64,000 nucleotides of DNA from Selaginella moellendorffii (taxonomy: Eukaryota > Plantae > Lycopodiophyta). Positions within the stretch are counted from its first letter, which is position 1. The number at the start of each line of letters is the position of its first letter. A program made the position numbers and the translations under genes. The DNA is taken from positions 2,435,181 through 2,499,180 of the forward strand of contig NW_003314265.1 in NCBI RefSeq assembly GCF_000143415.4, written 5' to 3'. This document shows, in pieces, positions 1 to 64,000 of this stretch. The notes under the pieces were generated by a model, which was given only the letters and a program-made list of their open reading frames with translations, made no database searches and was not told where the DNA came from.

Positions 1-628
1 AAACTAGCTCACAAGAAATAACCTTTTCAACCTCTGGCACTGGACTTACTTGTGTAACAACTAACACGTCCTTCACTCCATATTCCTTAGTTCTTTTCCA
101 GTGTCATGGAACAGAATGGTAGTCAAACTCTGGACGGTGAGAGCTAGGAGTGATGTTTGGCCCATCAAATATCTGTTAACGCTTCATCCGAGCTGTTCTC
201 ATGTCCCCAAGTGGTTTATAACTTGATTCATAGGAATTCTAGCAACAACTTCCTCCACCATCTTAGACATTAACCTTGTTGTTGGTGTTGTCCTTCTACC
301 AACCCGCTCTCGAAGCCTGTCTAAGTTCGGACCTGTACTAGCAAACCTTGCTTCCTATACAGCTAAAGCTTTTGATGACTGCTCAAGAGATCTAGTGAGG
401 TCGGAGAGCATAGCTTCATAAAGGAACACTTTTCCTTTCCCTGCTTCAAAAGCTCTCTGACTCCAATGTTTTCTCTCAGAGAGATTAATTGTTGGTGTAA
501 GTGCTATGTCATCAAGTGGTTGATCCTAGGAAAAATGCAACATTTGAATGTGACAAGAAAGAAAATGAGAGAAAGCTTACATAGAGAGTATAATAACCCC
601 ACTAAAACATTCAAACTTCCCACCATAT
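1..628 (-). pseudogene. MULE-like DDE transposase A, 3' part (split by the 18-kb insertion; continues off the window)
   Basis: The minus strand reads WWEV*MF*WGYYTLY, a GT-AG intron, then DQPLDDIALTPTINLSERKH...LYEAMLSDL. This aligns with the plus-strand paralog at 35420-35820 (W*EVKMFQ*GHHSLQ / PLEDLAYTPTMNLSKSKH) and joins in frame to the part at 18583. Confidence 0.75.
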
Positions 629-650
629 GCTCTATTTCGTTAAAGTGGGA
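629..650 (+). repeat. Left terminal inverted repeat GCTCTATTTCGTTAAAGTGGGA
   Basis: Exact reverse complement of 18557-18578. Confidence 0.85.
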
Positions 651-2162
651 TTTATTCAATAAAATGGGACTAGGTACAAATTTTCAAGTATTTGAAAATG
701 ACGTGAAATTATATGTTTTTTGTCCAGGGGCTAGACATATCTGGGGCATGGTGACTTTATGTCCAGATTGAGTCCATCTGGTTGTATAATAAATCTCATT
801 GTCAAGGTGAACAAGCCGAATCTGAAGCTAAAGAAGAACGATGGCATGCGCGCACACACTATTTGTTTGTTCATTGAGTGTGTGGTGAGTTTTCCAAGAT
901 GAACGTCATTCCTATTAGCCAGACATATAACTTAATGGTGAGAACATTTAGATATTATTCAATGTTATCTTTTTCTAACGAATCTAATTGTGAAGGTGTA
1001 GCAAGAGGCATTGCTAGTCTGGAGAAGTCATTTAACTCATTTGACCCTTAGTGTATTTTCATGAAACTAAATAACATTCATATTATTAAGGAATTTCTCT
1101 AGTACCTTTTTTTTACGACATAGAGGCTTGCATTTCTTTCAAAGGTGATTTAGTAAAAGGCCTGAGGGCACATGCCATTCTATTTCTCAGACCGGTATTA
1201 AGATATACTAGTGCAAAGGGAAAAAGGTATTTGGTGATCAAGTAAATGGCATGAGGGCACACGCCATTATAAGCCTAAGCGCTAGTGGACACCTCCTTTT
1301 TGGTACTCTCAGCGGTACTATCATCCTTCTCTGGGTCAGTTGTTTTGCTTTGGATTGTTGTCTCTGATGTTACTGGGGCGTTCTCGATAGTTGTTAATGT
1401 TGCCGTTTGTTCAGAAAAATGATCACCTGGAGTATAGTACGGGGAGTTTGGAAGACTTATATATTCTACATCTTCACCTATCTCCTTCTCCGTCTCCTTT
1501 TCTGCCTCACTTACAGATTTTGTGCTTGCCATGAGAACGCTCTTCACCCTAAAATATGGAGTTCGTTGTGTTATAAAAGGAAACCAACACACACGCTGCA
1601 AGGGAATGATGGTACATAAAGCACGTAAGCCCACAATATGGGTTTATGTGCCATTAATATGGGCCACACACCAGATTTATGCACGTGTGATTGGTAAATG
1701 CATATGTCACATCATCTTTGTTTTACCTCACACACTATATCAGGCCTAATGAACCATATCACATGTGCGCACATGCTATATATATGGAGAAGTATTATGC
1801 AAGGATAGAAATTCAATGCATGATTGTGGAGAGCAATGGCATGAAGCCACATGCTAAATAACATTTTAGAGAAAGAATTAAAATAAAAACATGCAAACAG
1901 TACTAAGTGGACCAAGACTTAGAAGTGCACAATTGAATGAGGTATTTCTAATAAATACTTCACTCACCTCATATAGGAATGGCTACCACTCTCAAATGGC
2001 GTATCGCCTCATGCCATCACCTCGCAATTTGTTATAACAATCCGATGAATTCATATTCGGCTTGTTCACCTTGAACTTTAAGTAAGATTTGCTAGAACAA
2101 CTAAGAATTTATACTTGTTATTTATATCATCTCACCTAGGAATGGCGTAAGGCCACATGCCA

Positions 2163-5100
2163 TCACGCCTCCTCTGATTCAGATTCGGATTGTTCACCTT
2201 GAAATAAAATACATTAGAAACTTAGTAAAGGAATATTCATGAATCTCACCTTGAACCCGGGTTATGAATGCTCTTGCTGCATCTCTTGCATGGTCTGGCA
2301 AGGTGATGGTGGCACTCTGCTTCCGCATCCAACCATGCACAACATTATCCACCGATATGCTCATGCTGGGATCCCTTGGATTCAGCACCCATCTCTTTTC
2401 TAGGCAATCGTTCGTATATCCGGAACTTGGCTTGAACCACTCCACAGTTACATTGAAGGAGTTAGTTTCCGCGTCCTCCTCTGCATCAGTGATGCAGCGC
2501 CCCACCCATATCATTTGTTTTTTATTATTGGGTCTGACAAGCATGACCATTCCTTTGCAGACCTGTACTGGATTGAATGCTGAATCTGGCTTCTTGTTCC
2601 TCGGCCCACAATAGTGATCCTCAACATCGTTATCTGTCACTGCATTTCCAGAGGACATTGTTCCGCTACTATCTGGTGCTCTGGGTTCTGGCTAAAAGGA
2701 CTCTTCCAATTCTTCATATACAACCGGCCCATTTTGGATAGCAGATATAATCTTCTCCCAGTATTCGAGCAAAGGTTTGCACCTCTGAAAATAGGATTCT
2801 CCACCAAACACCAACCCCCTCTTCCAGAAGGCAATATGCTGTCTAATCCCGGCCACTATACTTTCCTGGTCTTTGAGTCCACCGGGTGCATCGGCCGTGG
2901 GGAACCTTGAGGAATCATAGGTTCCCCAGTTATGGGATTTCTCTTGAAGAGTTCAATGCCGTCCACTGGCAGCCACACTGTGTCCCATTCTCTCATCTTG
3001 TACCTCATCACTGGAGCACCGTCACACATGCTGAAATGAAACTGAAGAGGCTTGGAGTGGCCAATCAGCGTTTCGGATCCGTCCCTGATGTAGCCTCTTA
3101 CAAACCCCTTAAAGTCTGGAACCTCTGTCAGAAGTGCAGCTTCAACAGTGCCTTTGATGGAATTTTGGAATTCATCGTAGAGTTGTGGGAGGGTGAGGAC
3201 ATTGGATCGCCGGAGGGACTCTGCCAGGTGACTGAACATGGCATCGACGTCTTCATGAGTGTGCCCAACCATGAGAAAGCCAAGTGTAACCGTTTCAAAT
3301 ATGCCTTTGGCAACAAGCATCGCCAAGTACGCAAAGACGTACATGTTTTTGTTCTCACTGCCAGCATTGTCTGTTTGGAGCAGAAGATGGGGTGGAAGGC
3401 CACATCGGCCGCAAGAACTTCCTTGAGATTCTGCTTCGTTTGGATGAGGCTGTGCATTCACCGGGCGACCAGCCTCGTCGGAATGGCATGAGGCCTCACG
3501 TGATAACCCTACAATCTGACGGCCAACATATTCACTGGGATGGCATGGGGCCCCACGCGATACTGCAAGCCTTTGCTCCTCCTCCAGCTGAACCCTGTAT
3601 GAGGTTCGATCGACAAGGGCCTTATGCAAGGGTTGGCCGTTCAGCTCAGTCTGCGCACTTTGCAGAGACCTTAAGTGTTTTGCTAGGGACGCAATCATCA
3701 TGTTTGCACCCCCGCCACCCCATAGAGGTACAAAGAAGTTCCCATAGTTCTGGGCACCATGCCCATGAGCGATTATGTCAAACAGAGACACAGGCAGCTG
3801 CATGGATGAAGAGATTGCCTTGGGGGCAGGATTGAGTCGAGGTAAGCACGTTTTTTTCTGGTCCATTTTGTCGTGGATGATGCAGAGGTAAGAGTCAAAT
3901 CTCTCCATGGAGAGAATCCTGTTATGATAATATGCAGTCCTGCAGCTTCTCTGCTCGATGTTGTGGTCGAGCCGCCTTCTAACCAACGTCTCTCGCTCTT
4001 GAGTGCTAAAAGAATTCTTTGACAAAGCCATTTTGATAGCAGTGCACTCGTCACACTTTGAAAAGCTGGAGTACTTTCCTATACTCACATCCCTGAACCT
4101 GTTTCTCCACAATCTACTAAATCTAGATTGGCTCAGCTTCCTGTAGCCATTACTCTGGAGTTCCCGATTCACATCTTCCAATATGGCCCCCTTGGTATAC
4201 ATGGAAGGGAGAACTCGTTGGGTGTCTCGTGTTCTATCTTCCAAGAGGCGGGTTTTATGTGGTTGCTGCTCGCTACATGTCTCGACAAACCTCTTGAAGA
4301 TTGCCTCTCCATATACAACATGACCCCTGGTTTTGTGCGTACTGTCGTTCCCATGGACTGCCTGTTGAAGCCTTTGTTCCTCGAACTCAGTTTTGATTCT
4401 GTAGAATGTGGTTTGAGGGACTCCATAAATGATTCTCCATGCCTTCATGCAGACCAAACCCCTCTGGAAGACCATGCCCCCCACCTGATGTTCTGAAGCA
4501 TCAATAGATGACCATAATGCCTCATACACAAAATTGCGAGCTGCCTTCCAGGACAATGTCTTGTATCTTGCTCTCTCCTCTTCAATAGCATCCCAATCAG
4601 CATGTTGACAGCACCTCCTCTTGAAACAAGCAACTGTCGAGACCATTCGAACCTCCATTGCCATTTTCTGCCTTTTTGGTTCGTTGCTCAGATCCCTTTG
4701 GCTGCGCTTTAGGAAGGTGTACTTTCTTTTCCCATGAAGAGATGTTCTGTCATCAGTTGTAGTGGTGTTTGATTGTGAATCCTTCACATTCTCAAACACT
4801 AAGTGCCTCAATTTCCACCGCACAATGCTTCCAATAGTCAGACTGTTTTCTTCTGTGTCAACAACTTCTAAAATCGCAACTCCAATATCATCCCAGCCCA
4901 ATTCTTGATTAGCAACCGCATCTCTTGGATCGACAACTGTGGCTAAGCCCTCAGCTACCACCTCCCCCTCGGGGTTGTTTAGAAACACCTTTGCCTGAAT
5001 CCATGTAGCACGGTTCTTAAGATCCACGGAGGGAACATGCGTCGCACTTGCGGCGTCCCCAACATCTGCTTTCTTCTGAAGATTTTTCAAGGCAACAACA

Positions 5101-5303
5101 ACATTTACCCCGACGACCATCTCTCCTCGTTCAATAGCGACCACATTCCCATCGAAGACAGTCTCTACTGATACAGCAGCATTGCCTTCCCCAAGCCTTT
5201 GACAGTGTATAACAAAGTTCCGATCCATAGACACAAGGGTCCCTTTTGCAACTTGCTTCCCACCATTCAAAATGTAAACCTTTTCCCCAACCCTGAAGGC
5301 CAT
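2163..5303 (-). pseudogene. Sola-like DDE/D transposase (~1000 aa; one frameshift near 2870 and a stop at 2692)
   Basis: The 815-aa ORF has KCDEC, HDKMDQKKT, QTDNAGSENKN and FLMVGHTHEDVDAMFS, an RNase H-type catalytic motif set resembling Sola transposases. It continues in a shifted frame into ORF 2194-2658, then a 52-bp intron (2198-2249) and a last exon GEQSESESEEA* ending at 2163. The N-terminus has two tandem Tnp1/En-Spm-like (VAxG...LG...V.V) domains. Confidence 0.75.
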
Positions 5304-5609
5304 TATTTTTGTGTGCGTGACTAGTCACCCATACAAAAATATATACAGTTGCAGCAAGGCAAAAGGAATATGGCAATAGGCTAGGAGGGGCCAAAGATGG
5401 CATTAGGCCTCATGCCATCTTGATATACACACAGCTGCAGGCAAGTAAAAACATACATGACAATACGCTAGCCATGAAATTGCAAGGGCCCAAGATGGCA
5501 TGTGGCCTCATGCCATTTCTAAATGTGGTCCTAAGCCATTCCATGGTGAACATACCAGGAAGCACAAGTGCCGAATATCAAGAGGAAGCGGTAGCCACAC
5601 CAAAGACAG

Positions 5610-5740
5610 TGCCGCTCGCAACACCGCAACTACTCGTAGTGCCGCTCGCAACACCGCAACTGCTCGTAGCGCCGCTCGCACAAACTGCCACTCGCATAAA
5701 CTGCCGCTCGCAATGGCGCTCGCAATGCCGCAACCGCTCG
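5610..5740. repeat. GC-rich ~30-bp tandem repeat (GCCGCTCGCAACACCGCAACT...)
   Basis: Several imperfect units are visible upstream of the transposase. Confidence 0.7.
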
Positions 5741-6534
5741 TAGACGCATAAACCACAGCCCACAACGCCGCTTACACAAGCAGCGCTCACTGCGCTCAGC
5801 GGAACCAAGAACACGGCGCACAAAAATGATAGACCTAGGAATGAGTTCAAGAATTCAAAAATAGCACACGCTTGAACGTCAAATCCTCTGACAAACCAGA
5901 TCTTATGATTCCTCTGACAAATTTCAAACTGAGTAGCTTCTAGACTTTGCTGTCGGAGGTTGAACTTTGTCACATCATGTCCTTGCCTCGATCCAGCTGT
6001 GCCATGTCAGTGATTCGAACTTTGCCATGCCATGTCAGCGATCCGCGCCAAGATTATTCGCCGTGTAAAGGAATAATTATGCTGTGTGTGTACGTCCATT
6101 TATGGCAATATAAGGCCACACGCCATTCAAAGAATAATGCTAGTCGAGCATTTTTTGGTGCATTTTTGGGTTCAAAATTGCATGAGCCCACACGCTATAA
6201 AGTTTACCTGTACCAAAAATAGAAACAGCTTTATTTACTTGGGAATTTAAGTGGTTGAGGCATTTTTAAACTTACAAACACATGCCCTACTTACATTCCT
6301 TTAGTTGCTTAAAATTCAAAAATATTATAAACCTTTCTTTTTGCATTTTCAATGTTTTCAATTATGGTTTTTGATTTTCGTAGGACCAGCCTAGTAATCT
6401 ATTTGCATCCCGTCATGTTTATAGCTAGCTTTCGTTTGTCCCCTTCGCTAGCCTGAGATACATCTGCTCGGCATCTGCCTCTTACAGCATTTGCCCAGAA
6501 AGGGCATCTTTCTTCACGCAGCATTTGCCACATG

Positions 6535-6553
6535 TTTAGGGTTTAGGGTTTAG
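6535..6553 (+). promoter_or_regulatory. Telo-box / short TTTAGGG tract in the divergent intergenic region
   Basis: TTTAGGGTTTAGGGTTTAG. Single TTTAGGGTTT motifs also occur near 7333 and 19987. Confidence 0.35.
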
Positions 6554-7769
6554 CAATTCAGTAGCTTGATAAACATGCAAATACAGAACTTGATGCAAAA
6601 TCCTTTGATATGTCACAATGCCCCTAGGACCATAAACACATTTCAATAGAGAGGGTCCTTTCATTTCATAACTCCTTACGTAGATCTTGGTGAAACTAGA
6701 GTTAGTGAAGTTAGTTTCTTGTGATCCCGCATCTGATTGTGATGTCCCTTTGCAGTTTCGATGGAAAGGTCAATGCACACCAAACTGTAAAATCTTGGAG
6801 CAAAATAACGGTCGGATCTATGGCAAATGCCCCTGAAACATTGTAAGGCTCGTGTGGTCTCATGTGGTGTCCGATCGAGATGCTTCTTTGCAGGGTCATC
6901 AAGAAAGACATTGTATACCATTCTGTAAAATCTAGTTGCGATCTAACGGTTGGATCTCCAGAAAACTCAAAAAAATCTCACGCGTGTCAGAATATCCTAG
7001 GAATATACTCCTATGTGCCCCTGAAAATGGCATGCGGCCCCACGCCATTCAAGAGATAACGCCAGATGACGCCGAGAATTTTTTGGTGCATTTTTTGGGT
7101 TCAAAATTGGATGAGCCCACACGCTATAAAGTTTATCTTTGCCAAATAGAGAAAAGTTTATCTGTGTCATGTGAGGTAGTTACAGTCCTTTGTGCTCGGC
7201 ATCTGCCTCTTGCAGCATTTGCACTGAAAGGGAATTTTTCTCCATTCAGCATTTGGCCCTGAAAATGGCATGCGCCCACACGCCATTCAAGGAATAACGC
7301 CACAGGACGCCTGGATTTTTGGGTTTAAAATGTTTAGGGTTTTTTGGGTTTTTTCAAAATATTTTGGGTCCAACGTTTTTTGGGTTTCTTTGGTTCAAAA
7401 TTGCATGAGCCCACACGCTATAATATTGATTTGAGAGAAAAATAGAAACAGATAGAATTTCTTTATTTAGCTGAACATCTGCCATTTTTGGAAATACAAG
7501 ATGCTTTGGAATATCCAATCATGCATGGTATAAATATAGCGAGGGTATTAAATGATATCCCAATCATGATCTTTCTTTTGGATTTCGCGTGCATGCAGTC
7601 CGAGGAATGATGACGTTGCGGATTTCTTTTGGATTTTGCGTGCTTGCATGCGTGCGGCAATCCAGAAATTAATGGTGGCGCCCAAGTCCAAGGAATGATG
7701 ACGTGGCGGGATTACCAACCATTGTGACATTTCGCGCGTGTGAGGTTAGGTTTTGCATTTTGCTTTGTA

Positions 7770-7945
7770 CTCGCGCTCGCGCTTGCACACTCGCGCTCGC
7801 GCTTGCATCACACTCGCGCTCCCGCTCGCATCGCGCTCCCACTCGCGATCACGCTCACTTCTCTACAGGTTTCTCGTGTGCATCGGCGTCCACTCGCGCT
7901 TGCATCACACTCGCGCTCGCATCGCGCTCGTGTGCATCAGCGTCC
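7770..7945. repeat. CG-rich low-complexity repeat (TCGCGCTCGCGCTTGCATCACAC units)
   Basis: Repeated CTCGCG / TTGCATCACAC units upstream of the cargo gene. Confidence 0.65.
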
Positions 7946-8376
7946 ACTTCATGACACACCCAGTTTGTAACTTCGCCGCCAACTCCGCCGCCCACTCCGC
8001 CACCCACACGCAGCCCACTTGGCGTCCCGGGAGATTTCAGCACTACTCTCCAACTGTAAGTGGCAGAGTAGCCTTGCTGCTACGATCCGCTGCACACACA
8101 GTGCACATCGCCAGCGAGTCCGGCCTCGATTGTCACGGCCTCCATTCGGCTTCAAATGGTAAGTCTTTTAGGCCAAGTAGAAAATGGCATGAGGCCACAT
8201 GCCATTCAGTAGCAACATTGGCATGCACCAATTGGGCTCTCGAGTGCAGTCCGGTTACAGATGGCGTGTAGCCTCACGCCATCTTAGGATGCAGCCTCAA
8301 GACATCTGATGCAGTGGTGAATGGCGTGTGGCCTCACGTTATTTCCAGCTGCTAGCTTTTCATCTGTCAGCTCTAA

Positions 8377-11300
8377 TTGTTGTGCATTTCTGAACAGGCG
8401 AGGAATTGCGTTCTTCTTCCAGCCACTGTCAATGTGGATGCAGAGAAGGGGGAGGAGCTCACCAGTTGGACTTTCGGGATGGAAGGCGAGGATCTGATGC
8501 TGTACAACACAGATGGTGGGAGAAAAGAATGCATGGGGATCCTCATCCAAGTGACAGACACTCCATGCAGTTCCATGCAAGAATATGGACTGGCACTTGT
8601 GGTAGAGACAGCGTCCGCCTTCAAGATCCACCTTGCACATCCTAGCGGCTTCCCGGAGGGGGGCAGCGGCTATGAGGAATTCCTAGAGGGAGCTAGGGAG
8701 AGGTTGTCCAGGAGGCCCACAATTTCAAAGACGCTGCGGGTTTATGAAGATCACATGGAATCCACGGACCTCACCTACGGCGATGTTCAAAAACTATATT
8801 CCAACATTGAGCCGTTGAGAGTGCCTCCAGTTTGCGAAGCGAAGGGGAAGGGGGTCGATCTGGAAACTACCCTGAAGCAGAAAAGGGTGGTCAAGCTCAA
8901 GCCGACGTCCGACTCTGCTGCTCCAAAAAAGAAGCTACTCGGTGATGCCATTGCCTCGGGTTCGAACACTACACCCACCAAAAAGAAGAGCCGCAAAGAG
9001 CAAAAAGAGCAAGAAGAGGCAGCAAAAATCGTCGCAGATAATAGTACTTGTTACTATTCCAACAAAGTATATACAATCGACGTGAGCCGTATCGAGATCC
9101 AAAGCAAATACAACCACAGGCTAGTATCTAATGAGTGGGTGGAGAAACTGAAGCAGAAGATGCTGGCAAGTCCAGTAACACCCGACATCGCAGACGTGAT
9201 CCCCTACTACTGAACAATGAAGGGCGAGACAAGGTTTCCAGACTTGATCAATAGGAAGGTGTTGGACGATCAGAACATCCGGTTCTATGCCGTCTCCGGG
9301 CAGCATTCTAGCTTGGCGATGCAACAGATAGTTGTGGATATTATGGTGGGCGAGGAGGTGAAGAAAGTCTTCAAGACAAGAGTTGTCCGCCTGATAAAAG
9401 GCAACTCGCCCCTCCGATCTATCATATACATCTCCCACGCGCAGAATGTCAAGCAAGAAACGTGCTACAAATCGGGTCTGCACGAGACATTGGCACGAAC
9501 ACGGAAGCTCTGGGTTCAACTGAAGAAGCCACAAAAACCAGGACAAGGATGTGCACTAGCAACTAGCGCCTGGCAGGTAAGCCTCGTTGCATGTGGCATA
9601 GCATGTGGCCTCACGCCATTTCCATTGCAGGAATTCTCGAGTCTTCTCTCGAAAACACTGGGGGTCAATGACACACTCAGCATCCATAACATTCTACTCG
9701 CGACAAAAGTTGTTTTTGACAAATGGGTAGATGTGCTGAGGAGGTACCATGACGGGGAGTTGCTAAACTCAATGGGTGTGGAGGACGGCCGGAAGCCCAA
9801 TGATTTGAATCTCAATGCCTTGCGTTTCTCGCGGTCTCTAGACGACGACGACCTTCTGACAGTGGCTAATGCTCTTCTACGTGGTGAGGTAGTCTTCAAC
9901 AAGACCAAAATGACTCCCGGCCATATTGTGACATACAAGGACTTGTGCACGACTCTGAGAGCTCGTGCGCTATTGAAGGATTGGATCTTCTAGCAAGTGG
10001 CCGTGGCGAGGGTGAGCATCGACACCACGCAAGAGATGATGGAAGAGCTGGAGTTGTCAAATGAAGACATCGACGAGTACGTGAAGGGGGCCCCCAAGTT
10101 CATCGATCTGCTGCGGGATGCCACGAAAAGTAAAGCTGAGAAGTTGGATCAGTATCCAAATTTCATTAAGAGGGATGTCGACCGCCGGCTTCAGAAACAG
10201 CTCGACCCCGCAACAGAGGCCTATCGAGAACCTTACCGGGTATACGTGAATTCAGATGAGGATCAAAGGTGGAGGAGCATCGTTTCCCGCGGAGATGAGC
10301 AGGTCAAGAACATCTTTTGTGTGATGGACTTCACAAACGAGGAGATCACTCATGCAGATGAAGTCAGCTCCATCATTGACTTAATGGTGGGACTTGCGGA
10401 GGTGGAATCTTCAGTCCACTATATGATCTACGACTCCGAATCCTATCACAAGTTCTGGAAGGCCTTGAACGAGGTGAAGGCTCGGTTGAAAGGCAAGGAG
10501 ATGCGGGAGATCCATGGGATAATGGCTAAGAAGAAGATACCGACGAATGTCCGCATCTTCACACTCGCCCTTGTTATTGGTCCTACAGCAGAGTGGGATT
10601 GGAGTGACTTCCCAGCTTCGTTCGACAAGGCCGATCGAATTGATCTGAGGGAGATCAATTTACCCGTGCCTGAGGAACTGAAGACGGCTATGGAGCTTTC
10701 GAATCCAAAGAAAGCTCCAGGTGCAGCATGGGAAATGCTCAGCTGGGTCTTCAACGCAATAGCAGGTGACTCCAAGGGCAAATGCGTTGTCGAGTACAAC
10801 TGCGGCGGACTATTCTTTCGAGCTGCACTACTCAAGGGTGTCCCGTGTGTTGCGGTGACAAACTCCATTGAAGAGGTGACTTCAATGGAGCATATAATTA
10901 CAGTTGCCAAAGAAAAACAGTATCTTCTCTACGAACCTGGTGAGTACGCACTTTAAGTTTAAATGTTATCTCACAAGCTCTGTATGCAGGAGCGTGGCCA
11001 CCCCCAGATGCTGAAACGGCGTTAACAGCTACTGATGTTAGGCCGAGCTCACAACCTGCACAAGGTAAGGTCACGTGAGGCCTCACGCCATTTTGATTAT
11101 AGATCGTTGTGAATATTCAGACACGAGGACTGAAAAGCGCACTGGTGGCGCGTCGAAGAAGGACAAACAGACAAGCAATAGGAAAAAAGGAGGTACAAAT
11201 TATATTTGCAATGGCGTGTGGTCTCATGCCATTCCTTGCAGGAGACACTTCTTCAAAGGCAAAACAGGCAAGCACCAGCCAAGCTCAAACTGACAGTGGT

Positions 11301-14300
11301 CGGGGCGAACAGCTTCTTCACGTACGAGATCAAGGATGCGCGGAACGGTTTGATGGTGAACAGGGAATTTGAGAGAGAAGAAATCCCACGACTGTGGCAA
11401 AAGTGGATCACGCTAGGAGTGGAGGTGGACCAGGTGATTGACAATACCGTGGCGTTCTGGAAATTACCGATCCAGGAAAAATCAAAGGTAACCTCTTGGC
11501 TCGTGGCGACGAATGGGCTGCCAGTAGGCCAGCAATTTCAAGCGGAGAATGCTCGCAGGTGTCCGGAATGCGGGGAACTGGAGACGGTCACACACCTCCT
11601 CTGGGATTGTGACGTGGCCAAGGAGACGTGGCGGCAGGTAGCAAAAGCAACGAGGGAACTAGGGGACAAGCAGGATTTTGAAATTCGAGAAGGGGATGTC
11701 ACCCAATGGTTTCCAAAGGCAAGGGGACCATGCACAGGAGCAGCTTGGCGGAAGATCGGGTGTTGGGGACGCTCAGGATGGGGCACCCGAGTTAGGTGGG
11801 ACGCGGTAGGCGCTGAAGTTGGGACTACAGTGTGGGAGGCCCTTGGACGGGCGAGATGGGAGGTATGGCGGGCTTCCGGGGTACAGGCACTCTGGGAGGC
11901 TCGGAACTGCAACCAATTCGAAGGGCAGTGCACTCGGATTTCAGCGATCATGGCGAATTGGTGGAGGCTCACACTGGCTGCTATCCGCTTGAGGGATACG
12001 CTGCTCCAGGAGCATGGGAAAAACAGGGAGGCACTCACAGCTTGGCGACGATTATGGACTCCGTGCTACGGAACTGAACACGAGGGGGAGGTCAAGTGGA
12101 AATGGAGACCTTTGGACACAGTAACAAAGGAGGCTTGACGTGGCGATCTGGCACTAGATGCACTGCGGAGGCGACGACCACAGCAGCCACGATTGGAGGG
12201 CAGCGATCACTATTAGGTGGAGAATTGCAGGACAGCGTAGTTGAGTGAACAACGCTAAGGGATTCTTGTTTTTTGTATCAGTCCCTAAGGGACTTGGAGA
12301 AATGTACATACACGTTGCATCAAACTGACAGTGGTCATAAAAAGCGAAAGCACGTTGGACAGTCGTCGGGATCAGAGGCGTTTGATTCGAAAAGGAAGAA
12401 GGGCAACAAAAAGATGATAGGTAATGCCTCGCGGTTATGGCGTGTGTGCTCATGCCATTCATTGCAGATCAAGGGCTGAGTGAAAGGAGCCAGTCACCAC
12501 CTTCTGACTCAGATTCCTATGGCGGACTCCCCTTCCCCAATCTCAATGGAGAGGTACAATGGATGAGGGATGCTTTTCAAGTCAGGGCCACGTTTTTCTC
12601 ATCTCGTCATCTTCGAAGGCTGCAAGAACGTGCAGAAACCATGTTAAGACAGTCGGGTGAGGATACGGTCCTAGGTCACGCACTAAAACAGGCTATGGAT
12701 GTCTTGTATTTTGAGATGGAGACTCGGCCAGATGATTTTCCCAAGATGGTCCTGGAAAAACAAGCCATCCAGCCTGAGCAGCCTATGGAAGAAATGCAGG
12801 AGGGGGATGAGGAGCCAGAGAAAGATAATGAGCAGGAAGAGCAGAAGGACGAAGAGGAGGACAAAGAAGAGGAGGACGAAGAAGAGGAAGATGAAGAAGA
12901 GGAGGACGAAGAGGACTTGGATGGTCCTCACAATGGTGACGATCACAATAACGACGATGACGATGATGATGACGATGGCCAGCCTGAGGTGGCCAAAGAG
13001 CAGCGGAGGAAGGTCATACAAGACAAACCATTAAGTAAATAATAGTACATCCATTCCTAACCTTTTACCATTTCTAACATTGTCCATGTAGGTCGCAGAA
13101 GAAATGGTAAGTAGAGATTATTCAGTTGAATTAAGATACAAACTCTAGCCTTTAGTGTCGAGGAAGGATAGTGCCAAGCAAAGGTCGAAACATATGTCCA
13201 ATCCTTCAGAATCAGCAGTGCGCCCAAGTGATATCGGTCCTAGTTCCTCAATAGCAGTTGATGGTAAATACAGTATAGTCGATTCAATGTGCTAATGAGT
13301 TTGTTTTTAGTAGCCAGTAGGGAGGATACCATCTCAATCGAAGGGAGATATTTGGACATGCATATGGATCCGCCAGTGGACTCTACTTGCCTGCAAGAGT
13401 CATCAGAGCTGGTGGAGGCTACTATCCATATCAACACCAAGCAAGCTGACCACGCTCCACTTGATGCTGCCCATACCACTGAGTCAATCTTGTCCACGTA
13501 TCCAACTGACGGTGACCAGGCGCCATTGGACCCGCATGAGGCCGCCCCAGCCGCCGAGCCGGTCGTATCCTCATTTCCAACGTGTGCCCAATCGTCTGAC
13601 TACGCGCCATTGGAACCTCCCTACACCGCCCCTGCTGCCTGTTCGGTCATGTCCACTTTGCCAACGGAGGCATCAGCTGAAATGGCGTGTGATCACATGC
13701 CATCGGAACCACCCCATGCCACTGTTGAGCCAGTTGTACCAGAGTCTACAGCTGAAATGGCATGTGCCCACACGCCATCGGATGCGATTGACCCCACATT
13801 GCAGAGGAGAGTATTTCCGCCCTTCACGTTTCCTCGACCAAAACCCTCTCAACGACCATCGGGAGCACCATTCGCTAATATTGTAGATGGTAAAATTGAC
13901 TTGTACCATTTTTTATGTTGACGCATTTCATTTCAGAGTCACGGCGAAAGTACTGTATCGTTTTTGATCTGAACGGTGTCCTTTTCTCCCATGAGCGTGG
14001 CTCGTCCTCGAATGTCACTGCACCCTCCAAAGCCTGCGGTCGCAAGTTGGTCAAAAGAGACAGATTCACATTAATCACACGGGAAAAACTGCGGGATCTA
14101 ATAATGACCATGCGACACTTAAAACAGAGGGCCGGGTTCAATTTGCAATTGGGAGTTTGGACATCCATGATGCGCCACAATGCATTAACGTTGCTACAGA
14201 TGATGCACGATCAGACGCGAGTAATATTACCATTTGACTTTCTCCTAACACAGGAGGATTGCTTGACTATGGTCCATGTGAGGGGTAGCAAGCCCATCTT

Positions 14301-14469
14301 CGTCAAGCCAGAGGCTGTAGTGATGAACCGGACTGCTAGGTCAAGTGAAATCCTCATCATCGATGACTCGCCGATTAAAACTGCAGCGAACACGCACACA
14401 TATGCAGTGCACCCCATCTCTTGCAGTTTGGAAACTAGGGAGAAGAAACCGTATGTTCTGGGGGACCTT
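8377..14469 (+). pseudogene. Multi-exon cargo gene: ParB/Srx-like domain + degenerate amino-MTase-like fold + acidic/Pro-rich linker + FCP1/NIF phosphatase
   Basis: ORFs 8377-9213, 9217-9993 and 9997-10956 share one frame, split by TGA and TAG (likely CGA/CAG to T). ParB-like: IDVSRIEIQSKYNHRLVSNEWVEKLKQKML...FYAVSGQHSSLAMQQI. MTase-like C-terminal part: NPKKAP...DSKGKCVVEYNCGGLFFRAALLKGVPCVAV. Short introns include 9577-9630 and 13890-13936; the latter splices in frame into the NIF domain. The true start codon is uncertain. Confidence 0.6.
11302..12319 (+). mobile_element. 5'-truncated L1-like LINE fragment (zf-RVT C-terminus)
   Basis: It encodes RRCPECGELETVTHLLWDC and is flanked by a 16-17-bp TSD TCAAACTGACAGTGGTC (11285-11301, 12320-12336). 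The empty site is present in the duplicated copy near 15737. Confidence 0.85.
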
Positions 14470-14472
14470 CTG

Positions 14473-17400
14473 GAGCATCAACACCACGCAAGAGATGATG
14501 GAAGAGCTGGAGTTGTCAAATGAAGACATCGACGACTACGTGAAGGGGGCCCCCAAGTTCATCGATCTGCTGTGGGATGCCACGAAAAGTAAAGCTGAGA
14601 AGTTGGATCAGTATCCAAATTTCATTAAGAGGGATGTCGACCGCCGGCTTCAGAAACAGCTCGACCCCGCAACAGAGGCCTATCGAGAACCTTACCGGGT
14701 ATACGTGAATTCAGATGAGGATCAAAGGTGGAGGAGCATCGTTTCCCGCGGAGATGAGCAGGTCAAGAACATCTTTTGTGTGATGGACTTCACAAACGAG
14801 GAGATCACTCATGCAGATGAAGTCAGCTCCATCATTGACTTAATGGTGGGACTTGCGGAGGTGGAATCTTCAGTCCACTATATGATCTACGACTCCGAAT
14901 CCTATCACAAGTTCTGGAAGGCCTTGAACGAGGTGAAAAAGGCAAGGAGATGCAGGAGATCCATGGGATAATGGCTAAGAAGAAGATACCGACGAATGTC
15001 CGCATCTTCACACTCGCCCTTGTTATTGGTCCTGCAGCAGAGTGGGACTGGAGTGACTTCCCAGCTTCGTTCGACAAGGCCGATCGAATTGATCTGAGGG
15101 AGGTCAAATTACCCGTGCTTGAGGAACTGAAGACGGCTATGGAGCTTTCGAATCCAGAGAAAGCTCCAGGTGCAGCATGGGAAATGCTCAGCTGGGTCTT
15201 CAATGCAATAGCACCTGCTTCCGACTCCAAGGGCAAATGCGTTGTCGAGTACAACTGCGGCGGACTATTCTTTCGAGCCGCACTACTCAAGGGTGTCCCG
15301 TGTGTTGCGGTGACAAACTCTATTGAAGAGGTGACTTCAATGAAGCATATAATTACAGTTGCCAAAGAAAAACAGTATCTTCTCTGCGAACCTGGTGAGT
15401 ACGCACTTTAAGTTTAAATGTTATCTCACAAGCTCTGTATGCAGGAGCGTGGCCACCCCCAGATGCTGAAACGGCGTTAACAGCTACTGTTGGGCCGAGC
15501 TCACAACCTACACAAGGTAAGGTCATGTGAGGCCTCACGCCATTTTGATTATAGATCGTTGTGAATATTCAGACACGAGGACTGAAAAGCGCACTGGTGG
15601 CGCGTCGAAGAAGGACAAACAGACAAGCAATAGGAAAAAAAGAGGTACAAATTATATTTGCAATGGCGTGTGGTCTCATGCCATTCCTTGCAGGAGACAC
15701 TTCTTCAAAGGCAAATCAAGCAAGCACCAGCCAAGCTCAAACTGACAGTGGTCATAAAAAGCGAAAGCACATTGGACAGTCGTCGGGATCAAAGGCGTTT
15801 GATTCGAAAAGGAAGAAGGGCAATGAAAAGATGATAGGTAATGCCTCGCGGTCACCACCTCCTGACTCAGATTCCTATGGCGGACTCCCCTTCCCCAATC
15901 TCAATGGAGAGGTACAATGGATGAAGGATGCTTTTCAAGTCAGGGCCACGTTTTTCTCATCTCGTCGTCTTCGAAGGCTGCAAGAACGTGCAGAAACCAT
16001 GTTAAGACAGTCGGGTGAGGATACGGTCCTAGGTCACGCACTAAAACAGGCTATGGATGTCTTGTATTTTGAGATGGAGACTTGGCCAGATGATTTTCCC
16101 AAGATGGTCCTGGAAAAACAAGCCATCCAGCCTGAGCAGCCTATGGAAGAAATGCAGGAGGGGGATGAGGAGTCAGAGAAAGATAATGAGCAGGAAGAGC
16201 AAAAGGACAAAGAGGAGGACAAAGAAGAGGAGGACGAAGAAGAGGAGGACAAAGAGGACTTGGATGGTCCTCACAATGGTGACGATCACAATAACAACGA
16301 CGACGATGATGACGACGATGGCCAGCCTGAGGTGGCCAAAGAGCAGTGGAGGAAGGTCATACAAGACAAACCATCAGGTAAATAATAGTACATTCATTCC
16401 TAACCTTTTACCATTTCTAACATTGTCCATGTAGGTTGCAAAGCAAATGGTAAGTAGAGATTATTCAATTGAATTAAGATACAAACTCTAGCCTTTAGTG
16501 TCGAGGAAGGATAGTGCCAAGCAAGGGTCGAAACGTATGTCCAATCCTTCAGAATCAGCAGTGCGCCCAAGTGATATCGGTCCTAGTTCCTCAATAGCAG
16601 TTGATGGTAAATACAGTATAGTCGATTCAATGTGCTAATGAGTTTGTTTTTAGTAGCCAGTAGGGAGGATACCATCTCAATCGAAGGGAGATATTTGGAC
16701 ATGCATATGGATCCACCAGTGGACTCTACTTGCCTGCAAGAGTCATCAGAGCTGGTGGAGGCTACTATCCATATCAACGCCAAGCAAGCTGACCACGCTC
16801 CACTTGATGCTGCCCATACCACTGAGTCAATCTTGTCCACGTATCCAACTGACGGTGACCAGGCGCCATTGGACCCGCATGAGGCCGCCCCAGCCGCCGA
16901 GCCGGTCATATCCTCATTTCCAACGGACTCAACGTGTGCCCAATCGTCTGACTACGCGCCGTTGGAACCTCCCTACACCGCCCCTGCTGCCTGTTCGGTC
17001 ATGTCCACTTTGCCAACGGAGGCACCAGCTGAAATGGCGTGTGATCACACGCCATCGGAACCACCCCATGCCACTGTTGAGCCAGTTGTACCAGAGTCTA
17101 CAGCTGAAATGGCATGTGCCCACACGCCATCGGATGCGATTGACCCCACATTGCAGAGGAGAGTATTTCCGCCCTTCACGTTTCCTCGACCAAAACCCTC
17201 TCAACGACCATCGGGAGCACCATTCGCTAATATTGTAGATGGTAAAATTGACTTGTACCATTTTTTATGTTGACGCATTTCATTTCAGAGTCATGGCGAA
17301 AGTACTGTATCATTTTTGATCTGAACGGTGTCCTTTTCTCCCATGAGCGTGGCTCGTCCTCGAATGTCACTGCACCCTCCAAAGCCTGCGGTCGCAAGTT

Positions 17401-17821
17401 GGTCAAAAGAGACAGATTCACATTAATCACATGGGAGAAACTGCGGGATCTAATAATGACCATGTGACACTTAAAACAGAGGGCCGGGTTCAATTTGCAA
17501 TTGGGAGTTTGGACATCCATGATGCGCCACAATGCATTAACGTTGCTACAGATGATGCACGATCAAACGCGAGTAATATTACCATTTGACTTTCTCCTAA
17601 CGCAGGAGGATTGCTTGACTATGGTCCATGTGAGGGGTAGCAAGCCCATCTTCGTCAAGCCAGAGGCTGTAGTGATGAACCGGACTGCTAGGTCAAGTGA
17701 AATCCTCATCATCGATGACTCGCCAATTAAAACTGCAGCAAACACGCACACATATGCAGTGCGCCCCATCTCTTGCAGTATGGAAACTAGGGAGAAGAAA
17801 CCGTATGTTCTGGGGGACCTT
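14473..17821 (+). repeat. Tandem segmental duplication of 10014-14469 (cargo gene 3' half)
   Basis: Near-identical copy beginning GAGCATC(A/G)ACACCACGCAAGAG and ending GGGGACCTT, with a 3-bp filler CTG at the junction. It lacks the LINE and carries small indels. Confidence 0.95.
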
Positions 17822-18151
17822 GCAAAACGGCTTGGAGCGATGGTGATAGAGAACTGGCCAGTCCAGAAGGTGGCTGCAGAAATCAACCAAATGGCAGATG
17901 GAACGGTATATCAGAAGCCATTTGATCGGACAGACATCAGTCATCATTTATGGCATGTATATTGTCTAGCCAAGCACTATCCGCATCTCCATAATTTGCT
18001 CAACCGGATGGGTTCTTCGACCACTGAACATGAGCGTGGACGTATTAGAGAAGAGATGGCATTACTATTGGGTTTAAATCCTGATAGTGTGGAGAGTGAT
18101 GAAATTCCAAGATTATTGTATAGGCGTTGGAGGCAAAAAATAATAGTCTGA
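17289..18151 (+). pseudogene. FCP1/NIF (CTD-phosphatase-like HAD) terminal exon, full-length copy with an internal stop
   Basis: Motifs YCIIFDLNGVL, LGVWTSMMRHNA, FLLTQEDC, KPIFVK and ILIIDDSPIK. There is a TGA at 17465. The copy at 13937-14469 is stop-free but truncated. Confidence 0.75.
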
Positions 18152-18556
18152 GATGGCATGTATTTATTTAAAAATGTAACTTATTATGGCATGGGGTTCC
18201 ATGCCATTGTATTAATATTAAAAGACAATTCTTTGAGAGGATTTGCATTTACAGCATGTTATTGGAAGTCTACGAAGTTGTTTTATTAATAAGGGGAAAG
18301 TAAAGATTGAATGGGGACTTGGGCTCCACCTAGACTCGGAGCAACTGAGCCAATATTAAAAGGATGGAAAGAAATTGGACGACGATGACAAGGAGAAGAG
18401 AGAGGTGAAGCAGTGGCAGGGGGAGGAGAAGTGATTGAGTAGACATTTCCTTGTTTAAAATAAAATGGCATGTGCCTCAATGCAGTTGAATTTTGTTATA
18501 TTTATATACTATATAAAGGTTTGGAAACCTTATTTTACAAGTGGGATAATGACAAT

Positions 18557-18578
18557 TCCCACTTTAACGAAATAGAGC
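18557..18578 (-). repeat. Right terminal inverted repeat
   Basis: TCCCACTTTAACGAAATAGAGC, the reverse complement of 629-650. Confidence 0.85.
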
Positions 18579-18582
18579 TTCT

Positions 18583-19730
18583 ATACAAGCCAATATTCTA
18601 TTTGTGGAAGGTTTTCAATTGACACTTTGTCTCCTTCACGCCACCATATGCACATCTCATTTGCCTTTGTATTATGCTCCTCTTTAGTTGATGCATCCAT
18701 CCATTCCTGACAAAGCTGCTTGAACTCGTGATGGAAGTCAGATTTGATGCATCGGCAATGTTCGTTAACACTCTTTGCCCAATGAAATTTACAACTCTTC
18801 TCTCTACCTTGTAACGGCTAACTTTTATCACCTCCAAATACTTGTCGTACAGCCAATCAGATAGCACTAGCAGCATTTGCCATGAAACCACAGAAGTTGG
18901 GTTTCTTCCCGGTTCACTGTTTAACAACTTCAGATATACATGTCTAAAAGACAGTTTGTGCTTGAAAATCTTGAACCTTGAATTTGGCTATAGCTATAGT
19001 CAAGTTGCACTGCACCTATAGAAGGAATGGTTATAATGTAAATCGGTATGAAATCCTTAAAAAATGAATAATTACTTACTTGTGATCATAAACATGATCT
19101 CCCATAATTGACCAGCATGAAATTCGTTCCATGTGGTCAAAATGGATCCAGGAATTAACCAAGTCCCCATCTCCATCCATATCCATTCATTGTACAAAGT
19201 CCACACCAAAAGCAGGACCAAGGGTAGACATTTTAAAGATGAAATGGTGTTGATTATTCACTTGGCTAACTAGTCATTTGGCTAACGAACAAGCTCCTAT
19301 AAACTCATAGGGACATTTTCTTTTTAGCTCCAAAATCCCATTCAATCTAGATTGAGGCTTTCTATCTTGCCCTTCTTGCATCCAATTCTTTATTCTACTA
19401 AAAAAAAGAGTATTATTAGTGATAAAGTAGAGTTAAGTATTAATTTTATACCTATTTAAATTTGTCATGGGTTCTATATTTCGAAGTAGGTCCTTCAAGC
19501 TATTCTCCGTGAACTCTTTTTTGCTATTAAATTGTAGCAACATGTCAACCACATAATCCTTTAGTATAGACTGTTGAACACACTTTAGAGTTGCAGCACT
19601 TTTCTTCCCAACTTCTGTAGTAACAGCAGCCTTCAAATTGCGAAAAGAATCACGGTGGATTCCTTCCTCTTCGTGCGTGGTTTTTTCGCGCGCCAACCAA
19701 CTTTTTCGAGTTTGACTCTCTCTCACTTGT
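18583..19730 (-). pseudogene. MULE-like DDE transposase A, 5' part
   Basis: The minus strand reads FIFKMSTLGP...WIHFDHMER...HVYD, NFCGFMANAA...GREKSCKFHWAKS (CxxH motif of MULE transposases) ...MCIWW...IEYWL. It has multiple stops and short introns. Confidence 0.75.
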
Positions 19731-20121
19731 CACAAAAGAATGGAACTCTCTTAAAGGGAAGAGAGCATGGAGATGAGAGGGAGAACAAACAATCAATGCT
19801 ACAACTTTTGTGATTGACTGGCGCTTCTCACTCATAACCACATTCATTTCAATAATATTATTCCTCTCACAATCAATTATACATATCTTAATATCTAAAG
19901 CATTGAATGATTGTGTCCATTGATCGCCATTAAAGAGAATGAAAATCATGACCATTGATCATGATTGTTGATCACGTCTGTTGATTTTTAGGGTTTTACA
20001 CCTATGGTTTGAGCAACAAAGGGCGAGAGAAAAGCGTGTTTGAGTAGGGAAGGGCGAGAGAAAAGCAATTCAACTTAGCAATATGCTTCAAGACGCTCCT
20101 CAAACAAGGTATGCTTCCTTG

Positions 20122-20627
20122 AGAAGGTCAGTTCGCGTGTGAATCAATGTCTCCTCACTTTCTTTCTTCCATGAGAAGTTTTCTATTTTCTTGACTTTTG
20201 TTCTTTCTTGAGGGATAGAGATGTCGGTTCTTGTGCAAACCAATATCTCCTAGCATTCTATTTCATTTTGCCCATCTCTACTTGGTTTTTTTTTTTTTTT
20301 CTTGTTGAAGGGGTGGGAAAGATTGGTTTGAGTGTGAATTGACGTCTCCCCACCTTCATTTTTTCTAGAAGCAAGCTTTATTGATTTTTTTCATGTTTCT
20401 AGTGCTATATTTTAGAAAACAAAGAGAGATAGAAATGTCGGTTCTTGTGCGAACCGATATCTTCAAGGTTTTTTTTTTATTTCATTGACTTGATGGGGCA
20501 TTTCATGTGAAAATTAGAGGGTGGAAGATGTCGGTTCTTGCACAAACCAACTTCTCCCATATTCTTGTTGTGTTTTTCCTTTTTCTCAAGAGGTAGAGTG
20601 AGGTTGGTTCTCGTGCGAACCAACCTC
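20122..20627. repeat. Array of six palindromes, family 2: (GAGAT)GTYGGTTC-N6-GAACCRAY(ATCTC)
   Basis: Cores start at 20127, 20223, 20322, 20437, 20530 and 20603 (last: GAGGTTGGTTCTCGTGCGAACCAACCTC), separated by T-rich spacers. Related copies with a 5-bp spacer lie at 34186 and 34261. Confidence 0.85.
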
Positions 20628-21674
20628 TTCTAGTGACTTGTTGTCGCGAATGTGACTTCGGGTATTGAAAGTTATCTGTCAGCTAGTCCTTACAGACACT
20701 CTTACCTTACTGCCACGATGGCAGGAGGTCGGTATTGTTGGACCCGTTATCAGTTTCCCACTTGAGCTAATTGAGAAACTGGTCAATGACCATGCACTTA
20801 GATTGGATAAATATAAGGTAGGAACCCTATGTGTTTCTTGCTAAGCATACTCGGCCTGGTTTGAGAAACTTGAGTCATTGGCTTGCACTTGCTAGTAACA
20901 AGAACCCCCGCGATATTGAGATTAGTCCCTCAATATTCGCTAGATGATAGCTTACCGTGTCTGCCAAACACCCTCGCTATCATGCCCTTTGTGTTAGTCT
21001 CATTTCGGTCCCAAATGCTAATTATGGAAAGTGTTTGGATTTGCTCATTTGCCATATCTATGGAACGTAAAGATCGGCCTGAACACAATAGTGTTCGTCC
21101 CATGTCCAAATTCGCAATCTAACGCCATTCCATATTTAGTAAATTTTGAGCTTGTCCCAAAGACTAACTCCTGATACTAAGGGAAGTTTGGGGTGAAAGC
21201 CCAAAGTGTGTGTTCCTCAAAGGGGGGGTGGCTATGGGGGGTTCCAAATGTATAGTAGGGATAGTGGGTAGGTTGGGTATGGCTGACCAACCTGAGGCAT
21301 AGTCTAGCTTCTGCTTGCGTGCCTGTCCTTGTTCTGCGTCTGGCTTGGGTCTAAGCCCAAGTTCCATTCCATGCTAGTTGGTGGAGTACCCATGTCCTCG
21401 CGTTAGGCCACCGGTATGCCAAAATAGCACCAGACTCTATTTGGCTTCGTTTTGCGTGCTGTGTGAGACACAAAATCCCTAGGCCCCAAAGTGGAGCTGG
21501 AAGGGCACCATGTGGTAGTGGCCAAAGCAAAAGCCAAACAAGTGTAACACATTTGGACTAAAAGCTCCATCTTGAAAGGTCGAGAGCGGGAGTGGAACTC
21601 CCAACAAAGTGCTCGAGGAATGAGTACGAAGCGAGCAATAAGCGAGGCTCTAAAAAAGGACCCAAAAGGACCAA

Positions 21675-22165
21675 GATGGAGTCCGAGATGGAGTCTGAGA
21701 TGGAGTCCGAGATGGACCAAGACGAAGTCCGAGATGGAGTCCGAGACAGAGTTCGAGATGGACTGAGACGGAGTCCGAGATGGATCCGAGATGGAGTCCG
21801 AGATGGAGTCTGAGATGGAGTCCGAGATGGAGTCCGAGATGGAGTCCGAGATGGAGTCCGAGATGGAGTCTAAGATGGAGTCCGAGATGGACCCGAGATG
21901 GAGTCTGAGATGGAGTCTAAGATGGACCAAGACGGAGTCCAAGATGGAGTCCGAGATGGATCCGAGATGGAATCCGAGATGGAGTCCAAGAAGGACCCGA
22001 GATGGAGTCCAAGGTCAAGACTGAGACCGGGACCGAGACCGAGACCGAGACCAAGACTGAGACCGAGACCAAGACTGAGACCTAGATCGGGACCGGGACC
22101 GAGACCGAGCCCGAGTCCAAGCCCGAGTCCGAGTCCGAGTCCGAGTCCGAGTCCGAGTTCGAGTC
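21675..22165 (+). repeat. LTR-internal minisatellite (GATGGAGTCCGA)n then (GACCGA)n/(GTCCGA)n
   Basis: Directly visible. The same arrays, with different lengths, occur at ~27425-28175, ~30405-30860 and ~54590-54955. Confidence 0.95.
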
Positions 22166-23168
22166 TAAGAGGGTGAAAGCCCAAAGCATTCGTCTCCCAG
22201 ACCTTGGGGGGTTTGGTGAGCTCCAAAAGTATAGTAAAGGGGAGGACTGTAGTGGAGCTAGTTTGGCCAGGAAAGGCCAGTTTGGCCCAAGAAGGCTGTA
22301 CCCAGTGTTGGGTGATGAGCTGCCCATTGGGAAGTCCAAGACTAAAGTGAACACGGACCGACAAGCGGGGTAACTTGGTGAAGTGTTCAAGAGCCGGCTC
22401 TAGTTCCCCCGGGAGATCGACTGGCCGATACTCCCAATCCAAGTGTGGGTGGCACTACCTACTTGGATATCAGGCGTGGCTCAACGGAACCTCGCTCTAA
22501 GCCCATGGCTAGAGCACCCAAAGGCGGAAGGCGGGGAGAGTACCCACAAGGCTTGCGTAAGGCCATGGTGTTCCGAAATGTTGTCCTAAAGGCCTAGACT
22601 GTGGAAAGGAAGAGGAGTAGGCCTCGGGTGTAGTGACCAAGGATACAGTCATGCAGTGAGGAAGTCCTAGAGGACTGTGGGACTTAGTGGTCGGGCTTGT
22701 GGGCCTTGATCCAGTGGCAGTGTTGGCGAATACGGCCAAGGGCAAAAAGGGACTCAGTGGGGACCAGAAAGGAGATATTGGGGAAGGCTATTCCTCATGT
22801 TTGCGGGCATCCTAAGGATGCTAAGGAGTGGATCTGGGATGACCACTCATGGATGGATGGCCCAGTCTTGGAGAGACGGGATTGCAATGAAGGTGGTGTT
22901 GGACCACTGATGTGACCAAGGTGATTGGGCATGGCCTAGCGTAACAGGCTGGTATGTTGGTGGTGCCTTGGGGTGTCGGTCATGGAACCGGACACGTGGA
23001 GCACTTATACCAAGTGCAAAGGTTGAGTGGCATGGATGCCATTCTCGGGGCTAGCAAACCCCAAGTCCTGAGTGGGACTTATGGAGGTTGTGAATGAAAC
23101 TCCTCCAAGTGGTTGGAGGTGCGGTTAAGTGACTAAAGTAGAATGGAAAAATTTAGTCTCTTACAATT

Positions 23169-23180
23169 TGGTATCAGAGT
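23169..23180 (+). other. Primer-binding site (tRNA-iMet type)
   Basis: TGGTATCAGAGT, 3 bp after the LTR end. Confidence 0.85.
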
Positions 23181-26100
23181 TGTTCCTTAGTTCAACTTTT
23201 ATTGGTGCTCAAGTATATCACTATTGATATTGGCATTGGAAGGTCCTAGGAGTGGGCCTATCCTTGAGGAGTAGCATGTCGAGAGGACATGGCTCCCCAC
23301 TCAAGTTCATGCGTGAACTTGGGCGCGATGTGGTGGATAGAAAAGGGCCAGTAAGGGAATGACTTTGGGATCTTGGGAACAGTATAAGGGTTTCCTCAGA
23401 GAGTTGAGGATGTGATCCAAATGAGTGTTTGACGTAGCCAACTAGCTAATGTAGTGGTGGTAAACAATTATAGTCAGGATCACGAGAAAGATAGAGACTC
23501 CAAAGCAATAAAGGAGTCACAAGATTATCCTCATATAGTTGAGGTTGGTGCTCAGGAATGTGAGACCAGAAGTAATGACTGCGGGAGGTCAAATACGGAA
23601 AAGGACACAAGTCCTTGAAATGGTAGCCGGAGCTACCTCTAATAAATGCTGGAACAACCTAAGGAGTTGGGGGTGTACTCAAATGATGAGTTGGTATTCT
23701 CATCATATGGACAAGTGGTCATAAGGGGCAAAAGGTTGCCCCTAGAGAACAAATCAAGTGTCGAAGTAACACTTGCAAAAGATGGTCCTTGTGAGTAGGA
23801 CATGAATACAAAGAATTGTATTCCAGTGAGCTAGCACGTCAAAAGTAGGACCTTATGGGTCGTCAGATTAATAAAGTCCAAAAGGTTGAATGACTCCAAT
23901 AAAGTCAAGGAATAATCCTAAGGGCTTGAGGAAAGCATTTGGACTAAGGTGTGTGGTGCCCCACAAAGAATAGGGAGGATCTTGAGATCCAAGCATGAGA
24001 GTAGTATGTATCTCATTGATGGCAGAAGGTGCCATGCTAAAGTCGTGGGAAAGAGTTCCCTAGAAGAAAATAACTTTGACACAAAGTTGTGCATGAACTC
24101 TATGGTGCAGTGCTAATGGATAGTTGGTATGAGAAACGACTGGGTTGGTCTTGGCAAAGACTTAGACACAAGTGCAAAGTGTCATAAAGGCAAACACATC
24201 GAGCCGATGGTGTGGAGACACCAAATGGGCCAAGATGTGATGCCTTGAGGTTATGTTGATGGGTTCATGAGAACCCTTGGCCAAGGGAATCCCAATGGAA
24301 ATGGGAATGGCATAGCCTATGCTGGAAGGCATGTGGTTGAAGTGTGGTGACCCAGATAATGATGGAAGTGTGGAAGCACCAAGCAATGAGTTGTAGGACT
24401 TGACAACTATGAGGCAACTAAGCATGAGGTGCAGGTAATTGGTTAAACGGGTAGAAGGTAGCTACCCAAGACTTTTTAATGGTATAAAAAAGTTAAATAT
24501 ACCCTTATTGGGGATAAGTTGCTTATGTTGCGATATAGAAGGTCAATGTCATAAAAGGAAATGGTCATTATCAAGGACGCCATCATTGGGATACCCAAAC
24601 ACTCTAGAACCCCAAGAGGTGGTGTTTAGAGTCACAAGGGCATTAGATAAATCCTAAGGGACTAAGTCCTTAGTGAATGATGGATAGGAGGTGCTATCTA
24701 AACATCCAAGGTTCTGGAGACAGAAGAAATCCGTCTACCCAATTTGGACAAAGCCAAAAATGGGATTTTGGCAAGGCTAGTAATGGGCATATAGAGGCCC
24801 ATAAGTAGCAATGTTAATCCCGGTATATGGGATTATAAGGTGAGCATGCCCAAATTGAGGAACCATTCCCTAAGCTATTGGGTAGGTTCATCCCTATGAA
24901 TATTTGCTAAGGCATGGTAGAAGGTGCAAAACTATCCTCCTAGTTTGGAAGAGAATAACCAAAGGAAACATATGAGGCCAAAGGCAAGTAGTATTGGGAT
25001 GGAATCAAACTATAGAAATCGAAGGGCATAACCAACGGTGGTTATGCAAGTTGGCAATGGAGAATCAAGAGGGTGCTCAAGAATGTTGCTACTAGCAACC
25101 ACGATGCCATGGAGAGTCTAAAATGTGGAATTATTCATGTTAGACCATATGGGGAGTGGGGAGCTTGCGAAGGAGAAGCTTTAGCAAACTAAGGAACAGA
25201 GTTCCTTGAAGGTTCCCAAAGACAATTTTAAGTAGATAAATACCTAGAAAGCCAAGTGTAAATGGTTCCTAGAGTGCGCGAAATCAGAATGGCACCGCAG
25301 AAGCGTGGTCTTGAAGTTGGCCATGAGGCGAGGCTATCAAGGTTGGGGAAGTAGTCCCCAAGAGTTCAAAGAGAGGGCTTTGAACGAAAGTCGATGGCTA
25401 AGGACTTTCACGCTTATGCATGAACCATGTTACGGTGGTCGAATGACTTGCTAAATGAGATTGGCAAGTTAGGGGGACAAATACCCTAGTTGAGATGCTA
25501 ACTTCAAAAGGGGTGGCCCATGAGGCCAAGCATGGAGGAGTCCATGCATGATCACAAACTTGTCAAATGAGAAGACTTGGTAGGGTGGAGGAACTAAGTT
25601 CCTAAGCTGTGATCTATAGCGCACTTTAAATATAAGTTAGTGCACCAGCGTGGGGAGTCATGCCAGGCATCCGGTATGATGCCGTCTGTAGATGCATATA
25701 CGGAGGTTGGGTTCGAGTCCCGACCCTCTAGTGCTTGGGTTCGAGTCCCAAATCACTAGGGCGTGGTGATGGTTTGGAATATGACACTCATTTTTCGGTG
25801 GTCATGGACTCTCAGTGAGGAAACTAGTTTGGGCACACCGCCAAGCAAGGGATGCCTCGGAGTCGTAATGCACGGTTAGATTGCTTAGTGTGGCTCAACA
25901 TATCTAACTTGAACACTTAGTGTGAGTGGCACCAAGGATGTGGTGAATGAGATGGGGACACCCAGTCTCAGTTGCTATAGACCTTTAGTCGTAAGGGCTG
26001 GCTTGGGTGCACCGCCAAGTGTGGGGGATGCCCCCGGGGTTATGTTCAACAATTTGAGGGTCTAGAAGACCAAGTACCTATTGGCAACTCTGTTAAGGTG

Positions 26101-28032
26101 CCAAGGTGAGATCACTAGGTGATCTTGTGGCCAAATAAGGACACGGTCCTTGGTTGGCTAAGAAATGAAGTTCCCGGTTCAAAGTGTTGATTTGAACTGT
26201 TTATGATGGTGTGGCTTGGTCAAGATGACCAAGTGGGAAAAGCACCTAAGAGAAATAAGTTATGTCCATGCGATGGCATGGTGAGTCCGAGGAAAGTAGT
26301 CTCTATAAGAGACCCGTGAGAGGGTCATAAAATTGGGCCATAGATAAAGCCCATAGTAGAAAATGCTAAAGAGATGTACTAGGGGTGAACACCCTCTGGA
26401 CTTGGCAAAGCAAAAGCCTTCGCTATAGAACTGAAAGGATACCTCGGGAATGGAGGTAGCGATCCTATGTTGCTAGGTGCAACAATCAAGGATAGGAGCA
26501 AAAGACTAATGGCTAAGAAAGAGCCATGGGAATCATGGGGAAAAATCCAAATGGCAAAGTTAGGCTAAAAACACTAATGTGTTGGGTGCTAACGGATTGT
26601 GGGAAAGGCAATGTTTTCCCAAGAATGGATTCCCAACCGCTCCGATTTGGTGAAAGTGGAAGCTCCAAGGGGGGAGTAGTAAGGTAGCCAAATAATAAGG
26701 CCATGGGCAGCCCTAACACAAATTATAATAACTGGAACTTAGTGCCAAAGGAGGCACGATATAGAAGAGAGGATGATGGTGCCCTCAACTAGAGAACTTC
26801 TTAGGATGGGGAAGTGGAGTTGCACAATATGTGCAATGCAAGGTGTTGGAGACACCTAATAAATTGACTTTGAGAAGTCAAAAGTAAAAGTTCCAAAGTG
26901 CAAAAGTTATCTCTATGGAAACTAAGACTATTTGAGGAGTAATGGACTAAGATAGAGACGGTGTCTTTAATAGGTTTAGCAAAGACTAAATCAATAAACG
27001 GAGAGAACCAACACAAGTGGTTGAATAAGCCTCTAAGTTGAAGAGACTATGCTCCTTAGAGGATGGACAAGGCATGGTGAGCCTTCGGTGTCAAACCATA
27101 GATAAATATTGGCTGGGTGCCAAGGATGGAAAGGGTAATACATGTAGGTGTTACTTTATAAAAGGGTTTACTGTTCGATGAGGACATTGAACTTCGTCTA
27201 TGGGTGGTGGAGTTGTGAGACACAAAATCCCTAGGCCCCAAAGTGGAGCCGGAAGGGCGCCACGTGGTAGTGGCCGAAGCGAAAGCCAAACAAGCGTAAC
27301 ACGTTTGGACTAAAAGCTCCGCCTTGAAAGGTCGAGAGCGGGAGTGGAACTCCCAACAAAGTGCTCGAGGAATGAGTACGAAGCGAGCAATAAGCGAGGC
27401 TCTAAAAAGGGACCCAAAAGGACCGAGACGGAGTTCGAGATGGAGTCCGAGATTTAGTCTGAGATGGAGTCCAAGACGGAGTCCGAGATGGAGTCCGAGA
27501 TGGAGTCCGAGACGGAGTCCGAGATGGAGTCCGAGATGGAGTCCGAGATGGAGTCCGAGATGGAGTCCGAGATGGACCCGAGATGGAGTCTGAGATGGAC
27601 CGAGACAGAGTCCAAGATGGAGTCCGAGATGGACCCGAGATGGAATCCGAGATGGAGTCCAAGAAGGACCCGAGATGGAGTCCGAGGTCGAGACCGAGAC
27701 CGGGATCGAGACCGAGACCAAGACTAAGACTGGGACCGAGACCGAGACCGAGACCGAGACCGATTTAGTCTGAGATGGAGTCCAAGACGGAGTCCGAGAT
27801 GCAGTCCGAGATGGAGTCTGAGACGGAGTCCGAGATGGAGTCCGAGATGGAGTCCGAGATGGAGTCCGAGATGGACCCGAGATGGAGTCTGAGATGGACC
27901 GAGACAGAGTCCAAGATGGAGTCCGAGATGGACCCGAGATGGAATCCGAGATGGAGTCCAAGAAGGACCCGAGATGGAGTCCGAGGTCGAGACCGAGACC
28001 GGGATCGAGACCGAGACCAAGACTAAGACTGG

Positions 28033-28063
<31 letters not shown>

Positions 28064-29679
28064 CCCGAGCCCGAGCTCGAGTCCGAGCCCGAGTCTGAGC
28101 CTGAGTCCGAGCCCGAGGCCGAGGCCGAGACCGAGTTCGAGTCCGAGTCCGAGTCCGAGTCCGAGTTCGAGTCTAAGAGGGTGAAAGCCCAAAGCGTTCG
28201 TCTCCTAGACCTTGGGGGGTTTGGTGAGCTCCAAAAGTATAGTAAGGTGGAGGACTATAGTGGAGCCAGTTTGGCCAGGAAAGGCCAGTTTGGCCCAAGA
28301 AGGCTGTACCCAGTGTTGGGTGATGAGCTGCCCACTGGGAAGTCCAAGACTAAAGTGAACACGGACCGACAAACGGGGTAACTTGGTGAAGTGTTCAAGA
28401 GCCGGCTCTAGTTCCCCCAGGAGATCGACTGGCCGATACTCCCAATCCAAGTGTGGGTGGCACTACCTACTTGGATACCAGGCATGGCTCAACGGAACTT
28501 CACTCTAAGCCCATGGCTAGAGCACCTAAAGGCGGAAGGTGGGGAGAGTACCCACAAGGCTTGCGTAAGGCCACGGTGTTCCGAAATGTTGTCCTAAAGG
28601 CCCAGATTGTGGAAAGGAAGAGGAATAGGCCTTTGGTGTAGTGACCAAGGATACAGTCATGCGGTGAGGAAGTCCTAGAGGACTGTGGGACTTAGTGGTC
28701 GGGCTTGTGGGCCTTGATCCAGTGGCAGTGTTAGCGAATACGGCCAAGGGCAAAAAGGGACTCGGTGGGGACTAGAAAGGAGATATTGGGGAAGGCTATT
28801 CCTCATGTTTGCGGGCATCCTAAGGATGCTAAGGAGTGGATCTGGGATGACCACTCATGGATGGCCCAGTCTTGGAGAGACGGGATTGCAATGAAGGTGG
28901 TGTTGGACCACCGATGTGACTAAGGTGATTGGGCATGGCCTAGCGTAACGAGCTGGTATGTGATGGAACTGAACCACGGAGCAACTCCCGAGCATAAAGC
29001 CCAAGGAGCGAAGGGACAGGAGCCTAGAGCGACTTGGAACAGTCCTAGAGTAACCAACATTCCAATGCCAAGACCAGCATGTAAGAGACTAAATTTTTCT
29101 ATTTTACTTTAGTCACTTAACCGCACCTTCGACCACTTGGAGGAGTCTCATTCACAACCTCCATAAGTCCCACTCAGGACTTGGGGTTTGCTAGCCCCGA
29201 GAATGGCATCCATGCCACTTAACCTTTGCACTTGGTCTAAGTGCTCCATGTGTTCGGTCCCATGACCAACACCCCAAGGCACCACACTTGGGAGTTTGGC
29301 ACCGTTCCTTCATTCAGTGGCCCAAGGCCCTGAACCTTGGGTTCCGCACCACTGTCCTTTGGACATGTGGCATATGACACATGGCATATGTCACGTGGCA
29401 TAAAGAAGGTTTAGGTTCCGCTTCGTGGTGTTATCCTCTGGTAAAACACCATAGGATAAAGGTCAAAACCACATGTGCTATACTTGTGTTTTATTCCTTT
29501 GCTTTTCTTATAGTTTACAATCTATTTTTGATATCTTTTACTTACAAAATTTTCTTGCGAGAGCAGATATAAATCAAGCTTGACTACCTGAAACTTCCAA
29601 CAAGGGACTTGAACTTAAAATGCCACAGGTTTTCTTTGCATTACAAGTTAGATGTTATAATATTTTTGCTTTTTATTTT

Positions 29680-32600
29680 AGAGGAAGCACCGAGGCCAGC
29701 CTCAATGGTCTTGGTCTTCAGGAAAAGGCAGCTGCCTTGATCACTATGGGTTTGGCCGATTGAGTGGAGATTAATCGCTTTAGTCACTTAACCGCACCTC
29801 CGATTGAGTGGAGATTAACCACTCCCTTTTAGTCTCTGGCTGTGTTCGCCAACACTGCCACTAGATCAAGGCCCGCAGGCCTGACCACTAAGTCCCACTA
29901 TCCTTTGGGACTTCCTCACCATGTGACCATATCCTTGGTCACTGCATTAGAGGCCTACTCCTCTTCCCTTTCACCGTTTGGGACTTTGGGACAACATTTC
30001 AGAACACCGTGGCCTTACCCAAGCCTCATGGGTACTCTCCCCGCCTTTTGCCTTTTGGTGCTCTAGCCATGGGCTTAGAGCGAGGTTCCATTGAGCCACG
30101 ACAGGTATCCAAGTAGGTAGTGCCACCCACACTTGGACTGGGAGCATTGGCCAGTCGATCTCCCGGGGGAACTAGAGCCAGCTCTTGAACACTTCACCAA
30201 GCTACCCCGCTTGTCGGTCTGTGTTCACTCTAGTCTTGGACTTCCCAGTGGGCAGCTCATCACCCAACACTGGGTCTGGCCTTCCTGGGCCAAACTGGCC
30301 TTTCCTGGCCAAACTGGCTCCACTGCAGTCCTCCCCCTACTATACTTTTGGAGCTCACCAAACCCCCTAGGGTCTGGGAGACGAACACTTTGGGCTTTCA
30401 CCCTCTCAGACTCGGACTCGGGCTCGGACTTGGACTTGGACTCGGGCTCGGTCTCGGCCTCGGCCTCGGTCTCGGTCTCGGTCTCGGCCTCAACCTCGGT
30501 CTCGGTCTCGGTCTCGATCCCGATCTCGGTCTCGGTCTCGGTCCCGATCTCGGACTCGGTCTCGGTCTCGGTCCCGGTCTCGACTTCGGACTCCATCTCG
30601 GGTCCATCTCGGACTCCATCTTGGGTCCATCTCGGACTCCATCTCGAGTCCATCTCGGACTCCATCTCGGGTCCATCTCGGACTCCATCTCAGACTCCAT
30701 CTTGGGTCCATCTCAGACTCCATCTCGGGTCCATCTCGGACTCCATCTCGGACTCCATCTTGGGTCCATCTCGGACTCCATCTCGGACTCCATCTCGGAC
30801 TCCATCTCGGACTCCATCTCGGACTCCACCTCGGGTCCATCTCGGGTCCATTTCGGGTCCCTTTTTGGAGTCTCGCTTATTGCTCGCTTTGTGCTCGTTC
30901 CTCAAGCCCTTTGTTGGGAGTTCCACTCCCACTCTTGACCTTTTCAAGTCGGAGCTTTTAGTCCAAACGTGTTACGCTCGTTTGGCTTTCGCTTCGGCCA
31001 CTACCATGTGGCACCCTTTCAGCTCCACTTTGGGGCCTAGGGATTTTGTGTCTCACAGTTAGTGACTACTGAACTTGAGGATAAATGGGATCCTATATGG
31101 TTGCGAAAGTCTCGTGAGTTTGATGGATTCTTATGACAACATGTGGAGACAACAAGGTTCATTGGAAAGCTCTTTTGGGTGATCGATGGAAACCATAGGT
31201 GGTTGGCATTTTGGAAATGCATTCAAGAGAAGTTCCAAGATGACGAAGAACAATATATTAGTGTTCCAGTCACATTTGTGGAACTAATGACTCGGGAGCA
31301 CACTGTGAAGTTCAACATGGCATGCCATAAGATCAACATGTAAGAATTTATTTTTTGTAAACTTAGCCAATATTGTGTTTTTGCAGGCTAAACCAATTTG
31401 TGTTTCAAGCTCATACATTGGTACATGACATTGAGCACCTTTGGTTTATCGGTATACTCTCGCTAGAGGAGGTCCAAACATTGTACAATCGTGAGGTATT
31501 TGAAGCAATTCAAGTGAAGCTAGCAGCTAGGAAAGGCCAAAAATTGTAAACTTGGTACCAGCTACCACTTGATTTTCTAGTTGCTGTCTGGGCGAAAGTA
31601 AATTAGTATTGAAGTATGTATCAACTTACATAATGTTTCTTACAGCCCATAATCAAAGGAGAAAGAGTGTCATTCTTTAAAAATGCCCGAGGGGACGAGC
31701 AGCAGAAGAAGATGGAGTGGTATACGATTGAGTAGTGAATTTTGAATACAAAGAGAATAAAGGTGAAAAAGTTGCTCTCGATTGCAGACATATGACGCGG
31801 GCAGGAATGGCTTGATAGCATTGCAGAGATTTGTTCTTGTGTTTGTAAGTTCTTCTAAAATTTCTGAAACATTTCATAACTCTTTGTGTGTGTAGGAACT
31901 GATAAAGCACCGAAGGAACTCATTTACAACATCTCCAAGAGTAAAATGTCCTTTGTTGAACAAAGTGTCTACTTGGAACTTCTCAACACTTGGCTGTGAA
32001 ACAACAAAAAACGCTGCGAGATAAAGATGGAGAAGGTGATGAAGGAGAAGGCATACATTTCTTAGAGTATTGCCGCTGATGAGGAGATGCTACAAGTTTG
32101 GGACAAGAAGTTTCTTTCCAGCACCTGCACAGGTATCACTCTCAAAGAATATATTCGTGCTTGTCTTGCGGAGCTAGGGAATGGTTGGCTTCCATGTGGT
32201 GGGACGAGTTCGGCTGAGTTCAAGAATCAACTAGGACAACCATTTCTTGCGAGGCACATGATTTATAGATATTTTCTCAATTCTCATTTATATATTGGTA
32301 TTTATATTTTTGTTTTACTTTGTAGATATTTAAAATATTGCCCCGGCATACCGGTATACACAACCGGTGTTTTGCAGAAGCTCCTGACTAGAGGCAAGAA
32401 GCTTGGGATGTATGAGCCAGAGTTCTACTGTCCTTGTACACATGAGAGGGAGCTATGCCCGTAGTACCTTGAACTCGTGGAGCAGATGCTGACATCGGAC
32501 TTTGAGCTAAATCTCTACCTTGAATGTCATCTAGGTTCACTTGAAACTCAGCACTTGGCTAGGAAATATTAACCTTGAGTTATATTCTTATTTTCCAGAG

Positions 32601-33860
32601 GCTCTTTTTGACTATGATAACGACGTTGTTGAAGTTCAACAACTAAACCCAGACACTTAAGAAACCATTCAGAAAATGCCAAATCCAAATACCATTAAAC
32701 TAGAGGAAACTGTACAGGAAATTCCAGCATAAGAGATTCCAGTCCCTACTCCTCGCAACCCCCGAAGGGGCCATCATAAAGCCTTTCATGAGAGTAAGGA
32801 CTTTGATTTGGAACATTCTTTTATTCATTCTTGACTTCACTTTTTTTTATAGATGTTGCAAAGAGCAGCCATCAATCTTCTCAGTGGACTAAGATATTCT
32901 TCCCATCCCTCCCTATGGCTACAAATGACAACCTAGAAGAGCTCTCCTCTACAACTATGCATAAACAGGTTAGTAAGCATGAATTTTATCTCCAACTTTT
33001 AGTTCTAATAATTGAATTTTAGGTTCGCCCTCTATCCCCAACGGGCAGTGTTGGGGAAGTTGTTGTTCTCATTGGGGATTACACACAGCTTTTAGATGCT
33101 ACTAATCAGGAGCTCTACATGCTTGATTGGTGGATCCATGGTCTGGGTCAGCTCACACCTTATGGGAAGATTAATTTCATCTTTTTCGATCTTCCCGATG
33201 GAATGCAACCATCGTAGGGGGATACTCCGTCATGGAATGTGTTGCAGGCCCAACACATTTCCCAAGCCTTAAAGGTTGTGAGCAGCTTCATGACATACGA
33301 GGGTGTGGTTATCATGATCCTTCCCCGCTCTCTAATGTGGGAAGGCTTTCTCACACACTTGGCTGACAACGATGATGGATTTGTTGAGTTTTCATTTGGC
33401 TGCCTTCTTTCGAGTATGGCGGTGGACATAAAAGGCACTAGTGGGCAGAAGTGAAAGGTGTGTGTCTTCTTCATTTATAAATTAACTCTATTCTAATTTT
33501 TTCCAGATTTATTCCTGGAACTACCATGCTCTATGCCACATTGGGAACTAGCATAATGCCACACTAGTTGATGAGCGTGTTGCTCTTGCTTTACCAGGAT
33601 ATGACAACTCTACAAACATCATCCCAAATGTGATTGACTCGAACATTCTTCACCCAACGTTCCCTGGTTATTGACATTGTTTGGTCATGGCCATACAAAT
33701 CTTGTTGGAGTTATTCTGTCCGCCAAAGGGGATTGTGCTTGATGCTATAGCAGGATTTGGATCAATGGTGCAGGCAGCGAAAGAGACAAGCCAAGCTGTT
33801 TTTGCACTTGAGAAGGAGGGTGCCTTTGAGGACATTCTTATGAGATTTTGCAACAGGTGA
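29680..33860 (+). pseudogene. ParB/Srx-domain + beta-class N4C/N6A DNA methyltransferase fusion (spliced, decayed)
   Basis: FWVIDGNHRWLAFWKCI (DGNHR at 31185-31199). Later VLIGDYTQLL...INFIFFDLPDG (DPPY-like motif IV, 33188-33199), then FPGY...LLELFCPPKGIVLDAIAGFGSMVQAAKETSQAVFALEKE (motif I, 33735-33764). It has short introns and multiple stops; the 5' end is uncertain. Confidence 0.75.
29779..31057 (-). mobile_element. Truncated/rearranged family-A LTR inside the ParB-MTase gene
   Basis: Reverse complement of the LTR start (…GTCTCACA at 31057). The other end is deleted, with a short duplicated CCGATTGAGTGGAGATTAA. Confidence 0.85.
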
Positions 33861-34429
33861 TGTTAGTGCTTGAAATAATCTATAATATTTATTCTCAAAT
33901 GTTTCTATGTCATTAGGTTTAGACTTATCACACACAGTGTTTCAGTCCATACGCTTGATCTTGATGATATGGATGATCATATGGACCGAAGTCAATTCCA
34001 CTTACATATTTATGCTGAATGTATGGCACAACATTACATACAACATGAGCCTATAGTGAAGGAGCATTCCACTATACCCATTTCTACTTTTCTGGATATA
34101 GAAGTAGAAGAAGATTGGATATATTCTGATTTTAATATAAATTATGTTGTTTAATATATTATTTTCTTTCTTTGTAGACTAAAAGATTAATTCGTGTCGA
34201 ACCAATAATCTACATGAGCTTATGGAATACTTTAAACACCTAGATTTTATGTTAAAAATTCTTGGTTCGGGACGAACTAAGGTAGTGCCATTAAACTTTC
34301 GCTAGTTAGGGGATTGTATTGACTTCCTTTGACTTTTGTTGACTTTCATTAACTTGAGCTCAGCTCAAAAACTACCCAGCCCCATATAAAAGAGTTTAGT
34401 CAATTGTTTCAAAGATGCAATATAAATAA

Positions 34430-36501
34430 AGACTATGAAAAACTCATCTGCAACTTCAAAATATATTCAAAAGTTAGTGCTAAGGATTTTATCATAAGCA
34501 CCCTACTCAATCCAGGTTGCGAGAAGACTCAATTGGATGAAGTTAGCTTGTGGGAGTTATTATGATACATGCAACTTGCAATTAGCCTAAGGAGGTAAGA
34601 AAATAATATTACATACTTTTTAATAGTATCTCTTTTACATTTTGTTTTATTTAGGGTAAAATCTTAAATGTGTGAATCTCGAGAGGGGAAACTCCAATAA
34701 AAAATTGACTCTATCCTTGAATTAAAATGGACTTGTCTATATGAGTTTATCCATAAGAATTTATTTTCAGATCAAGTCGTTATTGAGTAAAAGTGCCCCT
34801 TCGTCTTCAAAATGTCTACCATAAGCCTCACCTCTAATATAGATCTTGTTTCTCAAATGGATATATCTGGGTTAAGTGGCCTTGCTAATGCATGGGTATA
34901 TTTTGACCATATAGAGGGGGATAACCATGGGAGCTCATGTATATGATCTAAGGTAGTTATTTTTTCTCATTGTCTTAAAATGGTTTTAAACATTACCATT
35001 TTCATAGACTACAACTTGACAATTACAATAATAGAGTTTGAAGTACAAAACTAGATGGCCCAAAAAATATTTTGGAAGTCCCTCTCTAACATTGTACTAA
35101 AACGGACTAATAAGCTTGCCAACTTTTGCGGTTTCATGGCAAATAAGGCTTAGGGCTAATTAGAATGGAGTCCAGATAGTCTTTGGGAATGGTCAACCCT
35201 AAAAGGTCGTGATAGGACTTGTGAGTTCCATTGGGCTTAGAGCCTAAACTAATACTGCCACTTTATCAAGCCAAATTTCCAATTAGTGTTTAAAGAGTTG
35301 TGCAAACAATGGTAAGTTGCACTTTTTGAAGAAGAGCATGAGGCAAAAACAAATAAGATTCAAATGTGGTGGCATGAAGATGGCCATACAGACGTAAGTT
35401 ATCTCCCACAATTTAAATCGTGGTTAGGGTGGTAGGAAGTTAAGATGTTCCAATAGGGACATCACTCTCTTCAAGTTGGTTTTTTTTTTTCTCATTTTAT
35501 TGCCTTTTAATATCGTCTTTTTCATTAGAATTAACCACTTGAGGATCTTGCATACACCCCAACTATGAATCTCTCAAAGAGTAAACATTAGAACTAGTGT
35601 TCCTCTAAGGCACAGAAAGGGAAAATGAGTTTATACAAAGCCCGTCTATTGAATTTGATATGCACTATAAAGTAATTTTCAAAAGTCTTGGCATTTGAGC
35701 AAGGAAGATATATGAGAACAAAACCTTCAATTGAGATGTCACATGATCGGATGAAGAAGAAAGTGATTCCACCAACACGAACAATGGCAACTGCAGTGGA
35801 GGAAGTGGTTTGCAACACATCTATGGAGTATATTCCCCAGACTTCTATTGGTGATATAAAGGCTGTTTATTCAAAACATCATTTTTCCTTTGCTAGTGAA
35901 GAAGTTGGCACAAATGTTGGAGTGAAAAGCTCTCATAGGCTTGATGTTGAGTACCATTTTGCTTAAAAACACTACCCCTAGACTAAATCACCTCTAGTAA
36001 TTGATGAAGAGAGTGCATCTTAATAGTTTGAAAATCACTTACCATAAAATAGAGCCAAAACAATGGGCAATCTGTCGAGTGCTAGAAAAATTAAATGTAA
36101 AATGTTTAAAGATGCTTCTAAGGGGCAAATATTGGGCCTAGATCCATGGTGATAAGTCTGCTTCTATTCTAGTCCCATGTTTCCATAAGGAATAAAAGCA
36201 AGCAAAAATTTCAAGATGGTGTTGGCTATATTGTTGCAACACTGATGCAAACTATACAAAGTGGCTTGAAGAAACTATAATGACTAAACCTGATATAGTA
36301 TTTAAAGAATGGCCAGTTGCTAATGAGGTTGTGCTCTCCTCAGATAAGATTGAAAACCTTGAGAAATTTAATTTCAATTTTGAGAAGAGAGTTGAAGACA
36401 TGAGTGAGAGAACCAGAATTGTTCACACAAAGATGCACAAGAGGCTAGCAGAAAAAGGTAAAGCAATTAAATTTATTAATACCATCTCCAAGCAAAAGTA
36501 G
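34430..36501 (+). pseudogene. MULE-like DDE transposase B
   Basis: FVFKMST...AWVYFDHIE...HVYD, NFCGFMAN...GRDRTCEFHWA, MWW...WLGW and PTMNLS. It is a diverged paralog of transposase A with many stops. Confidence 0.75.
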
Positions 36502-37899
36502 GGTAAAATAAGTTTGGCTTAAATGCTTGAATGTGAGATTGTCTCAATGAAGTACATCACTATGCTTGTAAAGGAGTATATAGTCAAATAGAAAATGAAA
36601 AGTATACAATCATCATTCAAGAGCGACTTTCTTGCACATGTCCAGACTTTATAAAATGCAAGGAACATAGGAAGGCATATACTCCTTGCAAACATATGTA
36701 CTACATTTTCATCAACATTACAGTGGATATTTATATACACCAAGCATTACTATTGCTAAGTTGCAGAAGACTTTTGGAGTTAACTAGAGTTTCCAAGACT
36801 ATTGATGTTTATTCTCTATCAATAATATAAACTTATTATCCTTTATATAATTAATTAAAAAATAATTTTTCATTTCACTTTTCATTTCATATACTTGTAA
36901 GTGTTCTTTTGCAATACTACCCATAGTACTTATGTGTCTCAATTTTTGTTTTTACCATCCTAAAAAATATTTTATAGTAGTCTTTGAGTGCATGATATTG
37001 CAATGCGTTGCATCATATTGATCATTGCCATTGTTTCCATTGGAACCAAAAAACATATAAGACATTTCTTGAAAGTCACAGAGTTGCAATTTTTTTAAAC
37101 AAATAAAAAAATAATTTTTTTCACTTAATTTGTTGCACCCTTTGTCATTGCATTTATCTCTAACTCGTGATCACTATCTTTACTATCCTCTTCGTTTTTT
37201 TTCTTTTTTATTTTTTGGTTGTGTTATGCAATGAGATGATTATTACAGCTTCTAGCCCTTGAATTACTACTTTGGGAAGAAATATTGCAAAAGTTAAAAT
37301 TACCAACATTAAAACCCATAAACATTTGTACTTCTCTTTCTTCGAATAAAAGTGCAAATGAAGATCCATAAATTCTAAATACTATATTATGACAAACCCC
37401 TCAAGAATGTATTCTAGAGAAGAACCAAGTCTCTCTTTTATATGTAACAAGATTATATCAATGGTTATTTTTTTCCTTTCAAATAGTTATATAGACTTAT
37501 ATAGAATCTTATTTCAAATTTAATAATTTTTAAAGTCTGAAAAACTTGATATTTACTAGCTAGAAAACACAAAGTACAGATTTAAGAGGAAGTGACAAGA
37601 ATACTTTTTCTAGAAATATCTTATTTTATATTCTAAAAAACATAGCATATAATTAATATTTAAATTGCTAGAACAAGATTTGTCCTTTAAAACATTTTTA
37701 TCTATATAATGTGTAGAGAGTTATGAAATTATTAGATTTGCCATAACCTTAATATTTTAATGTTTGTATTAAATTACAATTAAAAATTAAGCTCAACTCT
37801 TCAACTCGTGAGCTCAAATATGGTCCATGCTCCAAGACCCTTAATTGATTAGAAAAAATAATGCCCACTTATTTGATCCCTTATGGATCATTAATTCAC

Positions 37900-39300
37900 C
37901 ACCCTTCCTTGCAAGTTCATGCCCTTGTGAATGGAAGTTAAGAGCTATAGCTAAAGGCAAACTAAACTTGCCACATGTTAATCTCAACATAATTCCCCTA
38001 ACCTAATTAACAAAGTCAAACTTGATACCTCTTTAATACCAAATGTAAACTCTTAAATTTGGACTTCCTGGGAAGTCATCTAACTTAGTTTTATTCAAAT
38101 ATAAAGATGCTTAATCTTTTGAGCTTTACAAACCTTATCAAGGGAAAGTAAATATTGTTCTGCACCTTAAAAAAAACACTAAACATCATATACAGCAATT
38201 GTTAGACATAAAATCCTTGTTTAAGAAATCCATTGATACTAGAATAATAGGCTCATCAAAACCAAAAGAAGAGAGTGATGAAAGGAGAATAACTTAAGAA
38301 AAGGCATCAGTATTAGTTATAGAACTCCCTGAATAATGAACAACCTTGAAATCATATATCTAAAACTTTAGAGCCCACTGAATAATACTATCAACCAAGT
38401 TCTTCCACTATAATAATGAAGTAATCACAATATGATCACCTTCTAATAATATTTGAGAACCATAAAACTATGCATGAAGCTTCTCAAAACCCATAAAGGT
38501 TACTAAACACTCATATGGAATAATTCACTTTTGTTGGTTATAATATACAGCTAATGTATATTATGGGATGGCACTAACTAGACACACTTAGGCTTTTTTG
38601 CATCAACACAATTTCAAAACTGATATTAAAAGTATTTATGCAAAAAATAAAAGGTTGAGTGTATTCAGGATACACCAATACTAAAAGAGTTATCAACAAC
38701 CCTTTAAGATCTATAAATGTCTATTCACAATCTATATACTATATGAAAAATGATGTTAATGACTTCAGCAATGTTCACAATAGTGTAGCATGATTAGAAA
38801 AATGATCAATGAAATAACTAAAATATTACATTTTGTTTAATAAACCTTGCATATTATTTGATCTGATGGGACATTTTCCATAGTCAACTACTTGCAATAA
38901 GTATATTATTATTGACTCCAACTACTTGACTTGTTGGATGGAAGTTGATTCTTTTGCTACTATTGTTGAGTACTTCTTCCTCAATCAAGTGGTATTCTAA
39001 TATTTCTATTTAGAGCTCAAATAATAATCTTATATTTATAATTGAGGCATTTTATGTTTTAATGTCTCGATTAGAGATACATCACACTTTTATGAGTGTT
39101 TATCATCCATAGACATATGGTTTTATGGAATGGTTCACCACAAATAACCATCCTAATCTGAATAATGAAAGTTTATATACTTCATAATCATCCCTTTAAA
39201 GGTCTGAATCTTGCATATATTATAGGGGTATAGAGTTCCACTAGTGCTTCAATGGTTATGATCTAATATTGCCAATTGAGTTGAGTTTACCTTCACAATT
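37900..39300 (-). mobile_element. Highly degraded Ty3/Gypsy pol remnant
   Basis: The minus strand near 38300-38460 reads EGDH...IQWALKF*IYDFKVVHYSG...NTDAFS, resembling a Gypsy RNase H C-terminus. Boundaries are approximate. Confidence 0.45.
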
Positions 39301-40070
39301 ATCACAAGGTATCAATACTAGGTTTTGAGATTAATATTTAATAAGCATTATTTCACTTGCTTGAGTGAAATTTACTAAACACTTGAGCTGTGTATAAATG
39401 GGTGCTAGAACTCTTATCATTGTCCATATATAAAGAACATAATGGATGACTGGATAGCTTTGGGATTTGAGAAGGTTAGGAACACAATAGGGCCATTCTT
39501 GGATTTGTTCCAACAGCCTCTTAAGTATCACAAGGAAAACAAGTTCAAGAGGGAATTTGCAAGGTCTCGCACAATCGACAGTAAGTTGGTTTTCTTCCTC
39601 AAATTATTTTTTCAGTGTTATGTTCCACATGAGATGTTGCCAAGGTGGATGAGGTGCAACCTCGAAAAGAACCAAGTATACCACTGGTGAACAAAGCAGA
39701 AACTCAATAGTTAGAAAAAAGTGAATTTTGAAAGCTATTTGATTTTGACTTGGTCAATGTCAACTACAAGATATCCTCCATGATTTTTCATATCCTTCTG
39801 ATTTTTGCTATGAATTCATGGCATTAAAAAAATTGAAAAAAAGTGATCATACCTCACAAGAACTTGTTGTGTTTCTAACATAATAGTAGTATCCTTAGAA
39901 AGAGTATCCTTAGCAAAGTTAACCTGAAAGTAGATGACTTTTGCAGCAATTGACTTGGGCTGTGATCAATTCAATCTAGGAACGTAACTCCAACGAAATA
40001 ATCACATAGCTTAAAACGACAGAACTGCAAAAATGAAGAAAAACTTAGTGAGAGCAAGCTTGGAGAATGC

Positions 40071-42102
40071 ATGTCAGAAACAACATTCATGAAGCTACTT
40101 ACTCTCATGCTGCTGCTCTCTTCGACTTACTACAGCAGAGTCCTGGCCGACTTCTTGCGCGGAAGCACTGTCACAACAGGAAGCCCTTGGAGATCACCTG
40201 AAGGAACCTTTGGATTTGGATTCGTAATGCCTGAGTCTTCAAGCACCCGGAACTTCAATCTCGCGATCTGGTATGATATAGATCCGAAGAAGACTGTCGT
40301 CTGGATGGCAATGGCAAACGGGCAGCTTGTCCAGGTGAGTGAAAATGCCAAGCTTGAGTTGAAAGCCGAGGGGGGACTTTCCGTCACTGATGGCAGCAGC
40401 TCCGTCCCCTTGTGGCAAACCAATCCCGGACAGTGTTGTGCTGAAAGTGCTTCGCTGCTCGAGAACGGGAACTTAGTTGTCCTTGGAAAAGACAAGAAAG
40501 TTGCATGGCAGAGCTTCGACTCTCCAACGAACAACCTTTTGCCCGAGCAGCAGCTCCGCACACAAGGAAATCCGTCCTTGGGATACACGAGGTTGATTTC
40601 CCAGTCTGGAGCATACCAGCTTGTTCTCAACAGTGGTCAGGTGCTGCTCAAGAACTTAAAGCTGGAGATCCCGCAAAAATACTGGTCTATTGCAAATCCG
40701 ACACTGAACTCCACCATGACTTGCCTGGATGACGAAACCGGAGAGCACGTCTTGAACAACAACGCTTGCCAGCCTGATCGTTCTCTCAAGTTCCCGGCCG
40801 TCTTGAACTTGAGCGTCCTTTCCTTTTACGACGCAACTGGAAAGAGCTGGGCATCAGGATCAATGAGTTCACAAGACTACGCGCTTGACTATGACGATGC
40901 GAATGTGTTGAGGAAACTTATGCTGGACGATGATGGCAATCTCAGGATCTACAACTTCGGCCCGAAGAACAAGAGTGGCTCCTGGAGCGTCGTCTGGAGG
41001 GCCGCCATGCTCGACATCTTTGGAACATGTGGACCTTGACCTTTCGCTCTCTGCACCTACAGGCCCACAAAAACTTGCAGCTGTCTTCCTGGATTTCACC
41101 GAGTTGATCCAAACGATGAATCGAAGGGATGTGACTATGACATACCTCTGGGAGCTTGTCAAAACTCCCCAATCTCGGTGAAGCTCGTCCAGGTGAATCG
41201 AGCAGACTACTACTTCAACGATTACAACTTCGACTCGACCATCAAGTCGCTCGAAGAGTTAGGCTCGGGAGGATTCAGGAGCGTGTATAGAGGAAACATG
41301 GCCATGAAGAACATCACCACCGTGAACCAGGCTGAGAAGCAATCAAGGCCGAGGTGAGCACGATTGGAAGAGTACACCACGTCAACTTGGCTCCGCCTCC
41401 TCGGCTACTGCACCGAGGGAGACCGCCACCTCCTCGTCTACCAGTTCATGCCAAACGGTTCTCTCGACCACCTCGTCCTCATTCGCCGCCTCGCAAGAGA
41501 TCTTCTCAACCTGGGAGACACAACACTCAATCGCGCTGGGGATTGCCAAAGGATTGACATACCTCCATGAGAAGTGTGGCGAGCGCATCGTCCACTGCGA
41601 TATCAAGCCACAAAACGTGCTGCTAGACGAGAGCTCTGGCCAAAGGTGTCCGACTTTGGGTTGGCGAGGATGATGAGAAAAGAATAGATGAGCATCACCA
41701 CCGTGCAAGGAACCAGGGAATACCTCGCTCCAGAGTGGCTCGAGAGCCAATCCATCGCCCCCAAGGCCGATGTCTATAGCATTGGGATGCTCCTGCTGGA
41801 TATCTTGAGTGGCAAGAGGAAGGCCCTCATGGAGCTGGGCGGCGGAGACAAGGAATGCAAGAATGCGCCACTGCCGCCGCCTGGTGAGTGGTATTTCCTG
41901 ATCTACGCCTTCGACAAGTACATGACCTCGGAGCTGGAGAGCATTGCCGATCCAAACCAGGCAAGTGGCACTCAAGATCCCGCTGTGGTGCATCCACCAG
42001 GATCCAGCATCCAGGCCAGTGATGAGCTGCGTGGTGCAGATCCTGGAGGGCAAAGCGGAGGCGCCGCCGCCGCCATTTCCAGAAGCTGGCGAGAGAGAAT
42101 GA
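40071..42102 (+). pseudogene. G-type (S-domain) lectin receptor-like kinase pseudogene
   Basis: Signal peptide, bulb-lectin (SPEGTFGFGF, LLENGNLVV, WQSFDSPT), S-locus/EGF-like region, then kinase motifs ([35 protein letters not shown]). It has frameshifts and a deletion near 41255 that removes the PAN end and TM region. Confidence 0.9.
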
Positions 42103-43504
42103 TCGCTTTAACCCTTAGTTTGGTTATTTAATATTAAGTTTTTGAATAAAATAATTAGATAAAAATATTAAGTAGATTATGATGGTATAATTTATACCAA
42201 GTGAAATCATTTTAATTCACCATTGCAATTTATAAAGGGACTATAGTGAGAAGTGAGCATTTATTTTGGTGGTATTTCATTCACATCTCAAATAGAACAA
42301 AGTAAATGGAATAACATAAAATATAGGTGTTTGTGATCTTAATGTTTTGGCTATCATTTTTTCGTTATCTTAGTTTTGGTTAAGGATATGTGATCTTAAG
42401 CCAAACCCAAGCTTAACTTAGCTCACCCGTGTAGCCAGCTTGCTATTGCTGGGCTCAATTCTATATTGAAGGTATTAAGCCCTTCAAAAGTGACAAAGAC
42501 AGAAATTCTTTTCTTCCTGGAAGTTCTCCACAACCATGTCAGTGGCATCAAGCTTTTATAGACTGCTAAATAGAATATGATCTAGCTGTTGAAAATAACT
42601 AGACTAAGAGGTGTTGACCAAACTTGAACAATTGCAACATTTTTGGTGTGGAAATCCACACTATTTCCATAAAAGCATCCAAGGACACAATAGTGATCTG
42701 GCTGCTACAGACACCTACTTTCTTAAGCATTGCAAGAAAGTGTGGGTGATGGAAGATGAAGAAACCATTGCTTGGCAGCCTTGTTGCACCAAGGTGAGTG
42801 ATCTTCTTTAATATATTATTTCCTTTGACCCTGATGACCTTGAAAACGAACAAAAATAAAGGTTATTTTAAGAATATTCTTTTGGACCATAATTCAAAAG
42901 TATAAAGGTTAAAGGTTAAAAGGAGATTTACAGCTGACACATAGATTGCACAAAAGACTTTTACCTTGGGAAAATTGGGGTCCAACACCAAACAGTAACG
43001 TCATAGAGATCTAGGTGGGATGCTTGATGTTAACACATGTACCACCTATCCAGATGCCCATGCAGCATAAGGATGGGCATCTAGATAACTTGTATGCAGT
43101 AAAGCCTGATCTGTATTAAGGAACAAGGTGTGCTTTCCTAAACTCCAAGCATGGTGTGACACCATGTAGCTCAGTCAGGCACTCAATTTTAAGAATATTC
43201 TTTCTTAATCTAGGTGTTAACTACCAGTTTAATCCAATAGTTGTGCTAATTTATTTGAACCAATATTAGATGCAAAGTTTCTAAACAAATATACTGAGAT
43301 TCTTGAGTCTTATTATTATTATTATTATTATCTATAAGTTTTAAGATCATTAGTATAGAAAAAGGAGAAAATATGAGATCACATAAATCAGAATATTTGG
43401 GTTTGAAAAAGGTCTAGCAACTGATTAGTTGTACCTTAGATGTTTGACTTAATGCAGTGCAGATTATAAAAGGGCGTTCTTTTACCTCATATTACCATGT
43501 AAGT

Positions 43505-44292
43505 ATGGAAAACAAAAAATATCTCTATTTAATTTTATTACTTGCAGTCATTCTGAAAAATGAGAATTTTTGTGCTGCCACTACAAGTATCAAAGTGGAT
43601 GGCTATGTTTATTGCACTAACTGTGGTTCACTCTCTCAGAATGGCATCTTCAGTAAGAAAAATTATCTATCTTTTGTAATTTTCTAATCTTGTTAAATCT
43701 TTCAGATGCCAAGGTAAACCTGGTTTGTCCAGGAGACAGTCATTCATCATTTACAAATAGTAGAGGATACTTTGATATCTTTGAATTAGTGAAGACTGGA
43801 ACAGATATTGGGAGTTGTCGAGTGAGTGTGGATCCAAGTAGAGCACCCCGGGGGTGTTCTTTCTTAACAGACATAAATGGTGGATCAAGTGGCCAATCCT
43901 TAAGCACATGCACCAATAATGGAAATAATAAGTTCACTTGTGGACCTTATTATTTTACTCCAAATGCTTGTTCACCTCCACCACCACCAAGTTCTCCACC
44001 TCCACCACCACCTAGAAAACCACCACCACCACCACCTAGAAGACCACCACCACCCCCACCAAGAACACCTCCACCACCACCACCAACGACACCTCCTCCA
44101 CCACCACCAACATCTCCTCCACCACCACCACCAAGAACACCGCCACCACCACCACCAAGAACTCCTCCTCCACCACCACCAAGAACACCTCCACCACCAC
44201 CACCAAGAACACCTCCACCGCCACTGCCAAGAACACCTCCACCACCACCACCAAGAACTCCTCCTCCCCCACCACCAAGAAAACCTCCACCA
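43505..44292 (+). CDS. Pollen Ole e 1 domain / proline-rich extensin-like secreted protein (3' end in the gap)
   Basis: ATG at 43505, signal peptide, VDGYVYCTNC, intron 43653-43705, AKVNLVC...TNSRGYF...CRVSV...C, then (R/T)TPPPPPP repeats. Confidence 0.85.
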
Positions 44293-45149
44293 NNNNNNNN
44301 NNNNNNNNNNNNNNNNNNNNNNNNNNNNNNNNNNNNNNNNNNNNNNNNNNNNNNNNNNNNNNNNNNNNNNNNNNNNNNNNNNNNNNNNNNNNNNNNNNNN
44401 NNNNNNNNNNNNNNNNNNNNNNNNNNNNNNNNNNNNNNNNNNNNNNNNNNNNNNNNNNNNNNNNNNNNNNNNNNNNNNNNNNNNNNNNNNNNNNNNNNNN
44501 NNNNNNNNNNNNNNNNNNNNNNNNNNNNNNNNNNNNNNNNNNNNNNNNNNNNNNNNNNNNNNNNNNNNNNNNNNNNNNNNNNNNNNNNNNNNNNNNNNNN
44601 NNNNNNNNNNNNNNNNNNNNNNNNNNNNNNNNNNNNNNNNNNNNNNNNNNNNNNNNNNNNNNNNNNNNNNNNNNNNNNNNNNNNNNNNNNNNNNNNNNNN
44701 NNNNNNNNNNNNNNNNNNNNNNNNNNNNNNNNNNNNNNNNNNNNNNNNNNNNNNNNNNNNNNNNNNNNNNNNNNNNNNNNNNNNNNNNNNNNNNNNNNNN
44801 NNNNNNNNNNNNNNNNNNNNNNNNNNNNNNNNNNNNNNNNNNNNNNNNNNNNNNNNNNNNNNNNNNNNNNNNNNNNNNNNNNNNNNNNNNNNNNNNNNNN
44901 NNNNNNNNNNNNNNNNNNNNNNNNNNNNNNNNNNNNNNNNNNNNNNNNNNNNNNNNNNNNNNNNNNNNNNNNNNNNNNNNNNNNNNNNNNNNNNNNNNNN
45001 NNNNNNNNNNNNNNNNNNNNNNNNNNNNNNNNNNNNNNNNNNNNNNNNNNNNNNNNNNNNNNNNNNNNNNNNNNNNNNNNNNNNNNNNNNNNNNNNNNNN
45101 NNNNNNNNNNNNNNNNNNNNNNNNNNNNNNNNNNNNNNNNNNNNNNNNN
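44293..45149. other. Assembly gap (857 N)
   Basis: Run of N after the Pro-rich repeat. Confidence 1.
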
Positions 45150-46749
45150 ATAAGCCAACTATTTACTAAGTTTTCTTAATCACTCAGTAGTGTGTTAAAA
45201 AGGGGTGTGTGATTACTTCACATACAATAGGTAAGGGGATTGATACCCTCACCTTATAAGATTATATATAATGATGATTTTGATTAGTTAGTCTTGTTTA
45301 TTTTCTGGAAAAACTCCTCAATAAAATCTTCTCCTCCAAGTACTCACTCACTGCTACTGAGTACTCTCTCTATCTTCTGCTGCTTCTGCCACTCCTAGAG
45401 TAATTGTAGATCTAGAATGACCACAAAAGAGAAGATCTGGCAAACACAGCATGGATAATCAAAATTACATTTTTGCATGCCTTAGTTCAGTCTCATGTTG
45501 GCACCACAAAACTCTCAAAAGTAGCATATAACCCAAATAGATATAGATAAATAGAATGTGAGACTTCCTTGTTTGTGTTCCAATGGTTTGGGTCCACACG
45601 TCCTACCACCAAGGAGGCATGGAGCTATTTTGGGCATTTGCAACTCCATTCATTGTAAGAATTTGCAATAAAAGAAAATGGTGAACTCATTTGTATAAAT
45701 ATAGAGAGACTACCCTTGCATTTTCTCCCATCTTGTATTGGCTTGAAAAGAAAAAATTACATTTTTGTACCTTTGATTTTGCCTTTGTAAAGTCTATAAA
45801 TACATAGATATATATGTATGTGTATATATATAGATACACACACACACACACACACACAGATATATATGTATATAAAACTTTACCTAATATAACATATAAA
45901 TTGTCTATTTGGGATTGAATTTAGTTTATTAATTCTTGTATATAAGTAAGGATCCATTTAATATACATATTCCTATATCCTGAGCACTCATATATTGAAA
46001 TATATATATAAAATGTTTATTGTTGCAAAAATATAAATTAATATTGTGTAATTGATAGTTGGTTGAGGAATATATTCCACCAATATCTCACATTTGAAGT
46101 TAACCCACTTATCTATTCCTATATCCTAAGCATTCACATTGATAAAAGTGAGTAAAATGATCTAGATGTTAAGAGTGTATGATGAGATGTAGGATTGATA
46201 TTAAGTTTCATTAGTCTCAATGTAAATAGTGTTGATGATTTGGTTGTAATTCTATGTTATTGACATTTGTGCATTTGCTAGTTAGCAACTATATTAACAT
46301 TTAAATGAGTTAAGTGGCAAGTTGAATTAGTTGTGTTTTAGACGAGATTGTTTAGCAAGGGTTGAGGTTTAACTTTTCCTTGAAAAGAGTATTCCAAGGA
46401 AGAAGAATATAGAAATTGTGAAATGAAAATGAACATAGTGAATCCGAACAGAAAATCTGGCCCTAATATAGTGAGCTTGAACAAATACGATAATGGAGTA
46501 AAGTTGAACATAGATGGTGAGGAAGATATGAATAATAAATGGAGTGAGTTTGATCTCCTATATACTATGTTAGCCAAGAGCAAAAGTTTTGAATCCAAGT
46601 TAATATGGATCTTAGAGATTGATCAAAGGAACTATACAAAGATAAGTTTTATTGATGGTTATGACTTTAAGTTAATAGTGGTCTTCGAGGCTAGCCAAAG
46701 GGCAGACATAAAGACAATTTATCATTTATTATAATGGTATTTGGTGGAA

Positions 46750-47780
46750 TGTAGTTACCTTCAAAGTCAATTGCTTTTATTCAAAGTTATGGTTTCGAGG
46801 TTGGTTCAAGTATTTAGCAATTGCACATAGAGTTGCAATTAATTCATTAGAATTTTATAGTCAACTTATGCTTGTGCTATTACTTTGGATTATATTTCTG
46901 TCATGGTTGTCAACAACTATATTGATGGTTATATAGGAGTTTCAAGTTTTTGTGGCAATCTATTGTTGCTGAGTAGAACCTTTAGATGTTCCATATGCTT
47001 TATTGTCTTTATTTTTTCATCTTTACCTTTTCACAATCAAAGCATGCTTAGAAAATTGTTCTCTTGGAGTATAATATATCCTCCATCACTTGATTTATAC
47101 ACTCAATTTGCCTATCTGTCTAAGGATGATATTCACTCAAGAGCTTTAAAGTCACTTATATAGCCTTTGCAAAGCTCTTCTAAAATTCATTAGTGAACTT
47201 TAAATCTCAATTATTAATAATGTCCTTTGGTAAAAAAAATCACGAAAGACTTTCTTTAGCTAAGTCTAAAGTAGTGATAGTCTTCCAAAGAGCCAATATC
47301 TACACACACTTTATCAATCGATCCATTATAACCCATATTTGCTCTTTTTACCTTTATATTTGTGGTAAATAAGTGGTAAACAAAGGTTGAAAAAGTCCCC
47401 TTGACTTCTCTTTTGACATTTTTACCCATTGATAGAGCTCACATGATTTGTAATACTTAAGGATATTAACTTTTATATTCCTTCAATAAAAAATTGTGCT
47501 TAATCAGTTCATATGTCTTCTTCCCTCAAAATGACTTGCCTCTGGACAATCATGATAATAGAATAGAACCTGATTAATCAACACATCCATCTGTGGCTAA
47601 TACACACTAATGAGAAAGATACTTCCACTTAGGTTTGTAAAAAGACCATCTTAACATCTTGAGCCTAAGCACATTTAATCATCAACCACCCAAATTTGCT
47701 GACCACATTACTCAAATGATGACAAAATTATATTTGTAACTTATCATATGATAAATATGAAATAAAGCATCGCCAATTTC
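46750..47780 (-). mobile_element. Degraded Ty3/Gypsy integrase region related to the element at 60540
   Basis: The reverse complement of ~47456-47570 matches 63890-64000. The minus strand reads DLKFTNEF*KSFAKA...EYHP*TDRQIE (YHPQTDGQ-like). Confidence 0.7.
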
Positions 47781-48110
47781 CCTAGATGATGTTAAATAGA
47801 AAATTCCTATATCAACCAAAAACCCAAGCTCAAGGGACTCTGACCCTAAACCTAGGGCTGCATCGGAGCCTTAGATTTGATCATGCACAGTATATACCAT
47901 TCATTAGCATATGTTGGCAGTTAGGACCACCAGCCTTTTAAGGAGAGAATCTAGTTGTGGATCCCTATTTCTATTCATTGTTTTCACATTAATACACAGC
48001 ACTCATTCACTCATCTTTCCCTCTCAGCCCTGGAGATCGGGCCCTTTCCCCCTTTGTTTTCTCATTAGCAATAGATATCTAGTGAGGAGGAGTATCCACA
48101 CCTCTTCATT

Positions 48111-48142
48111 TGGTGAACATGGTGGGATTCGAACCCACAACC
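48111..48142 (+). other. Extended tRNA 3'-end complement (PBS-like)
   Basis: TGGTGAACATGGTGGGATTCGAACCCACAACC follows ...CTTCA-TT. The minus strand reads as a T-arm GTGGGTTCGAATCCCAC plus an acceptor strand ending CCA. Confidence 0.5.
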
Positions 48143-48210
48143 TTAAGATCCAACACAACATGATTTGATCCACAAAGAACCTTAAACTCCCTGAAAAGGC
48201 TGGTGGTTCT

Positions 48211-51200
48211 TTATGGATCGGTGCTGTTGTGAATTTGAGGCGGAGAGTGTCGAATGCTTGTTGCTGTTTGGACGTCCATGTCCATTGGGCATCTTGCTTC
48301 AGTCTGTCGGTGAGTGGTTTGGTGATATGAGGATACTTGTGGATGAAGCGTCGGTGATATCCGATTTTGCCAAGTGTCAAAGTTCTTTCTGATTCTTCAG
48401 CAGTTTGAGTTTGGAGATGACGTCAACTTTGTCCTTATCAATGAGAATGCCGTCTTTGCAAACAATGTGGCCAAGAAGTACTCCATATTTGACAAAGAAA
48501 GCGCATTTGTCAAGGTTGAGTGTTATATTGTTCTCCTCACACTTGTCAAGGCATTTCTTGAGGCATTTGAGATGGTGATCTTCCAAGCTGAAAATGCTAA
48601 AGTCGTCCATGAAGACTCTCATGAAGTCAGTGAGGTAGTCTCAGAAAGTGTTGGTGGTGAGCTTTTGGAAGGTGAAAGGGGTGTTGCAAAGTCTGAAAGG
48701 CATTCATTGGTAAGCATAGGCTCCCTATGGACTGATAAATGCTGTCTTGTGCTGATCTTCTTTGGTGATATGGATTTGGTTGTAGCCAGATAAACCATAG
48801 AGGAAGGAGCACATCTCATGTCCAGCGACTGCGACAAGAACTTTGTCGGTAAATGGTATCGGGAAGACATCTTTTTCGGTGGCATCATTGAGTTGTTTAT
48901 AGTTGACGCAGATTCAAAGCTTGCTGTTTTTCTTCGGCACAACCACCAGTGGTGAAAGCCAGATCAGATTCTGAATCAGGTAGATGTACTCAACTTGGAG
49001 AAGCTTGTTGAGTTCTTTCTTGACTTGTTCCATCAGATTCAGATTCATCCAGTAGGCTGCTTGTCTTCTTAGTTTTGAGTCCGGAAGAAGGGTGATGGTG
49101 TGAAGGCTAAGTTTCGGCAAAACTCCCTTAAGGTCTCGGTAACTCCAAGCAAACAAGTGTTTCTTCTTTCAGAGAAGTTTGATGCCTTTGTCTCAAAAAC
49201 TTGCCGAGATGTTGGTGGCGAGTACAATGTAGTGTTCGTTTCCGTTGTTGGCGAGGCTGACTTTTTCAAGTTTTTGGTCTGCTGGAATTGTTGGAATGTA
49301 GGTGACTTTGTTTTGGTTGTCGACTATGAATGCTGGTGGCACTTTGAGTTTCATATCTCGAGTGACTAGATATTTTAGTGCTGATGTAATCAGCAGTTGT
49401 TCTCGGTGGAAGTCGGCAACAATTCGGAACAGGTTGATCTTGGCCAAAGGTTCAAGATCAGGGTAGGCATTGAGGATTTGTTGTTCTTCATAGTCATCAA
49501 GGCCATATTCAAGATTATATTCTTCCAAATCGATCAGTCGGTTGTTGCTGGACAGCAATTTGGTCACTTTTGTTGACACGGTTATCAGTCCGTCCGGTCC
49601 TTGAAGGATGAGATTGTTGTTCGGCCAGTCCTGATGAACTTGGGCACTTCAAAGGCAAGGTCAAGCAAGGAGAATCGAGTATACATCGGTCTGCTCTGGT
49701 AGTTTGAGGACAACACAGTTGACTGGTATTTCAATGCCTTGAATGCTGGTGTTGACATTTCGGATGATGCCTTTGGTCGGTGGTCGGCCATTCGGATGTT
49801 GAAAGGTGCCAGGTGGACTGGGCCGATGTTGAATTGTTGAGTGAGAATTTCTTCAATAATATTGATGCTGGAGCCACCATAAATTATGGCTCCACAAACA
49901 AGGTGTTTGTCAAGTTGTAGGTTGACTGTTAGAACAATCATTGTCGCAATCGCCTGGTTGAATTTCGGTTCAAAATGTGTCAACAGCTGTCCATGTCGGG
50001 TTGATTTTGGACGAGTCTGTTAGAGCATTGTTTGGTGCAGATTTCAGATTGGTGAGCTGTTTGGTGAGGTAGCGTGCAATCTTCAGCAGTTGGCCGACGG
50101 TGATCTGAATATTTTGGTTGAGGATAGTCTCTACTAGTTCTTGTATTTCCTCGAAGTTTGTCAGATTGTGTTCTGGTGTCGGTGTCAGTGTCAATGTCGG
50201 ACAATTTGGCTGTTGGTTTTCTGGTATTGAGTCTTGGCATTGTTGTTGAGCTGGTGATGGTTGAGCTTCATTTTTGGAGTCTAAAATCACTAATTCAGGT
50301 GGTTGTAGAGCGAGTCACCATTGTATTTTGGCAGTTAACTTCTGCTTCTTTTTCCATTCCTAGAGTTTTCTTGGGCTCTCTCTCTCTCTCTCTCTCTTTG
50401 AGTTTTCTCTTCACTATCTTCGGAATCTCTGTCCGGTTGTTGTTGTTTTTCTGCTCAAATTCATGCTCGGGTTTGTACTGCCATGACTTGAGGATTGGAC
50501 TCGTCATTGTCGGCGTAAGGTCGTTCGTTAGTCTCAACCATCCTTGTTGCTGGTGGTCGCTGCTGGTTTTTAACCTTGTTGTTGAGGAGGCAGCGGACCA
50601 AGTCTCAATGGACCTCCTTGGTTTTGAATTCAAGGTTGCCATGGCTGGTTGTTGTAGTTGCCTTGGTAGCCCTGGTCTTGATAACCTTGGCCTTGGTATC
50701 CTCGGTTCTGGTATCTCGGGTATTGTTGGTATCCTTGGTCCCAGTTCCGGTTCGGGTGGTTCCGGTTTGGCAAGTATTGTCGATCGTTGTAGTTGTTGTT
50801 GTAGTCATTGCTGTAATTGTTGTTGTAGTTGTTGTAGCAAGGTTGATCATTCCATTGTCAACTCTGTTGGTAACCTTGGCCTTGGTATCCTTGGTTCTGG
50901 TATCTCGAGTATTGTTGGTATCCTTGGTTGTAGTTGTCTCGGTTCCAGTTCGGGTAGTTCCAGTTCAGCAGGTATTGTTGATTGCTGTAGTTGTTGTTGT
51001 AGTCATTGCTGTAATTGTTTATGTAGTTGTTGTAGTGAGGTTGATCATTCCATTGTTGACTCTATTGTTGGAAGCTGTTTCTCGGCAGTCACCAGTTTGT
51101 CGGAGGTGGTTGCCGGGTAGTTGTCGAAGTATTGATTCGGATATGGTTGTCGAAGCTGCTGTCAGGGATAGTTTGAGATTTATCGAACTTCCAGAGAATT

Positions 51201-53449
51201 TTGAAATCTGCAAGTCTTGGCTTCATGCCATTCTTTGGCGCAGATCTGGCATTTGGAGATTTGGAGTTTGCAGTCAAATGTCCTTCATTCTTGCATTTAG
51301 TACACCAAATTCCAGATCAAAATTCTTTGATGTCAGCCTTGGTCTTTCCCTTGAGCTTGTCGATCATTTTCCTGAGTTTCTGAAATTTTGACTTGGTGCT
51401 CTCTCTGAGTTCATCGTTGGAATCCTCGTCGGAACTGCTGTCGGAATCCGAGTCGCCGGTGTCATTGACTTGTGCTGTCATTTGTCGAGCTTGATCATCT
51501 TGAAGTGCTCTTACTAGTTTGAGGTAAGTGGCAACATTGATGTGTGTTGCTGCTTCTCAGAGGGATTGTCGGGGGCCTTGCATGTACCATTGGTAAAGTA
51601 AAGTTTTGGTGGCGTTGTTGCTGCATTTGCTGGCATGTTGAGTGAAGGTTTGAGTGTAGTCATCAATGGATTGACTGGACTTCTGCTTGAGTTTTTGGAT
51701 CTTGTGAAGTCGTTGGCTTTGAGTGAGGGAAGACTTGAATCGGTTGATGAGCTTGAGTGCGAGGTCATTGAAACTTGTATTTTGAGGAAGTGTTTGAGCC
51801 CATTCGTTGGCTCTCTTTCAAAGGGTGCATTGGAAGTAGTATGGGAGTTGGGTCGTTTGGCTGTTGATTCAGATTGCTTCTCAGTGCCTTCCAACTTTAG
51901 ACCATGAAATAGTGGATAGGAGACATGTCTTCTCACGGGTATGTTGGCAATGGTGGTAGTGACTGCCATTTACGGTTGGTAGTAATGTCGGTATTGTCGA
52001 GGTTGTTTTGTCGGGTTCTCATTGTGGAGTCCAAAGGTGATTTATAGCAAGGGGTTGTCGGGGTCAATGGCAAAGTCAGTGTAGGAGGAAGCTTGTGGAT
52101 TGTTGCTGTTGTTTAGTGGACTCTCCTCTGGTTTTTCTTCTTTCTTGGGACTCTTTTTGGGGTGTCGGGTTGCTTGCCAATGTTGATTTCTAGAAGATGT
52201 TGTTTGAACTTGTTGTCAACTTATTTGTCGGAGTTATGTTGTGTTGGTGGTGGTTGTTCTTCTAGATTGTCGAAGTGTTCTTTGAGCGTATAGTTGTGTG
52301 ATCATTGTGATTGCTGTTGAAGATTGTTGTCATCAACGATTGGTTTGTCAACAATGATTGGTTTGTCGACCTCGTTGTTGCTGGATGATTGTAGCTGTTT
52401 GTTAGCTCGGTGGGAGTTGTCAACTTCTTCGTCGAGTGCTTGGCTATTGGATGATTTGGGTTGTTCGTCATCACTATTGTTGACTGGGTATATCGAAGTG
52501 CGACTATAGTGGGTGAAGTCAAGTTGCTGTCTTGTCGGCATGTTGAAGTTGAAAGGATTTTTGATAGCAGGCTTCAATAGATGTTGGACACAAATGTTGG
52601 ATATGTTGGTGCTGTGAAGATTTGTCAGTATGGCAAAAATGGTGCCATTCTGGTGAAGTCTAAAAAGCTGGGTGGGAAACTTGGCCATTCATCATTGCTG
52701 TAGATGGGGTTGGTGAATGTCCCTTTGAACGGGTTGTATGCTGCTTGAAAAATGTTTTGTTGCTTACATCTACGGAATGTAGAGATTGTCTTGAACACAA
52801 TGGTGATCTTCCCGTGTCCAAATTCGCAATCTAAGGATATTCCATATTTAATAAGTTTCAAGCTTGTCCTAGAGACTAACTCCTGATACTAAGGGAGGGG
52901 CATTTCAAATGTATAATAGGGATAGTGGGTGAGGTCAAGTATGGCTGATCAACTTGAGGCATAGTCTAACTCCTGCTTGTGTGCCTATCTTTGTTCTGCG
53001 TCCGGCTTGGGTCTAAGCCCAAGTTCCACACCATGCTAGCTGGTAGAGTACCCATGTCTTTGCGTTAGGCCACCGATATGCCGAAATAGTGCTAGACTCC
53101 ATTTGGCTCCGTTTTGCATGCTGGTCTTGGCAATGGGATGCTGGTTGCTCTAGAACTGTTCCAAATTGCTCCGGGCTCCTATCCCTTCACTCCTTGGGCT
53201 GTATGCTTAGGAGTTGCTCCGTGGTCTAATTCTATCACTCCTTAGCTCTATGCTTGGAAGTTTGGCACTATTCCTTCATTCAGTGGCCCAAGGCCCTGAA
53301 CCTCAGGTTCTACACCATAGTCCTATGGACACGTGGCATGTAACATGTGGCATATGACACATGGCACATGGAGGGTTTAGGTTCCGCTTTGTGGTGTTAT
53401 CCTATGGTGATTTACCATATGATAAAGGGTAAAAACCATATGTGCTATA
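48211..53449 (-). mobile_element. Decayed Ty3/Gypsy retrotransposon with partial family-B 5' LTR (52812-53449)
   Basis: Gag-like and low-complexity region, protease (AIIYGGSSINII), RT (FAWSYRDLKG, WLSPLVVVPKK, VFMDDFSIF) and GYHRRFI...WTSKQQQAF. It has frameshifts and is 3'-truncated. Confidence 0.85.
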
Positions 53450-53590
53450 ATTTTTTACCCATCAAGGAACTTGTCCTTAACTATCAGCCATAGATCTACC
53501 TAGTGATCCCATATAGATAGCTTAATGGGTTTATCAATAAGCTCTAGGTTTACCAAACCTCTAAGTTGTTGACCACAACCTCAGGGGCAT

Positions 53591-55188
53591 TGTAAGCGAC
53601 TAAATTTTTCATTTTACTTTAGTCACTTAACCACACCTCCAACCACTTGGAGGAGTCTCATTCACAACCTCCATAAGTCCAATCCAGGGCTTGGGACTTG
53701 CTAGCCCCAAGAATGGCATCCATGCCATTCAACATTTGCACTTGGTCCAAGTGCTCCACGTGTCCGATCCCATGACCGACACTCAAAGGTACCACCGACA
53801 TGGCAGCCCGTTACGCTAAGGCCACGCCCAATCACCTTTGCCACACTGGTAGTCCAATACCACTTGCATCACAGTCTTGGCTCTCCAAAACTAGGCAAAC
53901 CATCCGTGAGTGGTCATCTCAGATCCACTCCTTAGCATCCTTAGGATGCCCACCGACAAGGGGAATAACCTTCCCCAATATCCCTCTATCAGTCCCCACT
54001 AAGTCCCTTTTTGCCCCTGGCCGTGTTTGCCAACACTGCCACTGGATCGAGACCCACAGGCCCGACCACTAAGTCCCACGGTCCTCTGGGACTTCCTCAC
54101 CACACGACTGTGTCCTTGGTCACTACCCCAGAGGACTGCTCCTCTTCCTTTCCACAGTCTGGGCCTTTGGGACAACATTTCGGAACACCGTGGCCTTACG
54201 CAAGCCTCGTGGGTACTCTCCCCGCCTTTCGCCTTTAGGTGCTCTAGCCATGGGCTTAGAGCGAGGTTCCGTTGAGCCACGACAGGTATCCAAGTAGGTA
54301 GTGCCACCCACACTTGGACTGGGAGCATCGGCCAGTCGATCTCCCGGGGGAACTAGAGCCGGCTCTTGAACACTTCACCAAGCTACCCCGCTTGTCGGTC
54401 CGTGTTCACTCTAGTCTTGGACTTCCCAGTGGGCAGCTCATCACCCAACACTGGGTCCGGCCTTCCTGGGCCAAACTGGCCTTTCCTGGCCAAACTGGCT
54501 CCACTGCAGTCCTCCCCCTACTATACTTTTGGAGCTCACCAAACCCCCCAGGGTCTGGGAGACGAACGCTTTGGGCTTTCACCCTCTCAGACTCGAACTC
54601 GGACTCGGACTCGGACTCGGACTCGGACTCGGACTCGGACTCGGACTCGGACTCAGGCTCGGGCTCGGTCTCGGCCTCGGCCTCGGTCTCGTTCTCGGTC
54701 CCGATCTCGGTCTCAGTCTCGGTCTCGGTCTCGGTCCCGGTCTCGGTCTCGACTTCGGACTCCATCTCGGACTCCATCTCGGACTCCATCTCGGACTCCA
54801 TCTCGGGTCCATCTCGGACTCCATCTCAGGTCCATCTCGGACTCCATTTCGGGTCCATCTCGGACTCCATCTTGGGTCCATCTCGGACTCCATCTCGGAC
54901 TCCATTTCGGGTCCATCTCGGGTCCATCTCGGACTCCATTTCGGGTCCATCTCGGACTCTTCCACGTGTCATGTGTTGGTCCTTTTGGGTCCCTTTTTGG
55001 AGCCTCGCTTTTTGCTCGCTTCGTGCTCGTTCCTCGAGCACTTCGTTGGGAGTTCCACTCCCGCTCTTGACTTTTCAAGTCGGAGCTTTTGGTCCAAACG
55101 TGTTACGCTCGTTTGGCTCTCGCTTCGGCCACTACCATGTGGCGCCCTTCCGGCTCCACTTTGGGGCCTAGGGATTTTGTGTCTCACA
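53591..55188 (-). mobile_element. Solo family-A LTR
   Basis: TGTAAG...GTCTCACA with TSD GGCAT (53586-53590, 55189-55193). Confidence 0.92.
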
Positions 55189-56238
55189 GGCATCCCTTAC
55201 ACTTGGTGGTGCACCCAATCCAACCAAGGGTCTATAACAACTGAGACTGAGTGTCCCTATCTCATTCACAACATCCTTGGTGCCAGTTGCACCAAAGTGT
55301 TTAAGTTAGATATATCGAGCTTTCACACTAAAAAATCTAACCATGCATCACGACTTTGGGGCATAGCCCGCTTAACAGTGTGCCCAAGTCAGCCTCCTAA
55401 CTGAGAATCTATGACCACTGAAAAATGAATGTCCTCATATTCCAAACTATCATCTCACTCTAGTGAATTGGGACTCAAACCTAAGCACTAAAGGGTTAGG
55501 ACTTGAACCCAACTTTTGTATATGCATCTATAGACGGCATCACTTAGGATGTCTGGCATGACTCCCCATGCCGATGCACCAACTTATACCCAAAGCGCAT
55601 TATATATCATAGCTTAAGAACAAGTCTTCTCACTTTACAAGTTAGTTAATCAACCTATGATCATGCATGAACTTCTCCATGCTTGGTCTTATAGGCCACC
55701 CTTTTTGAAGTCAACAACTTCAACTAGTTTTTGTTCTTCTGACTTGTTATTTTCGTTTAGCAAGTCATCTGACCAGCATAGCATGGTTCTATGCATAAAA
55801 ATAGAAGTCCTTAAATATTGACTTTCGTTCAAAGCCATCTCTTTGAACACTCGAGAATTATTTCCCCAACCTTAATAGTTTCACTTTATGCCAAGCTTCA
55901 TAACCATGCTTCTGCTGTGCCATTCTATTTTATCCCTTAGCTTGCTAAGGTTTCTTCTTTCACAAACTTTATAACTACCATATAGTTTAGCATGGGTAAT
56001 TCCATACTTTAGACTCCCCATGGCACCACGATTGCTAGTATAGTTACGAATATAAACACGGAATATGAACACGAGCCTTAGATTTCAGAAACTCGACCAC
56101 AAAACACAATCATAGGTCACAATGGCTCATAAATATTCTAAGAATATTCTCTTTTTAATTCTAGGAATATGCTAATTTTTATTATATATAAACTACTCAA
56201 AAATCCTACAAATCATCGTTATCTTCAATTTCACAATC

Positions 56239-58162
56239 TTAGACATTGTCACCATCTTCCTCTTCCTCTCTTGACTCAAACTCGTTTTCAAGATAAGGAA
56301 CTGTCTCTAGTACTTTATAGCTCACAAACTTGTCATAGTCATAGTCATTTTTGTAGGTTAACAACCTACTAATGTAAGCCACAAAAACTAGATTTGTTGT
56401 CCTATCCATAGTAAGTTTGTTCCTCTTCTTTGAAGACCATGCTCGAAAGTGCTGAAAAATCTCTCTACTAAGGATGACAAGCATGCCTGACTTAGAACTC
56501 AAATGGTCAACTTCTGAAGAGCTGGAATTTCATAACCATAATCCTCCCACCAATGTACAACTCCATTCTTAGTGTGATCAGCTTTAGCATCAATTGAGTT
56601 GAAAATGCCTCCTATCCTCATGTAAGTTAAAAGCTCATCCCATATCATGTCCCTTTCACTAGATGTAAACATGGCCAATCCAATTGTTCATGACTTCTCT
56701 ATTAGAATGCTTTTCATATTTTTGAAACTCAAGGTCTAGTATATATGCCATCGAGTGCATAAGCGAGTGATACTAATGCCACTGGTTAGATATGATTTAA
56801 CAAAGTTCCATGTACCTACCATAATCCCACTGTCCTTCCTCTAAACTTGCATTTCATATATTCATATAGTTTTCCAATCATAGGTATATCATCGTCCACA
56901 AGAAAAGGTGCATCATAACATCCTTGGACACCTCTAATATGTCCTTAACCTATTCCAAAAAATGGTCATCAAAAACAGTTTCACAATTATCTCTGCCTAC
57001 TCTTATCTTTGACTCAAGCCTTGCTTTGTATGTAGGGCATACGAACATCTATTGTAGAGCTTCCCAGAGCTCCACCAACCTCTCCATTATAATGAAGTTG
57101 TAGCATTACAATAGTGTAGCATTTGCTTATGAGTAAACTCCATTAGTAGTGCCACTATATGAGAGTGGTTCCTGACAAAGCTCACCAAGCCTTTCCTCAC
57201 TCTAGAAGCGTTACCATCCATAGAAATTCACTGAAGTATTTCAATGCATTGTTCAAGCAATAGGGAAAACATGCTGCCCATTGAATTTTTAGGTACCTTT
57301 ATTTTAGAATTGCTGTTGCTACTCTATTCACATTTTCTCCATATGTTACAACCATAACAACATTTTCTGTACCCACAATGCTAATGCCTTCTTCCTAGCA
57401 ACACAAAGTATTCTAAGCTGTTTTTCTTGTTGAGGAAATATTGATAACCTTTAAAAAAGCTACCCATCCTTGATTATATGCCACAAGCCTTATGATATGC
57501 CAATTCCTCCTATCTACCCACCTGTTTGTGCATATGGTTACACCCCTTTGCTCCCATTGCTTCCTTATGGATGCCATCTCAATATCAATGGATCCTTTTT
57601 CTTTCAACAAAAGCTTCTCTTGAAGATCATCATATTTTGGTGGTGCACAAAGCACATCATGCCTCGCAACTTGGATCATGTTGAGGAAGTAAGGGGACTA
57701 AGCCTTCACAATGGAATGTGTTCATTCTAGAAAAACCTTCCAATTGCCACATCAACTCAACTTTTCTACTTTGGATCCATTGAATTTATAATATGGACTT
57801 GGCTCTACTTGCTAAACACTTCCACTTGCGTAGGATGATATCACTAGCACTAAACGTTCTATATTCAGCCATTTCTTCCCCTTTGTGCCTTTCTTAGAGT
57901 AAATAACCTTTTGCATATTGACCAGCTCCACTTTCTTGTTACCTTTGATAACGGGGCAACTCACAATATCCCTACTGCCTAGGCCTTCTCCCAACAGATG
58001 AGCTTGCACATGATCAACACCATTGAGCTTGTTCACCATTGTGTAATATTTACATGACCACAGTTTGTGGCCGTGCCCCTTGCTCTCAAGCATACTTATC
58101 TCATCCCACCACCGTGAAGAAGGATGCTTTTGCCCTTGTAGTATGTTGGATTGTTGCGCCAT
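56239..58162 (-). pseudogene. hAT transposase remnant (BED-like finger, DUF659-like core, dimerisation region)
   Basis: WSCKYY...HVQAHLLG...SC, GVTICTNRWVD...FLKVIN and VVHWWEDYG...LQKL, with many stops. Confidence 0.8.
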
Positions 58163-60539
58163 GCTTGGTAGCAATAAGGCAGACAAAGTGTCTCTCCTCC
58201 AATCTGTAGCAAATGGAGAGGCAAAGGTTGGCTGCAGTATTGCCAAAATTGGCAACATTTAGGTCAGTTTTATCCCTTTATTACTTACTCTTGACTTTAC
58301 ATATTCCTTTTAGTTATCCTTTTTCCAAGCTAAGAGGATAGCTTTGTAATTTCTCTCATGCCTTAGCCAGTATTATTAAGGATGAATCTATTTAATGACC
58401 TAAGGAATGGTTCCTCAATTTAGATATGCTCTTCTCATAATTCTACACATTGGGATTAAAGTTGCTACTCATAGGCCTTTGTATGCTTATCACTAGCCTT
58501 GCCAAAATCCTTTTGTCTTTATTCAATTTGGATAAATGAATTTTTCTAGTCTCCACAACCTTGGACATTAAATAACACCTCTTATCCATTTTTCACTAGG
58601 GACATAATCCGTTAAGCCTTATCTAATGCCTTCATGATATTAAACACTACTTCTTGATGTTTTAAAGTGTTTAAGTATCTCAATGATAGCCTTCTTTGAC
58701 AATAAACATTTCCTTTTAGAATATTAACTCACTACATTGCAACATAAATAATTTATACCCCAGGGGATATATTTAACCTCGTTATCCCAATAAAAAGTTT
58801 TGGGAAGTCTAAGTTTAAGTCTAAGTTTTGCCAAAATAATAGTAGTTGTTTCTTATGCCAATTATTGGTTAGCATTGCAATATAGTGTTCATATACAACT
58901 CTTGCCAAAAGTTGTTTTCTTCCATGAACACCTTTTCATGACTTTAGTATAGTACATTTTACCATCAATGAAATAACTATTGTTCTTTTACTTAGATCTC
59001 ATAATCCATTTAATCCTTTGTAGAGTACAACACACTTCCATCCAAACAGGATTCCTCCAAACTTTTGGGACCATTCCTTGACTCTACTAAGTTATCTAAC
59101 TTTTGGACTTTGTTAATTTATCATCAGTAAGGTTTTAGCCTCTTGAATACTTTTGAGGTGCCACCACACTTGAATATAACTTCTTGTATTCACATCCTAT
59201 TCACAAAGACCGTCCTTGCAAATGTTACTCCAATACTTGATTATCCTTTATTCTACATAAGTTACTTTCACCCTTTAGAATTATACTTCCATATAATGAG
59301 AACAACAACTCATCATTTAAGTACATCCCCCAACTTCTTGGGTTGTCCCAACCTTTATTAAAGGTAACCCTAGTTACTATTTCAAGGACATATGTCCTCA
59401 TTTGTATTTAACCTCTTACGGTCATTAACTGTAATCATAAATTCATAAGCACTATCCTCAACTATATGAGGATAATCTTATGACTCTTTTATTGTCCAAG
59501 AGTTTCCATCATTCTTATGATCCCAACTGTAGTTGTCTACTACAACCACATTAGTCAATTAGTCAACCATTTATATGAATCACATCCTCAATTGTTTGAG
59601 GATAACCTTCTATTGTTCCCAAAATCCTAAAGTCATTCCCTTATTTACCCTTTTCTATCCACCATATTGTCTATTAGTTCATACATGAACTATAGTGGAG
59701 AGCTATGTCCTCCCAACTACTCCTCCTCAAGTATAGCCCCACTCTTGGGACCTTTCAATATCAATATCAATATCAAATGGTGATATACTTGACTGCTAAT
59801 AAGAAACGAACTAAAAAATAGCTCCGATACCAAATTGTAAATGACTAAAGATTTTATTCTACCTTAGTCACTTAACTGCACCTTTGATCATTTAGAGGAG
59901 TCTCACTCATAAACTCCATAAGTCCTATTCCCAACTTGGGGACATGTTAGCCCCATAAATGGCATCTATGCCACTCAACCTTTGTACTTCATCCAAGTGC
60001 TCCATATATTCTATCGTATGATAGACACCCCAAAGGTACTATTAATATCTCAGCTTGTTACACTAAGGCTATATCCATTTACCCTTGTCTCATTAGTAAT
60101 CTAAGACCACCTGTGTTATAATCCCATTTCTCAAAGACTGGGCCATTTGTCCCTGAGTGGTCATTTTAGGACCACACTTTAGCATCTTTAGGATGCTCGA
60201 AGACATAAAAAACCCTTCCCCAATGTCTCTTCTTTAGTCCTCACTAAATCCCTCTCCATCCACAACCGTGCTCACCAACACCACTATTAGGGTTAAGGCT
60301 CGAAAGCCCAAAGGCCCAACAACTAAGTCCCACTGACATCTGGAACTTCCTCACTATATGATTGTATCATTAGTCACTATACAAGAGGATTGCTCCTCTT
60401 CCTTTCCATAGTCCAGGACTTTGAAACGACCCATACATGAGCCTTATGGGTACTTTCCCCACCTTCCACCCTTAGGTGCCCTAGCTATGTGGCTAGAGCG
60501 AGGTTCTGATGAGCCACACCAAGTATCTTAGTAGGTAGT

Positions 60540-63500
60540 TGTAGCACACCTTATCTCTCTCCCCTTAAGCCAACTGGAAAAGGGGCAATTGCTTGATGAG
60601 AGAGCCCTTAGTGGCTATTTTATCCCTAAGGTGACGGTGACTTGCCAGATCATAACATTGGTATCAGAGGATTGGTTGCGATGGCCGACCAAGCTGAACG
60701 CTGGAATCCTATTGTCGATGGTGGTACCGACAATGGTGCCAACAAAGCTGCGGAGATTTGGACCATTCAAGATGTGGTTCATGAGCTGCAAGCCCTTAAT
60801 CGAAATTAGCAAGAGATGCAAGACGAGATGCATGGCATGATGGATACCATGCGTGGGCGTGTTAAGGCACTCGAGGCTGGACGGGGTAGCGCTCCAAGTA
60901 AGCCTTCTTTGGTAGATCGACTCAAGATTCCAACCTTTTCCGGTGATGGTGGTGTGGACGAGTGTCTTGCTTGGCTAGCCAATGTGAAGAATTTCTTGGC
61001 TGCTAGAGGAACTCCAGATGCAGAGGCTTTAGTGGCTATTCCGATAGTTTTGCGTGATGCAGGTCTTCGATGGTGGAATTGGCTTGAGGAGTCCCGTGTT
61101 GCGGATAAGAAACCACCAGTGTCTACCATGGATGAGTTTGAGGCTGCTTTCCATTTACGTTTTGCCCCTCATTATGACGTGGAGAATGCTCGTACAGAAC
61201 TTCGCCATTTCCAGCAAGGGAAAATGACGCTCGGGGATTATATTGAGAAGCTTACTCGCTTGATTAGTCGTGTTCCAACGAAGGATCCAGATCAGAACAA
61301 GTCCTACTTCATTGATGGCCTACATAGTGAGAGCATGCGGCAACACTTGCATCATTCTCAGCCTACAAAGAGTTTGGAGGAGCTCTTTGATGCGGCTCGT
61401 CGACTTGACAATGACAAGCACAAGTCTTGCAAGCGTTCGCGGAGTCCTTCTGTCGAGAATCGTCATGATGATCGCCGTGGACACAAGGATGGGAACAAGC
61501 ATCACAAGTTGAAGTCGGTGGTGACTACTTCAGATGCAAAGGGGTCCAAGAAGCAGAAGTTCTTTGTGAAGAATTATAGACAAGGTTGTCATCATTGCGG
61601 TGAACTTGGACACTACAAGGCTGATTGTCCGCAGTTGAAGAACAAGCAGCAGGACAAGAAGAATGGCCAATCTTCTTCTCACGGTAAGTCCAATACTAAA
61701 AAGTTGCAAACTTTGTAGCGTGAGGATGAGGAGAACGACCATTCTGGTCGGAGGAAGTGACTTTCGATCGTTGTTCGTCAACTCAACTGTGTGTGGAACA
61801 AGATGGAGCTCGAGGATACGTGTGAATCAGCTTTAATGCTGGAGGGCGTGTTCCGTGGCGATCCAGTGTGGATTTTACTGGATAGTGGGAGCGATGACAA
61901 CTTTGTTTCAGCAAAGTTTGTTGCGAAGCAGTGCCTGAACACACGTGGAGTTCTTCCATACACAGTGGAAGGTGCAGCTACCTCTGCTCAGCATTTCGAT
62001 GCTTGTGTCGAGGGGCTGGAAGTGTTGGTTGGCAAAACCACACTTGTGGAGACTTTTTATCTCGCGGATATCCATCGTGTGGATCTCATTCTTGGGATGC
62101 CATGGTTAGTGAAGGTGGATCCAACGATAAAGTGGAGCATTAAGCGTATCTCGCTGGAGTATGGTGGCGTTAAAGATGTGTGGTTTGGCGAGGGCGTTCA
62201 ACCACCAGTTGTTATGCTCTCTGCTACATCTTTGAAGCGGGCTTGTCGTAATGGAAAAACACTTTCAAGTTACTTGCTGTTTGTTCGTAACTTGGGGGAC
62301 CAAGGCACGTGTGGGGGAGAAGCAGTAGTACGGGATGTACTTGACGAGTTTTCTGATGTTTTTCCATCTGAACTTCCTCATGGATTACCTCCGTTACGAG
62401 GTGTGGAGCATGGGATTACATTGGAGCCGGGGACACGGCCAATTTATCGGCGTCCATTTCTGTTAAGTTATGCGGAGGAGCAAGAAGTTCAACGACAAGT
62501 CAAGGAGTTACTTGAGTTTGGATTTATTCAGCCAAGTAAATCTCCGTTTGGTGCTCCGGTCTTGCTTGTGAAGAAGAAAGACGGTTCAATGCGGATGTGT
62601 ATTGACTACCGTGCTTTAAACAAGAAGACAGTGAAGGACAAGATGCCGATGCCACGTGTGGATGATATCCTGGACAAGCTTGGCGAAGCACGAGTGTTTA
62701 CCAAGATTGATCTGAGGAGTGGATATCATCAGATTGCAATGGATGATGCATCTATCTCCAAGACGGCATTCAACACAAGCTTCGGACATTTTGAGTTTAC
62801 CGTTATGCCGTTTGGTTTGACGAATGCACCGGCCACATTTACTCGGTTGATGACGGAGGTATTTGGGTGTTATCTTCATGAGTTTGTGGAGATTTTCTTG
62901 GACGATATTCTTGTTTTTAGCAAGAATATGGAAGAGCATAGGGTGCATTTGCGCAAGGTTCTTTTCTTACTCTGAGACAGCAAACTTTATGCGAAGAAGA
63001 GCAAATGTGAATTTGCAAAGTCGGAGGTGGAATATCTAGGCCATATTGTGACATCTAAGGGTGTCAAGACGGATCCAAGGAAGGTGGCTGTGGTGGAAAA
63101 CTGGCCTACACCGACTACAGTGGCCGAGTTGCGCAGTTTTCTTGGTATGGCTAGTTACTACCGACGTTTCCAGCATAAGTTTGCAGAGGTGGCTATTCCG
63201 TTGACGCGGTTGTTACGCAAGAATGTGCCATTCGAGTGGAAGACGCCACAAGAGGAGAGTTTTGTGGCGCTGAAACGATTGTTGATCGAGGCTCCAGTGC
63301 TTCGCATTGCTGATCCATCGAAACCTTACGAGGTGACATGCGATGTGAGTGGTTATGCATTGGGAGGAGTTCTCATGCAAGAGGGATAGCCTATTGCATA
63401 TGAGAGTCGAACTTTGAATTCCGCGGAGCAATGCTATTCCACATATGAGCAAGAGTTACTCTCTATTGTTCATGCTTTGCGGACGTGGCGGCACTATCTT

Positions 63501-64000
63501 TATAGTGCAGTATTCGTGGTGTTGACAGATCACAAACAACTTGTGTATCTTTTCACACAGAAGGAGTTGAACACTAGGCAAGCTCGTTGGATGGTCAAAC
63601 TCATGGAGTTTGGGGAGTTTCCTATTGAGCATCGTCCGGGAAAATCAAATGTGGTGGCAGATGCTTTATCTCGTGTTCGTCATGTAACGACGTTACGAAC
63701 ACGATTTTGTCATCATTTGAGTAAGGTGGTCAGCGAGTTTGGGCAGTTGGTTGAGCATGCTCAGGCTCAGGATGCTGAGGTGGTCTCTTTGCGAGCCCAG
63801 ATGGAAGCCCCTTTCTCATTGGTGGATGGGATTCTTTACTACAATGGCCGTGTATATTTGCCACGGGTGGATGCGTTAATTACTCAAGTTTTATTCCACT
63901 ATCATGATCGTCCAGAGGCTGGTCATTTTGGGGGGAAGAAGACGTATGAGTTGATTAAGCGCAAATTTTATTGGAGGAATATGAAGGCTGATATCCTCAA
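60540..64000 (+). mobile_element. Ty3/Gypsy LTR retrotransposon (118-bp 5' LTR 60540-60657, PBS 60659-60670), runs off the window
   Basis: TGTAGCAC...ATAACA, then TGGTATCAGAG, followed by gag-pol. Confidence 0.92.
60681..64000 (+). pseudogene. gag-pol polyprotein (gag, CCHC, protease, RT, RNase H, start of integrase) with in-frame stops
   Basis: [55 protein letters not shown] and HDRPEAGH. Stops at 60807, 61716, 62973 and 63387 fit C-to-T changes in a single frame. Confidence 0.9.

Follow-up and report, generated by a model that had tools for sequence, protein, structure and literature searches.

The Element and Its Genes

The window, that is, the whole 64-kb stretch of DNA analyzed here, carries one copy of a multi-copy, Sola-like DNA transposon that spans about 18 kb and leaves about 45 kb of the window outside it (Table 1). 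Contig depth between 627 and 18580 was approximately 8- to 28-fold above that of the flanks in three runs, and contigs end at these two positions. The assignment as Sola-like is based on the DUF7869 domain of the transposase, which we take to mark a Sola-linked family. Moreover, the terminal inverted repeat (TIR) contains the core AAAGTGG, which PMC3845634 also lists for TIRs of insect Sola1. With the ends placed at 627 and 18580, the flanking tetranucleotides CCAT and CTAT match at three of four positions and do not conform to AWWT, given as the target preference of insect Sola1 in the relevant part of PMC3845634, and no empty site was observed; they may represent a target-site duplication (TSD) of 4 bp, the length stated for Sola1 in the corresponding text of PMC10741241. 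The copy in the window is broken by nonsense codons, one frameshift, a LINE insert with low depth in other copies, and an internal duplication, and its differences from other copies are mostly C>T and G>A decay.

Table 1. Features of the element (window coordinates).
Feature	Position	Strand	Basis or remark
Possible 4-bp TSD, left copy CCAT	623..626	+	inferred; right copy CTAT at 18581-18584, 3/4 match
Sola-like DNA transposon, multi-copy family	627..18580		contig depth and TIRs
Left TIR	627..653	+	24/25 identical to right TIR from 629; dyad-free
Seven dyads (841, 1157, 1246, 1758, 1836, 1996, 2142)	841..2163		non-coding, downstream of transposase
DDD transposase gene (DUF7869)	2163..5303	-	Pfam PF25273, E 1.7e-40; 50 homologues
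Two dyads (3483, 3540)	3483..3561		within transposase frame, loop variable among homologues
Eleven dyads (5397, 5495, 6105, 6177, 7027, 7106, 7265, 7400, 8184, 8261, 8321)	5397..8342		between divergent genes and in predicted 5' intron; matrix scan
Accessory gene, predicted ParB/Srx-fold domain	9040..9465	+	AVSGQHS at 9289; structure model
Accessory gene, conserved helical domain	9466..10224	+	conserved in Selaginella and Riccia homologues
Four dyads in the accessory gene, one in each of four short GT-AG introns (predicted)	9598..12458		intron prediction
Accessory gene, predicted beta-class N4/N6 DNA methyltransferase fold	10225..10941	+	degenerate motifs: DFTN ~10327, YNCGG ~10795
5'-truncated non-LTR retrotransposon (LINE) fragment (zf-RVT)	11302..12336	+	17-bp target-site duplication; dyad-free
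Two dyads (13682, 13757)	13682..13778		low-complexity, probably coding stretch
NIF/FCP1-like HAD phosphatase domain	13937..18151	+	Pfam PF03031, E 2.3e-6
Internal duplication	14473..17821	+	repeats 10014-14469 at 97% identity, minus the LINE
Two dyads (18186, 18465) near right end	18186..18486		matrix scan
Right TIR	18554..18580	-	TIR comparison

In the transposase, the acidic motifs HDKMD, TDNA, and HTHEDVD are conserved across an alignment of 24 sequences, and the catalytic aspartates are presumably to be chosen among them. The window copy has a frameshift near 2881, where other copies have one more base, and a last intron of 52 nt is predicted at 2198-2249. By-eye reading of the alignment also suggests extra domains and helix-turn-helix-like stretches. 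A Pfam match to TNP1/EN/SPM is weak and below the cut-off (E 0.025). No relative of the transposase was found in viral contigs.

The second gene of the element, here termed the accessory gene, is oriented divergently to the transposase gene and has homologues in Selaginella and Riccia. Its predicted N-terminal part, interrupted in the window copy by a nonsense codon at 9211, resembles ParB/Noc/KorB-type N-terminal domains: the model aligns with PadC (6ryk; VIA Z 9.5, rmsd 3.3, 99 aligned), and the top Foldseek rows are Noc/ParB at E 0.003 and weaker, none reaching E 0.001. The CTP-binding motif of ParB is GxxRxxA, in the place of which the window copy and its homologues have SGQHS or DGQHT, which lack its arginines. 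The helical domain, with a nonsense codon at 9991 in the window copy, lies where ParB has its DNA-reading domain, and the whole model aligns with KorB 52-250 (Z 9.0, rmsd 10.4) and pNOB8 ParB (Z 8.5, rmsd 5.9) up to about residue 306. Folded alone from a Selaginella homologue (pLDDT 83.7), this domain gave no match at Z >=5 and none in Foldseek. The third part has a predicted fold and motif order that fit a beta-class N4C/N6A DNA methyltransferase, with matches to CcrM (6pbd; VIA Z 8.1, rmsd 4.8, 198 aligned), EcoP15I Mod (7.7), MboIIA (7.3), and PvuII (6.7) over residues ~396-634, where model confidence is low in parts. For both ParB and the methyltransferases, the resemblance is one of structure and of moderate degree (Z 8-9.5). 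Motif IV of beta-class enzymes is D/S/N-P-P-Y/F. Where the strand predicted at 424-430 ends, a place located by position rather than by residue-level superposition, the window copy has DFTN, the Selaginella homologue DLRR, and that of Riccia DLTS, so that the fold probably does not methylate.

Sequence-based searches with the accessory protein returned neither a ParB nor a methylase family in Pfam (the protein and 15 homologues), nothing meaningful in a profile search of PDB sequences, and 0 matches in a word-seeded homologue search with its alignment. No ParA ATPase is present among the 11 long frames scanned. The best ESM Atlas matches were fungal DUF3723-type clusters (0.93-0.94, with a low recognition score), which serve as a lead only. 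Downstream, the phosphatase domain occurs in a first, interrupted copy (13937-14459) and in a second one that continues to the stop at 18151, and joining exons downstream of 10940 leads to stops in both duplicate copies.

A Long Dyad Confined to the Element

A matrix scan of the window at >=10 bits found 32 dyads inside the element, from 841 to 18465-18486, and 0 outside; the matrix was built from the sites themselves, which makes the inside count circular. Arm searches with ATGGCRTG and CAYGCCAT separated by a 6-base gap, allowing up to 2 mismatches, returned 26 sites within the first 19.5 kb (14 of them exact) and none in the rest of the window. When the element was dinucleotide-shuffled 200 times, the same search yielded a mean of 0.035 sites and a maximum of 1, and other spacings from 0 to 12 never gave more than 3 sites at up to 2 mismatches. 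The first-pass annotation, which had counted at least 25 copies and none outside the TIRs, thus agrees with the scan. Since four dyads (15522, 15663, 17034, and 17109) are duplicates carried by the internal duplication, 28 positions are independent. On our gene model, 24 of these 28 are non-coding (p 1e-5); the one at 2142 adjoins the predicted transposase stop, and four lie in introns of 38-54 nt, namely 9598 (in 9577-9630), 11070 (11065-11102), 11211 (11193-11241), and 12437 (12421-12467). Spliced homologues lack the first of these introns at the equivalent place, and the other three are predicted only. In run X20, guessed to be RNA, one contig extends into an intron. Telomere-type repeats occur in the same intergenic region as dyads.

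The motif is a single 22-bp dyad, ATGGCRTGWGS|SCWCAYGCCAT. Its central six bases had been described as an almost invariant spacer of variable sequence; the fixed length stands, whereas the sequence proves to be conserved, with G at position 10 in 25 of 28 sites, C at position 13 in 26 of 28, and an exact WGSSCW in 16 of 28. The dyad therefore continues through its center, and the lack of a freely variable spacer strengthens the reading as a dimer site. As previously noted, the R/Y positions vary without compensation: among 26 sites there are 7 A-T, 3 G-C, 11 A.C, and 5 G.T combinations (Fisher p 0.40), and the W/W positions are mispaired in 16 of 22. Moreover, each of the 50 eleven-base half-sites within the element belongs to a dyad, and none is an orphan. 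The fixed geometry, the absence of covariation, the pairing of half-sites, and the lack of a TSD around the 22-mer thus bear out the preference of the first-pass annotation for a DNA-binding dimer.

Flanks are shared at >=60% by only 5 of 378 dyad pairs, so most dyads do not descend from a single tandem array, and local duplication produced some sites (6177/7106/7400, 7027/7265, and 841/2142). CpG decay at the dyad is one-sided (CA 28 : TG 1, p 1e-7). The 36 differences listed against other copies do not include the R/Y states of 11 sites, and both differences that fall inside sites restore the consensus. Variable places in sites among present copies number 2 against 2.7 expected, a comparison without power. 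The earlier statement that the sites are maintained is hence supported in part, by the CA:TG asymmetry and the half-site pairing, while variation among present copies is not reduced. In non-coding DNA, the observed/expected ratio of CpG does not rise close to the sites (0.61 up to 100 bp away and 0.89-1.01 at 100-500 bp), and the dead window copy shows no sign of CpG protection around dyads.

Dyads in Related Transposase Loci

A repeated dyad of their own was found in 14 of 77 related transposase loci (log10 p <= -10), where the best value was -5.7 among 20 shuffles and -7.7 among 5 stretches taken as controls. In the same de novo scan, very high scores also went to tandem repeats in other parts of the window. 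The dyads of related loci are different from and unrelated to that of the window, and the window's dyad has only two matches in 80 related loci, each with 4 mismatches. In relatives, dyads mostly flank the transposase, and in some compact ones they adjoin or sit inside the element ends; in L034/L035, an inverted repeat of 133 bp within a 2.8-kb contig contains them. A profile search recovered the accessory gene in only 1 of 80 related loci, many of which have dyads, although this rarity is weak evidence because the contigs are mostly short or decayed; at that locus, L039, an accessory-gene remnant (E 2e-9) sits between dyad clusters. Searches of the 80 loci with the accessory or phosphatase gene by tblastn returned none at E 0.001.

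Which Factor Might Recognize the Dyads?

The analysis shows the sites and their confinement, the dyad anatomy, the non-coding bias, and the accessory gene together with the folds predicted for it; the dyads are probably sites bound by a protein. Given protein binding, the accessory protein is the best candidate, where the first-pass annotation had named none, and we consider it somewhat favored as the binder on the basis of its modeled folds. Alternatively, the transposase or a product derived from it could bind the dyads via a second DNA-binding module, for synapsis or as a self-activating transcription factor, an unlikely but tangible prospect. It fits the extra domains, the helix-turn-helix-like stretches, and the weak TNP1/EN/SPM match described above, the capability of transposases to act as sequence-specific activators according to the relevant text of bioRxiv 10.64898/2026.08.24.746577, and the relatives, whose dyads lie mostly beside the transposase or, in L034/L035, within the inverted repeat, with 79 of 80 loci lacking a detected accessory gene. 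However, short contigs may break before that gene, four window dyads lie within accessory-gene introns, and the AtMu1 and TnpA examples in the same source bind termini, whereas the window TIR is dyad-free and 19 of 28 sites lie over 2 kb away from an end. The earlier argument that the spread of sites across the element speaks against transposase end-binding is supported in the window, where 23 of 28 dyads are more than 1 kb from either end, but is weakened by those compact relatives with dyads next to or inside their ends.

A host factor recruited by the element, e.g., a TCP, B3, or bZIP protein, appears very improbable. Some dyad centers read AGCCCA or GGCCCCAC, which we take to resemble site II/TCP words, and the telomere-type repeats lie nearby; nevertheless, sites of such host proteins are shorter than 22 constrained bases, about 45 kb outside the element hold no copy, and relatives have unrelated dyads. 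Still less credible is the interpretation of the palindromes as RNA hairpins in element transcripts, acting in splicing, stability, or as a small-RNA source: in three cases an intronic site stops 8 to 11 bases upstream of the acceptor AG, and the sense strand has the more stable fold in 11 of 15 untied sites, but this bias is not significant (Wilcoxon p 0.28). Moreover, the arms often mispair (16 of 26 at R/Y besides those at W/W), a proper loop is missing because the dyad extends through the center, nine sites fall between genes or in a promoter region, and a search of Rfam gave no match. By-products without function, either tiny insertions of an 18-bp unit with AT duplication or repeated local copying, are improbable as well, if slightly less so than the host factor. 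The inner 18-mer has AT on both sides in 22 of 28 sites, local duplications did occur, and in-site variation is not lower than outside; yet the flanking AT is forced by the dyad itself, the differences listed from other copies include no site-sized indel, and neutral debris would not be expected to show one-element confinement, avoidance of coding and LINE DNA, and one-sided CpG decay. The dyad as a MITE is rejected, since 20 of 28 sites have no flanking repeat (the longest being 3 bp) and, again, no site-sized indel is listed. Both of these readings, hairpin and MITE, had already been disfavored at first pass, and the lack of arm covariation and of target-site duplications supports this.

According to the preferred reading, a dimer of the accessory protein, with predicted ParB/Srx and probably inactive amino-methyltransferase folds, would bind the dyads, so as to cover the copies of its own family and control them. 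As with VANC or TnpA, the outcome would be anti-silencing or activation, most likely against host silencing. Since C or T is tolerated opposite position 6, binding is plausibly, though speculatively, insensitive to methylation of that CpG. Taken as a whole, from family-specific dyads through dimer binding to regulation of the family and countering of silencing, this reading stands at slightly under an even chance.

Comparison with Known Systems

Similar arrangements have been proposed elsewhere. In Ectocarpus, the gene of Sola1-1_Ec32 encoding a ParB-like and N4/N6 methyltransferase protein is proposed to bind and modify its own element (PMC12477816). The window element shares with it the giant Sola format and a divergent gene, here with predicted ParB-like and methyltransferase folds, and has similar termini (AT...TT here, AA...TT in Sola1-1_Ec32); the alga's element has a 4-bp TSD, of which the window has a possible counterpart. 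The window element differs in its land-plant rather than brown-algal host, the degenerate catalytic motif, the phosphatase-like domain, and the dispersed 22-bp dyad, the relevant text of PMC12477816 describing no target site. In Bostrychia, a ParB-like accessory protein of Plavaka PAG2/PAG3 lies beside inverted repeats proposed as binding sites (bioRxiv 10.1101/2025.02.11.637652), although, as presented in the part of that source concerned, the host element is EnSpm/Plavaka, ParB is fused to a 2OG oxygenase, the methylase is a separate gene, and the repeats form tandem arrays beside the gene, whereas the window dyads are dispersed over the element.

In Arabidopsis, the VANC accessory protein of VANDAL elements is associated with family-specific short motifs in introns, intergenic, and terminal non-coding DNA (relevant text of PMC5735166). 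Family specificity and concentration in non-coding element DNA are common to both systems. However, VANDAL is a Mutator element with asymmetric motifs of 8-9 bp in tandem repeats, and VANC demethylation was shown by experiment (PMC5735166). The transposase families and the accessory folds differ, and similarity between the accessory protein and VANC is neither seen nor expected. Spm TnpA and AtMu1 transposase, as reported in the pertinent text of bioRxiv 10.64898/2026.08.24.746577, activate cognate copies by binding termini; element-encoded recognition of a family-specific motif is shared, here as a prediction, but their motif is not a long dyad. Bacterial ParB-parS, Noc-NBS, and KorB systems combine a ParB/Srx N-terminal fold with many palindromic sites in cis without a free spacer, as would the element. 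Bacterial parS-type sites are multi-copy palindromes of about 16 bp, in contrast to 22 bp in the window, which also has no ParA gene among the 11 long frames scanned, no GxxRxxA, and a predicted fused methyltransferase fold.

A further-reaching proposal, speculative and rather unlikely in its entirety, is a private parS-like system in early-diverging land plants, in which a ParB-fold protein would load at family-specific dyads of 14-24 bp and spread as a clamp over 18 kb, the dead methyltransferase fold and the phosphatase domain would read or shield methylated DNA, the family would be kept active, and protein and dyad would change together from one family to another. A ParB-methylase gene on Sola in Ectocarpus and ParB with inverted repeats in Bostrychia are already published as hypotheses; relative to the algal proposals, as far as their relevant texts go, what is added here is a defined candidate site of great length and precision, found in the window only within the element. 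If the accessory protein binds it, plants would have a second self-recognition system, derived from bacteria, as well as a naturally occurring repertoire of programmable DNA-binding specificities of 20 bp.

The Element and the State of This Copy

The window is eukaryotic DNA rich in repeats, and it carries a Sola-like DNA transposon whose limits at 627 and 18580 are marked by contig breaks in three public DNA-type runs; contig depth between these limits is about 8- to 28-fold over the flanks in the same runs, a depth that does not translate into copy number. With the ends set there, the flanks read CCAT and CTAT, one transition apart, and they may represent a 4-bp target-site duplication (TSD). 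A DDD transposase and a 4-bp TSD are Sola features according to the available text of PMC10741241, and the terminal inverted repeats (TIRs) share an AAAGTGG core with those of insect Sola1 elements (accessible portion of PMC3845634). The element is called Sola-like on account of the DDD transposase, the TIR core and the possible TSD.

The transposase has 50 homologues with conserved acidic motifs, and lacks one base at 2881 that is present in other copies. Since the divergent accessory frame is interrupted by two nonsense codons and the element also holds a LINE fragment and an internal duplication, this copy is dead. Its differences from other copies are chiefly A>G and T>C, meaning that the window copy is the one that has decayed, by C>T and G>A. 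The features located are collected in the table.

Features of the element and of the surrounding window
Feature	Position	Strand	Details
TIRs	629-653 and 18554-18578	inverted	24/25 bases identical
DUF7869 transposase		minus	E 1.7e-40
Acidic, Ser/Thr-rich frame	1275-1643	minus	122 codons; no Pfam match; possible exon of another, third gene
Imperfect palindrome	5304-5341		38 bp; directly upstream of transposase ATG
Telomere-type TTTAGGG words	6530-6555 and 7320-7345		between the divergent genes
Accessory frame	9040-10953	plus	its two stops read as X
NIF/FCP1-like phosphatase domain			downstream of accessory frame; E 2.3e-6
LINE fragment	11302-12336		17-bp duplication; no dyad
Internal duplication	14473-17821		97% identical
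Another repeat family	21460-31060, 52770-55190, 59300-60540	both	several copies; long quasi-palindromic 12-bp and 6-bp tandem arrays
24-bp tandem array	43978-44292		encodes a proline-rich, extensin-like repeat; runs up to assembly gap 44293-45149

Some contigs of run X1 diverge from the window sequence at 5304, and what they continue into terminates like a minus-strand intron acceptor. A 40-base stretch at 8053-8092, the start of a predicted intron, attracts contigs of very high depth in three runs; these derive from other sequence, and their loose ends resemble the 3' end of large-subunit rRNA, an identity that Rfam did not confirm.

A Continuous Dyad Confined to the Element

The palindrome family described in the first-pass annotation is real: ATGGCRTG-N6-CAYGCCAT is matched at 26 sites with no more than two mismatches, exactly at 14 of them, whereas the average over 200 shuffles was 0.035 sites at the same threshold. 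Its reported confinement to the element was borne out, as all 26 lie within it, and a matrix derived from the sites finds, at 10 bits or more, 32 matches inside the element and none elsewhere in the window, the best two outside scoring 8.3 and 8.6 bits. Discounting four copies within the internal duplication, there are 28 independent positions, 23 of them more than 1 kb and 19 more than 2 kb from either end, in agreement with the claimed spread over the whole element. The description of a 6-bp spacer of variable sequence was, by contrast, wrong, given that G10 is found in 25/28 positions, C13 in 26/28 and the exact WGSSCW in 16/28; the dyad symmetry runs unbroken through all 22 bp of the motif. 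Between 841 and 18486, 10 of the 31 gaps separating neighbouring sites measure 57-98 bp and six measure 135-160 bp. Gap sizes thus seem clustered, and periods near 47, 75 and 140 bp occur in relatives.

The uncompensated arm variation noted earlier was also recovered, the variable R/Y arm positions pairing in 10 of 26 sites and failing in 16 (covariation test, Fisher p 0.40), and the W/W positions pair in 6/22 (p 0.05 against one half). The two halves of the dyad vary independently, as expected if each half is read by one subunit. Folding is better on the sense strand at 11 of 15 untied sites, which is not significant (p 0.28). Insertion of individual MITE-type copies is disfavoured as well, since the longest flanking duplication around the sites is 3 bp; 30-base flanks are at least 60% alike in just 5 of 378 site pairs. 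With no compensation, no significant folding advantage and no duplication longer than 3 bp, a DNA site is preferred over an RNA hairpin or a MITE, as originally proposed.

All 50 eleven-base half-sites (at most one mismatch) in the element are part of a full dyad, and five lone ones occur outside it. When positions 5 and 6 of the half-sites are both left free, they read CA in 28 cases, CG in 21, TG in one and otherwise in two. CpG decay should yield CA and TG equally, so C5 is constrained, with position 6 taking either purine (p 1e-7). The idea that the sites are maintained is upheld by this one-sided outcome and by the pairing of half-sites but not by reduced variation: among 36 differences from other copies listed for 5300-8400, two fall inside sites (5404 and 7110) against 2.7 expected, both being departures of the window copy from the consensus, and none at the R/Y positions of the 11 sites there. 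This test is weak because the element family is too young.

Placement of the Sites

On our gene model, 24 of the 28 positions are non-coding (p 1e-5). Eleven are located in the predicted 5' intron or in the region separating the divergent genes, and four occupy short GT-AG introns of 38-54 nt, the first of which is backed by spliced homologues missing exactly those 18 residues, the other three being predictions. The four coding sites fall in a loop variable among transposases and in a low-complexity stretch. The same placement pattern is reported for the VANC motifs of VANDAL elements in the available part of PMC5735166. The predicted last transposase exon has been copied locally together with its adjoining dyad (800-863, 1995-2075, 2141-2204; once inverted near the left end), and such copying is one route of site multiplication.

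Candidate Binding Proteins

A search of 1.8 billion representatives with the accessory frame found 17 relatives at E 0.001, 15 of which were aligned, omitting two repetitive ones; the nearest named relatives belong to Selaginella moellendorffii and Riccia sorocarpa, which makes an early-diverging land plant the likely host. Pfam named no domain in the protein. In its structural model (mean pLDDT 65), residues 3-142 match the ParB/Srx fold (PadC, Z 9.5, rmsd 3.3, 99 aligned), with the alignment running to about residue 306 on KorB (Z 9.0, rmsd 10.4) and pNOB8 ParB (Z 8.5, rmsd 5.9), and residues 396-634 match beta-class N4/N6 methyltransferases (CcrM, Z 8.1, rmsd 4.8, 198 aligned). Foldseek ranked Noc, ParB and the same methylases at the top, none at E 0.001. 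Three points tell against a straightforward ParB-methylase. The ParB motif position reads SGQHS; DFTN stands where catalytic motif IV belongs, a motif that has degenerated in the homologues from Selaginella and Riccia as well; and the middle helical domain of the Selaginella homologue, folded alone, reached pLDDT 83.7 and received no family assignment. Every join tried between the downstream phosphatase domain and the upstream frame contained stops.

Comparable genes are described in the accessible parts of three sources: Ectocarpus Sola1-1_Ec32 carries a divergent gene, ParB-like with an N4/N6 methyltransferase, whose suggested role is binding and modification of the element that encodes it (PMC12477816), Bostrychia Plavaka elements have tandem inverted repeats next to a ParB-like gene and suggested to be its binding sites (bioRxiv 10.1101/2025.02.11.637652), and ParB-HTH-methylase fusions are listed in chlorophytes and chytrids (PMC4738411). 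In a literature search that covered subscription journals thinly, no paper was found that describes either this gene or a defined dyad in a Sola element of land plants.

Our tentative reading, held with slightly less than even confidence, is that the accessory protein binds the dyads with a regulatory, probably anti-silencing outcome. Binding by the transposase, which we consider less likely, would accord with the scarcity of the accessory gene, lacking at most related loci, and with the position of the dyads inside the TIR at two of them (L034 and L035); transposases can moreover be sequence-specific activators, although at termini (bioRxiv 10.64898/2026.08.24.746577, available text). The one proxy for an anti-silencing function, the CpG observed/expected ratio of non-coding DNA, gave a negative result, with 0.61 up to 100 bp from the sites and 0.89-1.01 at distances of 100-500 bp.

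Dyads in Related Transposase Loci

Among 80 metagenome loci with related transposases, the dyad of the window gave two 4-mismatch matches and nothing better. When the 77 loci of at least 2 kb were scanned de novo, 14 showed a repeated dyad with log10 p of -10 or below; some of these are redundant, and in two the dyad is distant from the transposase. As controls, 20 shuffled loci reached -5.7 and five window stretches without large arrays -7.7; the tandem arrays of the window scored up to -54, so tandem repeats can mimic a dyad signal. Where the dyad at 5397-5418 ends, contigs of runs X1 and X4 go over into another short palindrome, which resembles a 14-bp dyad present at L039 and similar loci.

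At L039, a decayed accessory gene is flanked by clusters of that 14-bp dyad; no accessory gene was found at the other related loci, and these data do not tie the dyads to this gene. Ten copies of an 18-mer dyad lie upstream of the transposase at L001, L002 has four copies of a 24-mer, and L017, L046 and L056 have 10, 8 and 12 copies of theirs. The words of the clear cases differ between loci, sharing being almost absent, so family-specific dyads are a general feature of this transposase group.
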